Shown in pieces: positions 1 to 64,000 of a stretch of 64,000 bases of DNA. The DNA is from Calditrichia bacterium (GTDB lineage Bacteria > Calditrichota > Calditrichia > RBG-13-44-9 > J075). The DNA lies in NCBI GenBank assembly GCA_965227145.1, contig OZ245730.1, positions 3,086,187-3,150,186 on the forward strand. Reading direction: 5' to 3'. The position numbers were made by a program, and so were the translations under genes. The notes beneath the pieces are model-generated. The model saw only the letters and a program-made list of their open reading frames with translations, was not told the DNA's origin and made no database searches. Numbering within the stretch: position 1 is the stretch's first letter; the number at the start of each line of letters is the position of its first letter.

Positions 1-645
1 TTCAGTATTTTCAGCAATTTCACCGATGAATGGTTGGTAAAATGTTTCCAGTGCGGGATCTTTCAGCCATTGCGGCGGCGATACTTTTTTGCTATCCGAA
101 GATTCCAGAATTTCAAAAATTGTGCGCCGTAAGTCGGGAATGCCTTCCCCTTTGCTGCCGATAACCGGAATTACGGTAATCGCCAACGATGCCGCAAGTT
201 CATCAATGTTGATTTCGATGCCGTGCGCTTTGGCAACATCCACCATATTCAGCGCCAGCAATGTCGGCTTGTTGAGCTCCAGCAATTGGCTGACCAGATA
301 CAAATTCCGGTTCAGGTTACTGGCATCTGCAACAACGACAATCAGATCAAGCGCATCATCTGAATACAGCGTTTCAACGGCAATTTCTTCGTCCAGCGAT
401 TGCGGGTTCAGGCTGTATAATCCGGGCAGATCGATAACTTCAACCTTTGCACCACCGGGCGAAATGAGCATGCCCGATTTTTTTTCAACCGTAACGCCTG
501 GATAATTACCCACTTTTTGGCGCAATCCGGTTAGTGCATTAAACACGGAAGTTTTGCCAGTGTTTGGGTTGCCCACAAGAGCAACCCGGAATTTTTTTAT
601 GGAAAATGACTGGTGTGCCGTCAGGTTTTCAACATTTACCGACAT
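1..645 (-). CDS. feoB: Ferrous iron transporter FeoB, N-terminal GTPase domain (partial; rest of gene lies beyond window start)
   Basis: Own minus-strand translation from ATG at 645..643: MSVNVENLTAHQSFSIKKFRVALVGNPNTGKTSVFNALTG...VGNYPGVTVEKKSG (P-loop plus FeoB G-domain signature). Sits 8 nt downstream of feoA. Track ORF 89..505(+) is a low-complexity shadow ORF. Confidence 0.8.
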   Translation of the reverse strand, partial: MSVNVENLTAHQSFSIKKFRVALVGNPNTGKTSVFNALTGLRQKVGNYPGVTVEKKSGMLISPGGAKVEVIDLPGLYSLNPQSLDEEIAVETLYSDDALDLIVVVADASNLNRNLYLVSQLLELNKPTLLALNMVDVAKAHGIEINIDELAASLAITVIPVIGSKGEGIPDLRRTIFEILESSDSKKVSPPQWLKDPALETFYQPFIGEIAENTE

Positions 646-653
646 CGATAGCG

Positions 654-887
654 TTATCCCTTTTCAACTAAAATAGAACGGGCAACATCCTTCCGGATCG
701 AAAGGTTATAGCCCCGGAAACGAATTTCCATCGGATCACCCAACGGTGCAAACTTGATCAACTTTACCGGTGTGCCTTCCAGAAGCCCCATTTCCATCAG
801 ACAGTTGGTATCGCTGGTGCAGTTGCAATATTCCCGGATAACGCAACATTCGCCCGGTTTCAATTTGTCCAGAGAGTCTTGATTCAT
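654..887 (-). CDS. feoA: Ferrous iron transport protein A (FeoA)
   Basis: 77-aa ORF, FeoA-like size and pattern (GDPMEIRFRGYNLSIR), immediately upstream of feoB on the same strand. Confidence 0.75.
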   Translation of the reverse strand: MNQDSLDKLKPGECCVIREYCNCTSDTNCLMEMGLLEGTPVKLIKFAPLGDPMEIRFRGYNLSIRKDVARSILVEKG

Positions 888-1182
888 TATTTAGCCCCAA
901 ACTAAAAAATTAATATTAAACCCCTCAGTAACTATTTACGACACAATTTAGATGGTTGAACGGTTTTTTTCAACACTGTTCGAGAATAAGAATAATTCTC
1001 CATTATCCCCGAAAATACCGGACAAGTTTTGGTGAATAATAGCTTTACGGCATCCTGAAAATTTCGCTGTCCGAAACCGGTTTCACGAACCAATTTCAAT
1101 TTAAGTTTCCAAAAACAATTTTTAATATCGGTAAATAATTTGCTGTTTCTGACAGCGTCTATTATATTTACGGAATCTGTAT

Positions 1183-2739
1183 ATGACCGTTGAAAATATG
1201 ACTATTGAACATTCATTCTTCGAAAGGCCTGCGGTGCAATCATTTTTCCGGAACCAACACAGTTTTCAGATTTTTGTTGAAACTGCGTCTCATGCGATTA
1301 TTGTCAGTAATTCGACGGGTAAAATTGAATACGCGAATGAATCTGCAGCAAAATTACATTTGTGCAACAGGGATGAGTTGATCGGGCAACCCGCAGAATT
1401 GCTTATTCCGGAACGGCTTCGCGAACAGTATCAACAATATATTTCAAAAACACCGTTGAACAATCACCAAAATACCCACACCCACCGGCTGGATACGTTT
1501 GCCCTCCGGTCAGACGGATCGGAAATTCCGGTTGATATCAACCTGAACCGTATCGAAATCGATGACGAATACTATCTCATCAGTTTTATTTCGGAAATCA
1601 GTCGCCGAAAAGAAGTGGAAAACGCGCTTCGGGAAAGTGAAGCCCGCTATCGCGGATTGTTTGAAGATGATTTAACCGGAAATTTTATCATGGACGGGCA
1701 GGGCAATATTTTGATGTGTAATCCGGCATTCGCCAAATTGTTCGGATTTGAAAATCCCCGGGTTGCCCAATATTCCGATTTTATGGAACGCTTTACCGAC
1801 GATGAAGCCCGGACAGAATTTATTGAAGAATTACACCGCCGCAAAAAACTTGCCCTTTACGAAATTACGCTCCGAAAAACCGATGGCAAGTTGATTTACG
1901 TGCTTGCAAATCTCGTCGGCAATTTCAACGACGCCGGAAAATTGACCGGAATGAAAGGCTATTTGCTGGATATCAGCCGCCGCCGGGAAATTGAAGCGCA
2001 GTTTCTGCAAGCCCAAAAAATGGAAAGTTTGGGCATTTTGGCGGGCAGCATCGCGCATGATTTCAGCAATTTTGTATCGGTCATCGAAGGGTATGCGGAA
2101 ATCATTTTGATGAAAATGGATGAAACCGATCCGATGCGAAATTTTGTTGAAAAAATACAGCAAACCAACAAACAGGCCGGTTTGTTAATCAAACAAATAC
2201 AGGCATTTAGCAGAAGACAGGAAGCACTGTTAATGCGCATCGATCCCAACTACGCCATCCGGGAAATTAAAGAAATACTTGACCGGTTGATTGGGAAAAA
2301 AATCAATTTTCAGCTGCATTGCGGCGTGGATATCGGCACTATCATCGCAGATCCGGTTCAACTAGAGCAAGCCATTATGAATCTGGCAGTGAACGCCCGC
2401 GATGCCATGCCAAATGGCGGCACGCTCACCGTTCGGACCTATCGCACAAAACTCGGCGAATCGGATGTACTCCACAGCGAAGCCGAGCCGGGCGAATTTG
2501 TGTGCATCGAAATTCAGGATACCGGAATCGGGATGGACGAAGAAACCAAATCGCACATTTTTGAACCTTTTTTCACCACAAAACCGCGCGGCAAAGGCAC
2601 AGGTTTGGGACTTTCGACAGTTTACGGGATTATCAAACAAAGCCACGGGCATATCAGCGTAACATCTTTTCCGGAAAAAGGCACCACTTTCAGGATGTTT
2701 TTCCCGATTGTTCCGATTGAAAATGTGGAACGCGTGTAA
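1183..2739 (+). CDS. PAS-domain sensor histidine kinase (no transmembrane segment evident)
   Basis: 518-aa ORF: N-terminal PAS-like region, H-box SIAHDFSNF, HATPase_c motifs NLAVNARDAM, DTGIGMD, GTGLGLS. Confidence 0.9.
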   Translation: MTVENMTIEHSFFERPAVQSFFRNQHSFQIFVETASHAIIVSNSTGKIEYANESAAKLHLCNRDELIGQPAELLIPERLREQYQQYISKTPLNNHQNTHTHRLDTFALRSDGSEIPVDINLNRIEIDDEYYLISFISEISRRKEVENALRESEARYRGLFEDDLTGNFIMDGQGNILMCNPAFAKLFGFENPRVAQYSDFMERFTDDEARTEFIEELHRRKKLALYEITLRKTDGKLIYVLANLVGNFNDAGKLTGMKGYLLDISRRREIEAQFLQAQKMESLGILAGSIAHDFSNFVSVIEGYAEIILMKMDETDPMRNFVEKIQQTNKQAGLLIKQIQAFSRRQEALLMRIDPNYAIREIKEILDRLIGKKINFQLHCGVDIGTIIADPVQLEQAIMNLAVNARDAMPNGGTLTVRTYRTKLGESDVLHSEAEPGEFVCIEIQDTGIGMDEETKSHIFEPFFTTKPRGKGTGLGLSTVYGIIKQSHGHISVTSFPEKGTTFRMFFPIVPIENVERV

Positions 2740-2933
2740 CGCTCCGGCAGGCAAATTATGATCATTTAAAGCGGTTTCATATCGCATTTTATAGCGCAAT
2801 CCTCACAAATTTTTAACCCATCCCCTCCCCTGTTTTTCGGTTTCCTGTCAATTTTGTGTGTGAAAATTGTAATTTTTCGGCTATATTAATCGAATAATTT
2901 TATTAACGCTAAACCCGGAATTTTAGTTGAGTT

Positions 2934-3893
2934 ATGAAAGAAGTTGCCTTTCTAAAACTGAATGCCGAAAAATGGAAAAAGCTGGAAGGGTTACTGAACA
3001 ATTCCGAACCGGTGGACGCAGATATTTACGCCGGTTTATTTCTGGAAATTACTGACGATCTCTCATTTGCCCGCACCCATTTTCCCGGCAGCAAAACAAC
3101 GCAATACCTCAACGGTTTGGCCGGAAAACTGCATCAGGAAATTTATCGCAATAAACGAACCGACAAAAACCGCATCATCAATTTTTGGAAAACCGAACTT
3201 CCGACACTTTACGCCAACCATCGCAAATCCTTGCTTTACAGCTTTCTGATTTTTGCAATTGCGGTGATGATCGGCACCCTTTCCACGCTGAATGACAATA
3301 CTTTTGTCCGGCTGATTTTGGGTGACGGCTATGTGAACATGACCGAACACAACATCGAAAAAGGCGATCCGCTGGCTGTTTACAAAGATGCCCGGCAACT
3401 GCAAATGTTTTTTGGAATTACTTTGAACAATATCCGGGTGTCTTTTCTCTGTTTTAGTGCAGGCATTTTACTATCGGTCGGAACCGCTTTTATGCTGTTT
3501 TTTAACGGCGTGATGTTGGGAACTTTCCACACTTTTTTTTATCTGAATTCGTTGTTGGGCGAGTCGTTACTGGTTATTTATATTCACGGTGCGCTGGAAA
3601 TTTCGGCAATCATCATCGCCGGTAGCGCCGGATTGGTGTTAGGCAACAGCATTTTGTTTCCCGGCTCATTTACCCGACGGGAATCGCTGCAACGCGGCGC
3701 GAAAGACGGTTTGAAAATCGCCATCGGGCTGGTGCCGGTTTTCATTGTTGCCGGATTTCTGGAATCATTTGTGACCCGGTACACCGAAATGCCGGTTGCT
3801 TTGAGCCTGCTGATTATTTTGGGCTCGCTCGCATTTATCGGATTTTATTTTATCGCATATCCTGCTTATCTGAACCAAAAGGCAAAAAAATGA
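2934..3893 (+). CDS. Integral membrane protein, SpoIIM-like (stage II sporulation protein M / DUF95 family)
   Basis: 319-aa ORF with several hydrophobic helices and a YIHGALEISAIIIAG segment; first gene of the conserved MoxR-containing cluster. Confidence 0.5.
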   Translation: MKEVAFLKLNAEKWKKLEGLLNNSEPVDADIYAGLFLEITDDLSFARTHFPGSKTTQYLNGLAGKLHQEIYRNKRTDKNRIINFWKTELPTLYANHRKSLLYSFLIFAIAVMIGTLSTLNDNTFVRLILGDGYVNMTEHNIEKGDPLAVYKDARQLQMFFGITLNNIRVSFLCFSAGILLSVGTAFMLFFNGVMLGTFHTFFYLNSLLGESLLVIYIHGALEISAIIIAGSAGLVLGNSILFPGSFTRRESLQRGAKDGLKIAIGLVPVFIVAGFLESFVTRYTEMPVALSLLIILGSLAFIGFYFIAYPAYLNQKAKK

Positions 3894-4798
3894 ACATGAC
3901 TGAACAAATTGATTTTCGCCAAACCCGCGATTTCAGTCAGGTACTGACCGAAACATTCAACTTTGTCCGCCAGAATATCAAAATTCTGGGGACACATTTG
4001 GTTATCGTAATGGGATTTCCGGCAGTTTTGGTAGGTTTTCTCACCGAATACTGGACGCCGAATGCAACCGATTTTCAAACATCCGGATTCGATTTTCTCG
4101 ATTATTATGCGGCACTGCTGCCGCTTTATTTAATCGCAATGTTGTTGAGCATTTTTTATTCCTGCCTGATTTACGCTTACACAATGTTGTATATCGAACG
4201 CGGATTCGACCAGTTCGAAACGCGCGATGTGTTCAATTATGCCAGCCGCTATTTGCTGAAGGCAACCATTGCATCGCTGCTTTCTTTTGTGTTTTTGATG
4301 GTTGCGGTTGTGATGTTTATCTTGCCGTTTTTTTATATTCTGGTACCACTGTCATTTTTATATATCGTTATTTTTAATGAAGATAAAGGTATTTTTGAAT
4401 CCATTTCCCGCTGTTTCGAAGTGGTTTCCGGTAACTGGTGGAACACTTTTGGATTGATCATTTTGCTCGGCGTGATTGTTTACATGCTCACCATTGCGGT
4501 TTCCGTGCCGCAAATTTTGATGGGCGTTTTCATCGAATTCAACGCCGCAAAAAATGAAGATATCGAAATGTATAAACTGATTTCGGCATTTTTGGGCGTT
4601 TTTACCAATTTAGCGGGATACCTCATTTTTCTCATTTTTCATTTTGGGATTATTTTCCAGTATTTCAGTTTGGTGGAACAAAAGGAAGTTCCCGGACTGC
4701 TTCGCCGCATCGATTCCATCGCCCAATCGGAAGAACCCGATGGCGAATCGCCGCCGGCGGCGATAGATTCCAACGCATCACCCGGAGACAAAGAATAG
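3890..4798 (+). CDS. Multi-pass membrane protein, function unknown
   Basis: 302-aa ORF, strongly hydrophobic segments; start overlaps previous stop by 4 nt (operon-like). Confidence 0.6.
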   Translation: MNMTEQIDFRQTRDFSQVLTETFNFVRQNIKILGTHLVIVMGFPAVLVGFLTEYWTPNATDFQTSGFDFLDYYAALLPLYLIAMLLSIFYSCLIYAYTMLYIERGFDQFETRDVFNYASRYLLKATIASLLSFVFLMVAVVMFILPFFYILVPLSFLYIVIFNEDKGIFESISRCFEVVSGNWWNTFGLIILLGVIVYMLTIAVSVPQILMGVFIEFNAAKNEDIEMYKLISAFLGVFTNLAGYLIFLIFHFGIIFQYFSLVEQKEVPGLLRRIDSIAQSEEPDGESPPAAIDSNASPGDKE

Positions 4799-4801
4799 CC
4801 G

Positions 4802-5521
4802 ATGATGCAACGTTTACCCATTTTAAGAATCGCTATTTTATTGTTTTTATTGCTTTTACCTGTCTATTCAAATTCTGACAGCGTTACGACAGATTCCAGC
4901 AACATCGACATACGCCTGCCCAACGAACAGCAAATCGAAAGCTTTCGCAACAACCCGGATTTCAATTACGATCGCAAAAACAAAACCGGCGTTTCGCTAT
5001 TTGAGCGCGCCGAAGCATGGTTTTGGGAAAAAGTGCTGCAATTTCTGTTGATGCCCGGATATTCCTGGCTGCGATATTTGATCCTCTATTCTTTTATCGC
5101 GCTGGCGTTCGGCTACGCCTATTACAAATTGCGCGGTCAGCAATGGCAGGCGTTATTCGCGGAAAAAAGCGATCTCTCGGTCCGGTTCAGCGAGCATCCC
5201 GAAAACTTACAAACGCTGGATTTGCCCGCGCTCATCCGCGAGGCGGAGCAGCAACAACAGTTCCGGTTGGCGGTTCGCTGGCAATTTTTGAAAATTCTCA
5301 AAGAATTGGAAACCGCCGGAATGATCCGCTGGCACCCTCACAAAACCAATCGCGCATATCTTTCCGAGTTGGGCGACACAGCCGTTCAGCACGATTTTTC
5401 GGAAATTATCGCCGTTTTCGAATATGCCTGGTATGGTCATTTTGATGTGGAAGCAAATCAGTATCAACGCGTTTCCACACAATTTTCTCATTTTCGAAAT
5501 GAAATAAAAACAACGGTTTAA
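4802..5521 (+). CDS. DUF4129-like membrane-anchored protein
   Basis: 239-aa ORF with N-terminal hydrophobic leader (LPILRIAILLFLLLLPVYS) and internal TM. Family assigned from position in the cluster, not from a motif. Confidence 0.45.
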   Translation: MMQRLPILRIAILLFLLLLPVYSNSDSVTTDSSNIDIRLPNEQQIESFRNNPDFNYDRKNKTGVSLFERAEAWFWEKVLQFLLMPGYSWLRYLILYSFIALAFGYAYYKLRGQQWQALFAEKSDLSVRFSEHPENLQTLDLPALIREAEQQQQFRLAVRWQFLKILKELETAGMIRWHPHKTNRAYLSELGDTAVQHDFSEIIAVFEYAWYGHFDVEANQYQRVSTQFSHFRNEIKTTV

Positions 5522-6717
5522 TGAAGAATAAACGCAACATTTTGATCGCTGTAATTTTGGGTATTTTGCTGCTCACGTATCTGGAAACACGGGCGCCAAA
5601 AGCGATCAACAAAACACCCAGCTTTTCGCGATACGATAAAATTCCGTTCGGGAGTTTTGTTGTGCACGAATTTCTTACTGATTTTTTCCCCTCGGGCGAT
5701 ATTTTCGAAAACAATCTGCCGTTGCTGCACACACTCGCGGACCTATCAGAAGACGATACGCCAAATTTTCTGTTTATCGATCTCAAATTGGAATTCGACC
5801 GTTTTGAAACTGAAGCAATGATGGATTTTACCAAACGCGGCGGCAATATTTTTCTCGCAGCGGAACGCTTTCGCGGAAAACTTGCCGATACGTTGAACAT
5901 TTCTACCAGCTTTTTCCCGATGGACATCTCCGATTCGTTGCAATTGCAATTTACCAGCCCGTTTTTGCAGGCAGATTCCGGCTATCGTTTCCGGCACGAT
6001 AACGCCGGGATTTACTTCACCGGATTCGATTCCAGCCGGACGATTATTTTGGCGACAAATTCTCAACAAAAAGTAACCCTGCTGCGCATTCCGAACGGCG
6101 ACGGGCAGTTTATTTTTAGCTCAACGCCATTTATTTTTACCAATTATAATATGTTGCTGGCAGAAAATTCCCGGTTTATCGCCACTGCGCTGTCATTTTT
6201 GAACGATACCGATGTGTATTGGGACGAATATTACAAAGAACGCCGCCGGATGTTTCGAACACCGATTCGTTTTATTCTCAGCCAGCCGGCGTTGAAAAGC
6301 GCATATTTTATTATTTTGTTGGGTGTTTTGCTGTTTATCATTTTTCAAGGTCGCCGGAAACAGCGCATCATTCCGGTGATTAACCCGTTGCAAAACACCA
6401 CTTTGGAATTTGTGAATATTGTCGGCAGGTTGTATTTTAACCAGCGTGACCACAAAAAAATGGCGCAGAAAAAAATCAATCATTTTCTGGAATTTTTGCG
6501 GGAAAATTACCGGGTGAACACCGCCGAAATAACACCGGAATTGCACGAAACGCTCGCCCGGAAAACCACTCGCCCACTGGCGGAAATTGAGAATTTGTTT
6601 AATTTTTTCGCCGCAATCGGCGATTCCAGACAAATCAGCGTGCAGGAATTGTTGAAACTCAACCGGATGATCGAATCCTGGTATCCGATAACGGAATCGA
6701 TCCAACGCACAGAATAA
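5521..6717 (+). CDS. DUF4350-like protein (N-terminal signal/anchor)
   Basis: 398-aa ORF directly upstream of MoxR ATPase; start overlaps previous stop. Family assigned by neighbourhood and size. Confidence 0.45.
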   Translation: MKNKRNILIAVILGILLLTYLETRAPKAINKTPSFSRYDKIPFGSFVVHEFLTDFFPSGDIFENNLPLLHTLADLSEDDTPNFLFIDLKLEFDRFETEAMMDFTKRGGNIFLAAERFRGKLADTLNISTSFFPMDISDSLQLQFTSPFLQADSGYRFRHDNAGIYFTGFDSSRTIILATNSQQKVTLLRIPNGDGQFIFSSTPFIFTNYNMLLAENSRFIATALSFLNDTDVYWDEYYKERRRMFRTPIRFILSQPALKSAYFIILLGVLLFIIFQGRRKQRIIPVINPLQNTTLEFVNIVGRLYFNQRDHKKMAQKKINHFLEFLRENYRVNTAEITPELHETLARKTTRPLAEIENLFNFFAAIGDSRQISVQELLKLNRMIESWYPITESIQRTE

Positions 6718-6730
6718 GGAAGCTTAACAA

Positions 6731-7711
6731 ATGGATGAATTATCAAAACACCCGCCGAGAGTGGATGTCGGCGATTTGCAGGAAGCCCGGAAACGCATCC
6801 GCGCGGAAATTCGCAAAATTATTGTCGGTCAGGAAAATATGGTCGATTTGCTCATTGCCGCGCTGTTGGCGGATGGACATGTGCTCATCGAAGGCGTGCC
6901 CGGCGTCGCCAAAACGCTGGCTGCACGGCTGCTGGCGCGCACCCTTTCCGTCGCGTTCGGGCGCATCCAGTTTACGCCGGATCTGATGCCGTCGGATATT
7001 TTGGGTACCAACGTTTTCAACCAAAGCAGCGCGAAATTCGAATTTAATCACGGACCGATATTTGCGAATATTGTGCTCATCGACGAAATCAATCGTGCGC
7101 CGGCAAAAACGCAAGCTGCGCTATTTGAGGTGATGGAAGAACGCCAAATCACGATGGATGGCAAATTGTATCCGATGGATCAGCCGTTTATGGTGGTCGC
7201 CACCCAAAATCCGGTTGAGCACGAGGGCACCTATCGCCTGCCGGAAGCACAGCTGGACCGGTTCCTGTTTAAAATTTCGGTGCCGTATCCCGATCTCGAT
7301 CAAGAAAAACATATTTTGCGGGAATTTCACGAACGCGGGAATCGCAACGATCTCAACAGCATCCAACCGGTACTGAGCGCGGCGGAAATTTTAGCGTTGA
7401 AAGCAAAAGTTCGCGCCATTCATATCGAGGAAAAATTGCTGGATTATATCGCCACATTTGCCGACCAAACCCGCAATCACCCGTCGCTGTATTTGGGCGC
7501 ATCGCCACGGGCGTCGTTGGCATTGCTGACCGCAGCAAAAGCGATGGCCGCGCTGCGCAACCGCGATTTTGTAACGCCGGAAGATATTCAGGATGTGATT
7601 ACGCCAACGCTGCAACACCGGCTGCTGCTCACACCAGAGAAAGAAATGGAAGGGCAAACCACGGAAGTTGTTATCCGGGATATTTTACAGCGGCTGGAAA
7701 TTCCGCGTTAA
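6731..7711 (+). CDS. MoxR-family AAA+ ATPase
   Basis: 326 aa; Walker A GVPGVAKT, Walker B VLIDEINRA, typical MoxR segments RIQFTPDLMPSDILG and ATQNP. Confidence 0.9.
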   Translation: MDELSKHPPRVDVGDLQEARKRIRAEIRKIIVGQENMVDLLIAALLADGHVLIEGVPGVAKTLAARLLARTLSVAFGRIQFTPDLMPSDILGTNVFNQSSAKFEFNHGPIFANIVLIDEINRAPAKTQAALFEVMEERQITMDGKLYPMDQPFMVVATQNPVEHEGTYRLPEAQLDRFLFKISVPYPDLDQEKHILREFHERGNRNDLNSIQPVLSAAEILALKAKVRAIHIEEKLLDYIATFADQTRNHPSLYLGASPRASLALLTAAKAMAALRNRDFVTPEDIQDVITPTLQHRLLLTPEKEMEGQTTEVVIRDILQRLEIPR

Positions 7712-7714
7712 ATT

Positions 7715-9061
7715 ATGAAATCTATGCTCCAAATGATCAAAAATTTATATCTGGCACCGCGATTGTATCAGGCAATCGGCGCAGTTGCCGTGCTGCACAT
7801 TCTCAGCTATTTTTTCCGCTCGCTGACGTTCGTTGCGGAAATTGCCGGAGTGACACTGCTATTTTTTTCGCTGATTGACATGGTGCTGCTTTTTCGCCAA
7901 AACAATGTCATTATTGCGCGGAGGGAATTGCCGGAACGGTTATCCAACGGGGATGAAAACAACGTCCGGATTTTTATCGAAAATCGATTTGCATTCCAAA
8001 TTCAAACAACCCTATTAGATGAGTTGCCATTCCAATTTCAGATTCGCGATGCCGGATACGATGTCGAGTTGTCCCCGGGAGAAACGCGCCATATTTCCTA
8101 TACGTTGCGTCCGGTGGCGCGCGGCGAATATCATTTCGGCACGTTAAATGTTTACGTTTCAACGCCGGTTGGTTTGATCAAACGGCGCTTTCGCTTCGAA
8201 TCGGATGGCGCGATGGTTCCCGCATATCCCTCGTTTATCCAGATGCGCAAATATGAATTGATGGCGATTTCCAACCGGCTGACCGAAGCGGGCATCAAAA
8301 AAGTGCGCCGGATCGGGCACACAATGGAGTTCGACCAGATTCGCGAATACGTTCGCGGCGACGACCACCGCACCATCAACTGGAAAGCCACAGCCCGCAA
8401 ACGGGCGCTGATGGTCAACCACTATCAGGATGAACGGTCGCAACAGGTTTACAGTGTGATTGATATGGGGCGGGTGATGCAGATGCCGTTCAACGAATTG
8501 TCGCTGCTGGATTATGCCATCAACGCCAGTTTGGTGATTTCTAACATCGCATTGCTGAAACAGGATCGCGCTGGCATCATCACATTTTCCCATAAAGTTG
8601 GCAGTATTTTACCGGCGGAACGCACGCCCGGACAAATGCGCAAAGTAATGGAAACGCTTTACAACCAGCGAACTGATTTTCTGGAATCGGATCACCAGTC
8701 TGTGTATCTCACGCTGTTGCGCAGGCTGAATCAACGCAGCCTGATTTTACTGTTCACCAATTTTGAAACACTCACCGCGTTAAAACGGCAGCTCACGTAT
8801 TTGCGGCGTATTGCCCGGCGCCATTTGCTGGTCGTGATTTTTTTTGAAAATACCGAATTGAAGGGTATTTTGCACAGCGCTGCGGAATCCCCGGAAATGG
8901 TTTACCGCAAAACAATTGCCGAGCAATTTGCCTATGAAAAACGGCAAATTGTCAAAGAATTACAGCGTTCCGGTATTTTTGCGATTCTGACATCACCTGA
9001 AAATTTAACGGTTGCAACCATCAATCAATATCTGCAGCTAAAAGCGCGCGGATTGATTTAA
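7715..9061 (+). CDS. DUF58 domain protein (MoxR partner, vWA-like)
   Basis: 448 aa; N-terminal TM pair then DUF58-like core (EYVRGDDHRTINWKATARKRALMVNHYQDE); immediately follows MoxR. Confidence 0.75.
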   Translation: MKSMLQMIKNLYLAPRLYQAIGAVAVLHILSYFFRSLTFVAEIAGVTLLFFSLIDMVLLFRQNNVIIARRELPERLSNGDENNVRIFIENRFAFQIQTTLLDELPFQFQIRDAGYDVELSPGETRHISYTLRPVARGEYHFGTLNVYVSTPVGLIKRRFRFESDGAMVPAYPSFIQMRKYELMAISNRLTEAGIKKVRRIGHTMEFDQIREYVRGDDHRTINWKATARKRALMVNHYQDERSQQVYSVIDMGRVMQMPFNELSLLDYAINASLVISNIALLKQDRAGIITFSHKVGSILPAERTPGQMRKVMETLYNQRTDFLESDHQSVYLTLLRRLNQRSLILLFTNFETLTALKRQLTYLRRIARRHLLVVIFFENTELKGILHSAAESPEMVYRKTIAEQFAYEKRQIVKELQRSGIFAILTSPENLTVATINQYLQLKARGLI

Positions 9062-9093
9062 CCATCGCAATAAAGCAGGATACATATTTTCTG

Positions 9094-9816
9094 ATGAACC
9101 GTGTGAACATCTCCACTACCCAAAATGTTTCCATTTCATACGAAATTGCCAATATCGGCGAGCGGATTTTGGCTACTCTGATCGACTGGTTTATCCTGTT
9201 GGGATTTGCATTTGCGATGTTATTTCTATCGAGCAACGCCATTATTCCCGGCGATATCACCGGTTGGGCAGTATTGTTTATTATCGGATTTTATGACCTG
9301 GTTTGCGAAATAACCATGAACGGGCAAAGCATCGGGAAGCGGGCGCGGAACATCAAAGTTGCCAAACTGGACGGTTCACAACCGACATTGAGCAGTTATT
9401 TATTGCGCTGGATGTTGCGGTTGGTTGATTTTACGATTACTTCCGGGGCTGGCGCCATTCTGTCAATTTTGTTTACATCCACCGGACAACGGCTTGGGGA
9501 TCTGGCAGCCGGCACAACTGTCATCAAAATTGGGCAGAATGTATCGCTTTCCGATACAATTTTAACCCGAATTGCGGACGATTATCAACCGACATTCCCG
9601 CAAGTGCATCAGTTGACCGATGAAGATGCGGCGATCATCAAAGAAGTGCTGAACACCGCACCGCGACTGCCGGACGCCAAAACCCGCCGATTGGTGATCC
9701 GCAAAGCGGCAGAACAGATTGCCCTCAAAATGGGATTGGCACCGGATTTGGCACCGGAAATGTTTCTCGACACCGTTTTAAAAGATTACAATCATTACAA
9801 CGGCACCGTTGAATAA
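9094..9816 (+). CDS. RDD-family membrane protein
   Basis: 240 aa; RDD hallmarks NGQSIGKRARNIKV and GQRLGDLAAGTTVIK with flanking TM helices. Confidence 0.75.
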   Translation: MNRVNISTTQNVSISYEIANIGERILATLIDWFILLGFAFAMLFLSSNAIIPGDITGWAVLFIIGFYDLVCEITMNGQSIGKRARNIKVAKLDGSQPTLSSYLLRWMLRLVDFTITSGAGAILSILFTSTGQRLGDLAAGTTVIKIGQNVSLSDTILTRIADDYQPTFPQVHQLTDEDAAIIKEVLNTAPRLPDAKTRRLVIRKAAEQIALKMGLAPDLAPEMFLDTVLKDYNHYNGTVE

Positions 9817-9831
9817 TCCACCCAAACAAAA

Positions 9832-11016
9832 TTAATACAGCAAAAATGACTTGCGGATTTCTTCAAATTCCGCTGTTTCCGGCAGCCAGCGTGCCTCCAT
9901 TTCCGCTAACGGTGCCTGTGCTTCCAGCATTTGGCGCAGCCAGTCGTTAGATGCCAGAATATCGAACGGCAATTTGATATATTCATATTCGTATGGCGGA
10001 TTTTTCCACCCGAAATCATCCGGGTAAAGATGAATCATTTCCCGCAGCAGCGCAATAGTCGTCAAAAAGGGTTTGAACGTTTGGCGATTTACCACATGTA
10101 TAAAACAGCCACCGCAAACCTCATCCGCAAATTTGTGGAATGTCGGCTGAAACAGCAGCGGACGAAACACAACACCCGGTAAACGATACGATTGCATGGC
10201 TTCGGCAAATTGCCAGCCATCCACAAATGCCGCCCCAAACAGCTCGAACGGACGTGTTGTACCCCGCCCTTCGGAAATATTAGTAGCTTCCAGCAAACAT
10301 TGACCGGGATAAACAACCGTGCTTTCCGTTACAGGAATATTTGGCGACGGCATCGCAAAAGGTAATCCGGTTGCTTCGAAATACATATCGCGTTTCCAGC
10401 CCTGCATTTCCACAACCGACAACTGGCAATCGGGATAAAAAAAGTGTTGCAAATATTTGGCGATCTCCCCGATGGTCAACCCGTGGCGAATAGCCATATC
10501 GTGCCAACCCACAAAGCTGGTGAACTCGCCGTGGCGAAACGGACCTTCCACCTGAGTGCCGCCAATCGGGTTGGGGCGATCGAGCACAACAACTTCGATA
10601 TTGTTCTCCTGACAAGCTTCCATGCAAAGCGCCATCGTCCAGATAAACGTATAATATTTTGCGCCGACATCCTGCAGATCAATGACGAGCACTTCCAGCC
10701 CGTCCAGCATTTTTTGGGTCGGTTTGCGGTTTTCACCATACAACGAGTAAACCGGCACCATTGTCCGTGGATCTTTAAATCCGCCTTCCCATTCAATCAT
10801 ATTGTCCTGGGTATGTCCCCAAAGTCCGTGTTGCGGGCCAAACAGCGCATTTAGCGACAATTTGCCGGACTGATGTGCCGAATGGAACAAATCGACAGCG
10901 TGTTCCAGCGATCCGGCAACGGATGCCTGATTGCAAACCAGCCCGGTTTTACGCCCTTTGAACAAATTGAAATTGTTTTTTTTAAGGATATCCAATCCTG
11001 TCAAAACCTGCATCAC
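9832..11016 (-). CDS. DUF1343 / NamZ-like exo-beta-N-acetylmuramidase family protein
   Basis: 394 aa; VYSLYGE, LVIDLQDVGAKYYTFI, VVVLDRPNPIGG, IRHGLTIGE match the DUF1343 pattern. Confidence 0.8.
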   Translation of the reverse strand: MMQVLTGLDILKKNNFNLFKGRKTGLVCNQASVAGSLEHAVDLFHSAHQSGKLSLNALFGPQHGLWGHTQDNMIEWEGGFKDPRTMVPVYSLYGENRKPTQKMLDGLEVLVIDLQDVGAKYYTFIWTMALCMEACQENNIEVVVLDRPNPIGGTQVEGPFRHGEFTSFVGWHDMAIRHGLTIGEIAKYLQHFFYPDCQLSVVEMQGWKRDMYFEATGLPFAMPSPNIPVTESTVVYPGQCLLEATNISEGRGTTRPFELFGAAFVDGWQFAEAMQSYRLPGVVFRPLLFQPTFHKFADEVCGGCFIHVVNRQTFKPFLTTIALLREMIHLYPDDFGWKNPPYEYEYIKLPFDILASNDWLRQMLEAQAPLAEMEARWLPETAEFEEIRKSFLLY

Positions 11017-11449
11017 AAACCCTTTCTATATTCAACATACACCGATATTATTGAAAAGAAACCGTGCTGTTGCAACAAACGGTTACTGTTTTTCTCGAAT
11101 TATTGAACATCAGCCCAACACTTTGGGATTTTTTTACTGATCCGGTTAAACATTTTTTATCATCATAAACAACACTATTGATTGCAAAAAAAACTTCTCA
11201 AAGAAGATTCCGGATTGTATATTTTTCGCACCCGGAAAACAAAATGCTTTCTGCGTTTTTATATGAGAATTATCCGGAATTATGTAATAATTTAATACAT
11301 TTAATTGATCGTTAATCAATATTACCTTACAATTTATATTAAAGCGGCGGCAACGCAACACCATTTTCTCAATTAATCGGATGACAAAAATTCATACGGG
11401 GTGAGAACTTTACCGTAATAATTCCAATTATCTAACCAAAAAGCAAATT

Positions 11450-12049
11450 ATGATTGAACACATTATTTTTGATCTGGGCAATGTGCTGATTGATATTCAC
11501 CCCGAAAAAACGATTGCAGAACTTGCCGGACGCACCGGTAAATCCCCATCGGAACTGCAAGATTTTTTTCTATCGCCAACCCATTTAAATTTCATGAACG
11601 GAACGCTTTCTCCCACCGAATTTTACCGTGAATTTGTTAACCGGTACGACTGCCAGATCAGCTACTACCATTTTGCGGCAATTTGGAAACGGCTTATTGG
11701 CGAGCCAAAAACCGGTATTGCATCACTTATTCACAAGCTATCCGGAAAATATACATTGAGTGTTTGTTCAAATACGGATCCGCTTCACTGGCGGGTTGCC
11801 CAAAAAAATTGCACTTTCTTCATCAATTTCAATTACTTTTTTCTCTCCTACAAACTCAATTTATTGAAGCCGGAAACAACCATATATCACACCATGCTTA
11901 AATCGCTAAAAACGGTACCCGAAAAATGCGTATTTATCGATGATACACGCGAAAACATCCAATCCGCCAAATCCATCGGTATCCACGCTATTCACGCCGA
12001 CACTATTGAAACGATGCTAATTGAATTATCAAAAAGAGAAGTATTATAA
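11450..12049 (+). CDS. HAD-superfamily hydrolase
   Basis: 199 aa; N-terminal motif I IIFDLGNVL and C-terminal FIDDTREN motif. Confidence 0.8.
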   Translation: MIEHIIFDLGNVLIDIHPEKTIAELAGRTGKSPSELQDFFLSPTHLNFMNGTLSPTEFYREFVNRYDCQISYYHFAAIWKRLIGEPKTGIASLIHKLSGKYTLSVCSNTDPLHWRVAQKNCTFFINFNYFFLSYKLNLLKPETTIYHTMLKSLKTVPEKCVFIDDTRENIQSAKSIGIHAIHADTIETMLIELSKREVL

Positions 12050-12651
12050 ATATCTAATTTTTAAGAATAGTATTTGATATTCGCATTAAAAGTTTGTAAT
12101 ATATCAGAAGTGATCAACGGAACATTTTTATATTTAGGTCTCTGGTATTTCATTCTATTATGTATTCTCAATATTACTCTTCATATCATTTTTTTATAAG
12201 CTCCTGGATGGGATATATTTGAATTAATATCATTCATTCCAGTTGAGTTTCAATTCTACTCCTGATTCACTCTGTACTTCATTTTACGAATCTTTGCAAA
12301 TAGAATTGTCTTTCCAGATAATTTTATGTGCCTTAATGGTGCCCAACTCAGAAAAAAAATATCAGCTGTTACCAATCATAAATATTTTATTTACAAATAT
12401 TTATAGTATTTCTAATATCCATAGCAACTTTAAAAATGAAGGGAGTTGTTTTTAAGCATACTATCTGAATAAAATGACCGAAAGCATTCAAGCCTGGTAA
12501 ATTATTTGCGATAATGAAAAGTATTCTCATCAGCCTGTTGGGCTCACTTTTAATGATTTGGCTTTACCAATCCAACCATTTATTGTCAAACAGGCATACC
12601 GGAAAAGTTAGCCGGCAGTTCTATTTCAAATAGTCAAAAACAGGTTACGCA

Positions 12652-13815
12652 ATGAGTTATTTTCTGAACTACCAGTGCTCAGGATGCCAAAAAGAATACG
12701 ACATATATACCACAAATTTTCGCTGTGTAGCGTGCTCAGATCCGTTATTGGCGGTTTATGATTTGTATAAAGCACGTAAAGAATTGCAAGGTTTTCAAAA
12801 CTACCATTTTACATCAATTTGGGGATTTGAAGATCTTCTACCGATTAAGGAACAGCAGCAACCGGTCAGTTTGGGAGAAGGTAACACACCCATTTATCGT
12901 TTGGAACGGATTGCCAAATCTTTAAATGTTCAGAATATTTTTCTAAAACAAGAGGCAAACAATCCCGGTGGCTCAATGCGCGACCGGGAAATGAGCGTAT
13001 TAATTTCGGCAATACAGCCATTCAGATATGAGACCTGTTTTGCAGAAAGTATCGGGACGGCAAGTGTGTCATTCAGCATGTATTGTGCGGCTGCACAACA
13101 AAAAAACTTGCTGATGACCAGCGAAACCTTTCCGGAACAATTGGAACAAGAGTGTCGTGAATTCGGTACAAATGTAAAGCGCATTCCGTGGACGACTGCC
13201 GAACGCGAGAAAATGCGGGAGATGGTTTTAGCTTCTTCAGACCGGATTTTTGATCAAACGGAACAGGGCTTCACTTTTCGGATAGAAGGTGCAAAAACAA
13301 TATTTTACGAACTTTTTTTACAGTTTCACAGAAAGATGCCCGATGTGCTGGTGCTGCCATTGGGTGACGGTGTTCTGGTTATGGGATTGTGGAAAGCACT
13401 CAGCGAATTCAAAAAGCTCGGTTTTCTGAAAAACGTGACATTACCCAAAATCTGGCTGGTCCAGAGCAGTAAATTTCCGGCGCTTTCCTTATTTATGAAG
13501 CAGTTGAAATCGGAAATCCCGGAAGTGACAGATTCAATAGCAGCGGATCTTTATTGTACGAACACAGTATTATACCCCTTGATCAGCAAGATATTGAACA
13601 CACTTTCGCTGAATATCATTCACATTGAGGATGATGAAATGATTGACGCCTGCAAGCGGTTGGCCCGTAAAGAGGGAATTCAAACATCTGTTGAAGGCGG
13701 TGCCTGTATGGCTGCTGTTCAACAATTAATATCACTGAATCAGGAAAATACAAAACAAAACTTCCTGATCATTAACCCGTCTTCCGGCATACGTCGTGCC
13801 TGGAATGCTGATTGA
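12652..13815 (+). CDS. Threonine-synthase-like PLP-fold protein with N-terminal Cys4 zinc-ribbon; canonical PLP lysine appears replaced
   Basis: 387 aa; CxxC...CxxC at N-terminus; GEGNTP and NNPGGSMRDRE align with TS motifs GxTP and NPTGSFKDR, with Arg in the Lys position. Confidence 0.6.
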   Translation: MSYFLNYQCSGCQKEYDIYTTNFRCVACSDPLLAVYDLYKARKELQGFQNYHFTSIWGFEDLLPIKEQQQPVSLGEGNTPIYRLERIAKSLNVQNIFLKQEANNPGGSMRDREMSVLISAIQPFRYETCFAESIGTASVSFSMYCAAAQQKNLLMTSETFPEQLEQECREFGTNVKRIPWTTAEREKMREMVLASSDRIFDQTEQGFTFRIEGAKTIFYELFLQFHRKMPDVLVLPLGDGVLVMGLWKALSEFKKLGFLKNVTLPKIWLVQSSKFPALSLFMKQLKSEIPEVTDSIAADLYCTNTVLYPLISKILNTLSLNIIHIEDDEMIDACKRLARKEGIQTSVEGGACMAAVQQLISLNQENTKQNFLIINPSSGIRRAWNAD

Positions 13816-13852
13816 GAAATTAAATTCATTAATCACTAAGGAGTTGTTTCAA

Positions 13853-15211
13853 ATGGCAATCACCAAAGATTTAAGTCTTGTTGCAGTTGAGATCCGCAAA
13901 TGGGATCTTGAAACGAACAAGATCGGTATTACCAGTTTTTTCGTAATGGATAATCAGGAAAAATCACTCGAATTTATCGTTAACATCATGCAACCCCCGG
14001 AAATGGTTGAAGAATTTTTAGGGAAATTGCGTTACGAAGCAGAGCTTAAGCTGAAATCCGAAAACGGTACAGATGAATTTTCCATTAATTTTGAAAACGA
14101 GACGTTTCTGCGTCAAAAAGTATATAACTATTTCAAACGAATTACATCGGAACTGAATAGTACCAAGCGTAAAAAAGGTCAACCACGAATGATCTTTACG
14201 ACGCATATGGATATTTACAACGAAACGCAGGACATCACATTTCTGCAGCAACGCCTCCAGTTTTACGTTGTGCTAAACTGGTCTCGGAAATATTACGAAC
14301 GTGAAGAATTTAAAAAAGCAGTCGAGCCATTGCGAAAACTGATCAAGATAAATCCCGGTTATGGTCCGGGCTATCAAATGCTGGCACGATCACTCAAAAA
14401 AATTCGAAAATACGACGAAGCCATGCGCTATTACGAGCGTTATGCGGAAGTTGAAAACACAACCGAAGCGTGGCTTGATTTGGCAAAATCGTATCGCAAA
14501 GGCAAGGTATTTGACAAATCCGAAGCCATTTACAATCGTATTTTAGCCGACGACCCGAAAAATCCCGATGCACGGATCGGCATTGCCCAAATCCGTTATG
14601 CCACACAGGATCAGGAGTATATCAAATTACTGGATGAAATATTCAAAGATTCGCCGGACTGGACCCGCAGTTGGTTGAAAGAAGAATTTAATTTCCGGAT
14701 TTATACCAATGACAAAATGGGTTTATCACCCAATCAGGCTGCGAAATTTATGGGTTATGACAAAATCTTTGATCTGACCCAGCGGGCATTTCGCAACGAG
14801 ATTCCGTCACATTTTAATCCGTCCAGAGCACGACTGAGCTTTTTTAAAGAAGAGTTGGAAAACTGGGCGCAAATGATGAATCGCTTCAACTGCCTGCCCG
14901 GCGAAGTCAAATTGTATCCGGACAGAATTCATGCGGAAGATGCCGAAATGGATGAAGCAGAAGCCGCACCGTCGCAAAATACGTCTTCTAACAATGATTC
15001 CGGCAGTAAAAACTCAACCAAAGTTGAGGAAATACTGACCCAGCTTCGGGCGCGAAAAGCCCAGCGATTGGCAGAAGCCAGCGGCAATCCGCAACCGCGC
15101 AAAAATCAACCGGTTAATCTCACTCACCAAAAGCCAGCTAAACCGCAGGCGGTGGAAGTTGAAGAAACACCGGCAAAACGCAAACGGGGACGTCCCCGTA
15201 AAACGGATTGA
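13853..15211 (+). CDS. TPR-repeat protein with low-complexity C-terminal tail ending in an AT-hook-like motif (KRKRGRPRK)
   Basis: Track ORF starts at 13796; AAGGAG Shine-Dalgarno ~9 nt before the ATG at 13853 supports that start. TPR-like helices in the middle. Confidence 0.65.
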   Translation: MAITKDLSLVAVEIRKWDLETNKIGITSFFVMDNQEKSLEFIVNIMQPPEMVEEFLGKLRYEAELKLKSENGTDEFSINFENETFLRQKVYNYFKRITSELNSTKRKKGQPRMIFTTHMDIYNETQDITFLQQRLQFYVVLNWSRKYYEREEFKKAVEPLRKLIKINPGYGPGYQMLARSLKKIRKYDEAMRYYERYAEVENTTEAWLDLAKSYRKGKVFDKSEAIYNRILADDPKNPDARIGIAQIRYATQDQEYIKLLDEIFKDSPDWTRSWLKEEFNFRIYTNDKMGLSPNQAAKFMGYDKIFDLTQRAFRNEIPSHFNPSRARLSFFKEELENWAQMMNRFNCLPGEVKLYPDRIHAEDAEMDEAEAAPSQNTSSNNDSGSKNSTKVEEILTQLRARKAQRLAEASGNPQPRKNQPVNLTHQKPAKPQAVEVEETPAKRKRGRPRKTD

Positions 15212-15306
15212 TTGATCGAAAGTAATAAAAACGTTGTCTGATAAACCAGTTCGTAACGTTCGAATGGGTTTCTTTTTGGGTTGAAGGAAATGTTCAGGCA
15301 GCAAAA

Positions 15307-15340
15307 CAAAAAGGTCTGCACAATTGTGCAGACCTTTTTT
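15307..15340. terminator. Bidirectional rho-independent terminator between convergent genes
   Basis: AAAAAGGTCTGCACAATTGTGCAGACCTTTTTT: 9-bp perfect stem, 4-nt loop, A-run before and T-run after. Confidence 0.65.
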
Positions 15341-15365
15341 GATGAATGGCTTTTTATATCCGAAA

Positions 15366-16982
15366 CTATCGCCAGAGCTTTTCCCATTCCCAACCGGCGG
15401 CAATGCGCAACTGCATATCGGATGTTGCCTGCCCCTCAAAATGCTGGAAATTGGAAATATCTGAGTAAGTCAAATCAAACCGCAAATATGCCAGGTGATG
15501 CGGTTTGTAAAACGCCCGAACACCGCTTTGCCAATTCCGCTCGACAATCCCGAACGGAAACGGTTCATCATAGCCTTCTTCCGGCGTAAAATTCAGAAAA
15601 TCTTCGTTAAACACACCGGCAACACTCCCCTCCCCCTGTTTGGTAAATCGGGTGAAACCGGTGAGTTGCAGCTCCGGTTTCAGCCAGTAATCCAGATCCA
15701 GCGCGAGTTGCCAGAAATTATTGCCCAGATAGTGCCCGATTTCCTCGTTGCGATGCAGGTATTTGCCAAACGGCGGCGCAGCGACGTTATACGTGCGGTT
15801 CCGCACCTGTGTGTACGACAGATGCAATTTGCTGCCGGAAAATCCCGCCGGATTAGCCCATTGAAATCCGAGCAGCAGCCCCAGTTCCGCAGGCTCAAGA
15901 TCGCCGGGCGCCTCGTTATCCACCTGATAATCATCAATCAACAATTCGCCGTAGATGTTCATTTGCGGGAAAACATACAGATCCCAGTCGATGGTATAGA
16001 GCACGTTGGCGTTGGTTCCGCCGACTTCCTGATTCAAATTGTAGAGATAATAAAAGGACAGCGGATTGACAAATCCCATCTCCCAGGAACGGTTTTCGCC
16101 GCCATACAACGCAACTTCGGAGATGCCGATGTAAATGCGATTGCGAAGGTTCAGGCGCAAACTGTGTCCGTTGAGATAGCGGTTGGCGATATAACTGCGG
16201 TCATCGATGATCCGCTGGCGATCCAGCTGCATCCCCCAAAACGAAAATTGCAGCACAGATTTACCGAATTTGAGATGATACATATCAAACGGACGGCTAT
16301 TGGCGGAGAACAGCAATTGGGCATCCCGTCCGGGACCGGACTGCAGCCAGTCCCGCCCGACTTTGATGCTCAGCCAATCCTGCCGGTATTGCAAATAACC
16401 TTGCTCCATATAGCCGTATAAATTACGGTATTCCTTGCCAATATAGGTCGATGGCGCATCGCTGAAGACCCGGAGATTGCTGTAAAATGTAAACGATTGG
16501 TTGAGATTGCCCATCACTGTTGCATGGGCATCGTATTCGGTTTGGGTATCGGTATCGCGGGAATCTTGCAGATAAAGTTCACCAAAAAATCCCGGTTTTA
16601 TTGCTGTTGAGCGATCGGGTATTTCCAACGGCAGTTTCAGGACACCCATTGCAGTGTTAAATAATTCGCGCCAGTCGCCCAAACGTGCCAACTGGGCAAT
16701 TTCCGGGCTGAATTCCCGATAGAGCAAACGGATGATCGATCGGTCTTTTGCGGAAAGCTGCTGCTGCCAACCGATGTTTAGCAGTTCCCGGGCAATGGCG
16801 TCCCGTTCCAGCGGTCGCTGGTTGACATCGATACCGGGCAAATACCCGGCAACTTTAAGATAATCGATATAATCATTTGCCCAATGATACGGCGGCAGGG
16901 TTTCCTGTCCAAATAACGTCACTGAACTGAAGATAAGCAGAAATAATATGTTGCGAAAACGTTGAATCATGGATCGCCTCAA
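15366..16982 (-). CDS. Capsule assembly Wzi-like outer-membrane protein (putative)
   Basis: 538 aa, N-terminal signal peptide, aromatic-rich beta-barrel-like composition, C-terminal aromatic residues; adjacent to polysaccharide genes. Confidence 0.5.
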   Translation of the reverse strand: MRRSMIQRFRNILFLLIFSSVTLFGQETLPPYHWANDYIDYLKVAGYLPGIDVNQRPLERDAIARELLNIGWQQQLSAKDRSIIRLLYREFSPEIAQLARLGDWRELFNTAMGVLKLPLEIPDRSTAIKPGFFGELYLQDSRDTDTQTEYDAHATVMGNLNQSFTFYSNLRVFSDAPSTYIGKEYRNLYGYMEQGYLQYRQDWLSIKVGRDWLQSGPGRDAQLLFSANSRPFDMYHLKFGKSVLQFSFWGMQLDRQRIIDDRSYIANRYLNGHSLRLNLRNRIYIGISEVALYGGENRSWEMGFVNPLSFYYLYNLNQEVGGTNANVLYTIDWDLYVFPQMNIYGELLIDDYQVDNEAPGDLEPAELGLLLGFQWANPAGFSGSKLHLSYTQVRNRTYNVAAPPFGKYLHRNEEIGHYLGNNFWQLALDLDYWLKPELQLTGFTRFTKQGEGSVAGVFNEDFLNFTPEEGYDEPFPFGIVERNWQSGVRAFYKPHHLAYLRFDLTYSDISNFQHFEGQATSDMQLRIAAGWEWEKLWR

Positions 16983-17121
16983 CTGTTGATTTTGTCAGAC
17001 AGAATCTAATTTTACGGGTTAACGGATGCAATAAAAAAGGAAAGCGGTTAGGTTTTTGGGAGTGAAATAAACTGGGAAATTAGCCAAATGCCGTGTAGGA
17101 ATCGCATATATACGATCCCTA

Positions 17122-17152
17122 CAAAAAAAGGGAACACAAAACTGTGCTCCCT
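17122..17152 (-). terminator. Putative rho-independent terminator after the sugar-transferase gene
   Basis: Minus strand reads GGGAGCACAGTTTTGTGTTCCC followed by TTTTTTT; stem has one mismatch. Confidence 0.45.
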
Positions 17153-17183
17153 TTTCTTATATCAAATATGTTACATCATCGAA

Positions 17184-18608
17184 TCAATAGGCGCCTTTGC
17201 CGAGGAAAGCCACCGGAATCGTTTCAAACAGGATTTCCATATCAAAGAAAATGGACTGGTTTTCGATATAATAGAGATCCAGCAAACACATTTCCTCGAA
17301 CGAGAGATTACTTCTGCCGGAAATTTGCCACAGTCCGGTGATACCCGGCTTGGTGTTCCCGCGCTTGGCATACCAATCGTAATTCACTTTGCCATTTTTG
17401 ATTTTGTTAAAATCATTGATCGGCAAGGGACGCGGTCCAACGATGCTCATATCCCCTTGTAATACATTAATAAACTGGGGAATTTCATCCAGGCTGTATT
17501 TGCGGAGGAATTTGCCGACCGGCGTTACCCGGGGATCATCCTTCATTTTGAACAATGCGCCGTTGGTTTCGTTATTTGCCCAGATTTTATCTTTCATGTC
17601 ATCAGCATTATCATACATGGTGCGGAATTTATAGAACCAGAATTCCGGGCCGCCTTTATACAGCGAACGTCTTTGTTTGAAAAAAACAGGACCTTTTGAA
17701 GTTAAGCGGATCATCGCTGCAATAATGGCACCGGCCGGAATGAGTAAAATACTGGCAAAAGCCAGAATAATTAAATCGAAGACCCGCTTCAGTCGGGACT
17801 GCCACACCGGCACCCGCAAACGCCGGCTGTCCGTGGATAGCGGCACGCCGGTAACATCTTTTACCTTGATCTGGTTCATCAGTTTTTTAACATCCGGCGA
17901 CACCATTTTAACCGCAACCCCAAAATGTTCGCAGGCTTTGCGGATCGGTTCGTATTTCTTTTCCAGCATGGAATCGCTGACAATAAACACTTTGTCGATG
18001 CCGTGTTCCGGGATAATCGTGTCCACATCGTGGTATTTACCGATAATATACGGCGCAATTTCGGGATGGTGATGGGGCGTGCCGTTGGCGATAAACCCGC
18101 GCAAATCGTAATAATCACCGTATGCATCCGTCAGGATTTCGGTAAAGCGCAGGGCAGACAGATCAGTGCCAACCACCAGTATCCGCTGATTGCCAAATCC
18201 CTTATTAAACAGGCGCAGGTTGATTTTGTGCATCAGGGTGTGCATGACTTCCAGAATGATGTATTGGGACATCAGAAAGATAATTACCACGCCTCGGGAA
18301 AACTCATGTCCCTTGATCAAGAACAGATAGGACATCGTGAGCAGACCGAGGTAGTAGGTCATTATTTTGAGGTGCTGTTTCTGATGCAAAATCGGGCTGC
18401 TGTAAACACTCCGGTAAAGCCCGAGGATAGCGGCCAGCGGGAAAAAGATCAGGTTGACAAATAGCCAGGGCTCAAAATATCTGGCTAAGGGTTCATCCAA
18501 TTCCGGGAAACGAAGATACAGCGCCAGCCGGAAAGCAGCGTTGATCATGATGAAATCGCCAATCATGACGAGCATCGTATAGACGAATCGCCAATTCCGT
18601 TTTAGCAT
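17184..18608 (-). CDS. Initiating polyprenyl-phosphate sugar phosphotransferase (WbaP/CpsE-type bacterial sugar transferase)
   Basis: 474 aa; N-terminal TMs and C-terminal catalytic domain (KRVFDLI, FFKQRR, YKFRTM, RVTPVGKFLRKYSLDEIPQFINVLQGDMSIVGPRP). Confidence 0.9.
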   Translation of the reverse strand: MLKRNWRFVYTMLVMIGDFIMINAAFRLALYLRFPELDEPLARYFEPWLFVNLIFFPLAAILGLYRSVYSSPILHQKQHLKIMTYYLGLLTMSYLFLIKGHEFSRGVVIIFLMSQYIILEVMHTLMHKINLRLFNKGFGNQRILVVGTDLSALRFTEILTDAYGDYYDLRGFIANGTPHHHPEIAPYIIGKYHDVDTIIPEHGIDKVFIVSDSMLEKKYEPIRKACEHFGVAVKMVSPDVKKLMNQIKVKDVTGVPLSTDSRRLRVPVWQSRLKRVFDLIILAFASILLIPAGAIIAAMIRLTSKGPVFFKQRRSLYKGGPEFWFYKFRTMYDNADDMKDKIWANNETNGALFKMKDDPRVTPVGKFLRKYSLDEIPQFINVLQGDMSIVGPRPLPINDFNKIKNGKVNYDWYAKRGNTKPGITGLWQISGRSNLSFEEMCLLDLYYIENQSIFFDMEILFETIPVAFLGKGAY

Positions 18609-19808
18609 GAGGTTAATCCTGTTTCAGTAAAGATTGTTGAATTTAGATTACAGACACTATTTTCGGCAGTTAAACTGCGGACTTTAATGATTGAAAATAT
18701 TTGTATTTTCGCGCCGCTTATTAAACTTTTTTTGCAACAGAGGCGCAAGGGCTCACAGAGAAAGGTTCATGAAGCCCGTGTTAATTATACTGCAATTGGT
18801 CATTACCATTATTTACATCAATATTAAACCAGATTCCTGCTCCGAAGGAGCGCCTTTGGCGCGGATGCAGGAATCTCCTGCTCAAAAAGTTATTTAGTGC
18901 AATCTCTCAGGTCTTCCGTGATGCTGCGGCTAAAATGCAAAACATCAGTTGTTAAAAAACAAGCCGACAGTATAACACATTAACCTTATATTGCGCAATT
19001 TCTTTTTAAATGCTAATGTTACCGGTCATTTGTGCTGACAGGATAACAGGATTTACCGGATCGTAAGTGCAGATACAAATTTAATTGGTTCTCTGACAAT
19101 TTTTGTGGAATAAGTTCTGTTACTGCGCCAGCCTGAGCCCTTCGGTAAGCTCAGGATAAACTGCGTCGAAGGTCGTCATTCGATAAAAAACAGAGGCTTT
19201 CCCGCAAAGCGGGACTCAGCATGACAGAATATGCATGTTTTAGCTGACTTCCACACTATTTGTCAAAGAACGATTAAATTAATATTTTCAATGTAAGGCT
19301 GAGGGAATCGAAGGACAATTCATAATGATAGCGGCTTCGACTTCGCTCAGCCTGACAAGATTTACATTTTAATTAGCAAATTATGGTAGTGTCACTATTT
19401 AATTGATATTTCAACATACAGATGCTTCGTCTCCCGGCTTTCCGGGAAAGAATCTCGTCTTTATGGTGTATCAAATCACTCAATATCTACCACTACCCAA
19501 ATTATTTCTGTCAAGGCACTTATGATGTTTATCAAATTGAGTCTTGTCATTTCCGAATCAACCAAAAACCGTGATATTTTGATGATACAATCAACAATTT
19601 ATTTTCTTGATCATCATGCATATCCTGTCAAACAAACCACTTCCATGTTTTGATTTGCGACTCAAAATACATCATTATATAGGTGCATTTGTGACTGGCT
19701 TAACAGATCGGCAAAATTCATTATATATTCCCATTTTTGTTGATATTCTTCCGTAAATAAAAATCCCCGCCATGAATATGACGGGGCTGGAAAGAACATC
19801 CCCCCTGC

Positions 19809-20005
19809 GCTGCCATTAAGTTAAGGATCAAAGTGGGCAGTTTTGTCACCCTGAGCTAAGTGTCACCCTGAGCACAGTGTCACCCTGAGCGCAGTCGAAG
19901 GGTCGATGGGTCGATGGGTCGATGGGTCGATGGGTAATTTTGCCGTGCATATATCATGGTTCGACTTCGCTCACCATGACAGGTTGTGCTTAACTTAATG
20001 GCAGC
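19809..20005. repeat. 17-bp perfect inverted repeat pair (GCTGCCATTAAGTTAAG / CTTAACTTAATGGCAGC) bracketing a 163-bp repeat-filled segment
   Basis: Arms at 19809..19825 and 19989..20005, read directly. Confidence 0.8.
19845..19936. repeat. Tandem repeat tract: 3 x 16-bp GTCACCCTGAGCnnnn units then (GGGTCGATG)x4
   Basis: Direct reading; reverse-complement copy with 8 units at 22195..22366. Confidence 0.85.
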
Positions 20006-20012
20006 ATTTCAA

Positions 20013-20066
20013 AGGAGGGGATGTCTGATTTCCCCCTTCGAAGGGGGATTAAGGGGGATGTTATCC
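20013..20066. repeat. Solo copy of the palindromic element family (core CCCCCTTCGAAGGGGG)
   Basis: GGGGATGTCTGATTTCCCCCTTCGAAGGGGGATTAAGGGGGATG; same core as arrays at 50.7 and 51.9-52.35 kb. Confidence 0.8.
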
Positions 20067-20107
20067 TGCGGAACGCATATACGCGTTCTCTGCAAATGTT
20101 ATGTATC

Positions 20108-21037
20108 TTACGGCTGCTGGGCCAGATACCATTGATAGGTTTGGGTAATGCCATCCCGTAAAGAGATACCGGCTTTCCACCCCAAACCATTCAGTTTGGA
20201 GACATCCAGCAGTTTGCGGGGCGTGCCGTCCGGTTTGGATGTGTCAAACGTTAGTTCACCGCTAAAACCAACGATATCCTTAATCAGCAGCGCCAGGTCT
20301 TTTATTGCGATATCCTCACCCACCCCGATATTGACAATCTCGCTATCTGCATAGTGCTGCATCAGATACACACAGGCATCCGCCAGATCATCCGCATGCA
20401 GGAATTCCCGTTTGGGTGAACCAGTCCCCCAGATTTCCACGGACGGTTTTCCGGCAAGTTTGGCTTCATGAAACTTGCGGATCAGCGCCGGCAGGACGTG
20501 GGAACTTTGCAGATCGAAATTATCGTTGGATCCATACAAATTGGTGGGCATCACCGAAATAAATGATGTGCCATACTGGCGATTAAAGGACTGGCAGGTT
20601 TTGATCCCGGCAATCTTGGCGATAGCGTAAGGCTCGTTGGTCGGTTCCAGCTTGCCGTCCAGCAAATGTTCTTCCTTCATCGGTTGCGGGGCGAATTTGG
20701 GATAAATACAGGAGCTACCCAAAAACAGCAGCTTTTTCACCCCGTTCCGGTAGCTGTGATGAATAATATTGGACTGGATCATCAGGTTATCGTAGATAAA
20801 ATCCGCCGGATAATCGTTATTGGCCAAAATGCCGCCCACTTTGGCGGCAGCCAAAAATACGTATTCCGGCTGCTCTTTTTCAAAGAAAGCCGCAACGGCT
20901 GCCTGATTCCGTAGATCAAGTTCTGCGGATCGTTTGAGCACCAGATTGTTAAATCCGTTTGATGCCAACCGCCGTGCTATGGCGGAGCCAACCAGACCGC
21001 GATGTCCGGCTATGTAGATTTTTGATGTTGTTTTCAT
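20108..21037 (-). CDS. fcl: GDP-L-fucose synthase
   Basis: 309 aa; extended-SDR motifs [11 protein letters not shown], YxxxK (YAIAKIAG), and Fcl-typical NLYGSNDNF. Confidence 0.9.
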
Positions 21038-21040
21038 GTT

Positions 21041-21092
21041 GGGTGTATGGGTTAGTGGGTGAATGGGTTGATGGGTTATGGGTTGATGGGGA
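21041..21092. repeat. Simple repeat tract (GGGTnnATG-like nonamers)
   Basis: GGGTGTATGGGTTAGTGGGTGAATGGGTTGATGGGTTATGGGTTGATGGGG. Confidence 0.8.
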
Positions 21093-21266
21093 AACTGGGG
21101 GAAGTTCAGTCATTCCCGCAGGTTCCCCGATAAATAACTTCGGGGACCTGCTTTAGCGGAAATCCATCGCTATACAGTCAACATATCACCCCGCTGGGGT
21201 TTCTCATAAAAATATGGGATAATTTTCTATAAACATGTAACTGCTCTGCAGTTATTTGCATTGAAG

Positions 21267-21341
21267 CCAAAACCCCGGAGGGGTAACATGTTTATATTCG
21301 GAAAATAAATGAAACTATCCAAAACCCCGGAGGGGTGACAT
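21267..21341. repeat. Direct repeat of CCAAAACCCCGGAGGGGT[A/G]ACAT, two copies ~52 bp apart, upstream of fcl
   Basis: Copies at 21267..21290 and 21319..21341; each contains a CCCC-GGA-GGGG mini-hairpin. Confidence 0.7.
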
Positions 21342-21525
21342 TTTATAATGGTTTTAATAAAAAATTTCCAAAGAACTTATCAGCCCTGCCATTTGATGAG
21401 GGATGTTGAGGACTGCCAGACATCAAACGAATCGGTAAAAGAGAAAGTTTTATAAAACACGTTCAATAGCTCGATAGCTGTATCTGCAGATGCTATTGGA
21501 TGAGCCTGTCGAAGCCGGACTTTTT

Positions 21526-21750
21526 TTACAATTGTTTCAGGAGACTGTCATAATCGGCGTGGGAACATACCCAGAACCAAGGGATGTAATCCGTTTTTAT
21601 TACACCAACTGCCCGGTAATCCCTGCTTATTCGCACGGAATATACCGGCAGACTTGAATGAATTCTCTTAAATCGGAGTCCGGGATACCAGGGATCTTTA
21701 CGGAATACAGCATAAGCTACTTTTGCCTGTTTTTTTATTTCTGCAGGCAA
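21526..21750 (-). CDS. RelE/ParE-superfamily toxin-like protein (type II TA toxin, putative)
   Basis: 74 aa; VYSVRISRDYRAVGV...IPWFWVCSHADYD resembles the RelE/ParE beta-sheet core; sits just downstream of a small acidic ORF. Confidence 0.5.
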   Translation of the reverse strand: MPAEIKKQAKVAYAVFRKDPWYPGLRFKRIHSSLPVYSVRISRDYRAVGVIKTDYIPWFWVCSHADYDSLLKQL

Positions 21751-21792
21751 ATCATAGTAATTTTTTCAAAAATCGGGATGTTGCCTTTGATC

Positions 21793-22014
21793 TCACAATT
21801 TGTCAATGTCCAGATGGGTCGCATTACCCTGTTCATCTTCTTCCAACGCTTCCAAAGCCAGCTTAGCCAATGCGTCTTCAGATTCAGCAAACTTTTTATC
21901 CCACAGTTTTTCCGAATCAATTTCATCAAGTATCCAACGCGCTAATGCATTTTGTTCGATTTCCGGAAGCCGGGACATTTTTTTAAACGCTTTTTCCAAT
22001 AAACGGGTCATCAT
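21793..22014 (-). CDS. Putative antitoxin partner of the RelE/ParE-like toxin
   Basis: 73 aa, acidic C-terminal half, directly upstream of and co-oriented with the toxin ORF (43-nt gap). Confidence 0.4.
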   Translation of the reverse strand: MMTRLLEKAFKKMSRLPEIEQNALARWILDEIDSEKLWDKKFAESEDALAKLALEALEEDEQGNATHLDIDKL

Positions 22015-22107
22015 TTAATACCTGGCAGTTGTTATATGATCATAAATTAAATATAGTCGCAAACTGCATGTGTAGTCAATGGTCAATTTTATTGGCGGGT
22101 TGTGATC

Positions 22108-22166
22108 AGCTTTTAGCTTTTGGCTTTTAGCTTTTGGCTTTTGGCTTTTGGCTTTTGGCTTTTGGC
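22108..22166. repeat. (GGCTTT/AGCTTT)n hexamer tract
   Basis: AGCTTTTAGCTTTTGGCTTTTAGCTTTTGGCTTTTGGCTTTTGGCTTTTGGC. Confidence 0.85.
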
Positions 22167-22194
22167 AAGAAAACCCAGGGTTTACCTTCCGCCG

Positions 22195-22366
22195 CTTTGC
22201 CGCTTCGACCCTTCGACCCTTCGACTGCGCTCAGGGTGACACTGCGCTCAGGGTGACACTTGCTCAGGGTGACACTGCGCTCAGGGTGACACTTGCTCAG
22301 GGTGACACTTGCTCAGGGTGACAATCGCTCAGGGTGACACTGCGCTCAGGGTGACACTGCGCTCAG
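22195..22366. repeat. Tandem repeat tract: (CCTTCGAC)x3 then 8 x 16-bp GCTCAGGGTGACAnnn units; inverted copy of 19845..19936
   Basis: Direct reading; reverse complement gives GTCACCCTGAGC units as in the 19.85-kb tract. Confidence 0.85.
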
Positions 22367-22470
22367 GACAAGCCTTTTACTTTTTCCCTTCGGCTTCGCT
22401 CAGGACGAGCCTTTTTACTTTTTACTTTTTCCCTTCGGCTTCGCTCAGGACGAGCCTTTTTACTTATTTC
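22357..22470. repeat. ~48-bp direct repeat x2 (CGCTCAGGACRAGCC-TTTTTACT-TTTTCCCTTCGGCTT) just 3' of gmd
   Basis: Direct reading. Confidence 0.7.
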
Positions 22471-23565
22471 ACTGCTTCATCTGTTTTTCAATCTTGGCCA
22501 ACCGGTAATCTGCGACAATCATAATATCGACCAGTTCCCTGAAGGTGGTTTGGGGTTGCCAGCCGAGATGTTTTTTGGCTTTAGCCGGATCACCGATCAG
22601 CAAATCCACCTCGGTGGGACGGTAATAACGCGGGTCAATGGCCACAACCGTTTGCCCGACGCGAAAGGCCGGAGAGCGTTCCAGTCCCGGCAATTTGGGA
22701 TCATCGATATTGGCAATCACCGCATATTCTTCGCTACCGTTGCCCTGCCACTGCAAGGTTACCCCGAAGCCATCAAACGAGGCTTCGATAAATTCCCGAA
22801 CAGAATTGGTCTGTCCGGTTGCCAGCACAAAATCATCCGGTTCGCTTTGCTGGAGCATGCGCCACATACCTTCCACATATTCCGGTGCGTAGCCCCAATC
22901 GCGTTTGGCATCGAGATTTCCCATAAACAATTGTCCTGCTCGCCGATAGCCATCCGGGTAATCGCCCGGGTGATCTTGCGGGTCACAAAAGTTTCCCCGC
23001 GCCGGGGCGATTCGTGGTTAAACAAAATCCCGTTGCAGGCAAAGAGGTTATAGGCTTCGCGATAGTTCACGGTGATCCAGAAGGCATACATTTTGGCAAC
23101 GCCGTAAGGGCTGCGGGGATAAAACGGGGTGCTTTCCGTCTGCGGCACTTCCTGCACTTTGCCGTAAAGCTCCGATGTAGAAGCCTGGTAAAACCGCGCT
23201 TTGATACCGGTTTCTTTAATCGCATCGAGAAAACGCAGCGTGCCGACAGCATCCACTTCCGCAGTATATTCCGGCACCTGGAAAGAAACACCGACGTGAC
23301 TCTGGGCGGCCAGATTATAAATTTCATCCGGCTGCACCTTTTCAAGAATGCGGTTGAGGTTGGAGGAATCGGTCAAGTCCCCGTAATGCAGCACCATTTT
23401 GCGGGGCTGTTCGTGGGGATCCTGGTAAATATGTTCAATACGCTGGGTGTTAAAATTGCTGGCGCGACGGACAATGCCGTGCACCTGATAGCCTTTTTCA
23501 ATCAGCAGTTCAGTTAAATAACTGCCATCCTGACCGGTTATGCCGGTAATGAGTGCCTTTTTCAT
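22469..23565 (-). pseudogene. gmd: GDP-mannose 4,6-dehydratase, reading frame broken by an apparent 1-nt deletion (or sequencing error)
   Basis: Track ORFs 22759..23592 and 22469..22930 are the N- and C-terminal parts of one Gmd ([31 protein letters not shown] / [12 protein letters not shown]). Frames switch at 22925..22936, where GACAATTG would read through as GACAAATTG. Likely start is the second Met (MKKALITG) at 23565. Confidence 0.8.
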
Positions 23566-23718
23566 TGATGCCTCATGATTTTCTTTTGCCATGAATATTC
23601 ACGAATGGTCACGAATATCTGTAATTTTTGTCTTGAAATCAATGCTTGTATGAATTGACAGATGTCAATCATTGTTTGGGTAAATGGGTGTATGGGTAAA
23701 TGAGTGAATGGGTATAAG

Positions 23719-23940
23719 ACGCACCTCGTTACAGGCTCCTGCCTGGAATGTCTTTATCCGGTGAGGGATGATTTGGATACAATAATGGAACAGCTACGAT
23801 GTTCGACGCACCTCGTTACAGGCTCCTGCCTGGAATGTCTTTATCCGGTTATTTGGATACAATAACGGAACATCTACGATGTTCGACGCACCTCGTTACA
23901 GGCTCCTGCCTGGAATGTCTTTATCCGGTTAGGGAAGCAA
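23719..23940. repeat. ~86-bp tandem direct repeat, about 2.6 copies, upstream of gmd
   Basis: Unit GACGCACCTCGTTACAGGCTCCTGCCTGGAATGTCTTTATCCGGT...TTTGGATACAATAATGGAACAGCTACGATGTTC; partial fourth copy at 24086..24120. Confidence 0.85.
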
Positions 23941-24024
23941 AAGCAGGTGATTTGAACAAAATCATTAAAAACCGCGTAGCGGTTACATTATTGTAGAAAA
24001 TGAGTGGCAACCGGATAAATAAAT

Positions 24025-24063
24025 CCTCGTAGAGGATTCATCGTGCATTAACCCTCTACGAGG
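24025..24063. repeat. Perfect 11-bp-stem hairpin (CCTCGTAGAGG ... CCTCTACGAGG)
   Basis: Arms 24025..24035 and 24053..24063; 17-nt loop. Confidence 0.7.
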
Positions 24064-24393
24064 GTTGGTCGGTTGGGTGAAATGATTTGGCTACAATAAT
24101 GGAACATCTACGATGTAATCTTGTGTATGGTCAATTGTCAATTGTCGATGGTCGATGGTCAATTCCGAGTTCCCCGCCGCGAAGCGGTTCCTTCGGAAAA
24201 GGAGCATCTTCGGCGTCGAGTTTCGAGTTTCCGATTCCATCTGGAGCAAAACTACCGCAAAAATAAACCAATAACCTATATAATGAAAAAACCCTGCTGC
24301 CGGGTGTACTCCCGGTCGATCAGGGTTATGTTGTTGCTAGTGAAACGTCTTAAACAATAGGGAAATGGAACAACCCAGTATTAATGGATAACT

Positions 24394-25503
24394 TCATTTT
24401 TTTGAAAGTGTCATTTTTTGAAACAACTCGATATACTGATCGGTTATCTTACCCCAGGTGTAGCATTCCGTTATCCTGTTCCGGGAAATCTTTCTTTGGG
24501 CAGAAATTATATTGGGATTTTCTTCAAGGGATTTAATCAAGTCGATTAATGAATCGTCATGCTTGCGAAAATATACGCCATATTTGCCATTGTCCAGCAC
24601 TTCCCGGCTAAAACGGGTATCCAGTGCAATAATCGCACACCCATAAGCCAGGGCTTTTAGCAATGTTGGATTTGTACCACCAAATTCATGCCCGTGAAAA
24701 TAGGCAAAACAATTATGATAGAGTTCAGCCAATTCATCCTGATCGGTTACATAGCCGGTAAAAATCACGCGGGGATCGCTAACCTGTTTTATTTTCTGGG
24801 CATAGTCATCATTATAAGGCACATCACCGACCACGACCAGTTGCTTGTCTGAATTTGATTTTACAAACCGCTCTACAATCACATCCGCATTATTATCCGG
24901 GATCAGGCGACCAACAATTAAATAATACCCTTCTTTTTGTAGTTGCCAGCGTTCGATGAGTTCCGGTTGTTTGGAATGTCGAATATTTGCACCATAGGCA
25001 ATGACGGTTGAATCGGCATTAAATGTCTCTTTATAAATCTTACCCATTTCAACAGAGTCGGTAATAATTTCATTATACAATTTGGTCGCTAATTTGGAAG
25101 CAGTGTAAAAATATTTTGCCCCTAATCCTTGCCATTTGGGGCGCAGCCATTCCAAACCATCCACATTGATTGCGGTTCTTTTACCCAAAATACGGGAAAA
25201 CAAACCAAACGGTCCGTTTGCCGAGTTAACTGCCAGAACAAGGTCATAATCTTTTGTGCAGGCATGTATCATGGATTGGAAAGAATGAACAAACTGGCTG
25301 AGCGTTTTTTTCTCTATAGTGTTAATATAAACAAGGTTCACACCATTGACGGTATCGGGATAAGTGGTAAAAAGGTTCTTGTGACAATAAACCGTTACAT
25401 CAATACCTTTTTTGACCAGCCGCTCACATAGTTCCTTTACAAATGTTTCATAACCGCTATATACGTAAGGATAGCCGCGTGAGCCAATAATCGCGATTTT
25501 CAT
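24394..25503 (-). CDS. Glycosyltransferase, GT-B fold (family 1/4-like)
   Basis: 369 aa; C-terminal [19 protein letters not shown] resembles the GT4 E-x7-E sugar-donor motif. Confidence 0.75.
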
Positions 25504-26219
25504 TCTTTGATTCTTTTCTTAATAAGTTTCGCAGGTATCCCCGCAGCAATAGAGTTTTTTTCGATATTTTTTGTTACGACTGAACCCGCAGCTATAATAC
25601 AGCCATCTTCGATAACAACGCCATCCAGAATAGTGCTGCCGGCACCGATCCAGCAATCATTTCCAATTGTTACACCTTTCCGGCTTTCACCTTGCAGTCG
25701 AACGGGTATCTCCGGATGATCGTAATTATGATTTTCCGAAAAGATTCGAACACCCGGGCCCATAATGACATCATTACCAATGGTTATACCACCTTGCCCC
25801 CCAAGAAAAGATTGGGCGCCGATGGCTGAATTATTGCCAATAGTAATCCCAATTCCCTTATTTGCGATAACGCCACTACAAACCAAACTTGTGTATTTTG
25901 CGACAGTAACATTATTACCAAAACAAATGCCCTCATGAGAGAGGGCATTAATGTGTACAAAATCTTCGATAATCAACCCATTTCCGGCTTGAATCATATA
26001 GGGATGCTCAAAACGGGTATATTTTCCAATAAACACCAATCCTTTTACTTTGCGGAAAAAAAATCGCTTGATTAAGCCACGACATAATTGCATACCACGA
26101 GTGTTAAGAATGCCAAGCAACTCCCGGTTGGTCAGTTTAACTTTAAACCGGTAATCCGGATTTTTTTTTAGGATACTGACAATTTTTTCAATGACTTTCA
26201 GCAGGTGCATTGATACCAA
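25500..26219 (-). CDS. Hexapeptide-repeat (left-handed beta-helix) acetyltransferase, WcaF/serine-acetyltransferase-like
   Basis: 239 aa; repeated [LIV]-G-x-x-x-x hexads ([33 protein letters not shown]...[13 protein letters not shown]). Confidence 0.8.
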
Positions 26220-27318
26220 CCGCTTTCTCGCAACTCCGGATCAAATCCCGGGCAGCTTTCTCCCAGGAAAATTTTGCTGCCTGTTTTAATGACAGTTGCC
26301 GCTTTTGTTCATATAGTTCCGGATCAGTCAACAGTTTATCGATCATATTAGCAATACTTTCGGGGGAATGGGCATCCACATAATTACCGGCATCTCCGCA
26401 AATTTCCGGTATGGAGGATGAGTCTGATACAACTACCGGAATCCCGGAAGCCATTGCTTCCAAAGGGGGAAGCCCAAAACTTTCTTCATATGATGGAAAA
26501 CAAAATACTTTTGCAAGAGAGTAAACTGCCGCTAATTCCTTACCGAAAACCGGGCCAGTAAATATCAAACGGTTTCGAATTCCCAATCTGTCTATGGTAG
26601 ATTCCACTTCACCCATTTTCCAGTCAAAGCCACCAACAATAACCAGGGGAATATTTTGATTTTCAAGTTTGGGAATTGCACTTAATAAATTAAAGATATT
26701 CTTGCGAACATTTAATCTGCCAACATATAACAAAAATTCATCCGGTAATTTATATTTTGACTTAACCGACAAAATTGTTTCAGCGAGCTGTTTGGTTAAC
26801 GGCTTAAAATTTGTGTTAACGCCATGATGAATGACATCTATTTTGGTTTCACTAATGCCATAGTGGTCAGATATACGCTTCTGCTCCGCATATGAAACCG
26901 TATTGATACGATCCGAATGTTTTGCCAAAAATTTTAGCGGCGAGAAATATAATCGCTCTTTCCAGGTGTAATATTCAGGGTGAGTGAGAAATATAATATC
27001 GTGAATATAGGCGATTTGTTTGTAATTTGTAAAAAGTGATGGGAAATTTTGATAAACAAGAACATCAATATTGTGTTCTTTGGCCACCTTAGGCAAGACA
27101 AACAAATTGGAAACCAGATTATTACCTGCCCAGATATTTGCTAATTTGATATTGGGTTTTTGATATGGAAAAGTGTTTTGACGCTCCTTTTCATCAAGAA
27201 AAAAAACAAATTCATGATCTGTATTTGCTTCGGCCAGTTTATTAACCAGGTTTTCAATAACAACTTTACCGCTTGCAGGTCCTTTAAAATACCATTTAGC
27301 ATCTATGCCGATTTTCAT
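26188..27318 (-). CDS. Glycosyltransferase family 4 (GT-B)
   Basis: 376 aa; YVGRL...[29 protein letters not shown]. Confidence 0.85.
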
Positions 27319-28550
27319 ATCGTTTTATTCACTCGAATTGCATCACTCATTATTTGTAGCATTTCTTTACGCCGTAAATTCCATGAAAAATTATCCAAGA
27401 TCCTTACTTTACATGCTTCTGCAAATTGCAATCTTAAATTAGTGTTATGGTATAGTTCTTCCATGCTATTTTTGAGATATTCTATTACCTCTTTTGTATT
27501 TGTTGGCGGTATTTTATATCCTGTGTTTTCGTCAACTTGTAAGGCTGGCCCACCAATATCCAAACATATAACTGGCCTTCCCGCGGCCATTGCCTCGGCA
27601 CAAACCCATCCACCCGAGTCGTGAAAACTTGGATGCACTAATGCATCGCTATCTTTTAAAACACCAAAAACCTCTTCCCGGGAAAGGTTACCCATGAATC
27701 TCGTTTGTTCCTGAATACCAAGTTGGCTAGCCAGATCCTTTAAGTTTTGAAATTCGGGACCTTCTCCAACTATCCAATATTCCGAGTGAATATCACCTGA
27801 TTTTAAGAACTCCGCAAAGGCCTTTAAACCTAAGTGGTAACCTTTCCAATGCAACAATCTGCCAATACTAACAAAGATCAGATTGGGATTTTTGTTGATT
27901 TGGAATTGGTTTAATTTTTCGATGTCTTTTAAAGGCAATGCAACATTTGACATTATTTGTATATTTTTAACACCTGCTTTATGCAATCGTTCTTTGGTCT
28001 GTTCGGATGTTGCTAGAGCTATTGTAGCCCGTTTTACGGTTAATTTCCAAAGTATATCGAATTGAACAAGAGATCTTACGATATCTCTTTTATGCTCAAA
28101 AATTTTTCCATTTAGATCTAATGACTTGTATAAGCTTTTTGGCGCTGATTCACCACCACCTACCGGTCCCCAGATAAATGGAATGGGTAACAAACATAGT
28201 AAGCTTGGTAACCAATATGAGCCAAATGTTGCATGTTGAATTACATCGAAATTAATTTTATTATTAATTTTTTTTATCTTGAAATAAATAGCTATCTGCC
28301 ATAAATAATAATAAACTCTTGCACCACGAGAACCTTTTTTCCAAAATCTTAGGTAGTATGGTAAATCATAGTATATCCAATGTGTATTTTGCGGTAAAGA
28401 TTGGTTCTTAGTAACAGGTATGCTATTATTTTCCCTGGTTATAACCCATATCTCATTCTCAATTGATAATTGTTCGACCCAGTTCCAACCGATACCTGCT
28501 TCAGAGCCTTTACCGGGTTCACATGCGTAAGCGGATACTAATATTTTCAA
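27315..28550 (-). CDS. Glycosyltransferase family 4 (GT-B)
   Basis: 411 aa; SIGRLLHWKG, HPSFHDSGGWVCAEAMAAGRPVICLDIGG. Confidence 0.8.
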   Translation of the reverse strand: MKILVSAYACEPGKGSEAGIGWNWVEQLSIENEIWVITRENNSIPVTKNQSLPQNTHWIYYDLPYYLRFWKKGSRGARVYYYLWQIAIYFKIKKINNKINFDVIQHATFGSYWLPSLLCLLPIPFIWGPVGGGESAPKSLYKSLDLNGKIFEHKRDIVRSLVQFDILWKLTVKRATIALATSEQTKERLHKAGVKNIQIMSNVALPLKDIEKLNQFQINKNPNLIFVSIGRLLHWKGYHLGLKAFAEFLKSGDIHSEYWIVGEGPEFQNLKDLASQLGIQEQTRFMGNLSREEVFGVLKDSDALVHPSFHDSGGWVCAEAMAAGRPVICLDIGGPALQVDENTGYKIPPTNTKEVIEYLKNSMEELYHNTNLRLQFAEACKVRILDNFSWNLRRKEMLQIMSDAIRVNKTI

Positions 28551-28555
28551 TACTT

Positions 28556-30418
28556 TTAATTGTTAACTTTTTCCAGACCCGTGTTTTTTAAAATTGTATG
28601 CTCAATTATAAATAAATTCAACAGATAGCTAAAGGTTTTCATGTTTTCACTAAAAATGGATCTATCATTTTCATAAATACATATATGATATATTAAATAT
28701 AAACCATAAACACCATGGATAATTCTATCAATGATTTCTAAATCTATATTCAGTTTTAATAGATAAGTTTCATAAATTTTATACCAACCTATCTTTTCTG
28801 TTAATTCTTTGTGTACTTGATATTTGGAAGTTTTCCGGATCAGTATCATAACTTGGGTATAATAGCGTATAACATCAAAACCAGCAGGTGCAGAATCAAT
28901 TGCATATTCAAAGTCAAAAACACCAACTTTCGGTTTTGTATTATACATATTCCATGGTGTAAAATCACCATGAGAAAAGTGAAAAGGTAATTGTATAGAT
29001 AAAACTTTTTTAATGATTATCTCTAATGAATCTTCACAAAGGTGTTTTAAATACGGTGTTTTAATATGGTTAACCATTTTTTGTAATTCTAAGAAAAAAT
29101 CAGATTCCACCAATACCATTGCACTGTAATTTATTTTTGAAAAATCTTTTACGACATTTAAGAATTCTTCTTTTTCTAATATCATTGATTTATGCGATAT
29201 TTTTTTAGAATCAAGGGCACTTGTAACAAGACAATATTTAACTTTCCATCTCCCTTCATATAAAACTTCCGGTATATCAATCGCATGAAACTTATGAGAA
29301 TTTAAATTTTTTAAAATATTTGCTTCAGTTTTTAGACCTTCAATGGCGGCTTCTTTATTGGCAATTTTGGCAAATGCTATTATACTTCCATTTAAATCCA
29401 TTAAACAAAATACTATCTTACGTTTAGGACCAGGTGCGCCTAAAGATATTGAAAAATTTATTACATTAAGTTCTGGAAATAAACTATTAATAAAACGCAG
29501 GAAAGAGCTTAGCTGTGTCTGGTCAATATGTATTTTATTAAAAATATATTTTGCAAAACCACACTTAAATGATAATTGAATAAAATTTTTTAATAATCGT
29601 GCTTTTTTTGAGGCTGGAGAGTAAAGAGATAAACTATTAGTTATAGATCGTCTAAACTTATAGTTAACAATAAATCCGCGACCATCATTAAATTTTATTA
29701 ATACAAGTTCAGGATATGACTGCCTTTCATGATATGCATTGAAGAAACTTTGTACCCATAATTCTGGATTATAATCTGTTTTTGAATCGATATAATTATT
29801 AAACTTGCTAAGAATTAGTGTCTTTATTTCATTTGCAATTGCATAGGGAGCTCTATTTATTCGGATTAGATATTCAATTTCTCCTAACCTATGTAATTTA
29901 ATCCAACTTAATTGATGTTGGGTAAGAATTTTAACAGGTAATTCAGGTTTACGTCTATAAATATATTCTGGTTCATCATATAATAGTATGCTAATATCTG
30001 CCTTTTGAGCAACCTTTGGATATAGTTTAGTTATAAATATCTTTTTTAAACCAAATCTTTCTGGATTAACCAAAATATCTAAATAAGACCTATCATAAAA
30101 AACAAGATCAGATGAATTACAAATATTACTTTTAGAAAAAAACCGATCAATAGCATAGTCTATTAAATAATATATCTGTCTCGCAAATTGAAATTTGCCA
30201 TGCTCCTGTCTTGGTATTATTATAGAATCATTAATTTTGATATTTTGGGGTTGACGATGAGCTATTTTATGAAGAGGTGGTAAATACCCCGGACGCCAAA
30301 ACCTTCTTTCTAAATTAACATTGTCAAGTTGATTTATAAGAAAATCAAGAGTTGTAGATTTTCCAACACCATCAGGTCCATGAAGAGATATAGTAATTCT
30401 ATTAGATTTAGATTTCAA
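28556..30418 (-). CDS. Two-domain protein: N-terminal P-loop (nucleoside/nucleotide-kinase-like) plus C-terminal APH/choline-kinase-like phosphotransferase
   Basis: 620 aa; Walker A HGPDGVGKST near N-terminus; C-terminal HGDFTPWN (Brenner-type catalytic loop) and DFEYA (metal-binding D-x-E). Confidence 0.55.
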   Translation of the reverse strand: MKSKSNRITISLHGPDGVGKSTTLDFLINQLDNVNLERRFWRPGYLPPLHKIAHRQPQNIKINDSIIIPRQEHGKFQFARQIYYLIDYAIDRFFSKSNICNSSDLVFYDRSYLDILVNPERFGLKKIFITKLYPKVAQKADISILLYDEPEYIYRRKPELPVKILTQHQLSWIKLHRLGEIEYLIRINRAPYAIANEIKTLILSKFNNYIDSKTDYNPELWVQSFFNAYHERQSYPELVLIKFNDGRGFIVNYKFRRSITNSLSLYSPASKKARLLKNFIQLSFKCGFAKYIFNKIHIDQTQLSSFLRFINSLFPELNVINFSISLGAPGPKRKIVFCLMDLNGSIIAFAKIANKEAAIEGLKTEANILKNLNSHKFHAIDIPEVLYEGRWKVKYCLVTSALDSKKISHKSMILEKEEFLNVVKDFSKINYSAMVLVESDFFLELQKMVNHIKTPYLKHLCEDSLEIIIKKVLSIQLPFHFSHGDFTPWNMYNTKPKVGVFDFEYAIDSAPAGFDVIRYYTQVMILIRKTSKYQVHKELTEKIGWYKIYETYLLKLNIDLEIIDRIIHGVYGLYLIYHICIYENDRSIFSENMKTFSYLLNLFIIEHTILKNTGLEKVNN

Positions 30419-31662
30419 TTCTCTTTTGAATTTACCATTTTAAAAATATTAACAATTTCATCATTTAACTGTGATTCAAGTATTGTTAGTTCAGGATTGT
30501 TTATGGAGCTTATAACTTCGCTATTAAATTGTAAATTGCAACAATAACTATTTTTAATGCATTCATTAATTTTAACTTGCTCTTCTTGCAGTATAATATT
30601 AATTACTGCATCAGGGTTAGGTAAGAAAATTAAAAAAACATTCATAAGCTTTAATATTAATAAAGCTATCAAACTATTTTTTTTTTCTTGCAAAAAATTC
30701 GCTTGATAATAAATGACAAGCTGTTGTCGGCTTTTCATTAATTTTGTTTTAAAAAGCACCTCAACCAGATCCTTTATTATATTATCTAATATATTAAAGA
30801 AACTCATCCCCTTTGACATATAACGATAAAGGTTTCTTTGTACACAGTAATCCTTATTTATTTTATGTACTGGTAAGTGAAAAAACATTGGCAAGTCGAT
30901 ATTATTAATCTGTTTTACTAAATGAATTAAAAAAGCATTATTATTACAATTTAGGAGTATCAATGGCCCACACGGTGAAGTAAATACTAATGCCTTTTTT
31001 TTGATCCACCCAACTAAATTTTTAATAGCATTTCCAGGATGAGAAAAAATATAGTGTAATATTAAATCTCTTTTTAAATTTTTTAATCCTATTAATTTTT
31101 CTAATTGCGTTATTTCAAGATAGTAAAAAAATTGAACTACCGTTTTTGAATTAAGCTTTTTAGATAATATTTGTTTTCCAGCTTGAATAAACTCAAATAT
31201 CTTTTCTTCATTTTGAATATTATATAGTAACTTCCTCTCATTATTGGCTAAAACAGGTAACAATACTTTTCTAACAAATGGAAGCCAAAGTTTACTTTCG
31301 ATTTGTTTATCTTCTGAATTAAAAAAATCATTAAAATCAATAAAACCCCATGAAATATTTTTTAAGCTATGAAATTCGAGATATTGCCATTTCCCATTGA
31401 TTTTTTTTATTCCTATTATTCTTTTACCCCAAATGGGAGGAGGATGAATCGCATAAAATTCATTTTTGTGGAATTCTTTTTTAACCAGTTCTAATGCGAA
31501 TTCAACATCATTAAATATTACAACATCTATATCCCTACCAACCATCCTTGGAAATTTTTCTAATCCACTTACGACAGTAAAGAAAATATTGTAATTGTTA
31601 AATTGAGTTATAATAGATTGTATTATTGCAACTTTAAGTTTGTTGACATCAAGCAACATCAA
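30415..31662 (-). CDS. Hypothetical protein; N-terminal segment weakly nucleotidyltransferase/LicD-like (GRDIDVVIF)
   Basis: 415 aa, co-directional, start overlaps upstream stop; only a short D-I-D-V motif supports a family. Confidence 0.4.
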   Translation of the reverse strand: MMLLDVNKLKVAIIQSIITQFNNYNIFFTVVSGLEKFPRMVGRDIDVVIFNDVEFALELVKKEFHKNEFYAIHPPPIWGKRIIGIKKINGKWQYLEFHSLKNISWGFIDFNDFFNSEDKQIESKLWLPFVRKVLLPVLANNERKLLYNIQNEEKIFEFIQAGKQILSKKLNSKTVVQFFYYLEITQLEKLIGLKNLKRDLILHYIFSHPGNAIKNLVGWIKKKALVFTSPCGPLILLNCNNNAFLIHLVKQINNIDLPMFFHLPVHKINKDYCVQRNLYRYMSKGMSFFNILDNIIKDLVEVLFKTKLMKSRQQLVIYYQANFLQEKKNSLIALLILKLMNVFLIFLPNPDAVINIILQEEQVKINECIKNSYCCNLQFNSEVISSINNPELTILESQLNDEIVNIFKMVNSKEN

Positions 31663-32334
31663 TTAATCCGATTTAAGTTTTGCTACACAAATCATTGTAT
31701 CACCAAATCTAGGCATGGTTCGAAAGAACCACTTTAACGCACTATTGGCAATTTTATTGGAATTCGTTTCAAATATTTCATTACTAGTATACCAATTTGA
31801 AACTGTAAGATCAAACCGATTGAATAATGTTTTAATAAGGGAAAATGTAAACCCCAAAGTGTGGTCCGGATGAATTCTTTGATTTGATTTTAAATTATGA
31901 AGAAACAACTTTAGACTCAACAAATTAGGTGTAGTAATAATCAATTTAGTATTTTTATTCATATATTTTTTTACTGATTGTAAAAACAGGCCTGGATTAT
32001 ATAGATGTTCGATTAATTCACCTGCAATTATTACATCAAAATTAACTTTATTTGAATCGAAAGTAAGGTTTTCAACATTATCTACATAAAGATTGGCAAC
32101 ATTATATTTTTCTTTTAAATAATCTAAAACTTCTTGGCTTAAATCCACACCATAAAGTAAGTTAGATTGTTCCATTAACCTCAGATGCAAATACCTACCT
32201 ATTATCTCATTATCTTTATAATGAATGGCATCTGCACACCCTAAATGTAGTACATTTTTATCTTTACAACTATCTACTAAAAACTGGTTTCTATCCTCAA
32301 TAAATTTGATTGAAGGAAATTGGTTTTTTCCCAT
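31663..32334 (-). CDS. Class I SAM-dependent methyltransferase
   Basis: 223 aa; motif I VLHLGCADA, acidic motif YGVDLS, motif III-like DVIIAGELIEHL. Confidence 0.8.
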   Translation of the reverse strand: MGKNQFPSIKFIEDRNQFLVDSCKDKNVLHLGCADAIHYKDNEIIGRYLHLRLMEQSNLLYGVDLSQEVLDYLKEKYNVANLYVDNVENLTFDSNKVNFDVIIAGELIEHLYNPGLFLQSVKKYMNKNTKLIITTPNLLSLKLFLHNLKSNQRIHPDHTLGFTFSLIKTLFNRFDLTVSNWYTSNEIFETNSNKIANSALKWFFRTMPRFGDTMICVAKLKSD

Positions 32335-32339
32335 TTCTC

Positions 32340-33491
32340 TTAATTGCCTCTAATTTCTTGGTTTTTATTAATAAATTTTTTATAACTCTTATTCATATCT
32401 ATAGCAATATTTTTCCATTGAAATGAATCTAAAATTATTTTATAATTTTCTAGTCCCATTTTTTTTAATTTTAGTTTAGACTCAGATTCTGCATTAATAA
32501 GGGCCTTAGCAATTTCTTGAAAATCAAAATTTACAATCCATCCTGAATTTCCATTTTTTAACATGCCTATTGGATTAGCCTGTTTTGTCAATAAACAAGG
32601 TAAGCTCATAGCCATTGCCTCGAGCACTGACAAAGACAAGCCTTCCCATCTTGAAGTATGAATAAAAATATCTGAATGATTTAAATAATTATATTTTTTG
32701 GGACCAAATAAAGGACCTACGATTAATACTTTATCTTTTATATCATAATTTGAGATCATTTCTTTTAGGTGTGGAGTATTATCTTTATGGTCAGGGCCAA
32801 CTAATAACAATACCAAGTTTTTAATGTTATTATTACTAAAAGCTTTTAATAAAACATCTAACCCCTTTTGGACTGGATCTAAGCGTCCTACAAACAAAAC
32901 AATTCTTTTAGAACTCAAGAAAGGATAATCTTTCAAAATGTCGTTATTTATATACTCTTTAGGTATAACATCTAAATTTATCCCGTTTGGTATTTCAACG
33001 ATATGATTATTTACACCATAATTTCTAATACTTTCAGTATCTCCTACAGAATGAACAAAAAGAGCTCCATTGTAAAGTTTTAATTCTATAATATATTTAT
33101 ATATTAACTTGAGTATTTTTTTTCTAAGTAATATTGATTTGTCTAAACCACCGTGAGCTGTAATAACATAAGGTATATTCAGTTCATTTAACCATCTGGA
33201 AATAATGTAATTATGTGGGTTATTTACCGAGTGTAAATGTACGACATCAGGATTACACTCAATTATTTTTTTTTTTATTTCAATTGGAAGTAAAATTGCG
33301 GCTTTATGTGGTTTAAATTTATATATCTGAACATTTGGTATACTAATAATTTCTTTATTTGTAAGGGAAAATAAGATTACACAGTTACTTGAATTTTTTG
33401 CCAATTCAAGAGTCATATTGTATACCATCTTTTCAATGCCATTTGCTGAATCTGGATTACACCGTCCAAGTAAATAGTGGAGAATTATCAT
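32340..33491 (-). CDS. Glycosyltransferase family 4 (GT-B)
   Basis: 383 aa; FVGRLDPVQKGLDVL, HTSRWEGLSLSVLEAMAMSLPCLLT. Confidence 0.8.
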   Translation of the reverse strand: MIILHYLLGRCNPDSANGIEKMVYNMTLELAKNSSNCVILFSLTNKEIISIPNVQIYKFKPHKAAILLPIEIKKKIIECNPDVVHLHSVNNPHNYIISRWLNELNIPYVITAHGGLDKSILLRKKILKLIYKYIIELKLYNGALFVHSVGDTESIRNYGVNNHIVEIPNGINLDVIPKEYINNDILKDYPFLSSKRIVLFVGRLDPVQKGLDVLLKAFSNNNIKNLVLLLVGPDHKDNTPHLKEMISNYDIKDKVLIVGPLFGPKKYNYLNHSDIFIHTSRWEGLSLSVLEAMAMSLPCLLTKQANPIGMLKNGNSGWIVNFDFQEIAKALINAESESKLKLKKMGLENYKIILDSFQWKNIAIDMNKSYKKFINKNQEIRGN

Positions 33492-33512
33492 ATACCTGTC
33501 AATGTTTAAGTT

Positions 33513-34301
33513 TCACGAATAAACAATTTTTATATATTTTCTATATATTAATAAGGTTGAACATAATATTCTATAGATTTTAAGACCAAACTCATTATTC
33601 ATTAACTTTATACTTGAGTATCTATTAAATACTTTAAAACCTTCTTTATATCTTATTTCACGAACATTTGGCACATCTAAAGACTTGTTTGAATTATGCC
33701 ATCTGAAAATGGCAAAGAAATCATTTACATATTTTAATTTATATCCAGAATATAAAATATGAGCAAAAAACTCTTTATCCATTGTTAGTTTAAAATTCTT
33801 ATCAATTAGTATGCCTGAATCAATAATTTCTTTTCTAAAGAAGAAAGTTGTAGAAGGGATATAGCAATGATAAAGTGAAAGCCATTTAATAGGTATGTGC
33901 GAATATACTTTTTGTACCTTCTTATTTGATTGAAAAAGCAAATAAAAATTTGAATAAAATGCATCAACATTCGGGTTATCAATAAAATACTTGCTAATTT
34001 TATGAAATGTTTTAGTGCAGTATTGATCGTCAGCGTTAAGCCATCCGATTATTTCACCTGTTGCTAAATGGAATCCTTTATTTAAAGCATCACTTTGACC
34101 TTCATCTTTTTCTGAAATCCATTTCAAATGCGGATACTCTTTAACTATTGAAAGTGTATCATCTGTTGATTCTCCATCAACAATTATATGTTCAAAATTG
34201 TTATAATTTTGATCTATTACACTATTTATGCAATCTTTTAAATATTTTGCACTATTGTATGATGGAGTAATAATAGATATTTTAGGATATTTTTCTGACA
34301 T
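33513..34301 (-). CDS. Glycosyltransferase family 2
   Basis: 262 aa; ISIITPSYNSAKYL, IVDGESTDDT, GWLNADD (DxD-type). Confidence 0.85.
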   Translation of the reverse strand: MSEKYPKISIITPSYNSAKYLKDCINSVIDQNYNNFEHIIVDGESTDDTLSIVKEYPHLKWISEKDEGQSDALNKGFHLATGEIIGWLNADDQYCTKTFHKISKYFIDNPNVDAFYSNFYLLFQSNKKVQKVYSHIPIKWLSLYHCYIPSTTFFFRKEIIDSGILIDKNFKLTMDKEFFAHILYSGYKLKYVNDFFAIFRWHNSNKSLDVPNVREIRYKEGFKVFNRYSSIKLMNNEFGLKIYRILCSTLLIYRKYIKIVYS

Positions 34302-35544
34302 TTGATATACGTTTATTTGTGGAAAAATTAAGTATCAACGAAAATGAAATAAAAATCCAGCTTACAACATCGGCCCCATAACCAATCATATACATAATCA
34401 AGGCTATAGTAGATAGAAAACTTAGTCTATAAACAAATTTATCATTTGGGTCAATATTTTTCATTCTAATTTTAATGTACGATTTATATAAGAAACTAGA
34501 TACAAATAAAATTACTAAAGAAATCCCCAAATATCCCAAATAGTATAGTGTTTGAATAAAACCGTTATGAGCTCCTGCCATCGCCTGATCACCAATTAGT
34601 TTTGCATGCACAATGAATCGAGCTCCTAACCCATTTCCCATAAATGTTGCATTATCAATTACAGCATTCCAAATCAACATTCTCCACGAGCCTGTTGCGT
34701 CAGCGTCAAAATCGGTAAATGCAGTTAATCTCTGCTGTATAAATGCAATATCAATCTGTATAAAAAAACCCACAATGAATCCAACAACTGCCACGAGGAA
34801 CATATATTTATAATTTTGAACCCAAAGAAAAATTATGGGCACTGTTGCAAAAAGAATTGCCCAAACAGTGCGATGACTTGTATATGGAATCATAATCACA
34901 AAAATAGGTAACAGAAACAGCGGCAATCTATAACTTTTATCAATAAATTGGTAGTAAAGTAATCCAGATAAGAAGCCCAAAGTAATAGTTTCATACGTCA
35001 ACGCACCAAATTGGCGATTTGCCACACTTAGCGAATAATTATTTGTCAGGACTAAATTAAGAGGTGCTAGAATTATTAATGGCATAAGGTAAGTACTTAG
35101 ACCCTTAATTAATTCCAATACTTCTCTTTTTCTGACATTAGTTGAAATATATATCATGATAATAATATAATAAAAAACTGAACGAAATTCAGCAATACTC
35201 GCATATCCAAATTTAACTCCACCCATAAAAACAGATACAAATACAAAACCAAAAAATAGTCTCACGATATCGTTTTTAAAAAACAATGGAGAGTTTCGGG
35301 TTTTACTTATTTTTTGATGAATAATAAAAACCACCATCAATAACAAAGCAATGTCTGTTGGTTGTGTTCGAATAGGCGTAAGAGTTAATGATGTTATTCC
35401 ATTTTCCCATGAGTTTCTTTCAATAAAAAACATAAATAGAGTGAATATTAAAATAAACTCATTTCTGGTCTTTGCCTTATACAAGAAGTAGATAGAATAT
35501 AAAATAATAATATATAATAGTGCTGGATGACCTGATATATACAT
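34282..35544 (-). CDS. Polytopic membrane protein, O-antigen polymerase/ligase (Wzy-like) candidate
   Basis: 420 aa with about 10 hydrophobic helices and a larger loop near the C-terminal third; position within the GT cluster. Confidence 0.5.
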   Translation of the reverse strand: MYISGHPALLYIIILYSIYFLYKAKTRNEFILIFTLFMFFIERNSWENGITSLTLTPIRTQPTDIALLLMVVFIIHQKISKTRNSPLFFKNDIVRLFFGFVFVSVFMGGVKFGYASIAEFRSVFYYIIIMIYISTNVRKREVLELIKGLSTYLMPLIILAPLNLVLTNNYSLSVANRQFGALTYETITLGFLSGLLYYQFIDKSYRLPLFLLPIFVIMIPYTSHRTVWAILFATVPIIFLWVQNYKYMFLVAVVGFIVGFFIQIDIAFIQQRLTAFTDFDADATGSWRMLIWNAVIDNATFMGNGLGARFIVHAKLIGDQAMAGAHNGFIQTLYYLGYLGISLVILFVSSFLYKSYIKIRMKNIDPNDKFVYRLSFLSTIALIMYMIGYGADVVSWIFISFSLILNFSTNKRISNVRKIS

Positions 35545-35586
35545 ATTTAATTCTGGGATTTAAAATTAGAAATAAGAGATTTCAAC

Positions 35587-36732
35587 CTAATTAATTTCAT
35601 GGATTTGTTCAATAACCCTTTGCCATCCTTTAAACCATAACCCAATATTGTAATTTTCTCTAACATTTTGTTGTTGTTGTTTTGCTATAAATTCCGTATT
35701 CTTGAGCAATTTAATTAAATTATTTTTAATACTCTCTGGTAATGTTTCTACTTGTATGGATGGGAGATCTCTTAATCCTGCGACGTTTGTTGTAATTGTA
35801 GGACATCCACAAGCCATACTTTCCAATGCACTTAGTGATGTACCTTCTCTTCTCAAGGTAGGGATCAGTGTTAACCTCGCTGTTGAATAATATTTTACTA
35901 TTTCATTATTGGTTATATCATGTCTCCAAATGACTTGTTCATCCAATGAATATTTATTGATTAATTCATCACAATACTCTTTATAATCTAAACCTCTTAT
36001 TGTACCAATAATCAACAATGTATATCCGGGCACTTCATTATTAAACAAATGAAATGCCTCGATTGCCAAATGAATACCACGATCCACAGTTATTTGTCTT
36101 GGAACAAGAATTATCTTTTTGTTATGAAATTCTGCAAGCGGTTCAACCTTATTAAACTTTTGAGAATCTACACAATTAGGAATAAACCATTTATTGGGTG
36201 CAACTTCCTGAAAGCAATTTTTCTTAGGTTCAACATCAAGACCTAATGTACGGAAATAATGTGTGTCATTTGCAACAATTGTAAATCTGTTAAACGTTTT
36301 TTTTGCTATCCATAGATGAATTCGATCATCCAAACTGGTGCTTTCAATATTCCATTCAACACCATGCGACAGGACAATTACTTTTTTGTTAATAAACCAA
36401 AGCGGTAAGGCATAAAATGCATAATGAACAATAATGATATCTTCTTTTAGAAGTGACAAAATACGTGTTAGCAATAACAGGCTAAATAAATATTGTCCAA
36501 TTTTAGGTATAAATCTTCCCAAAAACGGTATATTAAAAACCAATTTCACTTTGGGATCTTTGCTTTTGGAAAAATAGTGATATTGTTTGTTAATCGGTTG
36601 GTAAACGGTGCTAACAATACCTTGTTCATCAAGCATTTTAAGCATGTTTGCAATGTAAACCTCCTGCCCACCGACAACAGGTTGATAACAATAGCTTATA
36701 TGCCCTATTTTTTTTAAATTATTCTTACTCAT
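35587..36732 (-). CDS. Glycosyltransferase family 4 (GT-B)
   Basis: 381 aa; PTLRREGTSLSALESMACGCPTITTNVAG. Confidence 0.8.
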   Translation of the reverse strand: MSKNNLKKIGHISYCYQPVVGGQEVYIANMLKMLDEQGIVSTVYQPINKQYHYFSKSKDPKVKLVFNIPFLGRFIPKIGQYLFSLLLLTRILSLLKEDIIIVHYAFYALPLWFINKKVIVLSHGVEWNIESTSLDDRIHLWIAKKTFNRFTIVANDTHYFRTLGLDVEPKKNCFQEVAPNKWFIPNCVDSQKFNKVEPLAEFHNKKIILVPRQITVDRGIHLAIEAFHLFNNEVPGYTLLIIGTIRGLDYKEYCDELINKYSLDEQVIWRHDITNNEIVKYYSTARLTLIPTLRREGTSLSALESMACGCPTITTNVAGLRDLPSIQVETLPESIKNNLIKLLKNTEFIAKQQQQNVRENYNIGLWFKGWQRVIEQIHEIN

Positions 36733-37858
36733 TCAAAAATTCAGAAACTATTCTTTTAATATTAATACATGATTTACCATCTCCATATGGATTATCAGGA
36801 AGCGTCATTTGTTTGTATACGTTGGTTTTTGTCAATAATGTTTTTACGCCATAATAAATCTTGTTTGCATCAGTACCAACCAGGATAGCATTTCCGGCTT
36901 CAACACCTTCCATACGTTCTGTTACATCTCGCATTACTAACACAGGTTTATCCAATGAGGGTGCTTCTTCCTGAATACCGCCAGAATCTGTCAAAACCAG
37001 GTATGATTTGTTTAACAACCAAATAAAGTATTTATAATCCAGTGGGTCAATCAAATAGACATTTTTACAATTTGACAATATACGGTGAACAGGCTTTTGG
37101 ACTGACGGATTTAAATGCACTGGATAAACAAATTGGACATCACTAAAATTTTCTGCTGCCTTTCTGATGGCTAAACATATCTGTTCAAAAGGCTGCCCAA
37201 AACTTTCTCTACGGTGTGCAGTGATCAAAACAATTTTTTGATCGAATTTTAACATATCAAAATAATTATAAAAATCCATTTCATCAGAGTGATTGACTTG
37301 CTCTAGTCCCAATAACAATGCATCTATGACCGTATTCCCAACATTATGAATATTTGTTGAAATATTTTCATTCACAAGATTGTTAACAGCCAGTTGCGTA
37401 GGACAAAAATGGATGGTTGCAATTTTGGAGATCAATAAACGATTCATTTCTTCTGGAAAAGGGGAATATTTGTTAAAACTTCTTAATCCGGCCTCAATAT
37501 GGGCGACAGGTATTTTATTATAAAATCCAACCAATGCGCCCAAACAAGCCGTGGTTGTATCGCCCTGAACAAAGATAATATCCGGTTTTTCATTTACGAT
37601 AACTTCTGAAAGATTATTAATAATTGTAGCGGACAAATATGCCAATGATTGATTTTCTCGCATTACCTTCAGATCATAATCTGGCACAATATTAAAAAAA
37701 TTTAAAATATGATCCAACATTTGACGGTGTTGGCCTGTTGAACAAATTATTGTTCTATATTTAGGATCGATGTAATATTGTTTAATAAGGGGAGCAAGTT
37801 TTACTGCCTCGGGTCTCGTACCAAATATAAATAATACTTTTATCTTAAGTTTCCTCAA
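36725..37858 (-). CDS. wecB: UDP-N-acetylglucosamine 2-epimerase (non-hydrolysing)
   Basis: 377 aa; FGTRPEAVKLAPL, HIEAGLRS, TAHRRESFG, LTDSGGIQEEAPSLDKPVLVMRDVTER. Confidence 0.9.
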   Translation of the reverse strand: MRKLKIKVLFIFGTRPEAVKLAPLIKQYYIDPKYRTIICSTGQHRQMLDHILNFFNIVPDYDLKVMRENQSLAYLSATIINNLSEVIVNEKPDIIFVQGDTTTACLGALVGFYNKIPVAHIEAGLRSFNKYSPFPEEMNRLLISKIATIHFCPTQLAVNNLVNENISTNIHNVGNTVIDALLLGLEQVNHSDEMDFYNYFDMLKFDQKIVLITAHRRESFGQPFEQICLAIRKAAENFSDVQFVYPVHLNPSVQKPVHRILSNCKNVYLIDPLDYKYFIWLLNKSYLVLTDSGGIQEEAPSLDKPVLVMRDVTERMEGVEAGNAILVGTDANKIYYGVKTLLTKTNVYKQMTLPDNPYGDGKSCINIKRIVSEFLNE

Positions 37859-39113
37859 TTTTTATTTTTTTTATATCATTAAAGATATTAGTAAATAAAT
37901 GATCTAAGTTGTTTCTAAAATAAGTTAAGCTCCACCTATTTTCAAAAAGCTTAATTGTATTTTGAGTTGCATTAACACACCACTCAGGACTTTTTCTGCT
38001 GGCATCATCAATACACTCGACCAATGAATCAACATCCCAGGAATCAGTAAGAATATTCTGTTGGTCATCAGAAATTATATCGACATACCCAACAGGAATT
38101 AAACCTAAAGCCAGTGTTCCCAAGAAAGCTGTACCAATTCCAAAATTTACCGGTGCATGTACAGAAAAATTTGTATTCAATAATAAATTTCGCAATTTTC
38201 TGTGAAATGGCTTAAACCGCCAATGATATATATAGTGTATATTTTTTAAATTGAGTTCCGATTTATAGTATTTTAAAATTTCATCTTCAACGGCACAATA
38301 GATATATAGGTTTAAATCTTTTCTTTTTGCAAATACCTCTAATAATAAGTCTAAACCTTTTTGAATGTTACCTCCAGTACCGCCTACATAAATAAATTTT
38401 TTTAAACCTTTAGAATAATTTTTTAATTTAATATCAACATTCATATGGTTTAAAGGGTAGGATGTCCAGCCTGAATAAATAAATTTATTTTTATATTCCC
38501 CATAACCTTCTATCATCCTTGGACAATGACCACAGAATAAAACATCTGCTTTATTAGTCAAATATTCTTCACCTTCAATTAAACCTTTTAGAGATCTTTT
38601 AAAATCATAATCATCTTTGACGATATTATTTCTTCTAAAAAACCTTTCATATCTTTCTACAGATTCACTATTAAGACTTTTCCAATATGCACCTGAAACA
38701 TATTGGAATACTGGAGTATTCTCGGGCAGGCTTTCAATAATCGTACGGCAATTACCACCATGTCCAATAAATAAATCGTATTTCTTTGTTGGTAAAAAGT
38801 CTTTCTCCTTATAATCAATAATATCAACATCGAACCCACATCTATTAAGCGCATGTACTAATTCATAAGTAAAACCAGTAATGTTAAAATATTTTATTTC
38901 AGGGAGCTCGTACACCGCTGTTTCCCAGGATTTCGGAGATAAACTCACTAAGGCTAATTTGGAACTTTGAGATTTGGGCAAAACATTTATATTCTCAAGA
39001 ATCTTGCTACTTTGATAAATACTATTCGATGTTTTTCGCCGTATTGATATCAATGAAATGAAGCCATTCAATTTTCTTTGTGAGAGGGCTATTTTTAATG
39101 TAGTTTTAATCAT
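37845..39113 (-). CDS. Hypothetical protein, possibly a divergent GT-B-like transferase
   Basis: 422 aa ORF co-directional with flanking sugar genes; no firm motif. Confidence 0.4.
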   Translation of the reverse strand: MIKTTLKIALSQRKLNGFISLISIRRKTSNSIYQSSKILENINVLPKSQSSKLALVSLSPKSWETAVYELPEIKYFNITGFTYELVHALNRCGFDVDIIDYKEKDFLPTKKYDLFIGHGGNCRTIIESLPENTPVFQYVSGAYWKSLNSESVERYERFFRRNNIVKDDYDFKRSLKGLIEGEEYLTNKADVLFCGHCPRMIEGYGEYKNKFIYSGWTSYPLNHMNVDIKLKNYSKGLKKFIYVGGTGGNIQKGLDLLLEVFAKRKDLNLYIYCAVEDEILKYYKSELNLKNIHYIYHWRFKPFHRKLRNLLLNTNFSVHAPVNFGIGTAFLGTLALGLIPVGYVDIISDDQQNILTDSWDVDSLVECIDDASRKSPEWCVNATQNTIKLFENRWSLTYFRNNLDHLFTNIFNDIKKIKIEET

Positions 39114-39148
39114 TAATATTTATTACTAAATTTTAATTTTTTTGGTAA

Positions 39149-39874
39149 CTAAATAGTCCCTGAATCAACAAATATATTTTGACCGGTTATTGAACTAGCT
39201 TTTTCTGACAGAAGAAACTCAACCGTATTCGCTACAGAATTTAGTGAGGTAGGTGTTTTTAGTGAATTTCTATTATAAATTCTGTTTCTTTGACCATCAT
39301 CCAATTTTTGGCTCATTGAAGTTTCCATGAATCCTGCAACGATACAATTTGATCTTATCCCTTTACTTCCCCATTCCCTAGAAGTATTTTTTGAAAAGGC
39401 CTCCAATGCACCTTTTGTTGAAGCATACATTGCAAGCCCTTTATAACCTGTATGCACACTTATAGAAGAAATGTTCACAATACTACCTTGTATTTGATGA
39501 AGCAACATATTTCTAATAACATATTTGGTGATTAGCATTGGCGTAAAAACATTAACCTGAAACATCTCATGCAAAGGTTTTATATCAATATTTGTTACAA
39601 TGTCATCATAAGCAATTGCTGCATTGTTTACAAAGCCATGCAAAGGAATATCATAATTAATGAAACCCTTTGTTAGTAAGTTTTTACAACCTTGAGTATC
39701 TAATAAATCAAATGACTTGATATAAATTTTACTTTCATAACTATTCATTAATAATTTTAAATCATTAGAAATTGTTCTGCATAAGCCATGTACAGTATAC
39801 CCTTTTTCAAGTAAAACTTGAGCAATTTCCAATCCAAGCCCTTTGGATATACCAGTTAATAAAATATTCTTCAT
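39149..39874 (-). CDS. Short-chain dehydrogenase/reductase (FabG-like)
   Basis: 241 aa; TGISKGLG glycine motif, NNAA, catalytic S...YxxxK (SSISVHTGYKGLAMYASTK). Confidence 0.85.
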   Translation of the reverse strand: MKNILLTGISKGLGLEIAQVLLEKGYTVHGLCRTISNDLKLLMNSYESKIYIKSFDLLDTQGCKNLLTKGFINYDIPLHGFVNNAAIAYDDIVTNIDIKPLHEMFQVNVFTPMLITKYVIRNMLLHQIQGSIVNISSISVHTGYKGLAMYASTKGALEAFSKNTSREWGSKGIRSNCIVAGFMETSMSQKLDDGQRNRIYNRNSLKTPTSLNSVANTVEFLLSEKASSITGQNIFVDSGTI

Positions 39875-41103
39875 TATCTTTTTATTTTTCCGGTTCTTGT
39901 TGCTTCAATTGAATCGACAATATTTATTATTCTAGGGATTTTAAAATTTTGTATCTTTTTGTTAAGAAAATCTTTCAAAGTTTTTTCGGAAATATCTTTT
40001 TTTATAACTATATCAGCACATAAGACATTTCCAATTACAGAATTTTTTTTTGCAAAGACTCTGGAAATTTTAATATTAGGATGCGAATTAATAACGGATT
40101 CTATTTCCAGAGGATTTACTTTATAACCACCAACATTTATTAACTCATTTTTTCTACCAACAAATCGAAAAACTAAAGGATCGTTTTCTACAATCTCTAC
40201 TATATCACCTGTATTATACCAATTATCATTCAACTCTATAGAGTTAGTATATCCCAATAACTTGTTATTAATGAACAACTCATTATCAACTATTTTCACC
40301 ATTTTTTTTAAGGCATCTTTTATTTGAAACAGATCGCCATTTGCTGCAAGTACAGTACCTGCCTCAGTTGAAGCATAAACATTCAGTATTTTAGCATTTG
40401 GAAAAATTGTAAGCAAACTTTCAGTAAATTTGTTATCAAATTTTTCCCCTCCAGAAGTTATACGCTTGACAGAATTATAAGGCTTTTCAATCGGAAGCAA
40501 CATTCGAAAAAAAGTTGGTGTTGCAGAAATATTAGTAATATGAAATTGCTCAATAAGTTCATAAATCTTAGAACGTGATTGACCAAATAAAGTAATTATT
40601 GAATTATTATTTAGCAGAGCCTGAAAGAAGACTTGTAATCCAGCAATATGTGTTGGATTGTATGAAAAACCCCAAATATCCGACTCCATTTTTGAAGATT
40701 TTTTTACCATTCGAGTTACGTTTTGAAACGTATGACTTACCCTCTTTGGAAGCCCTGTTGTTCCTGAGGTATATAATGTGATTCTCCATTTAGAAGTATT
40801 ATTAAATGAAGTAATCATTTGAGGAGGTGTTAACTCATTTATATTTTTTAAGTCATAACCAGAGGTTAGCTCTTCCTTTGTAATTCCTAGATTCTCAATT
40901 TCGATATTTGAAAAGTCATAGTCCAGTAAAATTATTGGACAATCGTGTATTAATGAGCAAACAATGTTTTTAAATATATTATAATAATCATTTGTATAAA
41001 CATAGCGATTTAAATACCTTAATTGTATTATATCATTAAATAAATCATCATAAGTATAGCTTTTGTTTGAAAAGCTGTCCCAAAAAAACAATTTTTTATG
41101 CAT
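39874..41103 (-). CDS. Adenylate-forming enzyme (ANL superfamily), likely acyl-ACP/CoA ligase
   Basis: 409 aa; AMP-binding motif TLYTSGTTGLPKRV, later GYTNS/YNTGD. Confidence 0.8.
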   Translation of the reverse strand: MHKKLFFWDSFSNKSYTYDDLFNDIIQLRYLNRYVYTNDYYNIFKNIVCSLIHDCPIILLDYDFSNIEIENLGITKEELTSGYDLKNINELTPPQMITSFNNTSKWRITLYTSGTTGLPKRVSHTFQNVTRMVKKSSKMESDIWGFSYNPTHIAGLQVFFQALLNNNSIITLFGQSRSKIYELIEQFHITNISATPTFFRMLLPIEKPYNSVKRITSGGEKFDNKFTESLLTIFPNAKILNVYASTEAGTVLAANGDLFQIKDALKKMVKIVDNELFINNKLLGYTNSIELNDNWYNTGDIVEIVENDPLVFRFVGRKNELINVGGYKVNPLEIESVINSHPNIKISRVFAKKNSVIGNVLCADIVIKKDISEKTLKDFLNKKIQNFKIPRIINIVDSIEATRTGKIKR

Positions 41104-41326
41104 TATCTAAATCTAACTTTTTGAATATTTCACCTAAAGTTGATACCAAACCATCTTCAAATACATCTATACCAAATTCTTTTTCAATTCGAACAGTAAA
41201 TTCAGCTAGATCTAGTGAATCAAATCCAATATCCTTTCGTAAATCCATGGAGAGATTTAATTCGTTAAATTCAGTTAAATCCTTATTATATCTCATAATG
41301 TTAATAATTTCCAATATTTTTTCCAT
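41096..41326 (-). CDS. Acyl carrier protein
   Basis: 76 aa; phosphopantetheine-attachment motif GFDSLDLAEF. Confidence 0.8.
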   Translation of the reverse strand: MEKILEIINIMRYNKDLTEFNELNLSMDLRKDIGFDSLDLAEFTVRIEKEFGIDVFEDGLVSTLGEIFKKLDLDNA

Positions 41327-41327
41327 A

Positions 41328-41978
41328 TTAAAATCTCATTTCCTTAGCTGGGTTACCAAATACTTTTTTAGGCTTGAGTATGGATTGTGTTACAACTGAT
41401 CCTACCCCAATAAAACAATCGTTGACAATTTTGGTTTCAATGTTAATCGTAGAACTATTACTAATATATACTCTATCTCCGACATTCGATCTGGCACCAA
41501 TAACTACACCAGCACCAAGTAAGCATGAATTACTTATTGTAACATCGTGTCCTAAAATAGAGCCATAGAATATGTTGTTAAAATTACCGATTTTGACGTT
41601 AGACCCAAACAGTACATTCTCATATATTATATTCCCAATACCTATCTCAGAAAAAGTTATATCTGTTTTTGGATGAATAAGATTTGGTAGGTTTGTAATA
41701 TTGTATTCGTTTTTTATGCGTTTTATAATAGATTCATGATGTTGGGTTGATTGAAAAACTGTATTAACAACAGCGCATTTCTTATATTTTGACTTAAGTA
41801 ATTCATCTCCTCCAATGATAGGTACACCAAAGATATCTTTACCTATACATTCTTTATCCTTTTCTAAAAAACCGATAATATTGTAAGTTTTTTTTTGCTC
41901 ATTAATTGCTTTTATCAACTTTATTATATCTGAGTCTCCAGCACCGATAATCACTAAATCTTGCATCATGTCCTTCAA
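41328..41978 (-). CDS. NeuD/PglB-family hexapeptide acyltransferase (sugar N-acyltransferase)
   Basis: 216 aa; N-terminal Rossmann-like VIIGAGDS, then hexapeptide repeats (IGNFNNIFYGSILGHDVTISNSCLLGAGVVIGARSNVGDRVYI). Confidence 0.8.
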   Translation of the reverse strand: MKDMMQDLVIIGAGDSDIIKLIKAINEQKKTYNIIGFLEKDKECIGKDIFGVPIIGGDELLKSKYKKCAVVNTVFQSTQHHESIIKRIKNEYNITNLPNLIHPKTDITFSEIGIGNIIYENVLFGSNVKIGNFNNIFYGSILGHDVTISNSCLLGAGVVIGARSNVGDRVYISNSSTINIETKIVNDCFIGVGSVVTQSILKPKKVFGNPAKEMRF

Positions 41979-42904
41979 TCAGTAAAAAAATCGTTAATTT
42001 TAAACTTATCTGTATTATCTGTAAAAACTAGTATAGTACCATCAGTAGTTTTAACGATGATCCCACCATCACTAAAGACTTCACAAACTGTGCCTGCTTT
42101 ATAAGTAGGGAAGAAATTCTTTTCAAAAGGAATACCTTTAAATACCTTTACAACTTTCCCATTAATATAAGTATGTGCAAGTGGATATGGTTTTTCTAAA
42201 GCACGAATCAAATTATAGATATGTTCAGTATTAAACTTTTGCCAAAGGATTTGCCCATCTTCAATTGACCTTTTTCGGAGATATATAATATTTTCTTTAA
42301 CTTTCTGACTATTAAAAGTTAAAGTGTTGTTAGATATTTCTTGAAACAAATTTTGTATAAATTCTTTTGCAACAATACTGATTTTTTTGTATAAACTAGA
42401 ATTATTATCAAATTTTGATATTTCAATTTTTTTATGGTACACTATTGGACCATTGTCTACTTCAGGCGATACCTTAAACAAATAAAAATTATATTCTTTA
42501 TATCCCCCAGCAATTGACCATATCACAGGTGATCTACCCCTGCCATCAGGTAATTCAAAAGGCGATCCATGAAATCCAAAACAACCTTTTTTAAAAAAAC
42601 TGAGAATGTTGTTTGGTATTAACCTGTTCCATCCAATTACTAATCCTATATCTGGTTCACAGTTCTTAATATAGTCTAAATCACTTTTCGATTTTAGATT
42701 ATATTTGTCTGCAAAAAATATTTCGTCTGTCGGAGCATTAACAATATTCTCATAATACTCACCAAGACCGATTTTATCTGCTTTTTCTTTCGAAATTGTA
42801 ACCAATGTAGATTTATTAAGATACATTAAATCAATATTCAATAAAATATCATATGCAGGCTGATTAACTCCAAAAAAAATCGTATTATAACCTTTATCTT
42901 TCAT
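41975..42904 (-). CDS. Formyltransferase-family protein (sugar N-formyltransferase candidate) with C-terminal extension
   Basis: 309 aa; GFHGSPFELPDGRGRSPVIWSIAGG resembles the formyl_trans_N catalytic loop. Confidence 0.6.
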   Translation of the reverse strand: MKDKGYNTIFFGVNQPAYDILLNIDLMYLNKSTLVTISKEKADKIGLGEYYENIVNAPTDEIFFADKYNLKSKSDLDYIKNCEPDIGLVIGWNRLIPNNILSFFKKGCFGFHGSPFELPDGRGRSPVIWSIAGGYKEYNFYLFKVSPEVDNGPIVYHKKIEISKFDNNSSLYKKISIVAKEFIQNLFQEISNNTLTFNSQKVKENIIYLRKRSIEDGQILWQKFNTEHIYNLIRALEKPYPLAHTYINGKVVKVFKGIPFEKNFFPTYKAGTVCEVFSDGGIIVKTTDGTILVFTDNTDKFKINDFFTD

Positions 42905-43571
42905 ATGATCTTACCAAATTGAATCCTTCTGCGAAATTTAATCCAGATTCCCCACCTCTTACAACTGCTAGAGCTCTTATATATTCCTTACTTCGCGGAT
43001 GAGGTGGTTGTTTCAGTTCTGTTTCATAATATTTAATTAATTCAATTTTATCTTCTATATAATTTTCGATATTAATATAATAATTAAATTTGAAATTTTT
43101 ACTTGCGCTAAATGCAGCGTCTGATGAAGATGGTATTTCATAAGCAAATATAGAATTAATATAAGTCGAATAATATGGCTTTGTCGACATTTCAACAAGT
43201 TCATATGCTATTTTATGTTCATGATTGAAGTCCCAAGGTGAAGGGGTAAAAATAATATTCGGCTGTATTTTATCTAAAACAGATATTAATTTTTCCTGTA
43301 GATTATTTAAAGGGATTGTATCCAATTGGTTATCTTTATAGTCCCATTTTATAACATTACTGATATTAAGCTTACCAGCAACTTGGTTAATAGCATTATC
43401 TCTTGAATTTATCGCATATTCCGACCATTTTGGCTGCCAAATTGAAGTCAAGATCAACCAGTATAGTTCGTTAACCTCTGGATTAGATGCCAGTTTTACT
43501 AAACTACCCCCCATTCCAAAACATTCATCATCAGCATGAGCAGATATTATTAGTATTTTTCGTTTTTTCAA
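42894..43571 (-). CDS. PIG-L/LmbE-family N-acetylglucosaminyl deacetylase
   Basis: 225 aa; LIISAHADDECFGMGG (zinc-binding AHxDDE motif). Confidence 0.85.
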   Translation of the reverse strand: MKKRKILIISAHADDECFGMGGSLVKLASNPEVNELYWLILTSIWQPKWSEYAINSRDNAINQVAGKLNISNVIKWDYKDNQLDTIPLNNLQEKLISVLDKIQPNIIFTPSPWDFNHEHKIAYELVEMSTKPYYSTYINSIFAYEIPSSSDAAFSASKNFKFNYYINIENYIEDKIELIKYYETELKQPPHPRSKEYIRALAVVRGGESGLNFAEGFNLVRSYER

Positions 43572-44698
43572 TTCACTAACCGATTTATTTCATTCGTAAT
43601 AGTATGGATATTTTCCGATGATAATGAACTAAACATCGGTATTGTAAATAAGTTAGAGGAAACATATTCAGTATTTGGAAGTGCAAGGTTTTGATTCTTG
43701 TATATTAAAAAGTTATGCACAGATGGATAATGGACACTCGTTTGTATTCCTTTTTTCGCGAGTTTTGATCTAATTTTATTTCGAATATCAGCATTACCGT
43801 TTTTTAGTATTAATGGAAAAATATAATTTGATGAAAATTCACTATAATGTTCAAATGGGATAATTATATTACTAGTTTTATTAAAGTTTCTAATATATTC
43901 TTTTCTAACTTCTGCTCTTCTATTCAGGTCATTTTGTAATTTATTCAGCTGAACTAGCCCAATTGAAGCTCTGATATCATCTATTCTGTAGTTAAAACCT
44001 AATTCTATAACATCGTAACTGGTTGAGTGTCCTTTCGCCCGCTCATATGAAAGTGATGTCATACCATGGGATCTTAACAATTTCGTTTTTTCAAACAATT
44101 CACTATTATTAGTTACTAACATGCCACCTTCACCGGTTGAGATATTTTTATTTGAAAAGAAACTAAAACATCCGACATCCCCTATTGTCCCTAACTTTCG
44201 TCCTTTATATTCTGAAAGTGGGGCATGGCAAGCATCCTCAATCACTTTAAGTTTATGCTTTTTTGCGATTTCCATTATTCTATCCATATCGCAGGCAAAA
44301 CCACCATAATGCATTACCACAATTGCTTTGGTATTACCAGAAATCTTTCGTTCGATATCTGCCGGGTCAATTGTTAAATCTTCCAAACTGGTTATATCTG
44401 CAAATACTGGTATCGCGTTAACATAACGAATGGCATTTGCAGTTGCCACAAAAGTAAGAGAGGGACAGATCACTTCATCGCCTTCACCGATATCCAGCAA
44501 AAGCATAGCCAGATGCAGTGCAACCGTACAATTTGCCAGTGCAACAGCATGTTTAGCACCAAGCATTATAGCAAACCGCTCTTCAAACTCGGCCGTCTTG
44601 GGACCTGTAGATATCCATTTGGAACGAAGCGTTTCTAATACAGCTTGTTCTTCTGCTTCATCAAAATTTAATTCAAATAGTGGTATTTTATATGACAT
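43568..44698 (-). CDS. DegT/DnrJ/EryC1/StrS-family sugar aminotransferase
   Basis: 376 aa; fold-type I AT pattern, FSFFSNKNISTGEGG PLP-lysine region. Confidence 0.9.
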   Translation of the reverse strand: MSYKIPLFELNFDEAEEQAVLETLRSKWISTGPKTAEFEERFAIMLGAKHAVALANCTVALHLAMLLLDIGEGDEVICPSLTFVATANAIRYVNAIPVFADITSLEDLTIDPADIERKISGNTKAIVVMHYGGFACDMDRIMEIAKKHKLKVIEDACHAPLSEYKGRKLGTIGDVGCFSFFSNKNISTGEGGMLVTNNSELFEKTKLLRSHGMTSLSYERAKGHSTSYDVIELGFNYRIDDIRASIGLVQLNKLQNDLNRRAEVRKEYIRNFNKTSNIIIPFEHYSEFSSNYIFPLILKNGNADIRNKIRSKLAKKGIQTSVHYPSVHNFLIYKNQNLALPNTEYVSSNLFTIPMFSSLSSENIHTITNEINRLVN

Positions 44699-44707
44699 AT
44701 TCGTTTC

Positions 44708-45694
44708 TTAAATATTATAAAGGTCTGATTTATACATTTTCAGATTACTCTTGTCTTTAAACCAATTAATCGTTTCGGTTATTCCGTTTTCCAAAGAAAA
44801 TCGTGGCTTCCAACTTGTATTGTTTAATATTTTCTGATTACATCCAAATAACCGATTCACTTCACTTTTCTCGGGGCGGATTCGAATTTCATCAGTAATA
44901 AAAGATGCTTGAATATTGATTTTATCAATTATCAATTGAGCCAGATCCCCAATAGCAATCTCTGAATTTGTGGCGATATTGATATGTTCTCCGATTAATT
45001 GTACATTTCTGGCAATTTCCAAAAAACCTGAAATAGTATCTTTCACATATACCAAATCACGCGTAGGAGATAAGGCACCCAGTTTTATCTCTTTTTTACC
45101 ATTAAGAAGCTGGGTGATAATTGTTGGTATAACCGCACGTGCGGATTGCCGGGGACCATAGGTATTAAATGGCCTGACAATTGTCACCGGTAAATTAAAA
45201 CTCCGATAATAAGATTCGGCAATGGCATCAGCAGCAATTTTTGTAGCAGAGTACGGCGATTGCGGTTGCTTTGGGTGGTCTTCATCGATCGGAACATATT
45301 GCGCTGTTCCATACACTTCAGAAGTTGATGTAACTAAAATTCTTTTTGTATTAAGTAGTTTTGCAGCTTGTAGAATATTAAGTGTCCCTTTAATATTTGT
45401 ATCGACGTATGAATCCGGTGCAATGTAGCTATATGGTATCCCAATTAATGCAGCAAGATGAAATACTGTATCTACATGTTGCATCGCGGTAAAGACGGCA
45501 TTATTATCCCGTATATCGCCGCTAAAGATTTCTATATTATTTACAATATCTTTTGGAGTATTTTCTAACCATCCCCACGTGTTAAAAGAGTTATAATATA
45601 CAAATGCTTTAACATCATATCCTGCGGTAACCAAAAACTCAGTTAAATGACTACCGATGAAACCATCGGCACCTGTTACTAGAACTTTTTTCAT
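44708..45694 (-). CDS. NAD-dependent nucleotide-sugar epimerase/dehydratase (extended SDR)
   Basis: 328 aa; VTGADGFIGSHL, STSEVYG, YSATK (YxxxK). Confidence 0.85.
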   Translation of the reverse strand: MKKVLVTGADGFIGSHLTEFLVTAGYDVKAFVYYNSFNTWGWLENTPKDIVNNIEIFSGDIRDNNAVFTAMQHVDTVFHLAALIGIPYSYIAPDSYVDTNIKGTLNILQAAKLLNTKRILVTSTSEVYGTAQYVPIDEDHPKQPQSPYSATKIAADAIAESYYRSFNLPVTIVRPFNTYGPRQSARAVIPTIITQLLNGKKEIKLGALSPTRDLVYVKDTISGFLEIARNVQLIGEHINIATNSEIAIGDLAQLIIDKINIQASFITDEIRIRPEKSEVNRLFGCNQKILNNTSWKPRFSLENGITETINWFKDKSNLKMYKSDLYNI

Positions 45695-45699
45695 TAATC

Positions 45700-46398
45700 C
45701 TATATACTGTTAAATAGTTTTTCGTAATCTGAGCGGGCTTTCTCATAGTCTCCCGGTCTTCCAATATCTAACCAGTAGTCTTTAGATTCATATTTTACCA
45801 CCGGTATATTTTTTTTCAGTAAATTTTTGATTAATGTGTCAATACCAAAATATACGTTTTCGGGTATATAATCAAAGACTACTGGTTTCATTATATAAAT
45901 ACCGGCTAAAATATAGGTTATAATATCCGGTTTTTCTTCTACACCTGTTACAAAATCACCATCGAAAAATACATTGCCAAATGCAAACGGTAAAATTTCT
46001 TTTTTAATTACAATATTTAAAGGTGACACATTTTTTAGACTAAAATTATAAAATTTTTCGAAATCAAGCAAGCTTAACACATCGCCATTCATTACAACAA
46101 ATGGTTCAGTTAATTGCTTTTTCAAAAGAGCCAAAGGGCCTACCGTTCCTAGCGGTTTATCTTCTTTACTAATGATTAACTTTACACCAAAGCGGGAACC
46201 GTCGCCAAAGAAATTTTCAATATATTGGGATTTATAATTGGTAGCCAGAAATATTTCATCAAAACCAAACTTCTTAAGCCGCTCGATCTGGATCTCCAAA
46301 ATCGCTTTTTCTCCAATTGGCAATAGTGGCTTTGGAATGACCTCTGTAAATGGCTTAAGTCTTGTGCCCAATCCACCGGCTAATATGACAGCTTTCAT
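45700..46398 (-). CDS. Sugar-1-phosphate nucleotidylyltransferase
   Basis: 232 aa; MKAVILAGGLGTRLKP...PKPLLPIG signature. Confidence 0.85.
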   Translation of the reverse strand: MKAVILAGGLGTRLKPFTEVIPKPLLPIGEKAILEIQIERLKKFGFDEIFLATNYKSQYIENFFGDGSRFGVKLIISKEDKPLGTVGPLALLKKQLTEPFVVMNGDVLSLLDFEKFYNFSLKNVSPLNIVIKKEILPFAFGNVFFDGDFVTGVEEKPDIITYILAGIYIMKPVVFDYIPENVYFGIDTLIKNLLKKNIPVVKYESKDYWLDIGRPGDYEKARSDYEKLFNSI

Positions 46399-46407
46399 AA
46401 TGTTTTC

Positions 46408-47916
46408 CTAAAAAATAATGGCTTTTTTGTATAGCATATAGATATAATACAAACTACCCAAGACCGTTCCGAAAAGCAGATCAACCAGATAGGGCTCATC
46501 AAAAAATTGTCTGAATATAATAACACTAGTAGAAAATAGAAGTATTGGGAGTAAATGTATCCTATAAACCGACTTAAAAAAGTCTTTAAATTTTACACCA
46601 ATAGTTCTTGTTGTTTGGATCATTACAAAACTGATTACGATTAAGGAGGTAATGAGTAAGGCATTAGACGCACCAATTAAACCAAAATACTTGGTTAATA
46701 ACGGAATAAATATCAGGTATGATACAATTGTAATAGCAGAAAAAAAACCTATAAGCCTTGAGATACCCAATCCAAGTAAAACCAGATTCGGAATTGCTGT
46801 AAAACTGCCAACTGTCCCGCTTAAACAGATAATACTCAATATTAACCAGCTTTTATTAGCAAATTCCGCTCCCATCCATAATGTCATAATAGGCTCTGAA
46901 AAAAAAATCACTACGCAAGAAATGGGTAAACTAACAGCAGCAAAAATTAAATTGGATTTAATAAAAGATCGTTTTATTTCTTCAGTTTTTCCCAATGCTG
47001 CCAATCGGCTGGTATAAGGAAAAATGGCATTCGCTGCGGCAGATAATACACCGCCAATTGCACCCAGAAGTTTGGCAGGCACCACATAAAAAGTTACGGC
47101 CGCAGGCCCCAGAAAAAAAGAAATCACAAACCGAACCACATAGGTTGCAAAAATATTTGATATACGGGATAAGAAAAGATACAGAGTAAACGATAGAAAT
47201 TTTTTGATAATAGCTATATTAAAACCCAGACCGAATGTGTATGAAAGTTTATTTCTTTTGAATAATATCGCATATGCGATTAGTTGTGTTACTGCTATTG
47301 AAACATTAACCCAAACTGCCTCTTTAATACCATATCCCATCATCAAAACAACCAATAATAGCAAGTTTAATGTTAGGTTTGATCCCGAATCAATCGTTGT
47401 AACGCCACCATATAATTCCAATCCTTTCATTGCAGCGGAATAGGTTGAGGCAAGCATGCTAAAAAAAAAACCGACGGATGCTATTCTCAGGGCACTAACT
47501 GCATCTTGATAAAAAATATCTGTAACATTCAATAGTGCTATTATATTTTCACTGAATAAAAAAATTGTTGTGCTTAATACTAAGCCGATCATTAACTGTA
47601 TGGTAAAAACCGAATTAACAGCATCATTTAACTGTTCTTTCGAATCTGTTGAGTTGTATTCAGAAACAAATTTGATTAACCCCTGACCCAAACCAAAATC
47701 GAAAATACCATAATACCCAACAATACTGATAATCAGGATATAAATGCCATATTGCTCAAAACCAAAGTTGCTTACAAGAAAAGGCGTGATTACTAACCCG
47801 ACGAGAGAGATAAAAACAAAACCACCTGAACCGAATACAGAATTTCGAAATAACGGATGCTTGAATTTATTTTTTAGCATTGCATAATATTGCAATACTA
47901 CTTCGGTTGTTTTCAT
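46408..47916 (-). CDS. Wzx-type oligosaccharide flippase (MOP superfamily)
   Basis: 502 aa, about 12-14 hydrophobic helices, position in the Wzx/Wzy-type locus. Confidence 0.75.
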   Translation of the reverse strand: MKTTEVVLQYYAMLKNKFKHPLFRNSVFGSGGFVFISLVGLVITPFLVSNFGFEQYGIYILIISIVGYYGIFDFGLGQGLIKFVSEYNSTDSKEQLNDAVNSVFTIQLMIGLVLSTTIFLFSENIIALLNVTDIFYQDAVSALRIASVGFFFSMLASTYSAAMKGLELYGGVTTIDSGSNLTLNLLLLVVLMMGYGIKEAVWVNVSIAVTQLIAYAILFKRNKLSYTFGLGFNIAIIKKFLSFTLYLFLSRISNIFATYVVRFVISFFLGPAAVTFYVVPAKLLGAIGGVLSAAANAIFPYTSRLAALGKTEEIKRSFIKSNLIFAAVSLPISCVVIFFSEPIMTLWMGAEFANKSWLILSIICLSGTVGSFTAIPNLVLLGLGISRLIGFFSAITIVSYLIFIPLLTKYFGLIGASNALLITSLIVISFVMIQTTRTIGVKFKDFFKSVYRIHLLPILLFSTSVIIFRQFFDEPYLVDLLFGTVLGSLYYIYMLYKKAIIF

Positions 47917-47941
47917 TATTATTTACGAAAAAGCTAACTTT

Positions 47942-49486
47942 CTATTTTAATATTCCAGCCGATGGATCTTTATCCATTAATAATGGATTGTATAATATCA
48001 TACCAGTGTAAGGATAATTAACCTGGTCAGAAGGATCATAATCATTTTTATCTATGATCATACTGTTTAAAACTGTTATATCCGTCGTGGCCCACCAATT
48101 GTTTGTTGCATCGATATCCTCACCGTTATCACTCACAATTGTACCCACAATTTGGGTAATCACCTGAGACTTTGTTGAAAGGTTGTTTCTATTGATAACC
48201 GGTTCGCTTTTTGAGTTATATCCCCTGGCTGTTATATAGATCGCCTGAAATTCATTTGACTGAATATTATTGAACGTTATTGAAGGCTTGCATCCGCTAA
48301 CTTCAATGCCGACGGATAAGTTTTTAACAATATCATTGTTTTTGATTATCGCATCACTTTGAAACCAGCAGATAATGCCGTTTGCATTTTTAGTTATCAG
48401 GTTATTGGATATCAATATGTCAGACTGGCTGATACTTATCCCGTCATCATTTGACCCGATAATAATAGAATTTTTAATCTCGTTTGTATTATCCGCATCC
48501 GAAACTTGTAAGCCAACAAAATTTTCATCTAATAGAACTTTATCAATACTGCACTGTGATATATTTTGGGATAAGCTAATGCCTGTACTACTAGCACCTG
48601 TTATAATCGCATTATTAATTTTGTTAGAATTGTTCCGTATACTTATACCTGAGGTCGTCTTACGAAGTGTTATGCCATCTAAAGTATTGTTCGAAGAGTT
48701 AATCAGAATGCCGCGCCAAAAACCGCTATTAGATATATCGTTTGAGAAATGGGAAAACCCTGTTTGGGTTTTGATTACCCTGCCGTTAACCGTCAATCTG
48801 CTATTTAACTTTCCCAGGCACCATACTTTTTCTTCAATAGTCAATGTGGCTCCAGCATCCACAAAAACTTCACCTTCCAACACATAGGATTTACCACTTT
48901 CCCACATTATGTTGCCAGTTAAAATACCGCTTACATTGATTACTTCACTCAAGTCAAAATTCTGGCTACCGCGGCCAACTTCATAACGGTATTGCCAACC
49001 AAACCCATCCTTACTCGCCACCACATTATACTCCCCCTGCGCCACATTCTCAATCTTCCAATTCCCGCCGGCATCGCTAACGGTTGTTACTACCGGGGTA
49101 TGTTCCCGGTGGTCAAACTCGGTTTCCTGGGAAATTTGCACACCAATGTTGGGGTATTGCTCATTTATGCGCACTAGTGCCGTATCCAGTTCTACGGGTT
49201 TGTATAAGGCAAAGGTCACACCGCTGTGGTCGGTTTGCCCTTCCAGGGTTACCTTGCCGGAGAAGGTTACGGTTTCTTCGCCGGGGTCGGTGCCTTTCTT
49301 ACTGCAGGAAGAAGAAAGAAAAAAGAGTAAAGAAAAAAGAAAAAAGATGAAGGACCTTCTAAAGATAAAAGATGGAAGATGAAAGATGGAAGAAAGGTCA
49401 AGAATGGTTCTTGTAATTTTGGGCGTATTGATACAAGAAAATTGTTTTGATAATATATTCTTTTTTGAGGTCATTTTAGTCACCAA
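47942..49486 (-). CDS. Lipoprotein with right-handed parallel beta-helix repeats
   Basis: 514 aa; hydrophobic leader ending LSSSC-SKKG (lipobox-like), then repeated NN-I-x-G-x-S/I-x-N units typical of beta-helix folds. Confidence 0.65.
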   Translation of the reverse strand: MVTKMTSKKNILSKQFSCINTPKITRTILDLSSIFHLPSFIFRRSFIFFLFSLLFFLSSSCSKKGTDPGEETVTFSGKVTLEGQTDHSGVTFALYKPVELDTALVRINEQYPNIGVQISQETEFDHREHTPVVTTVSDAGGNWKIENVAQGEYNVVASKDGFGWQYRYEVGRGSQNFDLSEVINVSGILTGNIMWESGKSYVLEGEVFVDAGATLTIEEKVWCLGKLNSRLTVNGRVIKTQTGFSHFSNDISNSGFWRGILINSSNNTLDGITLRKTTSGISIRNNSNKINNAIITGASSTGISLSQNISQCSIDKVLLDENFVGLQVSDADNTNEIKNSIIIGSNDDGISISQSDILISNNLITKNANGIICWFQSDAIIKNNDIVKNLSVGIEVSGCKPSITFNNIQSNEFQAIYITARGYNSKSEPVINRNNLSTKSQVITQIVGTIVSDNGEDIDATNNWWATTDITVLNSMIIDKNDYDPSDQVNYPYTGMILYNPLLMDKDPSAGILK

Positions 49487-49777
49487 TCGTTATTGGTTAA
49501 TTGCTTTTTTTTTAATCTTAATACTTTAATCTTGTCTTTTCAGGGTCGGTGCCTCTTTTACTGCAGGAAAAAAAAAGAAAAAAGAAAAAAGAAAAAAGAA
49601 AAAAGAAAAAGGAGAAAAACGAGAAAGTGAGAGATGTATTGCTTTTTGAGATTTGTGCATACTTTTGTGTAATATTGATTTTGTTTTCATTTTAACCACC
49701 TAAATTGCATATTTTTTTAAATCGTCCTTTTTCTTCCGTCTTTATTCCTTGTTCTTTCATCTTTTTTCTTTACTCTT

Positions 49778-50200
49778 TTATCTTTGATCTTTCTTCTGGT
49801 CACATTTCGAGACGATTGAACCCAGGATGAGGGCTAATTCTTTTGATTCATTCACCAAGAATCTTCTCTCATCAATATTGCCAATTTCCAATTCATCAAC
49901 AATTCTCAAAAAGTAATTGCTTTCCCTGGCTTCTCTTAGCGCAATTCGCACTTTCTGGACAAATTCACGGTATGTTGATGCCTGAGATTCCTCATAGTTG
50001 GCACCAATTGAAGTCGCTGCTTTTGAAATTTGATACCGAAATACGTCGTATTCTTTCCTGGAAGGGATTGTAAGCAAAAATTTCATGGTTCTGACAGCAA
50101 AGTTGAACAACCGTTTACGCAGGTCCGTTTGATATTTTTGTTCAACTTCCTTGACAATTAAATCAATGTTCCCCGGCACTTCCTGATAATCAATCATCAC
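49778..50200 (-). CDS. Four-helix-bundle protein (23S rRNA intervening-sequence protein family)
   Basis: 140 aa; family-typical SIGANYEESQ and REARESNYFLRI segments. Confidence 0.75.
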   Translation of the reverse strand: MMIDYQEVPGNIDLIVKEVEQKYQTDLRKRLFNFAVRTMKFLLTIPSRKEYDVFRYQISKAATSIGANYEESQASTYREFVQKVRIALREARESNYFLRIVDELEIGNIDERRFLVNESKELALILGSIVSKCDQKKDQR

Positions 50201-50218
50201 AATGGTTTTCGTTATTTG

Positions 50219-50310
50219 TCATTGATCTTTTGTCTTTTGTCTTTGATTTTTTGTCTTTGATCTTTTGTCTTAATGGTCAATGGTCAATGGTCAATGGTTA
50301 ATTAACAATT
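50219..50310. repeat. Simple repeat tract: (TCTTTTG/TCTTTGA)n then (GGTCAAT)x3
   Basis: Direct reading. Confidence 0.8.
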
Positions 50311-50374
50311 GACAATAATCAATTAACAAAATTCATTATTCCATATTCAATAGCCAACGGCGGTTTGCGTAGCT

Positions 50375-50666
50375 GCGGATGGTGGTTCAACTTTTTTCCT
50401 GACCTGCCGCTAAAGTGCGGATGGCGGTTCAACTTTTTTCCTGACCTGCCGCTAAAGTGCGAATAGTGGTTCTAAATGTTTACAACCGGCTTGTCACTAT
50501 GCCGGAAGGGGTTCAACAATATTCCCAACCTGTCGTCACTGTGCGGAAGGCAATGTAACTTTTTGATAGGCCTGTTGTCGTAGTGCAGAAGGGTTTTTAA
50601 AAAGTTTCGGCAGGGTTAAACAGTAGCCGAAGGGCAGGTATATTGTTTAAAAACAGGTTGTTAGGG
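50375..50666. repeat. Degenerating ~42-bp tandem array (2 near-identical plus ~5 decayed units)
   Basis: Units 1-2 GCGGATGGYGGTTCAACTTTTTTCCTGACCTGCCGCTAAAGT; later units keep the GCRGAAGG...TTCAAC...CCTG...GT skeleton. Confidence 0.7.
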
Positions 50667-50692
50667 ATATTCCGGTTTGTTAAGACCGCTGC

Positions 50693-50812
50693 AAGAAACA
50701 TCCCCCTTCGAAGGGGGAAATCTTGTTAGCCCCTCTTTGAAGAGGGGTTGGGGAGATGTAATCTTAAGAGACATCCCCCTTTATCCCCCTTTGAAGGGGG
50801 AAATTTTAAGAA
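50693..50812. repeat. Palindromic element family, ~1.5 units, immediately upstream of ORF 50909..51646
   Basis: AAGAAACATCCCCCTTCGAAGGGGG...CCCCTCTTTGAAGAGGGGTTGGGGAGATG... Confidence 0.85.
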
Positions 50813-50908
50813 AAAACATTTTTTTTCTAAAGTTTTCTGTTCGCATCCGATCACTTAAACATCGATAATTCATTCAATAGTATCTATTCAAACTAAGGAG
50901 AGACGCAT

Positions 50909-51646
50909 ATGATAGACCTGAGCAGATTTTTTGAAAATCAATTTGACGCCAGGATCATTAGTGACGACCGGCTGCGAAGCTTTACGGCAGATCACATCCA
51001 GCGGATGATTGCCAATAACACGGACGGCAGGTATGATCCGCTGATTGAACCCACCAAGACGTTTTACGATGCGTATTTTAACGCGATCCAGACCGAAGAT
51101 GTGCGCCTGACCGAAAAGCAGGCCATGACATTAACCAAGGATGTGAATAAAACCAATTTTGTCAAAGCGATCCGCCAGAAAGAAGGGATCATCCGGGGCA
51201 CCTGGGGCAAACAATCGCCGGAATACCGGGAATTTTTCCCGCGCGGTGTGGCAGAATATACCCGCTGCACATTGGCCAATGCGGAGAACCTGATGGCCCG
51301 CATCCTGAACCTGTCGGATAAATACAAGGATGTGTTGGGACAGGATTTTGTTGACTTGTTTACCCGTCTCCAAAACGAGTTTGTTACGGCACGGGAACAA
51401 CAGTTGCAAAAGTCCGGCAAGGTATCGGACCTGAAGCAAACCACCCGGGGCAACCGTGAAGCCCTCACCAACCAGTTGACCAAAAACCTGCTGAGCCTGG
51501 CGATTGATTCGATCGGCGAGCCGCAGCGGGTGACGGACTTCTTCGACCAGCGCATTTTGCGACGCAACAGCCGGCGCAGCGCAGGGCCGGAAAATGAACC
51601 GGTTTCTGTCAATGATACGGTTATCGAGGATGTTGTTGCCGGTTAA
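50909..51646 (+). CDS. Hypothetical protein (no recognisable domain); only plus-strand gene inside the repeat island
   Basis: 245-aa ORF with AAGGAG-like RBS (AAGGAGAGACGCAT-ATG); GC clearly higher than the adjacent AT-rich locus. Confidence 0.6.
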   Translation: MIDLSRFFENQFDARIISDDRLRSFTADHIQRMIANNTDGRYDPLIEPTKTFYDAYFNAIQTEDVRLTEKQAMTLTKDVNKTNFVKAIRQKEGIIRGTWGKQSPEYREFFPRGVAEYTRCTLANAENLMARILNLSDKYKDVLGQDFVDLFTRLQNEFVTAREQQLQKSGKVSDLKQTTRGNREALTNQLTKNLLSLAIDSIGEPQRVTDFFDQRILRRNSRRSAGPENEPVSVNDTVIEDVVAG

Positions 51647-51703
51647 TGTGTCATTCGGGGAACAGTTGCGTCGGTGTGATTGTTCCCTGTCGTTTTGTTT
51701 TGT

Positions 51704-51752
51704 CAATTAGCAATTAGCAATTAGCAATTAGCAATTAGCAATTAGCAATTGG
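51704..51752. repeat. (CAATTAG)x7 heptamer tract
   Basis: Direct reading. Confidence 0.9.
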
Positions 51753-51892
51753 CTGTTTTTTACTGCGAATGGTCAATGGTCAACCCATAAGTGGCATATC
51801 GTTATGTAAATGGGGTTCAATGGGTTTTGGTTGGGTTAATCTATTGCTGAAGGTGATGGATATAGTTTAAAAATAGTGAACGACATCTTTTT

Positions 51893-52350
51893 TTGTCCCC
51901 TGATAGACATCCCTCTGTGTCCCCTTAAGAAACATCCCCCTTTGTCCCCCTTCGAAGGGGGAAAGTTGTTTAGCCCCTCTTTGAAGAGGGGTTGGGGAGA
52001 TGTTTCTTTTGCCTTTTGAAACAGCTTCTTTTTATCACCCTAAGAGACATCCCCCTGTGTCCCCCTTCGAAGGGGGAAAGTTGTTTAGCCCCTCTTTGAA
52101 GAGGGGTTTGGGGAGATGTTTCTTCAGCTTTTTGATACAGCTTCTTTTTATCCTCTAAGAAACATCCCCCTTTGTCCCCCTTCGAAGGGGGAATCTTTTT
52201 AGCCCCTCTTTGAAGAGGGGTTGGGGAGATGTTTCTTTTGCTTTTTGAAACAGCTTCTTTTTATCCTCTAAGAGACATCCCCCTGTGTCCCCCTTCGAAG
52301 GGGGAGTCTTTTTTGCCCCTCTTTGAAGAGGGGTTGGGGAGATGTTTTCT
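51893..52350. repeat. Tandem array of ~113-bp palindrome-containing units (4 units, alternating A/B variants)
   Basis: Each unit: AAGARACATCCCC...CCCCCTTCGAAGGGGG (perfect 16-bp palindrome)...CCCCTCTTTGAAGAGGGG (hairpin)...GGGGAGATGTTTCTT (inverted copy of the unit start). Unit starts near 51929, 52044, 52156, 52270. Confidence 0.9.
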
Positions 52351-52392
52351 TCGGCAAGTAGAAGGGCACGGCGGTGCCGTGCCCCTACGTAA

Positions 52393-53523
52393 TTATTTCA
52401 TGAGCACTTCGATGATGTAATCCTGCGTATCGGCATCCAGATAGGGATGCATGGGCAGGCTGAAGATGCGGGTCATCACCGATTCGGTTACCGGGAAGTC
52501 ACCGAGCTTGTAGCCGAGACCGGCAAAAGCATCCTGCAAGTGCAGCGGTTTGGGATAATAGACCGCCGTGGGCACGCCGTTTTCTTTCAGCATTGCCATG
52601 TCCGCTTCGCGATTATCGCTGAGGATGGAGTATTGCGCCCATACGCTGCTGCGATCGTCTTTTACCTGCGGCACAATATATTTTCCGGCAAGCGCCTTGC
52701 TGTATCGCGCGGCAACTGCATCGCGCAGCTCAATTTCTTCATCAAAGATGGTCAGTTTTTCCAGCACAACGGCTGCCTGCATGGTATCCATCCGTCCGTT
52801 GATACCGATGCGAACGTTATCATATTTATGTCCGCCCTGCCCGTGAACCCGGATAGAACGGAGTTTTTCGGCGATACTGTCGTCATTGGTAAAGATGGCG
52901 CCGCCGTCGCCATAGCAACCGAGCGGTTTTGCCGGGAAGAAGGATGTGCCGGCTACATCGCCGTGGCTGCAGGTTTTAGTGCCTTTGTAAGTTGCGCCAA
53001 AGGACTGCGCAGCGTCCTGCCAGACTGCCATGCCGTATTGTTTGGCAATCGCGTTAATTTCGTCGTAATCGGCCGGCTGCCCGAACAGGTCCACCGGGAT
53101 AATGCCTTTGGGTTTGTATTCGCTTTGGGGCGATGCATAGCATTCAATGGCTTCAGCCAATGCTTTGGGATCGATGTTGTAGGTTACCGGATCGATATCC
53201 ACAAATACCGGGCGGGCACCGAGCAGGGCAATCACTTCGGCAGTGGCGATAAAGGTAAAGGGCGTGGTGAAAACGGCATCCCCGGGACCAACTTCATTGG
53301 CCATCAGTCCCATCAGCAGGGCATCGGTGCCGTTGCCGCAGCTGATGCAATGCTGTACGCCGACATAATCCGCAAGCTTGCTTTCCAGCTCTTTTATTTC
53401 CGGTCCCATGATGTATTTGCCGTGATCCAGAACAGCGGCAATCCGCCGGTCGAGGTTTTCACGAATCCGCGCCTGCTGCGCGGCAAGATCGATAAATTGA
53501 ATGTTTTTTAGTGCGGTTGTCAT
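52393..53523 (-). CDS. DegT-family sugar aminotransferase (WbpE/ArnB-like)
   Basis: 376 aa; N-terminal FIDLAAQ, GNGTDAL, PLP-lysine region; next to the oxidoreductase-acetyltransferase fusion. Confidence 0.9.
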   Translation of the reverse strand: MTTALKNIQFIDLAAQQARIRENLDRRIAAVLDHGKYIMGPEIKELESKLADYVGVQHCISCGNGTDALLMGLMANEVGPGDAVFTTPFTFIATAEVIALLGARPVFVDIDPVTYNIDPKALAEAIECYASPQSEYKPKGIIPVDLFGQPADYDEINAIAKQYGMAVWQDAAQSFGATYKGTKTCSHGDVAGTSFFPAKPLGCYGDGGAIFTNDDSIAEKLRSIRVHGQGGHKYDNVRIGINGRMDTMQAAVVLEKLTIFDEEIELRDAVAARYSKALAGKYIVPQVKDDRSSVWAQYSILSDNREADMAMLKENGVPTAVYYPKPLHLQDAFAGLGYKLGDFPVTESVMTRIFSLPMHPYLDADTQDYIIEVLMK

Positions 53524-53954
53524 ATAAATATACCAGTGTTGTTGTGTTGTTGTGTTATCGTTTTACCGTATTTTTGTGTTGCTGAATACGATATGCAGAT
53601 AATTTACACGAACGGTATTGAATGAATCAATGGATAAATAAATCACTGGTTTGAGGAAGTTGAAAAGGTGAAAGGGAAAAGGTGAAAGTAAAAAGGGAAA
53701 ATGATGTTTAGATTCTGGATTTGGCTTTGATGAGTATTGCGCCAAAGATGCGTTTAATTTCTTCAGCTTCCTGATCAAGAGTTGATCGTTGGTGCTGATC
53801 ACCGATTCCTAACCCGGAAATCAGACGAAAAAAGTAGTGTGTTTCCCTGGCTTCTTTTAGGCAGATTGAAATTTTATTTGCAAAATCTTTGGGGCTTGCT
53901 GCATCCTGCGCTTCTTCATTCACACTGTGAAATATTTTAAAAAGAGAATTATTG

Positions 53955-54262
53955 ATTTAATTTCACAGGGTGTAATTATCTTGACTTATGTCGGACAAAA
54001 ACTTTCGTATTCTATTTCTGATATATCTTTTGCCGTATGTCGTTTTAAGATACTTTTCTCTATGTGTTGCATCCTGTTGATTCAGACAGGCTTCGTAATA
54101 TACAAGTTTCAGAGGTCTTCTATCAGCGGTTGATTTAACTTTGCCTGCTTGGTGTTCTGAGATTCTCATTTTCAAGTCACTTGTGTAACCCGTGTAGAAT
54201 TTTCTGTCCTTCTGACTCAACAATACGTAAACATAAAAAAAATTCATTTAATTTCACAGGGT
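53955..54262 (-). mobile_element. Putative mini mobile element: GIY-YIG ORF bounded by 17-bp perfect direct repeats ATTTAATTTCACAGGGT
   Basis: Direct repeats at 53955..53971 and 54246..54262. One overlaps the ORF start codon, the other its stop codon. Element sits inside the conserved SIGAN motif of the host 4HB gene. Confidence 0.55.
53963..54247 (-). CDS. GIY-YIG nuclease family protein (small stand-alone form)
   Basis: 94 aa; MNFFYVYVLLSQKDRKFYTGYTSDLKMRISEH matches the GIY-YIG motif (YVYVL...YTGYT...R..EH). Confidence 0.8.
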   Translation of the reverse strand: MNFFYVYVLLSQKDRKFYTGYTSDLKMRISEHQAGKVKSTADRRPLKLVYYEACLNQQDATHREKYLKTTYGKRYIRNRIRKFLSDISQDNYTL

Positions 54263-54595
54263 AAATTTGCGCCAATCGATGTTACTGACTTCGAAAGTTG
54301 ATACCGGAAAACATCATATTCTTTAGTTATCAGGTAGTGATTTGAAAAATGCAAACGTCATTATTGCGAATTTTAACAATCGTTCATCTAACTTTATCGC
54401 ATATTTTGATCCTGGTTCTCTGATCTCTAAAGTAATTTCGGATTCAATAAAATCGTAAGTTACATTGGATAATGATTTAGCTTCCAAAACTTACATCTTT
54501 TAAATTTTTTAACTTTTTACTTTTTACTTTTTACTTATCGAGAGATCAACCGCACGGACGCAACATGACCACACCCGTGCGGTTAATGAAAACTG

Positions 54596-56206
54596 TTAAT
54601 CCTTGTCCGTCAAGTTGATGATAGTACCTGAAGTTTCTTTATACTCCCGGCTGCAATTACTGCATTTGGCATGATCGTGAACAACATTCAAACGAGTGCC
54701 GCAGCGACACATCCAGCCGATTTGTTTGGCGGGATTACCGACCATCAGGGCGTATTCGGGAACATCTTTGGTAACCACCGCACCGGCACCGATAAAAGCA
54801 AATTTACCGAGCGTTGTTCCGCAAACAATGGTTGCGTTTGCGCCGATGGACGCGCCGTATTTTACCACAGTTTTGTGGTAAAACTCACTGCCGCGCTGGG
54901 GAAATTCACAGCGGGGATTGAGCACATTGGTAAACACCATCGAGGGTCCGCAGAACACATAGTCTTCCAGTTCCACACCTTCGTACACAGAAACGTTGTT
55001 CTGTATCTTGACAAAATTTCCGATGGTTACGTTGTTCCCAACGTTGACATTTTGTCCGAGCACACATTTTTTACCGAGCTTGCTGCCGCTTTGCACATGG
55101 CTGTAATGCCATATTTTGGTGCCCTCCCCTATTTCGCAGCCTTTGTCAACCATTGCGGTATCGTGCACAAAGTATGGCAGTTTTTCGGCAGGCTTGGCAA
55201 CTTCCGGCTGTTTTGCATTCGCAGCTGCGCCATGCTTTTCCAATCCGTTCTGGGCTTTTTCGAGAATTTCCAGCACAGAAACGGCATTTTTTCCGTCGGT
55301 TAGCGGCTGTTCACCGTTGACAATGCAATCGCGGAAATGCAGTTGTTCCAGATCCAGCGGCATCGGCGCTTCGTATTCGATCACCTGAAAATCTTCATCG
55401 CGCTTGACCGGCTCGCCGTTCACCCAATCGATCCCTTTGGGATAGAGCACCAGTTTGTCCGATTGGCGGGAATCCTCGAACACAACCATGCTGCGATCGC
55501 CGATGACCACCAGGCGATGCTCTTTAAAGGGATGCAGCCAACTGACATGGATATGTGCCTGAATATTATTGGGATAGGTTAACGTGGTTAAGGTAACATC
55601 GTGAATGCCGGGCTGCAGAAAAACACCGCCTTTGGCGTCGACCGCCACCGGATCATCACCGATAAAATATTGCAGCACAGAAATATCATGCGGCGCAAAT
55701 GACCACAAAATGTTCTCTTCTTTGCGGACAGTTCCCAGATTGAGTCTGTTGCTATAAATGTATTGCAGTTTACCGAGGGTGCCGTCGTTGATCAATTCCT
55801 TGATTTTGCGAATCGCCGGATGGAACAGCAGCAAATGCCCGACCATCAGTACACGATTGTTTTTCCGCGCCAGCTCATCCAGCTCTTTGGCCTGGCGGGA
55901 AAAGAGGGCCATCGGTTTTTCTACCAGCGCATGTTTGCCGCTTTCCAGCACCGATTTGGCCAACGTAAAATGGGTTTCCGCCGGCGTGCTGATGATGACA
56001 GCAGTAATTTCAGGATCTTCGAGAATCCTGCGCGGATCGTTCACAAATGCTGCTTTTGGCGCGGCGTCGCGCACTTTTGCAGCTCGATCCGGATCGACAT
56101 CACAAACGGTTTTCAACGATTCGCCGAATAATCGGCTGGCTGTGCGAATATGGTTCATCCCCCAACGTCCGCTGCCAATGATTGCTAATTTAAAGGTGTT
56201 GTTCAT
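54596..56206 (-). CDS. Bifunctional Gfo/Idh/MocA-type sugar oxidoreductase fused to hexapeptide N-acetyltransferase (WbpB/WbpD-like)
   Basis: 536 aa; N-terminal Rossmann IIGSGRWG, Gfo/Idh/MocA pattern EKPMA; C-terminal hexapeptide repeats ([37 protein letters not shown]). Confidence 0.85.
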
Positions 56207-56552
56207 ATAAAAAAGTCATTCCCGTGTTAGGTAAATTACTGTTCCGTTAACTGTTGGGGGAATTTAATCTACGGGAATTTGTGTTCAAAAGGGTTTTGGC
56301 TAAAGCTCCGCCCCGTCAGTTACAGGCTGCTTTAAAAAACCTGCACGGGGCGATACATATAATGTAATGGGGATTGATCAAACGAACGGATCACCCCAAA
56401 AATATACTACGCAAATCCATTAAAAACCGGTGATTAGCGGCATTTGCCAATGCCGTTCGGAAAACAGCCGGGGCTGTTCACCAAAAGGTTGCGCCAGTTT
56501 TCACTATAGGTAATATACACCTACCCTGATGACAATTAACAATTATACCACA

Positions 56553-56840
56553 TCAACTATCATCTGATCCTGATTGATCAATGGAAATCCGTTTCCGAGA
56601 GTTTGTAAAAGGGAGGTATTTCATCGACAAAATGAATGGATGATTGTTACTTCTTCCCACCGCTAAATCTTCCCTGATCATTTTGCTAAAGTCTTTTGCC
56701 ATAATACAGTTGTCATAGTCGGCGGTTACACCCATAACTTTAACAGATTTGATCATTTTTTCAGACTGAAACCCAATTTTGTTGCTGTTTTTCCGGCAAT
56801 ATCTCCGGGTTAGGTCATAATTTGCAACGGGATTTGGCAT
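56553..56840 (-). CDS. Weak ORF of unknown function, possibly a gene remnant
   Basis: 95-aa ORF in an otherwise ORF-free ~700-bp gap, bracketed by AGGTAATATACACC direct repeats (56508..56521, 56863..56876). Confidence 0.25.
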   Translation of the reverse strand: MPNPVANYDLTRRYCRKNSNKIGFQSEKMIKSVKVMGVTADYDNCIMAKDFSKMIREDLAVGRSNNHPFILSMKYLPFTNSRKRISIDQSGSDDS

Positions 56841-56903
56841 CCCCTATAAAAATCGCGCAAAAAGGTAATATACACCCGCCGGAAAGTCTGTGACTCTACT
56901 CAC

Positions 56904-57776
56904 CTAACCGAGCTGTGCTTCTTTTTTGAGCTGAACTGTTTTGAGATGTTCAAGAATGGTGTCCGGAATATTCAGATCATTGTCTTTTCCGGTGCCCATG
57001 AAGATGCCGGGTTTGTTATCGCCGTGATAATCGCTGCCACCGGAAATGGCGAAACCGTGCGATTCGGCGAGTGCCAGCAAACCCTCGGTGTATTCCGTTG
57101 GCATGCCGGAGTAATACACTTCAAAACCATCCAATCCCAATTCCTTTAGTTCCAATAATTTATCGCGTGCTTCTGCGAATGTGTCGTAATGCATCAGGTG
57201 CGAATGTGCCATTATAGCCAGTCCGCCGGCATCGTGAATCATTTTGATGGCGTCGCTTTCGCCGAGTTTGGTTTTATCCATATATGCGGGTTTGCCTTTG
57301 GCAAGCCAGATGTCGAACGCTTCCTGAATCGAACTGACAACACCTTTGCGCACCAGGATTTTTGCCACATGTGGTCGCCCGATAGCGCCTTCTCCGGCTT
57401 CGTCGAGCAATTCCTGCATGGTGATATCCACCCCGTTTTCTGTCAATTTGCGAATGATGCGCTGGGCGCGTTCGTTGCGTTCTTTCAACAAAAAACTCAG
57501 GGTGTTTTTCAACGATTCAGAATAGGGATCGACGAGCAATCCCAAAATATGCATGTGTCCGTTGTTGGGCAATTTGGTGTCCACGCTGATTTCCACGCCC
57601 GGCACGGTTGTAATGCCGTGGGTTTCACCCAGCGCCATAAACTCAGGAATACCGTCGATGGTATCGTGATCGGTAAGCGCAATGGCGCTCAACCCTTTGG
57701 CTTTGGCTTCCAGAATCAACTGTTCGGGCGTCTGGCTGCCGTCGGAATATGTGCTGTGCATGTGTAAATCGATCAT
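56904..57776 (-). CDS. PHP-domain phosphoesterase (TrpH/YciV-like)
   Basis: Start chosen at internal Met giving MIDLHMHSTYSDGS (PHP motif I), then ALTDHDT; track ORF begins 42 codons upstream. Confidence 0.8.
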   Translation of the reverse strand: MIDLHMHSTYSDGSQTPEQLILEAKAKGLSAIALTDHDTIDGIPEFMALGETHGITTVPGVEISVDTKLPNNGHMHILGLLVDPYSESLKNTLSFLLKERNERAQRIIRKLTENGVDITMQELLDEAGEGAIGRPHVAKILVRKGVVSSIQEAFDIWLAKGKPAYMDKTKLGESDAIKMIHDAGGLAIMAHSHLMHYDTFAEARDKLLELKELGLDGFEVYYSGMPTEYTEGLLALAESHGFAISGGSDYHGDNKPGIFMGTGKDNDLNIPDTILEHLKTVQLKKEAQLG

Positions 57777-57914
57777 CAAGCAACTCCTTTGCTTTTGCGT
57801 GTTTTTCGTATTGCGCTGGCAAATATACAGCATCCGACCGGCAGTCTCAACAGATAATTTATTAACTTTTGCTACACGTTCCCGGTTTTTTTCCCACAAC
57901 AAAACAGATGTTTA

Positions 57915-59579
57915 TCAATTAGCCATATCTGAATCGCGTTTGGCTTTGAAGGCATTGCCGTCGTTCCATTTTGGGAAGGTGTTTTCCCGGCTGAGCTGGT
58001 AGCCAACACGGAACATCAGCCGGATATCGTCGATGGCGCCGCTCAAATCCCAGGTTGCCGGATCGTATTCATCACCCGGTTTGTGATACAGCTCGGCTGT
58101 CCATTTGTTGGAAATCGCCAACACCTCATCCTGCGACTTGCTGACGTGTTCGATCCCCATTTTGGTGTAAAGCGACGGGACGCCTTCTTTGGCAAAACTG
58201 AAGTGATCGGAGCGAAAAAAGATCCCTTTTTCCGGCTCGGGATCGGGGCGAACGTAACGTCCCTGGGCAGTTGCGGCGGTTTCAACATACGCATCGAGTT
58301 GCGAATTGCCTAACCCGATGACGGTGATATCTTTCATTTTTCCAAAAATATTCAGCGCATCCATGTTTAGTGCGGCAACGGTTTTGTTGAGCGGATACAC
58401 CGGATGCGCGGCATAATATGCAGAACCGAGCAGCCCCTGCTCTTCTGCGGTGACCGCCAAAAAGAGGATCGATCGACGCGGCGGTTCCGGCGCATTCACG
58501 AACGCATCAGCCAGTTCCAGCAATGCGGCGGTTCCGGTGGCGTTGTCGCGCGCACCGTTGAAAATATTGTCGCCGTCCATTTCCGGGTTCACCCCAAAAT
58601 GATCCCAATGGGCGCTGTAAATGATAATTTCATCAGCGCGATCGGTTCCCGGCAGCAACGCCAGCACGTTGTTCGATTTGGAGTAGGAAATGTCGTTGGT
58701 CAGCGACAGCGACGCGGTCAGCCCGAACGGTTGGAAAGTGAATCCCGGTTTTGCGGCTTTGGCAATTTCTTCCTCATAATTTAGTCCGGCTTGCCCGAAC
58801 AGCGAGCGCGCCGCGATACCGGATATCCAGCCCTCGAACTGGCAGCGGGACATATTTTTATCCGCCGCTTCCATGTGAAATTCCGGTCCGCTCCAGCCGG
58901 ATTGCACCACAAACCACGGGTAACCAGCCGGCGCCGGTTCGTGAACAATCAGCACTCCGGCCGCGCCCTGCCGCGCGGCTTCTTCGTATTTGTAAGTCCA
59001 GCGACCGTAATAGGTCATCGCACGACCGGTGAACAGCGCGCTGTCCTGCGTCGCGAAACCGGGATCGTTCACCAAAACGACCACAATTTTACCTTTGGCA
59101 TCGAGACCGGCATAATCGTTCCAGTTGTATTCCGGCGCAACGATGCCGTATCCGGCGAACACGATTTCCGCATCGCGAACATCGATTTTATCTACCATCC
59201 GGCGGGTTTGCGCAACAAACTGGCTGCCCAAACCGAGACTCAATCCCCTGCCGGTGCCTTTTATTTCCAGCCGCTCATCCGGATGACTGGTGATTTGCAC
59301 CAACCCGACTTCCTGAAAATAGCTGTCACCATTGCCCGGTTTAAGCCCGATTTTGCGAAATTCATCGCGCAAATAGTTAATGGTTTTGGTCTCGCCTTCC
59401 GTTGCTGGCAATCGCCCCTGAAATTCATCCGAAGCAAGTGTTTTGATGCGTTGGGTGTATTCTGCTTCATCAATCTTAGTGAGCGCTTTTTGCAAATCCT
59501 GCGCAATGGCGAGACTTGCAAACATTGTCAAAAAGAGAACAAATCGTCCGCTGGATGTGATTGAAAAAAATCGCTGCAC
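57915..59579 (-). CDS. M28-family zinc aminopeptidase with signal peptide
   Basis: 554 aa; signal-like N-terminus, M28 motifs HWDHFG, NGARDNATG, TAEEQGLLGS. Confidence 0.85.
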   Translation of the reverse strand: MQRFFSITSSGRFVLFLTMFASLAIAQDLQKALTKIDEAEYTQRIKTLASDEFQGRLPATEGETKTINYLRDEFRKIGLKPGNGDSYFQEVGLVQITSHPDERLEIKGTGRGLSLGLGSQFVAQTRRMVDKIDVRDAEIVFAGYGIVAPEYNWNDYAGLDAKGKIVVVLVNDPGFATQDSALFTGRAMTYYGRWTYKYEEAARQGAAGVLIVHEPAPAGYPWFVVQSGWSGPEFHMEAADKNMSRCQFEGWISGIAARSLFGQAGLNYEEEIAKAAKPGFTFQPFGLTASLSLTNDISYSKSNNVLALLPGTDRADEIIIYSAHWDHFGVNPEMDGDNIFNGARDNATGTAALLELADAFVNAPEPPRRSILFLAVTAEEQGLLGSAYYAAHPVYPLNKTVAALNMDALNIFGKMKDITVIGLGNSQLDAYVETAATAQGRYVRPDPEPEKGIFFRSDHFSFAKEGVPSLYTKMGIEHVSKSQDEVLAISNKWTAELYHKPGDEYDPATWDLSGAIDDIRLMFRVGYQLSRENTFPKWNDGNAFKAKRDSDMAN

Positions 59580-59654
59580 GGTTTTCTCCTGGATTCTGGT
59601 TTCTGGATTTTTTTATTCCGGTGGTTGAGCGGAACCGATACCACCCGCGACCAT

Positions 59655-60125
59655 TCACAATTGGTGAATCTCACGATTTTTGGTGATTATTTTCCACTCG
59701 TTTTCTGTGACGGATTGAACCGACAAACGGCTGCCTTTGCGGAGCAGCACCATTTCCTCGAGTTCGGGAATGTCACGGAGTTCCGGCAAGGTTACCGGTT
59801 CAGCAAATTCGGCTTCGCTGCGAATATCGACCACGCTCCAGCGCGGATCTTCTGTTTTGCTTTTGGGATCAAAATATTTGGATTCGGGGTCAAACTGGGT
59901 GGGATCGGGATATGCTTCGCGAACCACCGTGGCAATCCCGACAATTGCCGGCGGGTTGATCTGACTGTGATAGAAAAATACTTTATCACCAACTTTCATA
60001 TCGCGCATAAAATTGCGGGCCTGATAATTGCGAACACCGTCCCAAAAATCGGTTGAATTCGGCTGGTTTTTGAGATCATCCCATGAATATGCTTCCGGTT
60101 CCGTTTTCATTAACCAGTAGTTCAT
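59655..60125 (-). CDS. EVE (PUA-like) domain protein
   Basis: 156 aa; MNYWLMKTEPEAYSWDDL...GDKVFFYHS pattern typical of EVE/Thy28. Confidence 0.8.
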   Translation of the reverse strand: MNYWLMKTEPEAYSWDDLKNQPNSTDFWDGVRNYQARNFMRDMKVGDKVFFYHSQINPPAIVGIATVVREAYPDPTQFDPESKYFDPKSKTEDPRWSVVDIRSEAEFAEPVTLPELRDIPELEEMVLLRKGSRLSVQSVTENEWKIITKNREIHQL

Positions 60126-60161
60126 TGTTTCCCCTGTCGGTTTAAAATGGCATCACCCGTT

Positions 60162-60332
60162 GAGACAATTCGCTCGTAGTAGAGACAATTCATGAATTGT
60201 CTCTACGGGTGAATTCATGAATTGTCTCTACGGGTGAATTCATGAATTGTCTCTACGGGTGAATTCATGAATTGTCGCTACGGGTGATTTGTCTCTCGGG
60301 TGAATTGTTTATATCATTAAAAATTTTATCAA
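60162..60332. repeat. Tandem array of 25-bp units GGGTGAATTCATGAATTGTCTCTAC (4 full copies plus flanking partials), each with the 12-bp palindrome AATTCATGAATT; first copy forms a 28-bp perfect palindrome
   Basis: 28-bp palindrome GTAGAGACAATTCATGAATTGTCTCTAC at 60179..60206; array fills essentially the whole gap between the HtrA-like stop and the EVE start. Confidence 0.9.
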
Positions 60333-60334
60333 TT

Positions 60335-61960
60335 TCAGGGCACTTCGATAAATACCATCCGGGTGCCGGTACCACCGCGAATTTTCAGCTGGAATTTCAC
60401 AAAATCACCGCTGGATGATTCTCTGGTAATTGTGTTGAATTCTTCCAGAGACTTTACCGGCATGTCGTCGATTTGCAAAATAACATCCAACCGGTAAAAC
60501 CCGGCACGATCAGCCGGACTGTTCGGCACCAGTTTTTCAACAATCAGCCCTTCGGTAATATCATAGCGGGCTTGCTCTTCTTTGGTCAATTCCCGAACGG
60601 TTAAACCGAAATTTTCGAATTCTTTTTCTTCGGGTTCTTTTGTTTCGACCGGAGTTTCTGTTTGCAACTGCTCACTCGCAGGCGCTTCGCCGAGTTCCAC
60701 ATCCACTTCCCATTTTTTACCATCGCGCCATATTACGACAGCTACAACATCGCCGGGACGATTTTGGGCAATTTTAATTTGCAAATCATTTACAGAAACA
60801 ACCTCGCTGCCGTTCACGGCCAACACAATATCGCCCTGCTGCAATCCGGCTTTTTGGGCGGGTGAATTTCCGGTTACGCCCTGAATCAACGCACCGATCG
60901 GCTTTGGCAATCCCACCGCTTTGGCAACGCGATCGCTCACCTGATCGATACTGACACCGAGAATTGCCCGGCGAACGTAGCCATCGTTGATCAGATCCTC
61001 GCTGACTTTTTGGGCAAGGTTGATGGGAATTGAAAATCCGTAGCCCTGATAATATCCGCTGCGCGTAGCGATTGCCGTGTTGATGCCGACAACTTCACCG
61101 GCGAGATTAACCAGCGCACCGCCGCTGTTCCCGGGATTGATCACCGCATCGGTTTGGATGAAATTTTCGATTTTATAGCGATAGCGGCTGCCATCAATAA
61201 TATTAATGTTACGACCCAGCGCGCTGACGATGCCGGCAGTAACCGTGGATGTAAAATTTAGCGGGTTGCCAACAGCCATCACCCATTCGCCGATTTGCAC
61301 ACTGTCCGAATCGCCGATGTATGCCGCCGGCAGGTTTTCCGCCTCAATGCGAATAACCGCGATATCCGTTGTGGGATCGGTACCAACCAGCTTGGCATCA
61401 AATTCGCGTTTATCGTACAGCTTTACCCGCAACTCTTTGGCATCTTCGATCACGTGATTGTTTGTTAAAATATAGCCGTTGGCAGTAATGACAATACCGG
61501 AACCGGAACCGGGCGGGAGAATTTGCTCTTCATCGTTCTCACCGTCGCGTTTTAAAAAGGGATGCAACAGATCGAAAGTGGAGCTGGTTTTGCGAATATT
61601 TTCGATGGAAACTACTGCCGGCAAAATTTTTTGGGCAGCACCCACAAAAATAGAATTGGGGTTTCCGTTAAACGGGATTGCACCGCTGATCACCGGACGT
61701 TCCGTCTGTTCCTGCGGTTCGGTTTTCCGCCATGCAATTGAATCGCGAATATTTTGCCGTGCACCGGGCTGAACCGAAACGCGCGGCTCTACCGCCGACG
61801 GTTGTTTTGCCTCGGGCTCCGGCGTTAAAGGATGGATGCTGCTTTGTTTGGGCAACGGATTGTATCCCGAAGCGCCCGGCACTCTCGAAACCATCCAAAC
61901 GACAATTCCGATTATCAGAACGCCGGTAATCAACACGGCTAATTTTTTTAATTCGTCCAT
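60335..61960 (-). CDS. HtrA/DegP-family serine endopeptidase with PDZ domains
   Basis: 541 aa; N-terminal TM, trypsin-like active-site region GNSGGALVNLAGEVVGINTA, C-terminal PDZ-like segments. Confidence 0.9.
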   Translation of the reverse strand: MDELKKLAVLITGVLIIGIVVWMVSRVPGASGYNPLPKQSSIHPLTPEPEAKQPSAVEPRVSVQPGARQNIRDSIAWRKTEPQEQTERPVISGAIPFNGNPNSIFVGAAQKILPAVVSIENIRKTSSTFDLLHPFLKRDGENDEEQILPPGSGSGIVITANGYILTNNHVIEDAKELRVKLYDKREFDAKLVGTDPTTDIAVIRIEAENLPAAYIGDSDSVQIGEWVMAVGNPLNFTSTVTAGIVSALGRNINIIDGSRYRYKIENFIQTDAVINPGNSGGALVNLAGEVVGINTAIATRSGYYQGYGFSIPINLAQKVSEDLINDGYVRRAILGVSIDQVSDRVAKAVGLPKPIGALIQGVTGNSPAQKAGLQQGDIVLAVNGSEVVSVNDLQIKIAQNRPGDVVAVVIWRDGKKWEVDVELGEAPASEQLQTETPVETKEPEEKEFENFGLTVRELTKEEQARYDITEGLIVEKLVPNSPADRAGFYRLDVILQIDDMPVKSLEEFNTITRESSSGDFVKFQLKIRGGTGTRMVFIEVP

Positions 61961-62159
61961 TTTTTAACATCCCGGGTTTGGGTCTTGTCACTGTGCTTAA
62001 GCTTCAAACATAATTGAAAAGCGAAGCGCAAGCAAAGAAAATTTATTTGGTGATACGTAATTTACCGGCAATTTGTTCACTGCGGATATTCAGCGCTGGC
62101 AATCAGTTATCGGGTGACGACGGTATCGTAAAAAACGGCTTTAACTTGCGCCATGCGGT

Positions 62160-62945
62160 TTGTATCTTCCGGGCATGATTTTTGGAAAAATGAATCGAGA
62201 CATCTGTCAGAAAACATTGTTTTGCGGCATCGGGTTGCTCCTGATTATCTGTTTTGGCGGTGAAACCGCCGTTGCGCAGGAGGAATCCTTTCATCCGTTG
62301 GGCGACACAAAACCGGTGACCAGCGAATTTGGCTGGCGGAAAAACCCGTTCAGTGGACGCGGCAGCGAGTTCCATCGCGGGATTGATATCGACTGTTTTG
62401 AGGGGGATTCGGTATTTGCCTGGCGCGGCGGCGCGGTGATTTTCACCGGTTACAACAAGCTATCCGGCAATATGATCAACATCGCTCACGCGGATAATTT
62501 TCTTTCAAAATACCACCATTTAAAAAAGATTTTGGTAAAAAAAGGACAGTTGGTGAGTCCGGGCGAACTGATCGGTATCGCCGGGAAAAGCGGGCGGGCA
62601 ACCGGTTCACATCTCCATTTTTCGATTCTGCAAAACAACCAGCATCTCGATCCGCTGCCGTACATAAAAAAGGCGCGACGCGTTTCCGCGCCGCAGCCTG
62701 TCCAGCCGATAAAGGTGCCCATAAACAAACGTCTGGCCATTCGCAGCTTCCCAATGGATGGGGATGTTTATATCGATGGTGAGCATCGCGGTCGCACACC
62801 CATCGACGTGCAGTTAACGTATGGCGAGCATTTTGTGGAGGTTGATACAGGCGGGAAATATGTGCGATTTATTGGGCGTCTGTGGATTGACCAGAACTCC
62901 GGGCACCTGTATGTTGCGGATCTTACGCAAACTCCTAACCAATGA
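62160..62945 (+). CDS. M23-family metallopeptidase with C-terminal PEGA-like domain
   Basis: 261 aa; HRGIDID and GSHLHFSI (HxxxD / HxH zinc motifs); true start may be a downstream Met. Confidence 0.8.
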   Translation: MYLPGMIFGKMNRDICQKTLFCGIGLLLIICFGGETAVAQEESFHPLGDTKPVTSEFGWRKNPFSGRGSEFHRGIDIDCFEGDSVFAWRGGAVIFTGYNKLSGNMINIAHADNFLSKYHHLKKILVKKGQLVSPGELIGIAGKSGRATGSHLHFSILQNNQHLDPLPYIKKARRVSAPQPVQPIKVPINKRLAIRSFPMDGDVYIDGEHRGRTPIDVQLTYGEHFVEVDTGGKYVRFIGRLWIDQNSGHLYVADLTQTPNQ

Positions 62946-63011
62946 CAATGACCCTTTGAAAACAAATGTAACGATACGGCTGATTTTTTAACTGTTTGTT
63001 TTTATTGGATA

Positions 63012-63653
63012 TCAGGTGTTTTTTCTTCCCTGCAGAACCAACTCTTCCAATTCTTCAATCCGGAAACGGGCGTATTCAACATGCTCTTTTTGACGCGGAT
63101 TGGCGCGTTCGATAAAGCGGGCATACGCATCGATGGCGTCTTCAAACATTTCCAGTTTTTCGCAGGTGAGCGCTTTGTTGTAATACGACGCCGGTTCGTT
63201 TGGCGATAATTCGATGGCTTGATTGCGATCCGAGAGCGCCTGCCGGAATTTTCCCATATCAAAAAATGCAATGCCGCGCTCGTTATACGCAGGCGCATAG
63301 TTCGGATCTATCGATATTGCCAAATTCAGCTCACGAATTTTTTTCTCGTTATCAAAATGATTCCCGAAATCGATCGCACGGAACAACGCCATTGCAGCTT
63401 GCGGTTTCAATTTTCCCGCTTCGGCATCTTTCGCGATAGCCATGCTGCCGTCCGCCGGCGAATAACCGGGCATTTCAGAAAGGGCAGTTTTGAATGAATG
63501 GATGGCAGCTGTAAAATCCCCACCTTTAGCCAGTTCGATGCCCTGTATATATTGTTGCTCATGAATTGCCAGCGCCGGTTTATCCGAATTGCTGCAGCCC
63601 CAGAGCAAAATTCCGGTCAGTAGAATTCCAAAAAACTGTGTGATTTGCTTCAT
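63012..63653 (-). CDS. TPR-repeat lipoprotein
   Basis: Start chosen at internal Met giving MKQITQFFGILLTGILLWGCSNSD (lipobox LWGC); TPR-like helices follow; track ORF starts 26 codons upstream. Confidence 0.7.
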   Translation of the reverse strand: MKQITQFFGILLTGILLWGCSNSDKPALAIHEQQYIQGIELAKGGDFTAAIHSFKTALSEMPGYSPADGSMAIAKDAEAGKLKPQAAMALFRAIDFGNHFDNEKKIRELNLAISIDPNYAPAYNERGIAFFDMGKFRQALSDRNQAIELSPNEPASYYNKALTCEKLEMFEDAIDAYARFIERANPRQKEHVEYARFRIEELEELVLQGRKNT

Positions 63654-64000
63654 TGTCACTCCGATCCAATAGGTTGTTTTAACTGCGGTTACGCAAAATT
63701 GTGACGAAGCAGTGGAAGTGGGGAAAACCAAAAAAGGCGTATGACTGGTGCGGCGGATTCCCGTGTTTCAACTTCCGTGTTTTTCGCCAGAGAATGCGGT
63801 GATTTATGACGACCCTGTTCACATCGTTAATAAAAGCAATTTCAAAACTTACCCTGTGTAAATTGTCACAGGTTGGTAACACCGGTTTTTTAACGGTTTA
63901 CAGATCAGATGCAGCACAAGTTGAACAATGCTGGTTTCCTGCAATATTTTGATGTTTAGTATGATCGTACGAGGGGTTTGCCGCGAAGGCGCTAAGGGCG

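Follow-up and report, generated by a model that had tools for sequence, protein, structure and literature searches.

GDP-mannose 4,6-dehydratase, the product of gmd, carries out the first step of GDP-fucose synthesis. Natural rough strains of Brucella melitensis Rev.1 carry a frameshifted gmd (c.82delG, p.Ala28fs; PMC7762576), and residual indels that break gene calls have been documented for long-read assemblies (PMC9262707). We analyzed a stretch of 64,000 nucleotides of DNA from a Calditrichia bacterium (hereafter the window), in which gmd is interrupted by a frameshift, and compared its lesion with both.

Like the Brucella mutation, the lesion in the window is a single-G deletion in gmd that strikes a surface-polysaccharide pathway and is predicted to abolish the enzyme. 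The Brucella lesion lies near the N-terminus and is tied to a rough phenotype, whereas the break in the window falls at residue 210 of 365 and is known from sequence alone. The window also resembles the long-read assembly errors, in that an otherwise perfectly conserved gene of a single-contig genome is split by an indel of one base within a mononucleotide run. Such errors, however, are concentrated in long homopolymers and usually affect many genes, whereas the run in the window has 3 bases and gmd is the sole broken gene found in 64 kb.

The restored protein aligns with Escherichia coli Gmd (PDB 1DB3) over residues 2-361 (E=8e-152) and shares with it the GxxGxxG, S/T-x-E, and YxxxK motifs; fcl follows, as in colanic-acid and O-antigen loci. 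Unlike E. coli gmd, the gmd of the window is divided between two frames, with both pieces scoring below the curated family cutoff.

The gmd gene is split between two frames

The gmd gene is located on the minus strand of the window, and its two halves, which are in different frames, meet at positions 213/214 of the TIGR01472 profile. Its features are as follows.

22469-23565, minus strand: gmd as a whole, split in two frames
22759-23565, minus strand: 268-aa ORF starting MKKALI (TIGR01472 positions 1-213, E=7e-117)
22469-22930, minus strand: second gmd ORF, in the other frame (TIGR01472 positions 214-340, E=1.4e-50)
22935-22936, minus strand: site of the 1-nt deletion, GG (plus strand CC) versus GGG (plus strand CCC) in close relatives, from alignment to L001-L008
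22936-23565, minus strand: N-terminal part of gmd in its native frame, codons 1-210 (MKKALITG...AIGEQ), from the TIGR01472 match
22759-22935, minus strand: out-of-frame tail of 58 residues, ending MASG and then a stop, from translation
22469-22935, minus strand: C-terminal part of gmd in the shifted frame, ending KIEKQMKQ, with its stop at 22469-22471, from the TIGR01472 match

As recorded, the encoded product has 268 residues, 210 native and 58 nonsense, and lacks roughly 40% of Gmd, namely its last ~155 residues. Scored as encoded, the N-terminal piece reached 390.4 bits and the C-terminal piece 172.4 bits, both below the curated TIGR01472 cutoff of 415; with one base added at the junction, the resulting 365-aa protein scored 580.7 bits. 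Coverage of the profile was collinear, 1-213 for the N-terminal piece and 214-340 of 342 for the C-terminal piece, with neither loss nor overlap. The N-terminal piece keeps the extended-SDR motifs GITGQDG (GxxGxxG, the NADP-binding Rossmann motif), STSE (S/T-x-E), and YGVAK (YxxxK, catalytic), which align with the corresponding residues of E. coli Gmd 1DB3, and the C-terminal part was 100% identical to residues 211-365 of the restored protein by tblastn.

The original prediction of a single-base frameshift that splits an otherwise collinear gmd is borne out by these two profile halves and by the full-length protein that one added base yields; the lesion falls inside the interval that it gave, 22925-22936. 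The locus is gmd by descent, yet as written it holds no intact gmd. No second gmd copy was found in the window, where the sole other match was a 32%-identical SDR at 44708-45694.

We also noticed an in-frame ATG further upstream (window 23566-23592, MAKENHEAS-), which makes the longest gmd ORF 9 codons longer. Here L001 shows a 1-nt gap, and the protein of every relative begins MKKALI; therefore, we take the ATG at 23563-23565 as the true start of gmd.

The missing base is a G rather than an A

A protein search with the restored sequence yielded a cluster of eight 365-aa proteins, 97-99% identical, from ENA or Logan metagenome assemblies, one of them on a 105-kb contig labelled Calditrichia_J042. 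At the DNA level, the loci L001-L008 represent seven distinct gmd sequences. Among these relatives and the window, gmd diverges at 24-50 of 1098 positions (2.2-4.6% nucleotide divergence). A continuous 365-aa gmd ORF with GGG at the site was present in all seven, on at least nine contigs from independent metagenome assemblies.

At the junction, the close relatives read GAGCAGGGACAATTG (E-Q-G-Q-L) in 7/7 distinct sequences, and the window reads GAGCAGGACAATTG. On the minus strand, the window has GG at the site, and all close relatives have one G more, GAGCAG[G]GACAATTG. The lone gap in the 1098-column gmd alignment is one G of this GGG run. Because all seven distinct sequences carry GGG, the lost base is a G of GGG and not an A; it lies 6 bases upstream of the AA/AAA site proposed originally, so that the lesion is not in an A-run as first thought. 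The repair suggested at that time, GACAATTG to GACAAATTG (EQDKLF), does restore the frame and reproduces the commonest motif of distant Gmd sequences, but this lineage has a different state (EQGQLF). Among about 80 distant gmd loci, 18 carry QDKL, the commonest motif there, and D/E/K followed by K/T/R was found in all outgroups (75-84% identity). With the G restored, the window Gmd differs by one residue from P0121.

We built a neighbor-joining tree rooted with L089, an 84%-identical relative, with 200 bootstraps. The window was sister to L002 in 195/200 bootstraps and basal to the clade with the G-Q codons (GQ clade) in 0/200. The window is thus nested in the GQ clade, implying that its GG is a derived loss on a short terminal branch and not an ancestral state.

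The GQ-clade codons GGA CAA (G-Q) equal the GAC AAR (D-K) of L089 and other outgroups offset by one base (G+GACAA versus GACAA+R; window 22922-22940, minus strand). Such an offset would be expected from an old compensated indel pair at the same site, and could also have come about by three substitutions. The window itself was considered as an ancestral intermediate of such a pair (DK GACAAR to GQ GGACAA), which was rejected because of its place inside the GQ clade.

In the protein clusters, the truncated 268-aa product is a singleton. Its one record comes from the contig of the window, on which Fcl and the adjacent glycosyltransferase of the window are also encoded. In the genome contig collection, an exact-pattern scan across the junction gave zero matches and a related-locus scan found nothing above 77% identity; a pattern scan of JGI metagenomes, with 0-2 extra bases permitted at the site, likewise gave zero matches.

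The sequence of gmd shows no decay

Five gmd substitutions are unique to the window. All are third-position and synonymous, and two of them are downstream of the frameshift. In the restored Gmd, C-terminal part included, we found no amino-acid state unique to the window among the compared relatives. Compared with L002, gmd has 22 synonymous and 2 non-synonymous codon differences, fewer changes than any other gene of the locus shows for its conservation rank, and there are zero amino-acid differences across the 211 codons of the N-terminal part. In the other sampled members of the species, gmd is under strong purifying selection.

By our calculation, about three quarters of changes are expected to be non-synonymous under neutral decay, and the observed 0/5 would have a probability of about 0.001 if gmd had been nonfunctional since the terminal branch began. 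The frameshift must therefore be of very recent origin, unless it is no biological event at all.

The assembly around gmd is otherwise clean

We compared the 21-kb locus of L002, the nearest relative, with the window by blastn, and about 14.6 kb aligned at 96% identity. There were 22 gaps in this alignment; that of gmd alone is coding, and the other 21 lie in intergenic repeat arrays. About 50 ORFs spread over the 64 kb were scanned with Pfam and NCBIfam; domain coverage was full-length, and no other gene was split. Furthermore, the four A5-A6 homopolymers inside gmd are all correct and show no length variation. Indel errors are thus not widespread in the record, a point that speaks against an artefact but would be compatible with a single error.

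Repeats crowd the intergenic DNA on either side of gmd and fcl (window 19844-19935, 21040-21090, 22109-22470, 23673-23931, and 24130-24164). They consist of composite short tandem repeats, namely GCTTTTG x8, CTTCGACC x3, a 45-nt unit, an 80-nt unit, TGGGTGAA-like octamers, and a 17-nt unit ACTGCGCTCAGGGTGAC x8.7 with an inverted copy at 19844-19895, and their copy numbers are unequal in the window and L002. The short-read metagenome contigs with this gmd are all just 1.3-1.7 kb long, which suggests that assemblies break in the flanking repeats.

gmd belongs to a polysaccharide locus with a remodelled distal half

Judging by gene content, gmd is part of a large predicted Wzx/Wzy-type polysaccharide locus, with the following features.

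15366-16982: Wzi
17184-18608: initiating sugar transferase
20108-21037, minus strand: fcl, intact, for GDP-L-fucose synthase, which acts after Gmd in the pathway (NF047922, 520 bits versus a cutoff of 500, positions 3-305/308)
21526-22014, minus strand: two-gene module between gmd and fcl, a toxin and its partner
21526-21750, minus strand: ParE-like toxin (PF24732, E=4e-12)
21793-22014, minus strand: 73-aa toxin partner, upstream of the toxin, with no family match
24394-25503: GT4 glycosyltransferase with a DUF1972 domain
25500-26219: acetyltransferase
34282-35544: Wzy
36725-37858: UDP-GlcNAc 2-epimerase
41975-44698: aminotransferase/formyltransferase block
46408-47916: Wzx

Additional GT4 and GT2 genes are located between the acetyltransferase and Wzy. 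The toxin/partner insertion between gmd and fcl is likewise present in L002, and the gmd-proximal part of the locus is syntenic with L002 at 96% identity up to window 27328 (24161-27328; L002:1-5363). Beyond this position, the glycosyltransferase and modification genes of the window and L002 are unrelated, implying that the repeat unit differs between these close strains. The switch at 27328 resembles the replacement of a serotype-like cassette among strains of one species.

Outside these genes, the stretch at 53708-53923 encodes just the C-terminal portion (PF05635 positions 48-103) of a 23S-rRNA-intervening-sequence protein, a four-helix bundle. Next to it, at 53963-54247, is the gene for a GIY-YIG nuclease, and the displaced N-terminal piece of the protein could correspond to a short ORF at 54323-54487. 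Insertion of a GIY-YIG element may have interrupted the 23S-rRNA-intervening-sequence gene here (window 53708-54487); an intact paralogue of the protein is encoded at 49778-50200.

Consensus error or very recent loss of function

The deletion, its exact position, its uniqueness to this assembly, and the absence of decay were observed directly. That an error rather than a mutation took the base away is what we infer, at even odds. The most likely reading, by a narrow lead (probability about 0.5), is that the missing G would be a consensus indel error, introduced by assembly or polishing of this single-contig 6.28-Mb genome. We favor it because decay is zero, the frameshift is unique to the assembly, gmd is under strong purifying selection across the species, and fcl is intact. 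The organism would then hold an intact, functional gmd and a working GDP-fucose pathway. Distinct alleles of the species (L004, L006, L007, and L008) come from sample accessions with neighboring numbers, and consensus polishing would be error-prone if strains of the species co-occur in one sample.

Against a consensus error stands the otherwise clean assembly, with no other broken gene (~50 ORFs), no other coding indel (14.6 kb), and all four 5-6-base homopolymers within gmd correct. A three-base run is an atypical site for long-read errors, and polysaccharide loci are often hit by genuine inactivating mutations; both count against an error as well.

A genuine and very recent loss of function has a chance somewhat short of even. 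One G would have been lost from GGG by replication slippage, leaving no active Gmd and no GDP-fucose or other GDP-6-deoxyhexose for the surface polysaccharide, unless a gmd copy is present elsewhere in the genome. A high error rate cannot be invoked where 64 kb hold no other frame-breaking indel. The window has no second gmd. The locus is of the Wzx/Wzy type (Wzx, Wzy, many GT4/GT2 genes, Wzi, and the initiating transferase), and its distal part is remodelled relative to L002 past 27328, so that fucose may be dispensable. There is also precedent for single-G gmd deletions in rough variants, as in B. melitensis Rev.1 c.82delG (PMC7762576). Weighing on the other side are zero decay (0/5 non-synonymous), an intact fcl, and a frameshift absent from all other sampled members of the species. 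Without decay, a genuine mutation would have to be extremely young, and the same data fit an artefact equally.

It is tentatively possible, with odds a little under those of a genuine loss as such, that a very young GDP-fucose knockout accompanied the exchange of the distal locus half that is seen against L002. Sequencing error and genuine inactivating mutation had been the two main alternatives offered from the start; both survive, and sequence alone does not separate them.

Slippage, phase variation, and recoding

A third suggestion made from the outset, that this is a slippage-prone site, was not supported, as the runs here are just 2-3 bases long and GGG is invariant in all relatives. The same applies to its stronger form, a contingency locus in which a slippage tract switches gmd and fucosylation on and off by phase variation. 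In its favor, the indel falls within a run of one nucleotide, and phase variation classically affects genes for surface polysaccharides. Known phase-variable tracts, however, are long homopolymers or multi-copy short repeats. Here the site has two Gs in the window and three in the relatives, the neighboring A-run is AA, and there is no long tract; tract length is constant, with GGG in 7/7 distinct relatives, and so are the longer A5-A6 runs of gmd. We consider phase variation very improbable.

Least probable of all is that gmd is expressed despite the frameshift, by programmed -1 frameshifting or unconventional recoding, or by reassembly of two fragments into an active enzyme: independent initiation is conceivable, since an in-frame ATG (22922-22924) with AGGA 9 nt upstream opens the C-terminal part (MGNLDAK), but the same AGGA/ATG occurs in intact relatives and hence is no adaptation, the N-terminal fragment would bear a 58-residue nonsense tail, the junction ATC GGC GAG CAG GAC AAT TGT TTA TGG lacks an X XXY YYZ slippery heptamer, and the two-frame layout is not conserved, every relative having a single 365-aa ORF.

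Implications for the Calditrichia gmd

Whether the missing G is a consensus error or a mutation, this is an ordinary frameshifted gene, and its importance outside annotation is slight. For the repair of frameshifts it holds a lesson, as the fix drawn from the family consensus (DK) differed from the fix backed by the nearest relatives (GQ). A consensus error would call for restoring GGG in the record and annotating gmd as an intact gene, with GDP-fucose synthesis then predicted for the organism. If the loss is real, the organism would be a natural gmd-null strain in a Calditrichia species in which every other member sampled has kept gmd, and an altered, fucose-free surface polysaccharide would be expected.

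Follow-up and report, generated by a model that had tools for sequence, protein, structure and literature searches.

A recurrent module of two kinase domains, a nucleotidyltransferase-fold domain and a GT4 glycosyltransferase in Wzx/Wzy polysaccharide loci, with a possible role in phosphate-based glycan decoration

Why should a surface-polysaccharide locus encode two different kinases in a single polypeptide? This question is raised by a gene in the 64,000-nucleotide stretch of Calditrichia DNA analyzed here (the window), for which an earlier note had considered either the addition of a phospho- or methyl-substituent to the glycan or an unrelated inserted module. Phosphate-containing decorations alter the charge and antigenicity of capsules, O-antigens and exopolysaccharides, their recognition by phages and complement and their capacity to bind metals, and the known routes to them use NDP-activated head groups or single glycan kinases (WaaP, WbdD). 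The features of the window are shown in Table 1. The locus contains Wzi, Bac_transf, Wzy and Wzx genes, and no ABC transporter (Wzm/Wzt) was found in it. Its variable part is a low-GC island (~27000..49500; 27-30% GC versus 44-50% in the flanks). A contig of a sister Calditrichia strain (L001) has flanks at least 90% identical to those of the window and a syntenic but divergent gene set between them, including a kinase gene of a fused type (P0002, 44% identical). Because the flanks are shared and the gene set is divergent, a hypervariable serotype-type surface-polysaccharide island is suggested, and the variable locus has probably been exchanged horizontally.

Table 1 Positions of the genes, domains and neighbouring features of the window
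Feature	Position (nt)	Strand	Description
NamZ-type exo-beta-N-acetylmuramidase	9832..11016	-	PF07075/PF20732
Wzi	15366..16982		
Bac_transf	17184..18608		
ParE-like toxin and adjacent ORF	21526..22014	-	74 aa (PF24732, E 4e-12) and 73 aa
GDP-mannose 4,6-dehydratase, split	22469..23592	-	ORF 22759..23592, Pfam profile positions 1-211 of 332; ORF 22469..22930, positions 213-332
Syntenic downstream block	24394..27318	-	Pfam and NCBIfam
DUF1972/Cps2T-like GT (downstream block)	24394..25503	-	
Hexapeptide acyltransferase (downstream block)	25500..26219	-	
GT4 (downstream block)	26188..27318	-	
Dedicated GT4 (GT4*)	27315..28550	-	411 aa; PF00534, 110.2 bits; downstream of the two-kinase gene
Two-kinase gene	28556..30418	-	620 aa, uninterrupted ORF
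Domain 2, aa ~213-620	28559..29782	-	APH/choline-kinase-fold kinase; catalytic loop HGDFTPWN 28949..28972, DFE 28907..28915
Domain 1, aa 1-~212	29783..30418	-	Thymidylate-kinase-fold P-loop kinase; Walker A GPDGVGKS 30356..30379
Partner gene	30415..31662	-	415 aa; NT-fold domain (aa 1-~228; DxD, D44/D46, 31525..31533) and vestigial P-loop-kinase-fold domain
SAM-dependent methyltransferase	31663..32334	-	223 aa; PF13847/PF08241; directly upstream of the partner gene
Wzy	34282..35544		
SDR, truncated AMP-binding (acyl-adenylate) enzyme, hexapeptide transferase, formyltransferase-like protein, PIG-L deacetylase	39149..43571	-	
Aminotransferase, 4,6-dehydratase, NTP-transferase	43568..46398		
Wzx	46408..47916		
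Right-handed beta-helix protein	47942..49486	-	NosD/Beta_helix

The two-kinase gene starts with a TTG at 30418 and has a 4-nt overlap with the stop of the upstream gene: at the junction (AATTGAAA), the TTG overlaps the upstream TGA and is preceded by AAAGAG. Its translation is probably coupled to that of the upstream partner gene. The public gene call (P0001, 505 aa) takes residue 116 as its start and thereby loses Walker A and half of the P-loop domain. This shorter call and the unusual architecture are all that favors an artefact in which sequencing or assembly error fused two genes. However, the same one-frame P-loop+APH arrangement was present in dozens of independent assemblies, and the AF2 model (pLDDT 88.9) reached a pTM of 0.90, which indicates a defined packing between the predicted P-loop and APH-like domains. 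The earlier concern that two genes had been joined by a sequencing error was refuted by these observations, and the probability of such an artefact is practically negligible. In a search of 5.8 billion proteins, 54 relatives were found, the best of which covered 96-98% of the ORF; the few homologues bearing a name were labelled 'hypothetical protein' or 'thymidylate kinase'.

All the motifs quoted in the earlier note were present in the ORF. Besides Walker A, domain 1 contains WRPG, DRSYLD and a lid with RRKPE, and domain 2 begins with an extension peculiar to the family (DGRG, LxLY..KAR). When 32 relatives sharing 22-44% identity with the query were aligned, the positions without variation were exactly the catalytic ones of both kinase types, namely G14, D16, G17, G19, K20, R110, D114, R156 and K157 in the P-loop domain and K351, E365, G484, D485, N490, D502 and E504 in the APH-like domain, with H483 in at least 90% of the sequences. 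The Pfam APH model matched aa 455-517 (PF01636, 24.2 bits; gathering threshold 23.2). Thus, both the P-loop nucleoside/nucleotide-kinase-like N-terminus (Walker A, DR motif and invariant residues) and the APH/choline-kinase-like C-terminus (domain match and invariant residues) proposed earlier were borne out. Judged from its sequence, the ORF encodes one genuine bifunctional protein with two different kinases, both with intact active sites and apparently active.

By fold and motifs, the two-kinase protein is a member of both the APH/PK-like superfamily and the thymidylate-kinase fold group. Domain 2 has the bilobal kinase fold with the beta3 Lys, the alphaC Glu, the HxDxxxxN loop and the metal-binding Asp (DxE), and PF01636 was also reached by relatives (P0004, P0009, P0035 and P0040; 25.8-33 bits). 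Domain 1 has the fold, the P-loop (GxD/EGxGKS/T), the DR motif and the basic lid of thymidylate kinases. In a PDB sequence search, aa 8-51 aligned weakly with Pseudomonas thymidylate kinase (GPDGVGKST with GPEGAGKST, and WRPG with TREPGG); the PDB profile search by sequence returned mostly generic Walker A matches and was uninformative on the substrate site. Pfam gave only generic P-loop matches for this N-terminus. The window protein had no match to PF02223 or TIGR00041, whereas relatives reached PF02223 (31.9-37.1 bits versus 27) and just 27.5-28.8 bits with TIGR00041 (cut-off 83.25). For LicA (PF01633), there was no match in the window protein and 14.8-15.6 bits in relatives (cut-off 29), and the APH(3') model gave 14 bits versus a cut-off of 205. 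On these scores, the protein fails the curated cut-offs that would imply LicA, APH(3') or Tmk function. Unlike Tmk, its P-loop domain has an insertion peculiar to the family (PRRxPGRFxxxRLxYYxxDF) and invariably occurs together with NT and APH domains and in polysaccharide loci.

The upstream gene, whose true start is probably the ATG at 31659, encodes the protein with a D-I-D-V motif that had been suggested to act together with the kinase. Its N-terminal domain has a Pol-beta-type nucleotidyltransferase (NT) fold with a conserved metal site of paired carboxylates (DxD), and its C-terminal domain is a vestigial P-loop-kinase fold without a Walker A or DR motif, their places being taken by LLNCNNNAF and YY, respectively. 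In relatives of ~830 aa, the extra N-terminal ~220 residues share a hGxE..P...GRD(I/L)D motif with the 415-aa partner. Comparison by hhalign placed the partner on columns 3-364 of the family profile, that is, the N-terminal domain plus the P-loop domain (probability 99.5%, E 3.4e-22). A single-sequence homology search with the partner retrieved only itself, and the kinship was visible only by profile comparison. As judged by this comparison, the partner is the missing N-terminal part of the two-kinase family. The suggested partnership was strongly supported, because the D-I-D-V protein corresponds to the N-terminal domain of the family, which is fused to the kinases in many organisms.

The partner had no Pfam match, its NT domain scoring below every Pfam threshold. 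For PF14907 (NTP_transf_5), the window NT domain gave no matches and 2 of the 29 family NT domains gave sub-threshold ones (best E 7e-4; 15.8-17.8 bits versus a gathering threshold of 31.2). A profile of the NT domain run against the 5.8-billion-protein set found family fragments only and no annotated relatives. Among structures, the window NT domain matched the ANT(2'') structure 4xje. It should be noted that P0002, the homologue in the sister strain, has lost the DxD, so catalysis by the NT domain may not be essential. As the origin of the vestigial copy, recent tandem duplication of the P-loop domain was considered and rejected: the two P-loop-fold domains of the window had no pairwise similarity, and the vestigial domain is shared by three other loci (L089, L090 and L091). 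Separately, some loci of Acidobacteriota (L058, 5769..8663; L043, 11336..13248) contained two tandem NT+P-loop genes, one of them without Walker A, or two tandem GT4* genes. Duplication followed by domain decay seems to recur in the two-kinase family.

To characterize the occurrence of this family, we scanned one genome per species, which yielded more than 357 relatives, and clustered the ORFs of ~82 non-redundant loci, in which four arrangements of the module were seen. In the first, NT, P-loop and APH domains are fused into ~830 aa (for example, P0004, P0009 and P0016). In the second, which was observed in 29 loci, chiefly of Acidobacteriota and Bacteroidaceae, NT+P-loop (~430-530 aa) is split from APH (~400-430 aa). 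The third is a permuted APH-NT-P-loop form of ~770-900 aa in Bacteroidota (for example, P0035 and P0047). The fourth is that of the window, NT with a dead P-loop domain followed by P-loop with APH, and was found in the same gene order in L089, L090 and L091. The gene overlap of 4-8 nt was kept in the window, L089 and L091, and in L090 a GT4 gene intervenes; the vestigial P-loop was still shorter in two of these three loci. A HMMER scan of 1.84 billion cluster representatives (50%-identity clusters) detected 5,041 proteins at E<=1e-30 and 10,979 at E<=1e-10. The module occurs in Acidobacteriota, Bacteroidota (including gut and rumen Bacteroidaceae and Prevotella), Planctomycetota, Calditrichota and other phyla. 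Every family locus was of the Wzx/Wzy type and contained a Bac_transf or WecA-like initiator together with Wzy and glycosyltransferases (GTs).

The most conserved partner was the dedicated GT4, here called GT4*, which formed the largest neighbour cluster (53 of the ~82 loci). Its N-terminal domain is distinctive (SAYACEPxKGSExGxGWNW, RFWKKGxRG and WGPVGGGES), and its PF00534 C-domain has the donor-binding Ex7E-type motif with an invariant E319; its profile matched the structures of BshA, MshA and PimB (E 1e-19 to 1e-26). Orthologues 32-47% identical adjoin the kinase module in distant phyla. One protein (P0040) combines GT4* with the kinases, and in one neighbour cluster (c33) GT4* is joined to the next GT4. 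In another protein (P0054), a CE4 polysaccharide deacetylase is fused to P-loop-APH, which points to a glycan-bound substrate. The same block as that downstream of GT4* in the window also follows the module in Calditrichia L001, in L089 and L091 and in Bacteroidota loci. Thus, the NT domain, the P-loop kinase, the APH-like kinase and GT4* form a four-part module that is recurrent in Wzx/Wzy loci of many phyla. No such combination (NT, dTMPK-like, APH-like and GT4) was found in Pfam, NCBIfam or the searched literature: Pfam had no model covering the architecture, and literature searches for the domain combination retrieved nothing relevant. The folds themselves and glycan kinases were already known, and the combination of the four parts in Wzx/Wzy loci appears to be the new aspect. 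The earlier note had missed the NT fold and dead P-loop of the D-I-D-V protein, the role of GT4* as the most conserved partner and the fact that the architecture is widespread, its relatives numbering in the thousands.

These neighbourhoods also bear on the possibility of unrelated cargo, either a housekeeping-type dTMP kinase feeding dTDP-sugar synthesis or an inserted ANT/APH-type resistance cassette. The module co-occurs with GT4* and Wzy loci rather than with rml genes or mobile elements, and the TIGR00041 scores of relatives (with no match in the window) and the APH(3') score lie below their cut-offs as given above; such cargo is highly improbable. The earlier alternative of an unrelated inserted module was rejected, because the relatives lie within Wzx/Wzy polysaccharide loci of many phyla.

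The methyltransferase, which had also been linked to the kinase, showed a narrower distribution. It was 52-62% identical at the same position (upstream of the NT gene) in L089, L090 and L091, so the proposed link held for the closest clade; it did not hold for the whole family, as the gene was missing from most other loci. As a candidate core part of the module it was rejected: tblastn detected it in only two other loci, distant from the module. WbdD of E. coli O9a first phosphorylates and then methylates the glycan terminus (PMC3482155), and the window resembles this system in having a PK-like-fold kinase, putatively a glycan kinase, and a SAM methyltransferase in O-polysaccharide synthesis. 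A kinase near a SAM methyltransferase kept in the closest clade would allow a similar terminator, in which the two enzymes cap the non-reducing end with methyl phosphate and set the chain length. However, WbdD is a single polypeptide with a coiled-coil that caps chain ends in an ABC-transporter (Wzm/Wzt) pathway, whereas the window locus is Wzx/Wzy-dependent, its methyltransferase is a separate and clade-restricted gene, and the core parts also include dTMPK-like and NT-like domains and a GT4. A terminator would leave the P-loop and NT domains without a role, and this explanation appears very unlikely.

Several known systems pair a kinase with comparable partners. The gene for WaaG (a GT4) adjoins that for WaaP, a PK-like heptose kinase that phosphorylates the growing lipid-linked LPS-core glycan, and POMK with FKTN/FKRP is a further kinase and partner precedent in eukaryotes. 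The module is similar to WaaG/WaaP in placing a GT4 gene beside a protein-kinase-like putative sugar kinase, although no sequence relationship was detected (no WaaP-type match in NCBIfam), WaaP has a single domain and its target is the core heptose, not a repeat unit of an O-antigen, capsule or exopolysaccharide. In contrast to LicA-LicC-LicD, the module has no LicC-type cytidylyltransferase and no LicD (PF04991) match, and the dTMPK-like domain occupies the place of LicC. The closest likeness is with pseudomycoidin, in which the P-loop kinase PsmK and PsmN, an uncharacterised ANT(2'')-like NTase with an essential DxD, place a hexose onto the kinase-installed phosphate (PMC6993621). Both systems combine a P-loop kinase with an ANT(2'')-like Pol-beta-fold NT, and the window NT domain matches the same ANT(2'') structure. 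The homology between PsmN and the window NT domain is putative, given that PF14907 was matched only below threshold and in those two family domains. Moreover, the PsmK/PsmN substrate is a Ser of a lasso peptide and not a glycan, PsmK is HPr-kinase-like whereas the window P-loop domain is thymidylate-kinase-like, and the APH-like domain and GT4 partner are absent from that pair. In addition, PEP mutase of a phosphonate gene neighbourhood has a thymidylate kinase and a PF14907 NTase as its flanking genes (PMC8942020). By analogy, this hints that a thymidylate kinase/NTase pair may handle phosph(on)ate groups bound for cell surfaces.

We consider the chances about even that the sugar installed by GT4* receives a phosphate-based decoration (phosphodiester or diphosphate) from the module. 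All chemical steps are inferred from folds and gene context. The module would act at the cytoplasmic face, on the repeat unit in its lipid-linked form. The acceptor sugar would come from GT4*, and the APH-like domain would transfer phosphate to a hydroxyl of either this sugar or a small head-group alcohol. The NMP-kinase-like domain might then convert the resulting phosphomonoester to a diphosphate or act on a second site, and the NT-fold domain, through its DxD metal site, could cap or transfer at the phosphate, giving a phosphodiester or a nucleotidyl or glycosyl phosphate. The logic of phosphate addition followed by NT-fold coupling would be that of PsmK/PsmN. In the clade of the window, methylation of the sugar or phosphate by the adjacent methyltransferase may follow. 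The phospho- or methyl-substituent suggested earlier would be a plausible product. The fusions and permutations, gene overlaps, GT4* linkage, Wzx/Wzy context and CE4 fusion speak for decoration, as do the two intact kinase sites and the precedents above; against it, NMP-kinase-fold domains usually act on free nucleotides, and the NT domain lacks its DxD in P0002 and scores below all Pfam thresholds. The P-loop Asp (GxDGxGKS), which is a thymidylate-kinase hallmark, is invariant, so a nucleotide may still be the substrate of this domain.

The main rival to decoration is the synthesis of a sugar donor, that is, a non-canonical salvage (Leloir-type) route to a private NDP-sugar for GT4*, which we regard as fairly unlikely. 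With the same reserve, the APH-like domain would serve as an anomeric sugar-1-kinase (NahK, AmgK or Mak-like), the NT domain would convert sugar-1-phosphate and NTP into NDP-sugar, and the dTMPK-like domain would supply or recycle the nucleotide. APH-fold anomeric kinases are paired with nucleotidyltransferases in AmgK/MurU and NahK, which provides a precedent for such a route. It would also fit the facts that the most tightly linked partner, a Leloir-type GT4, has a canonical C-domain for donor binding, that kinase-GT4* fusions exist, that the P-loop domain retains thymidylate-kinase-like nucleotide-site motifs and that GT4* has no consistent link to any other donor-synthesis gene. However, the NT fold is of the wrong type for sugar-1-phosphates: to our knowledge, Pol-beta-fold NTases modify molecules that are already formed, at their hydroxyls or phosphates, and sugar-1-phosphate NTases have other folds. 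Donor synthesis would also need a free cytoplasmic sugar pool, and the CE4 deacetylase fusion better matches glycan-level chemistry. Because GTs release NDP and not NMP, a private dTMP kinase would have no obvious role in it.

Were decoration correct, the module might represent a previously unrecognised and very widespread 'kinase-first' route, possible but rather doubtful at present, by which phosphodiester-, diphosphate- or nucleotide/glycosyl-phosphate-linked substituents are made directly on lipid-linked surface glycans. The APH-like kinase would produce the sugar phosphate, the NMP-kinase-like domain would extend or activate it and the PsmN-like NT-fold domain would couple a further group, replacing the canonical CDP/NDP-head-group logic of LicC/LicD and TagD/TagF. 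The module could thus reveal a new way to phosphodiester-linked glycan substituents, and its chemistry, once solved, would allow annotation of thousands of genes whose present label is 'hypothetical' or 'thymidylate kinase'. The module can be studied in carriers available in culture, namely Hymenobacter mucosus DSM 28041, Chryseobacterium spp., Neolewinella aurantiaca and Acidiluteibacter ferrifornacis.

Some other observations were made in and around the locus. The coding sequence of GDP-mannose 4,6-dehydratase is divided between two ORFs that overlap in different frames, which reflects either a pseudogene with a frameshift or an error in sequencing. A ParE-like toxin gene and an adjacent ORF, a possible antitoxin, sit in the polysaccharide locus between epimerase and dehydratase genes. 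The block running from the SDR to the PIG-L deacetylase adjoins the aminotransferase, 4,6-dehydratase and NTP-transferase genes, and together they suggest that the repeat unit contains an amino-dideoxy sugar with an N-acyl or N-formyl group. The right-handed beta-helix protein lies at the edge of the locus, and similar proteins (cluster c21) were found in 9 related loci (for example, L038, 12660..14318); they may be polysaccharide-modifying enzymes, lyases or epimerases. Finally, the NamZ-type exo-beta-N-acetylmuramidase gene lies just outside the locus, in a flank common to other Calditrichia.

Follow-up and report, generated by a model that had tools for sequence, protein, structure and literature searches.

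A putative carrier-dependent N-acylation module for a rare amino sugar in a polysaccharide operon of a Calditrichia bacterium

On its minus strand, between positions 41978 and 39149, the window (the whole 64-kb stretch of DNA analysed) contains four ORFs encoding, in the order of transcription, a NeuD-like acyltransferase, a free-standing ACP, an adenylate-forming (ANL) ligase and an SDR. With a probability of roughly 60%, these proteins constitute a carrier-dependent N-acylation module, by which a rare amino sugar would be acylated within a Wzx/Wzy-type polysaccharide operon. The synthesis of an N-acylated amino sugar had been put forward in a preliminary description of the locus, and this proposal is supported, as every in-silico test able to refute it failed to do so.

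Operon organization

The four consecutive, co-directional genes lie exactly where the preliminary description had placed them, and their family matches are far beyond chance. Their spacing (+1, -8 and -1 nt) indicates translational coupling, and the reading frames from the DegT-family aminotransferase gene through the SDR gene all overlap or abut (Table 1). The aminotransferase, 4,6-dehydratase and nucleotidyltransferase genes, previously described as standing next to the block, are real but not adjacent to it, as genes encoding a PIG-L-family protein and a formyltransferase-like (Fmt-like) protein intervene. These two genes were absent from the earlier account and belong to the same overlapping operon. 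The 422-aa protein encoded beyond the SDR gene may be the glycosyltransferase for the modified sugar, although we only infer this role; no homologue of it was found in the other loci carrying the ACP, ligase and SDR genes.

Table 1. Features of the operon encoding the putative N-acylation module.
Feature	Positions	Strand	Evidence and proposed role
NeuD/PglB/VioB-family left-handed beta-helix N-acyltransferase, 216 aa	41328..41978	-	TIGR03570; proposed acyl-ACP:amino-sugar N-acyltransferase
Free-standing ACP, 76 aa, DSL phosphopantetheine attachment motif	41096..41326	-	PF00550 E 2.9e-8
Short ANL (adenylate-forming) ligase, 409 aa	39874..41103	-	AMP-binding + AMP-binding_C; proposed loader of a carboxylic acid onto the ACP
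FabG-like classical SDR, 241 aa	39149..39874	-	adh_short_C2; proposed reductase of the ACP-bound acyl group
Formyltransferase-like protein, 309 aa, without catalytic Asn	41975..42904	-	Formyl_trans_N + Formyl_trans_C
PIG-L/LmbE-family de-N-acetylase, 225 aa	42894..43571	-	PF02585 E 1.7e-17
DegT-family PLP aminotransferase, 376 aa	43568..44698	-	PF01041 E 2.8e-111
LegB-type NAD-dependent HexNAc 4,6-dehydratase, 328 aa	44708..45694	-	TIGR04180
Sugar-1-phosphate nucleotidyltransferase, 232 aa, at the PtmE position of Leg pathways	45700..46398	-	PF00483 E 1.7e-36
Wzx-type MOP flippase, 502 aa, first conventional gene of the operon	46408..47916	-	NF007773 E 2.7e-16
422-aa protein, weak GT1 signature, 35 nt 3' of the SDR gene	37845..39113	-	Glycos_transf_1 E 4.9e-4, below cut-off

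Carrier protein, ligase and reductase

The ACP possessed a PP-binding domain (E 3e-8) and the GFDSLDLAEF motif already quoted for it. The ligase contained both the AMP-binding (9e-23) and AMP-binding_C (1e-11) domains, and its P-loop TSGTTGxPK, E247, D300, R317 and K406 were invariant in 22 homologues. As read from the sequence, its A4 region (PTHIAGL) is of the acyl-CoA-synthetase type, without the Asp for an alpha-amino group. It scored 138 bits against the thiomarinol-cassette ligase on pTML1 (30% identity over 390 aa) and 87 bits against MenE, the best solved ANL enzyme, while a profile of the ligases from the related loci scored 174 bits against the pTML1 ligase. These pairwise and profile scores suggest, with moderate confidence, a specific kinship of the window ligase with MupQ/TmlQ, as opposed to other ANL families.

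The SDR matched adh_short_C2 (6e-41) and the FabG model TIGR01830 (E 4e-42), the latter with 144 bits against a cut-off of 297. Only five solved structures matched it at E 1e-25, namely CylG, three FabGs and MupS (4yxf), the last ranking fifth with 94.6 bits and the FabGs standing level at 97 bits. Its GLG and NNAA motifs are shared by MupS/TmlS, and the GQxNY motif of FabG is absent from it. The profile of the SDRs from the related loci gave 162 bits for TmlS, below the 170-186 bits obtained for ketoreductases accompanying KAS III in other loci.

Nature of the acyl group

The nearest characterized relative found for the ligase comes from the priming cassette of thiomarinol/mupirocin, a source of omega-hydroxyacyl-ACP made from malonyl- or succinyl-CoA, so that the transferred acyl group could be 3-hydroxypropanoyl or 4-hydroxybutanoyl. 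By analogy, the ligase would join malonyl- or succinyl-CoA, via its free carboxylate, to the ACP, and the CoA-thioester end would be reduced by the SDR to give 3-hydroxypropanoyl- or 4-hydroxybutanoyl-ACP. The conversion of malonyl-CoA to 3-hydroxypropionyl-ACP is carried out by MupQ, MupS and MacpD (PMC10098928), and a natural O-antigen with N-(4-hydroxybutanoyl)-Qui3N is named in a title cited in PMC8707391. Provided that the general mechanism holds, this chemistry is tentatively favoured; a route through a loaded 3-oxo acid, whose ketoreduction gives a 3-hydroxyacyl group, appears less likely, and the use of some other acid about equally so. The 3-hydroxyacyl group given as an example in the preliminary description is only one option, an omega-hydroxyacyl group being at least as likely.

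With the same gene architecture, the ligase could load acetoacetate or a similar keto acid, the SDR could act as a 3-oxoacyl-ACP reductase and the NeuD-like protein could transfer a 3-hydroxyacyl group such as 3-hydroxybutanoyl, a reading that we consider rather unlikely overall. Among the N-acyl groups of O-antigens other than acetyl, 3-hydroxybutanoyl is generally the most common. Examples of sugars bearing it are found in PMC4869667, and 3-hydroxyacyl groups are also the products of genetically or structurally backed glycan systems, namely 3-hydroxybutanoyl viosamine in P. syringae (PMC3927599) and 3,5-dihydroxyhexanoyl QuiNAc4N in F. psychrophilum (PMC6519341). Those two systems, however, make their 3-oxoacyl-ACP by means of KAS III, whereas no ketosynthase was detected in the window at E 1e-3 by tblastn with the KAS III of a related locus, and the scanned operon proteins contained no ketoacyl-synthase, thioesterase or PKS domain. 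Nor do free 3-oxo acids count as general metabolites. Moreover, a dedicated trio of genes would be redundant for 3-hydroxybutanoyl, because (R)-3-hydroxybutanoyl-ACP is already an intermediate of fatty-acid synthesis and the enterobacterial 3-hydroxybutanoyl sugars need the transferase alone, FdhC or QdhC (PMC4869667). The SDR itself bears on both sides: FabG-type 3-oxoacyl-ACP reductases are the families that it matches best, and FabGs account for three of the five solved structures closest to it, but it falls far short of the FabG cut-offs and lacks the FabG motif.

The NeuD-like acyltransferase

Upon HMM classification, the NeuD-like protein aligned over its full length with TIGR03570 (NeuD/PglB/VioB; E 4.5e-35, residues 8-212 on positions 2-202 of the 202-position model), but its score of 121.1 bits did not reach the curated cut-off of 160.8 despite this end-to-end alignment. 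It may thus be regarded as a divergent representative of the NeuD/PglB/VioB family, or as sister to it. Its best solved relatives, to which it also aligned over the full length, were VioB (7txp, aligned residues 5-214) and the perosamine N-acetyltransferase PerB (4ea7). The protein has the two-domain architecture of an N-terminal alpha/beta domain and a C-terminal left-handed beta-helix (LbH), with a detected Hexapep repeat, and the conserved catalytic His, found in its GHD motif, coincides in the alignments with that of VioB and PerB. From genomic context only, with DegT and 4,6-dehydratase genes in the same operon, an NDP-4-amino-4,6-dideoxyhexose is proposed as its acceptor. The characterized members of the TIGR03570 family use acetyl-CoA, and the use of an acyl-ACP by the NeuD-like protein is what we infer here.

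Distribution of the three-gene cassette

The ACP, ligase and SDR genes were colinear in 75 of 81 related non-redundant loci, which span some nine phyla (Bacteroidota, Ignavibacteriota, Calditrichota, Cloacimonadota, Verrucomicrobiota, Spirochaetota, Chlorobiota, Chloroflexota and Bacillota). The window ACP shared 43-65% identity with the ACP preceding the ligase in the 75 loci, and the SDRs of the loci carrying the trio were 56-73% identical. The trio is almost always located in glycan loci. Across 80 loci, its neighbours included glycosyltransferases, DegT aminotransferases (24 loci), NDP-sugar enzymes, flippases and NeuB, and an amidohydrolase or de-N-acetylase stood beside it in 36. In 69 of the 80, an acyltransferase candidate was no more than five same-strand genes away (LbH, 42; GNAT-like, 22; AAC(3)-like, 7). 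The conserved unit consists of three genes, beside which the transferase varies. The adjoining sugar pathways also differ between loci (FdtA, 2,3-dehydratase, LegB-like, NeuB), which argues that the acyl group, rather than the sugar, is what the trio works on. An objection foreseen in the preliminary description, that the ACP and ligase might belong to lipid metabolism and be unlinked to the locus in related strains, finds no footing in this distribution.

Two loci are informative about the acyltransferase. In L069, the closest relative of the NeuD-like protein among the fetched loci (43% identity) is encoded directly upstream of the ACP. Locus L084 encodes homologues of the nucleotidyltransferase, DegT, PIG-L and Fmt-like proteins (71, 76, 62 and 45% identity, respectively), lacks the trio and has an unrelated LbH protein (28% identity). 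Taken together, these two loci make the NeuD-like gene and the trio look like a swapped-in acylation module.

The NeuD-like protein could instead be an ordinary acetyl-CoA-dependent 4-N-acetyltransferase, equivalent to LegH/PglD, with the ACP-borne acyl group passing through another transferase to a 2-amino group freed by PIG-L, or going to a hydroxyl. That its structurally characterized relatives (VioB, PerB, PglD-type) are all acetyl-CoA enzymes agrees with this, as does the syntenic L084, which runs an LbH protein in the same pathway without the trio; the frequent de-N-acetylases beside the trio also suggest that an N-acetyl sugar is often made first and its acetyl then exchanged for the acyl group. 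We nevertheless judge it improbable. The operon is without another plausible acyltransferase, the Fmt-like family being found also in the absence of the trio, and only 1 nt separates the NeuD-like gene from the ACP gene. In addition, the nearest NeuD relative likewise abuts the trio while the L084 protein is so distant, LbH-type proteins flank the trio in over half of the loci, and reliance on a dedicated ACP has already been proposed for the PglD homologue WfpG of F. psychrophilum (PMC6519341).

It is very improbable that the trio has nothing to do with the glycan and merely lies in the locus as a cassette that primes lipids or secondary metabolites, or that begins a lipid anchor: the sole characterized homologous cassette found (Mup/Tml) does prime fatty-acid/polyketide chains (PMC10098928), and KAS III precedes or follows the trio in Azospirillum (L088), L012, L078 and L079, but no ketosynthase was detected in the window and no thioesterase or PKS among the scanned operon proteins, the trio is translationally coupled to sugar-modifying genes, the neighbours in the 80 loci are those of glycan loci, and even the Azospirillum trio sits in a glycosylation island, between pseI and flagellin.

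Sugar pathway and second N-substituent

The dehydratase scored 494.8 bits against the LegB model TIGR04180, over the curated cut-off of 475. In C. jejuni and T. forsythia, enzymes of the LegB family act specifically on GDP-GlcNAc (PMC5378307). Among NCBIfam models, the nucleotidyltransferase matched one for mannose-1-P guanylyltransferase best, without reaching the cut-off. The DegT protein remained below the cut-offs of both the PseC (314 against 423) and LegC (266 against 420) models. The only 2-epimerase in the window is a non-hydrolysing WecB (464.7 bits), with 103.7 bits for the NeuC model (cut-off 235.9). The order of genes otherwise resembles that of the legionaminic acid pathway (PtmE, LegB, LegC, LegH, LegG, LegI, LegF; PMC5378307), with a nucleotidyltransferase at the PtmE position, a dehydratase passing the LegB cut-off, a DegT protein and a NeuD/PglD-type transferase. 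A nonulosonic-acid locus was rejected, since no NeuB homologue was detected by tblastn of the 64-kb window, nor any NeuA/CMP-synthetase. Together with the WecB-type epimerase and the subthreshold LegC score, the lack of NeuB/LegI and of a CMP-synthetase, unlike in the legionaminic acid pathway, suggests that the pathway ends at the NDP-hexose level.

The PIG-L and Fmt-like genes imply the remodelling of a second N-substituent. The Fmt-like protein possessed both formyltransferase domains (PF00551, 4.8e-12; PF02911, 1.5e-12) and does not have the catalytic Asn-His-Asp triad (NxH...D) of sugar/tRNA N-formyltransferases of the Fmt, ArnA and WbkC type. In alignments to Fmt (INVHGS) and ArnA (FNLHGS), a Gly occupies the position of the Asn (FGFHGS). 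This Gly is shared by 19 of 19 family members, while His112 and Asp150 are retained. It is proposed that PIG-L frees the 2-amino group of the sugar, and the Fmt-like protein probably modifies this second amino group, although what each of the two does, and which acts first, is conjecture.

Relation to known systems

Among the closest known systems is the viosamine island of P. syringae pv. tabaci (vioA, vioB, vioS, vioR, acp, vioM, vioT), with the homologous flagellin glycosylation island of P. aeruginosa PAK. There, a DegT-type aminotransferase also provides a 4-amino-4,6-dideoxyhexose, and a VioB-family LbH protein, a dedicated ACP and a FabG-like reductase give the hydroxyacyl N-substituent; the modified sugar, N-3-hydroxybutanoyl viosamine, is lost in vioB or vioR mutants (PMC3927599). 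The chain is built by a KAS III (VioS), whereas the window has an ANL ligase, and dTDP-viosamine is destined for flagellin, whereas the window would direct a LegB-type, probably GDP-linked HexNAc into a Wzx/Wzy polysaccharide. In the wfpC-G genes of F. psychrophilum, WfpG, a PglD/NeuD homologue, is proposed to take 3,5-dihydroxyhexanoyl from the locus-specific ACP WfpD and place it on the 4-amino nitrogen of QuiNAc4N (PMC6519341), an acceptor of the same type as that predicted here. This assignment is a sequence-based prediction. The wfp set differs in having two ketosynthases and a ketoreductase but no ligase, and its UDP-linked sugar is made via PglF/PglE. As in the viosamine and wfp loci, a VioB/PglD-type transferase, a locus-specific ACP and a ketoreductase-like gene occur together in the window, although the ligase intervenes before the SDR.

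The Mup/Tml cassette (MupQ-MupS-MacpD; pTML1) has the same three protein types adjacent to one another, with the SDR directly after the ligase, and delivers a hydroxylated acyl-ACP (PMC10098928). Its product is a ketosynthase starter unit, and the product in the window, where there is no downstream ketosynthase to accept a starter, would be the N-acyl donor for a sugar. The gene order on pTML1 is ligase-SDR-ACP-PKS, compared with ACP-ligase-SDR in the window, and the carrier has 111 aa compared with 76 aa, the window ACP being without the C-terminal extension described for MacpD (PMC10098928). The window proteins share no more than 30-32% identity with their Tml counterparts, and the relationship of the SDR is not specific.

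An analogy with the tetronate genes of V. cholerae O1 (wbeK-O/rfbK-O) had also been drawn, and holds in part. The tetronate set includes an ACP and an acetyltransferase-like protein, together with an iron alcohol dehydrogenase and a LuxC-like reductase instead of a classical SDR. Compared by description with this gene list, the window shares the ligase and the ACP, but no Fe-ADH or LuxC-type domain was found in the scanned operon proteins. In V. cholerae, the ligase-like WbeL (471 aa) likewise serves the N-acylation of a 4-amino-4,6-dideoxy sugar, being needed for the N-acyl tetronate on perosamine (PMC3441752).

Proposed pathway

For the carrier-dependent N-acylation favoured here, family membership predicts that the nucleotidyltransferase and the LegB-type dehydratase would produce an NDP-4-keto-6-deoxy-HexNAc, probably GDP-linked, into which DegT would introduce the 4-amino group, giving an NDP-2-acetamido-4-amino-2,4,6-trideoxyhexose, a bacillosamine-type sugar. 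In the acyl branch, suggested by comparative genomics and homology, the ANL ligase would adenylate a carboxylic acid and thioesterify it onto the ACP, the bound group would be reduced by the SDR with NAD(P)H, and the hydroxyacyl group would be moved from the ACP to the 4-amino group by the NeuD/VioB-type transferase, in place of the usual acetyl. The 2-N-acetyl group would probably be removed, and the position then re-substituted, by PIG-L and the Fmt-like protein.

The ACP, ligase and SDR genes form a conserved and portable cassette, so far uncharacterized, in the glycan loci of many bacterial phyla. If the proposal for PIG-L and the Fmt-like protein is true, the final sugar of this Calditrichia bacterium would carry two non-standard N-substituents.

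Four-gene module and operon organization

The window encoded four consecutive co-directional genes, for a NeuD/PglB/VioB-type left-handed beta-helix (LbH) acyltransferase (NeuD-like hereafter), an acyl carrier protein (ACP), a short adenylate-forming (ANL) ligase and a short-chain dehydrogenase (SDR), separated by +1, -8 and -1 nt respectively (see Table). Their positions agreed exactly with those of the preliminary description, as did the carrier motif GFDSLDLAEF, and all family matches were far beyond chance. The acyltransferase, earlier assigned to the NeuD family, aligned end to end with TIGR03570, but its score remained under the curated cut-off of that model (160.8 bits). The DegT aminotransferase, sugar dehydratase and nucleotidyltransferase, previously placed next to the four genes, belonged to the same operon but were not directly adjacent, as genes encoding a PIG-L family de-N-acetylase and a formyltransferase-like (Fmt-like) protein intervened, each overlapping its neighbours by 4-11 nt. 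The region from Wzx through the SDR reads as a single operon, and was followed downstream by genes for a non-hydrolysing WecB epimerase, glycosyltransferases and a Wzy-like membrane protein. Overall, the proposal of an ACP-dependent module for an N-acylated amino sugar was supported within the reach of sequence analysis, with module boundaries that need correcting and an acyl group left wider than the 3-hydroxyacyl example first put forward. For the window itself, the four-gene finding is a sound annotation and no surprise.

Table. Positions in the window of the four-gene module, other operon members and neighbouring features
Feature	Position	Strand	Remarks
NeuD/PglB/VioB-type hexapeptide-repeat acyltransferase	41978-41328	-	TIGR03570, E 4.5e-35
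Acyl carrier protein, 76 aa	41326-41096	-	PF00550, E 3e-8; GFDSLDLAEF
Short adenylate-forming ligase, 409 aa	41103-39874	-	AMP-binding, 9e-23; AMP-binding_C, 1e-11
FabG-like short-chain dehydrogenase (SDR)	39874-39149	-	adh_short_C2, 6e-41
PIG-L family de-N-acetylase	43571-42894	-	Between DegT and NeuD-like genes
Formyltransferase-like protein	42904-41975	-	Between DegT and NeuD-like genes
Wzx	47916-46408
Initiating sugar transferase	17184-18608
620-aa protein	28556-30418	-	N-terminal P-loop GPDGVGKST; weak APH-type kinase match (HGDFTPWN region)
415-aa protein	30415-31662	-	No family match
514-aa protein	47942-49486	-	Just upstream of Wzx
23S rRNA intervening sequence protein	49778-50200	-	Four-helix-bundle; low-GC island edge
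Second DegT aminotransferase	52393-53523	-	Outside the island; normal genome GC
354-aa ORF	52447-53511	+	Antisense to nearly all of the second DegT gene

With 494.8 bits, the dehydratase cleared the curated cut-off of the LegB model (475), while the aminotransferase scored under both the LegC and PseC cut-offs. A legionaminic acid locus, prompted by the LegB match, was rejected, as neither NeuB nor NeuA was found within the window and the sole 2-epimerase there was of WecB type. Given these absences, the WecB-type epimerase and the aminotransferase scores, the pathway has a LegB-type start and ends at an NDP-diamino-trideoxyhexose, and a nonulosonic-acid locus is ruled out. Since LegB acts specifically on GDP-GlcNAc in C. 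jejuni and in T. forsythia, which belongs to the Bacteroidota, with the GDP-sugar supplied by PtmE (PMC5378307), the most likely acceptor would be a GDP-linked 2-acetamido-4-amino-2,4,6-trideoxyhexose.

The polysaccharide island (~28000-50000) had a GC content of 27-34%, with 36-38% at its right-hand end (~44-50 kb), compared to mostly 41-52% in the flanks and roughly 44-52% in the genome, and GC skew was negative throughout the island. This pattern would fit a serotype-specific part of the locus acquired by horizontal transfer. Among the remaining operon products, the 620-aa and 415-aa proteins may add a phospho-substituent to the glycan. The 514-aa protein encoded at the head of the operon possessed a hydrophobic N-terminus followed by a Cys (lipoprotein-like), a CarboxypepD_reg-like domain and right-handed beta-helix/NosD repeats, and might, among other roles, process polysaccharide. 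A gene of the same family as the 23S rRNA intervening sequence gene was also present in Caldithrix abyssi (L001, 2184-2558), a few kb from the ACP, ligase and SDR genes and among toxin-antitoxin genes. The 354-aa ORF opposite the second DegT gene is most likely spurious.

The NeuD-like transferase and its neighbours

A metagenomic locus (L084, 5593-8903) encoded, in the order of the window, close homologues of its nucleotidyltransferase (71% identity), DegT aminotransferase (76%), PIG-L protein (62%) and Fmt-like protein (45%). It contained no ACP-ligase-SDR trio, and the LbH acyltransferase in its gene set was only 28% identical to the NeuD-like enzyme of the window. The closest relative of the latter (43%) was instead the NeuD of a Lentimicrobium locus (L069) arranged as DegT-NeuD-ACP-ligase-SDR. 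This comparison provides the strongest evidence in the analysis that the NeuD-like enzyme is the probable functional partner of the ACP, and suggests that this enzyme and the trio together took the place of an ordinary acetyltransferase in a pre-existing pathway. It keeps the aligned catalytic His of its solved relatives, VioB and the perosamine N-acetyltransferase, whose acceptors are 4-amino-4,6-dideoxy sugars, so that its target is likely to be the 4-amino group.

The 2-position would be handled by the PIG-L and Fmt-like proteins. The latter had a Gly at the position of the canonical catalytic Asn (FGFHGS, compared to NxHGS in Fmt and ArnA). This Gly was invariant in all 19 aligned members of the family, which retained the His and Asp, and the chemistry may be other than ordinary formyl transfer. 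The family was small (57 matches at E <= 1e-10 in a word-indexed search) and occurred in Pse-type, sulfated-glycan and LegB-type loci. Formylation of the ACP by the Fmt-like protein, as in 10-formyl-THF dehydrogenase, was considered and rejected, because the family also occurred in loci without an adjacent ACP of the trio type. The nucleotidyltransferase, DegT, PIG-L and Fmt-like set common to the window and L084 suggests a conserved route to a sugar whose 2-N-acetyl group would be removed and replaced.

Conservation and genomic context of the trio

The ligase family (proteins of ~410 aa) was large: a search of 1.8 billion proteins gave ~1,700 cluster representatives at E 1e-30, some multidomain NRPS-type proteins being counted in, and two peptide patterns alone led to confirmed relatives in 372 stretches of the GTDB species-representative genomes. 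The ACP, ligase and SDR genes occurred in that order and on one strand in 75 of the 81 non-redundant loci fetched, and contig ends explained four of the six others. Identities to the window proteins across loci were 43-65% for the ACP, 42-57% for the ligase and 56-73% for the SDR. The trio was hosted by Bacteroidota, Ignavibacteriota, Calditrichota, Cloacimonadota, Verrucomicrobiota, Spirochaetota, Chlorobiota, Chloroflexota and Bacillota. Cultured organisms with the trio include Caldithrix abyssi DSM 13497, Parabacteroides segnis, Flavobacterium tiangeerense and Cyclobacterium xiamenense.

Glycan genes surrounded the trio, and the sugar pathway differed between loci, with FdtA isomerases in Caldithrix, a hexose 2,3-dehydratase and a GFO oxidoreductase in Ignavibacteriaceae, and LegB-like, NeuB or WecB proteins elsewhere. 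The transferase type also varied (LbH in 42, GNAT-like in 22 and AAC(3)-like in 7 of 80 loci), and 36 of the 80 loci possessed an amidohydrolase (XrtA-type NodB/DUF3473 deacetylases, other NodB, PIG-L or DUF4910), all these counts being approximate because neighbours were labelled from Pfam and NCBIfam scans of a single representative per cluster. A constant trio beside variable sugars and transferases is the pattern that one expects of a portable acyl-donor cassette, and the frequent deacetylases suggest that it is often used to replace an N-acetyl group.

Six Cloacimonadota loci (L009, L016, L040, L044, L068 and L070) harbored a block consisting of a 255-aa protein that matched neither Pfam nor NCBIfam models, a NeuD-like LbH transferase, an XrtA-type NodB/DUF3473 deacetylase and the trio, followed in most of them by a LegB-like epimerase after the SDR. 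In that phylum, the block looks like a fixed deacetylate-and-reacylate module. Three hybrid loci from Parabacteroides, Ignavibacteria and Bacteroidales MAGs (L012, L078 and L079) combined the trio and a NeuD-type transferase with two KAS III, a second ACP and a second SDR. They resemble the wfpC-G set of F. psychrophilum with the ligase cassette added for priming, and longer acyl groups with several hydroxyls are predicted from them.

The trio order was also found in an alphaproteobacterial flagellin glycosylation island on plasmid p3 of Azospirillum brasilense Sp7 (L088; NZ_CP033315.1, 333752-352681), arranged as pseI, glycosyltransferases, alpha/beta hydrolase, ACP, ligase, SDR, KAS III and flagellin. 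The published Sp7 flagellin glycan (a Rha/Fuc/Gal/GlcNAc repeat) leaves these genes unexplained, and acyl-donor genes were not identified in the Tannerella and Azospirillum papers. A Bacillus cereus plasmid (L089; NZ_CP042875.1, 11529-13237) and 35 other Bacillus plasmids encoded a related ligase, aligned with the C-terminal 74% of the query at 30% identity, which was paired with an ACP but not with an SDR and adjoined alpha/beta-hydrolase genes; a glycan locus was not obvious there.

Predicted acyl chemistry

The ligase carried every ANL core motif. A tblastn search of plasmids retrieved, on the thiomarinol plasmid pTML1, a run of genes encoding a 445-aa ligase, a 241-aa SDR, a 111-aa ACP and a PKS. 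The window ligase matched the pTML1 ligase with 138 bits (30% identity over 390 aa), compared to only 87 bits for the best solved ANL enzyme. In the mupirocin system, the ligase MupQ, the SDR MupS and the carrier MacpD are described in PMC10098928 as turning malonyl-CoA into 3-hydroxypropionyl-ACP. By the same chemistry, the window ligase would join a dicarboxyl-CoA to the ACP via its free carboxylate, and the SDR would reduce the CoA-thioester end to an alcohol, releasing CoA and yielding an omega-hydroxyacyl-ACP, with a 3-hydroxypropanoyl group if malonyl-CoA is used or a 4-hydroxybutanoyl group if succinyl-CoA is used. That the trio can do without further genes would be explained by the universal occurrence of malonyl-CoA. 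Amino sugars with an N-(4-hydroxybutanoyl) group are found in nature, according to a title cited in PMC8707391.

Support for this dicarboxyl-CoA model is only moderate. The SDR scored no higher against MupS/TmlS than against ordinary ketoreductases, in both profile scores and PDB ranks, and only three short motifs lean towards MupS (GLG and NNAA, common with MupS/TmlS, and the absence of the FabG motif GQxNY). Its FabG-likeness agrees with a classical route, in which a 3-oxo acid is loaded on the ACP and reduced to a 3-hydroxyacyl group in line with known glycan chemistry, but the source of the 3-oxoacyl group is missing, as the window contained no KAS. If the general mechanism holds, an omega-hydroxyacyl group is a tentative first choice, somewhat short of even odds; a 3-hydroxyacyl group is rather doubtful, and another acid altogether no less so. 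Activation of an amino acid by a DltA- or NRPS-like ligase was rejected, because the A4 region (PTHIAGL), without the Asp for the alpha-amino group, was of the acyl-CoA-synthetase type in both sequence reading and alignment.

Comparison with known systems

ACP-dependent N-acylation of amino sugars is known as a kind. In P. syringae, VioA, VioB, an ACP, the KAS III VioS and the ketoreductase VioR produce N-(3-hydroxybutanoyl)-viosamine, which is lost in vioB and vioR mutants (PMC3927599). A PglD homologue of F. psychrophilum is the proposed transferase for 3,5-dihydroxyhexanoyl, with a locus-specific ACP as donor and QuiNAc4N as acceptor (PMC6519341), and the tetronate on perosamine of V. cholerae O1 requires the ligase-like WbeL (PMC3441752). 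Compared with these glycan systems, the window would prime its ACP by an ANL ligase without using ketosynthases, and its module would be grafted onto a LegB-type pathway with PIG-L and an Fmt-like enzyme devoid of the Asn. Compared with the mupirocin and thiomarinol priming cassettes, its ACP lacks the C-terminal extension, the gene order differs and no ketosynthase follows the trio, differences that likewise limit the support for the dicarboxyl-CoA model. A literature search of incomplete coverage returned no paper on a ligase-containing trio in a glycan context, and no match for an ACP and AMP-dependent ligase with N-acyl amino sugars, or for an ACP with viosamine and 3-hydroxybutyryl.

Wider reading and significance

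The wider reading, to which we assign a probability of about 0.3, is that the trio serves surface glycans in general as a horizontally mobile 'acyl-swap' cassette, using the dithioester chemistry of mupirocin and thiomarinol outside polyketide biosynthesis. The cassette would load a dicarboxyl-CoA on the ACP, reduce it to an omega-hydroxyacyl-ACP, and serve at least three unrelated acyltransferase folds (LbH, GNAT-like and AAC(3)-like) along with several de-N-acetylase folds (NodB/DUF3473 and PIG-L), exchanging N-acetyl for hydroxyacyl on amino sugars in hundreds of species of about nine phyla. In the window, it would have taken over from the acetyltransferase in a LegB-type pathway, in which the Asn-less Fmt-like enzyme also takes part.

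O-antigens, capsules and flagellar glycans have dominant epitopes in the N-acyl substituents of their amino sugars, and these substituents are often phage receptors. To our knowledge, the donor pathway for most non-acetyl N-acyl groups is unknown. Knowledge of the enzymes modifying nonulosonic acids has been called "scarce" (PMC5378307). The window case is of moderate interest, the broader interest lying in the cassette as such, in the way it is coupled to deacetylases and in a possible mupirocin-type chemistry. Characterization of one trio member would allow acyl chemistry to be read from sequence in many uncultured members of Bacteroidota, Ignavibacteriota, Cloacimonadota and other groups. 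If the link to MupQ and MupS is true, a polyketide "priming" reaction would also serve glycan decoration, and would offer glyco-engineers a three-gene part for placing hydroxyacyl handles on sugars.

What the first reader, a model, noticed from the sequence alone, without database searches (positions are those of the whole stretch)
50909..51646. Orphan plus-strand ORF embedded in the repeat island
This 245-aa ORF has a good RBS, no recognisable motif, opposite orientation to the whole polysaccharide locus and higher GC than its neighbours. It is flanked upstream by palindromic elements and the 42-bp array, and downstream by (CAATTAG)x7 plus the four-unit palindromic array. It could be cargo of a mobile or selfish island, or a regulator acting on the repeats.
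Basis: partly seen in the sequence, partly recalled or inferred. Interest (0 to 1): 0.5.

Follow-up and report, generated by a model that had tools for sequence, protein, structure and literature searches.

The report
Unknown protein with 42-bp repeat partner
The "orphan" ORF is a real gene from a large, unnamed family of rod-shaped helical proteins, and in four bacterial phyla this family is almost always preceded by a tandem array of 42-bp palindrome-bearing repeats, a gene-plus-repeat pairing I could not find described anywhere.

Summary
The ORF (50909-51646, +) is real. It has an AGGAG ribosome-binding site, its own terminator and a purifying-selection signature, and it lies opposite to the polysaccharide locus. 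It matches no Pfam, NCBIfam, PHROG, PADLOC or PDB family. It is not an orphan: 717 clusters (50% identity) match it, from Calditrichia (the window's organism), Ignavibacteriota, Bacteroidota and Verrucomicrobiota. AlphaFold (pLDDT 95) gives an elongated all-helical bundle with no specific structural relative.

They are absent from all homologue loci, vary between strains and occur elsewhere in the window.

The 42-bp array is linked. Of 68 non-identical family loci, 56 show strong periodicity just upstream of the gene, and 53 of these have lag 42 or 84. Controls gave 2/43 and 1/50. Each unit carries two palindromes 21 bp apart, with covarying stems.

Arrays occur in both orientations relative to the gene and show no G·U strand bias. 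I therefore favour a helically phased double-stranded DNA platform at the promoter, probably bound by the encoded protein. An RNA-repeat/protein pair resembling type III toxin-antitoxin systems is the main rival. The mechanism is inferred, not shown.

The parts
50332..50668 (.). 42-bp-period tandem array of about 8 units. Two near-perfect units lie at 50374-50457 and the rest are degenerate. Each unit has a GC-rich palindrome (CCTGCCGC-TAAAGT-GCGGATGG) plus a T-tract segment. This is the family-specific cis partner of the gene.
   Evidence: TRF gives period 42, 2.4 copies, 92% matches. Lag 42 is the top autocorrelation over the whole stretch (0.495). In the degenerate part alone it is 0.444, against a shuffle 99th percentile of 0.401. 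The geometry matches the arrays upstream of homologues in more than 50 other loci. No ORF of 40 aa or more crosses it.
50693..50810 (.). REP/MITE-like palindromic element (outer stem plus hairpins TCCCCCTTCGAAGGGGGA and CCCCTCTTTGAAGAGGGG), inserted between the array and the gene's leader. Not part of the conserved module.
   Evidence: It is absent from homologue loci. It is shorter in strain L099 and longer in L101. Analogous elements are inserted at the same relative place in L058 and L073.
50840..50869 (+). Candidate sigma-70-like promoter (TTCGCA-18-GATAAT) between the palindromic insertion and the ribosome-binding site. This is a consensus match only.
   Evidence: 9 of 12 positions. No transcript data are available.
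50896..50900 (+). Shine-Dalgarno sequence AGGAG, 8 nt before the ATG.
   Evidence: Read directly from the sequence.
50909..51646 (+). Gene for a 245-aa short-form member of an uncharacterised helical-bundle family. Invariant motif KEGxxRGxWG..S..Y..F.P.G..EY at aa 91-117, with a disordered basic-then-acidic C-terminal tail.
51656..51699 (+). Intrinsic terminator-like hairpin plus T-run, ending a monocistronic unit.
51704..51750 (.). CAATTAG x6.7 heptamer array. A genome-specific intergenic repeat, not linked to the family.
   Evidence: Other heptamer arrays lie elsewhere in the window.
51926..52347 (.). 113-bp palindromic element x3.7, in a strain-variable slot between this gene and DegT. Not linked to the family.
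   Evidence: In strains L098-L100 the slot holds a HepT/MNT toxin-antitoxin pair instead.

Best explanation
The ORF is the protein half of a conserved two-part module: a tandem array of 42-bp units followed within about 30-450 bp by the gene for an elongated, all-helical, cytoplasmic protein.

Shown: the gene is real and under purifying selection. It belongs to a large unannotated family in the FCB-group phyla (Calditrichota, Ignavibacteriota, Bacteroidota) and in Verrucomicrobiota. The family gene is preceded by a 42-bp-period array in about 80% of loci. Each unit carries two palindromes whose centres are 21 bp apart and whose arms covary. No other gene is conserved next to it.

Inferred: the array works as double-stranded DNA. 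Its unit length of 42 bp (four helical turns) is held constant while the sequence diverges beyond recognition. Palindromes fall every two turns, on one face of the helix. The array functions in either orientation. It abuts the promoter and leader of the gene. I propose that the array is a phased binding platform on which the encoded protein, probably as a symmetric oligomer, assembles. This would control the protein's own expression and possibly build a larger nucleoprotein structure.

In this window a REP-like palindromic element has been inserted between array and gene without destroying the module. The surrounding heptamers and palindromic arrays are unrelated intergenic filler of this Calditrichia genome.
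For: Family size: 717 representatives at E<=1e-3 and 436 at E<=1e-10.

Fold: AF2 gives pLDDT 94.8 and pTM 0.80, with two helices of about 57 residues.

Coupling to the array: TRF finds period-42-class arrays upstream in most loci. Of 68 non-identical loci, 56 are strongly periodic, with best lag 42 (38 loci), 84 (15) or 43 (2). Controls gave 2/43 and 1/50. In 529 kb only one other true 42-bp array was found.

Palindromes: the alignment of 40 unit consensuses is 74% paired against 62% when shuffled (0/500). Both-side changes number 82 against 35 (0/500). Slid controls give 34-46%. The central 3 bp of palindrome A show 3-5 pair types.

Orientation independence: two array classes are related by reverse complement, and the graph 2-colours with zero conflicts. 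The classes follow protein clades.

No RNA strand signature: G·T and A·C mismatches are balanced, 154 vs 160 in palindrome A. Complementarity often runs up to a 2-nt centre, e.g. CCAA|AA|TTGG.

Position: the gap from array to ATG is as short as 27-51 nt in Bacteroidales-type loci.

Protein residues: the most conserved polar residues are Arg/Gln/Asn/Thr/Tyr (R162, Q165, N193, T74, Y106, Y117), not a catalytic set.

Autonomy: no conserved neighbour gene.
Against: No experiment or transcript map exists. Binding of the protein to the array is pure inference.

The protein has no recognisable DNA-binding motif. The N-domain pI has a median of 5.9, which is not basic.

Some members keep the conserved motif but have no detectable array (L002, L014, L062, L083, L095).

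A single array can mix palindromes with different arms (L010, L017). That is awkward for strict sequence-specific recognition.

Palindrome B shows a modest G·T excess on the gene strand (143 vs 96). A clade-specific leader with an anti-SD element starts right at the array end, leaving little room for a promoter. Both observations fit transcription through the array.
Confidence: 0.4

Rival explanations
1. RNA-level module. The array is transcribed into a multi-hairpin repeat RNA that partners with the protein. This could work like a type III toxin-antitoxin pair (repeat RNA neutralising a toxic protein), as an RNA sponge or ribonucleoprotein, or as a long structured 5' leader controlling the gene.
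For: The architecture of a tandem repeat array directly upstream of a lone protein gene is the hallmark of ToxIN/CptIN/TenpIN (my own knowledge). Stems covary while a 4-nt centre rich in A (AAAT/AAAG/AAAC) is conserved. Ignavibacteria-type loci have a conserved leader with an anti-SD/SD pair that begins at the array end, leaving no room for a promoter. Palindrome B shows a G·T excess on the gene strand. Annotated neighbours often include toxin-antitoxin or defence genes: AbiE, SEFIR-TIR/PIN, YafQ, HepT/MNT.
Against: Arrays occur in both orientations relative to the gene. Palindrome A has no G·U asymmetry even after arrays are oriented. Complementarity extends into positions that could not pair in an RNA loop. 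No terminator lies between array and gene where the gap is 27-51 nt. The protein is all-alpha, unlike the ToxN/AbiQ fold, and has no PADLOC hit. There are no Rfam matches.
Confidence: 0.25
2. The array is a cis-regulatory or structural DNA element used by host factors, or by DNA topology (phased A-tracts giving curved DNA, cruciform-prone palindromes, binding of nucleoid proteins). It tunes expression of a protein whose own job has nothing to do with nucleic acid, for example a membrane- or granule-associated scaffold.
Against: The palindrome arms diverge freely between clades while keeping symmetry. That is hard to reconcile with a conserved host regulator. Exclusive linkage of the array to this one family across four phyla argues for a specific partner (in 529 kb there is only one other 42-bp array, itself beside a family gene). 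All the structural similarities are generic helical-bundle matches.
Confidence: 0.25
3. One reading: the ORF is cargo of a mobile or selfish repeat island, or a regulator of the palindromic repeat family around it.
For: The ORF sits among IVP four-helix-bundle and GIY-YIG genes, heptamers and REP-like elements. The slot downstream is strain-variable.
Against: A syntenic orthologue exists without those repeats. The palindromic element is not found in L001-L004, although related elements sit between array and gene in L058 and L073. It occurs away from the ORF in the window. The ORF's GC matches the conserved core genes. No transposase or integrase is nearby.
Confidence: 0.05

Closest known systems
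Type III toxin-antitoxin systems (ToxIN, CptIN, TenpIN)
   Same: A tandem array of short direct repeats (about 34-45 nt there, 42 here) lies immediately upstream of a single protein gene. The modules are autonomous and found in variable contexts, often near other toxin-antitoxin or defence genes.
   Different: The protein is an all-helical bundle rather than a ToxN/AbiQ-type endoribonuclease. The array is found in both orientations. Many loci have no terminator between array and gene. The units are built of palindromes, without an RNA-type wobble signature. The module lies on chromosomes of four phyla rather than on plasmids or phage-defence islands.
Centromere-like or iteron arrays next to the gene of their binding protein (F plasmid sopC, 12 x 43 bp, each with a 16-bp inverted repeat bound by SopB; R1 parC/ParR; plasmid iterons/Rep)
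   Same: Tandem units of about 42-43 bp, each carrying a palindrome. Helical phasing at about 21 bp. The array is adjacent to a gene whose product would bind it. The function is independent of orientation at the DNA level.
   Different: There is no ParA/ParM/TubZ NTPase and no Rep-type winged-helix protein. The protein has no HTH/RHH motif. The location is chromosomal (contigs up to 6.3 Mb), and there were no hits in viral contigs. The array is always upstream of the gene.
REP/BIME palindromic elements with RAYT transposases
   Same: Arrays of alternating palindromic units in intergenic DNA, with a gene flanked by palindromes.
   Different: The encoded protein is not an HUH/Y1 transposase. The 42-bp units are not dispersed and occur only at this locus type. 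The truly REP-like elements in the window (113-bp unit) are not linked to the gene.
Helical-bimodular / four-helix-bundle sensor domains (McpS, McpZ, TorS) and LemA or BAR-type bundles
   Different: There is no signal peptide or transmembrane segment. Sequence identity is 5-12%. Foldseek gives E>=0.2. The resemblance is generic for long helical bundles.

Membership tests
Type III toxin-antitoxin (ToxIN/CptIN/TenpIN) | Tandem direct repeats immediately upstream of the toxin gene | tested here: met
   42-bp x 3-13 units lie 27-450 nt upstream in about 80% of loci.
Type III toxin-antitoxin (ToxIN/CptIN/TenpIN) | Repeats co-oriented and co-transcribed with the toxin gene, separated from it by a terminator | tested here: not met
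   Both orientations are found. Gaps of 27-51 nt hold no terminator. Transcription itself could not be tested.
Type III toxin-antitoxin (ToxIN/CptIN/TenpIN) | Toxin of the ToxN/AbiQ endoribonuclease fold or family | tested here: not met
   The AF2 model is all-alpha. There are no PADLOC or Pfam hits for the query, and none consistent across 73 members.
Type III toxin-antitoxin (ToxIN/CptIN/TenpIN) | Repeat RNA is processed to unit length and neutralises the protein | not testable with these tools
   Needs expression and toxicity assays and RNA analysis.
Partition centromere plus centromere-binding protein (sopC/SopB, parC/ParR) | Phased tandem repeats carrying palindromic binding sites | tested here: met
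   42-bp units with palindrome centres 21 bp apart and covarying arms.
Partition centromere plus centromere-binding protein (sopC/SopB, parC/ParR) | Adjacent partition NTPase (ParA/ParM/TubZ) | tested here: not met
   No conserved neighbour gene in 15, 17 or 58 loci. Pfam-annotated neighbours show no ParA-like gene.
Partition centromere plus centromere-binding protein (sopC/SopB, parC/ParR) | Binding protein with a ParB-HTH or RHH fold, on a plasmid or phage replicon | tested here: not met
   No Pfam or PDB match. Contigs are chromosomal, at 171-515 kb and 6.28 Mb. No viral-contig relative was found.
Iteron-controlled replicon (Rep plus iterons) | Winged-helix Rep initiator encoded next to about 20-bp direct repeats | tested here: not met
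   The repeats show 21-bp sub-periodicity, but the protein is a helical bundle with no Rep family hit.
REP/BIME-RAYT | HUH/Y1 transposase flanked by genome-dispersed REP palindromes | tested here: not met
   No transposase domain. The 42-bp units are not dispersed. The dispersed palindromic element is not linked to the family.
CRISPR array | Conserved repeats alternating with unique spacers | tested here: not met
   The units are contiguous 42-mers without unique spacers. No cas genes are nearby.
Known structured RNA families (Rfam 15) | Match to a curated covariance model | tested here: not met
   No hit on the array in the window (E<=1) or in seven loci (E<=0.1).

The most novel reading that the evidence does not exclude
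The 42-bp array and the helical-bundle protein form a previously undescribed, widespread nucleic-acid/protein system of FCB-group bacteria and Verrucomicrobiota. It could be a chromosomal nucleoprotein platform, with protein filaments assembling on helically phased palindromes. It could instead be a new class of repeat-RNA/protein pair, analogous to type III toxin-antitoxin systems but built on a different protein fold. In either case the function (self-regulation, defence or chromosome organisation) would be unlike any catalogued family.
Probability: 0.45. Interest if true: 0.85.

Novelty: categorically new. Interest (0 to 1): 0.7.

Why it matters
A protein family with hundreds of sequence clusters across four phyla has no name, no domain model and no structural relative. 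It nevertheless carries an unusually clear genomic signature: a repeat array of fixed 42-bp period that has stayed attached to the gene while its sequence diverged beyond recognition.

Fixed-geometry repeat-plus-protein pairings have repeatedly marked important biology, including CRISPR, type III toxin-antitoxin systems, plasmid centromeres and iterons. This pairing gives a directly testable hypothesis: does the protein bind the array, and as DNA or as RNA?

It also has a practical annotation consequence. Gene callers currently predict spurious ORFs across these arrays, and assemblies break at them.

For the window itself, the result separates one functional repeat from several kinds of unrelated intergenic repeat filler.

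Tried and rejected
1. Direct family assignment. Pfam, NCBIfam, PHROGs and PADLOC gave nothing for the query. Across 73 members the only consistent hit was a C-terminal CarboxypepD_reg-like domain in long forms. PDB sequence profiles gave only noise.

3. Phage origin. There is no relative in viral contigs.

4. A conserved neighbour gene. None was found. The recurrent 'neighbour' clusters turned out to be pseudo-ORFs translated from the arrays. That is how the 42-nt (14-aa) periodicity was noticed. The T9SS-tail neighbours are at about the chance rate.

5. Linkage with the palindromic element. Rejected.

6. The array as a known RNA. No Rfam hit.

7. An RNA strand signature from G·T versus A·C mismatches. 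None was seen in gene orientation or after orienting the arrays. RNAalifold energies were similar for the two strands.

8. A sigma-54 upstream activating sequence. No -24/-12 promoters were found.

9. Active phase-variable inversion. Rejected, because orientation follows protein clades.

10. A coding repeat. The window array has stops in all frames.

11. Literature. Three full-text searches found no description.

12. The first AF2 run, with 8 sequences, was poor (pLDDT 66) and was superseded by the 73-sequence run.

Full report
**1. The observation**

The ORF at 50909-51646 (+) is present as described. It encodes 245 aa and starts with ATG. AGGAG lies 8 nt upstream of the ATG. A strong terminator-like hairpin with a T-run follows directly after the stop codon, at 51656-51689.

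The ORF points against a long minus-strand polysaccharide locus. That locus includes a sugar transferase, glycosyltransferases, a Polysacc_synt flippase, an NTP-transferase, a dehydratase, a DegT aminotransferase and a GFO/hexapeptide enzyme.

The GC remark is only half right. The ORF's GC of 0.519 exceeds that of the low-GC variable genes upstream (0.34-0.39). It equals that of the conserved DegT and GFO genes downstream (0.538 and 0.499).

The ORF is coding. Against a 73%-identical orthologue, nucleotide differences fall 48/39/115 on codon positions 1/2/3.

**2. The protein**

No Pfam, NCBIfam, PHROG or PADLOC model matches. A word-indexed search found only 7 relatives. An exhaustive phmmer search found 717 cluster representatives at E<=1e-3, 436 at E<=1e-10 and 94 at E<=1e-30. 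They fall into two length classes, about 230 aa and about 320 aa.

All source names say 'hypothetical protein'. The window's organism is a Calditrichia bacterium, based on a cluster member named by NCBI. Other members come from Ignavibacteriota, Bacteroidota and one Verrucomicrobiaceae MAG.

Close relatives share the motif KEGxxRGxWG..S..Y..F.P.G..EY. Across 73 diverse members, Q165 is invariant, and T74, Y106, F109, P111, G113, Y117, R162, N193 and F212 are conserved in at least 90%. The extra C-terminal domain of long forms hits CarboxypepD_reg-like beta-sandwich models in 8 of 73 members.

With the 73-sequence alignment, AlphaFold2 gives a confident model (pLDDT 94.8, pTM 0.80). It is an elongated all-helical bundle dominated by two helices of about 57 residues, joined by the conserved loop-rich head. 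The C-terminal tail is disordered.

**3. What is not linked to the gene**

The palindromic element (TCCCCCTTCGAAGGGGGA / CCCCTCTTTGAAGAGGGG) has 7 and 5 copies in the window, including one at 20031, far from the ORF. It is absent from the first four homologue loci, including the syntenic orthologue L001.

Near-identical Calditrichia strains differ in its copy number between array and gene (L099 against L101 and the window). In three strains, the slot that here holds the four-unit palindromic array holds a HepT/MNT toxin-antitoxin pair instead.

The window carries many other tandem repeats in other intergenic spacers. These elements, the heptamers, the IVP four-helix-bundle genes and the GIY-YIG gene are therefore intergenic 'filler' of this genome. 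They are not partners of the ORF.

No protein-coding neighbour is conserved across 15, 17 or 58 loci.

**4. What is linked: the 42-bp array**

While clustering neighbour ORFs, I saw that the supposedly conserved upstream ORFs were periodic translations with a 14-aa repeat. TRF then showed period-42 arrays (or 84 or 126) ending 27-450 nt before the start codon in nearly every locus, in perfect register over 3-13 units.

A metagenome scan added 72 loci. Results for 68 non-identical loci with at least 400 nt of upstream sequence:
- 56 have at least 60% self-identity over 126 nt at their best lag.
- That lag is 42 in 38 loci, 84 in 15, 43 in 2 and 58 in 1.
- Control regions give 2/43 and 1/50.

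In 529 kb of locus DNA, the only other true 42-bp array lies beside a family gene at a contig end (L062).

The window's own array extends over 50332-50668. Lag 42 is the top autocorrelation there, and it is significant even in the degenerate part. The array is conserved in a sister strain. The orthologue L001 also has one, at 292-531. The Verrucomicrobial member has one too (L016).

Unit sequences differ completely between clades, yet the length stays at 42.

**5. Anatomy of the unit**

Consensus units from 40 arrays can be put in register.

- Palindrome A is typically ATTnnnA-AAAN-TnnnAAT. In the window it is CCTGCCGC-TAAAGT-GCGGATGG.
- Palindrome B is centred exactly 21 nt later, for example TCTGAA-AG-TTCAGA.

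On this alignment, 74% of cells pair, against 62% after shuffling (0/500). There are 82 cells with changes on both sides, against 35 (0/500). Partners slid by 1-3 columns give 34-46% pairing. The three central pairs of A show 3-5 different Watson-Crick types. Two caveats apply: the sequences are related, and the register was partly set by symmetry.

In some clades the two halves of the unit are recognisably similar, which gives a 21-bp sub-period.

**6. DNA or RNA?**

Four observations favour a double-stranded DNA element.

(a) Arrays occur in both orientations relative to the gene. In a 13-array similarity component, units match at 30-32 of 42 positions when one is reverse-complemented, against 19-27 in the same sense. 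The graph 2-colours without conflict. Orientation follows protein clades (64-92% identity within classes, 56-66% between). The inversions are therefore rare and ancient, not phase variation.

(b) G·T and A·C mismatches in palindrome A are balanced: 154 vs 160 over 229 units. This holds after orienting the arrays as well.

(c) Complementarity often runs up to a 2-nt centre, which an RNA hairpin could not use.

(d) The strictly conserved 42-bp period, with palindromes every 21 bp, equals four and two helical turns.

Three observations fit RNA.

- The A-rich centre of palindrome A is conserved while the arms vary.
- Palindrome B has a G·T excess on the gene strand (143 vs 96).
- In at least 9 Ignavibacteria-type loci, a conserved leader begins right at the array end. 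It has a hairpin AATCCAT-N7-ATGGATT, a second hairpin with compensatory variants, and ACCTCCC about 45 nt before the SD GGAGGT. This leaves little room for a promoter.

No Rfam family matches. No sigma-54 promoters are present.

**7. Most likely mechanism and rivals**

I commit to the following reading, with about 0.4 confidence. The array is a helically phased, orientation-independent DNA platform abutting the gene's promoter, and the encoded helical-bundle protein assembles on it for autoregulation or as a larger nucleoprotein structure.

Shown: the module exists, and its geometry, covariation and orientation independence are measured. Inferred: the array functions as DNA, and the adjacent protein is the binder.

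Points against this reading:
- The protein has no DNA-binding motif.
- The median pI of the N-domain is 5.9.
- A few members lack arrays.
- Some arrays mix palindrome variants.

Rivals:
- A repeat-RNA/protein pair in the manner of type III toxin-antitoxin systems (0.25).
- A host-factor or topology-driven cis element in front of a protein with an unrelated scaffold role (0.25).

**8. Comparison with known systems**

In architecture the module resembles two kinds of system. One is type III toxin-antitoxin loci. The other is centromere or iteron arrays such as F sopC (12 x 43 bp, each unit with an inverted repeat; my own knowledge).

Membership fails for each on tested features:
- The protein fold is wrong for ToxN, and there is no co-orientation or terminator.
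- There is no partition NTPase, no HTH/RHH or Rep fold, and the location is chromosomal.
- There is no HUH transposase, so it is not REP/RAYT.
- There are no spacers, so it is not CRISPR.

Three literature searches returned nothing relevant. I therefore rate it as outside the known kinds. The caveat is that if the DNA-platform reading is right, it works like an operator or centromere array.

**9. Verdict**

The finding as written, an orphan ORF in a repeat island, is ordinary in its literal content and mostly wrong about which repeats matter. Following it up exposed a robust, cross-phylum coupling between an unnamed protein family and a fixed-period repeat array. I could not find that coupling described anywhere, and it is directly testable.

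Interest 0.7.

Noticed in passing
L010, L012, L054, L056, L058, L063, L065, L073, L075 (the ~100 nt before the start codon); e.g. L065 from the array end to the ATG: A conserved 5' leader lies between array and gene in Ignavibacteria-type loci. It has a hairpin AATCCAT-N7-ATGGATT and a second hairpin with compensatory variants (TGGGGT..ATCCCA, GGTGG..CCACC, GATTAG..CTAATC). AAAACCTCCCAA follows, about 45 nt upstream of the SD AAGGAGGTCC. This looks like an SD-sequestering translational control element. Rfam gave no hit for L012.
   Followed up: partly
window 50693-50810, 51926-52347, 20012-20065; L058 and L073 between array and leader: A family of ~85-115-nt 'cloverleaf' palindromic elements: an outer stem (AAGAAACATCTCCCC...GGGGAGATGTTTCTT) enclosing two GC-rich hairpins. 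They behave like REP/MITE insertions. Copy number differs between near-identical strains. Related elements sit at the same relative position in two distant loci.
   Followed up: partly
L098-L100 (1129-2077) versus window 51700-52390: The spacer between this gene and DegT is a strain-variable slot. Three Calditrichia strains carry a HepT-like/MNT (HEPN toxin plus nucleotidyltransferase) pair where the window has CAATTAG repeats and the 113-bp palindromic array.
   Followed up: partly
window 49778-50200 (-), 53708-53923 (-), 53963-54247 (-): Two 23S_rRNA_IVP four-helix-bundle genes (one a fragment) and a GIY-YIG nuclease gene sit in the spacers of the polysaccharide locus, flanked by heptamer or 7-14-21-bp repeats. 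In strain L101 the first IVP gene carries an internal deletion.
   Followed up: partly
window 49571-49618, 50215-50329, 51704-51750, 22109-22166: Several heptamer tandem arrays are present: AAAAAAG x6.9, TTTGTCT/AATGGTC runs, CAATTAG x6.7 and GCTTTTG x8.3. They recall the heptanucleotide repeats of cyanobacteria and the TAACTGA repeats reported in Beggiatoaceae (the paper PMC4679880 was seen in a search listing only and not read).
   Followed up: no
window 19844-19935, 22224-22470, 23771-23931, 60187-60308: Other intergenic tandem arrays: 17-bp ACTGCGCTCAGGGTGAC x8.7 with its reverse complement x3 some 2.3 kb away, GTCGATGG x5, a 45-bp unit x2, an 80-bp unit x2 and a 25-bp unit x4. The genome is unusually rich in intergenic repeats.
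   Followed up: no
L090 2191-2761; L062 4149-4552; L091 1878-3000: Three unusual arrays. L090 has 13.3 nearly identical units of 43 bp. L062 has no upstream array, but a 9.6-unit array lies 180 nt downstream of the gene and runs to the contig end. L091 has two copies of a 367-bp insert between array and gene.
   Followed up: partly
L001 2-808 (+); L017 6568-6900 (-); L020 3892-4263 (-); L023 6546-6905 (-): Public gene calls place 110-268-aa 'genes' across the 42-bp arrays. These are almost certainly artefacts of stop-free repeats. Assemblies of the Calditrichia strains also tend to break 200-380 nt upstream of the gene.
   Followed up: partly
L007 9963-10072 (+): Rfam hit to group II intron domains D1-D4 (RF01999, 36.5 bits, just above the gathering score), about 3 kb downstream of a family gene.
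   Followed up: no
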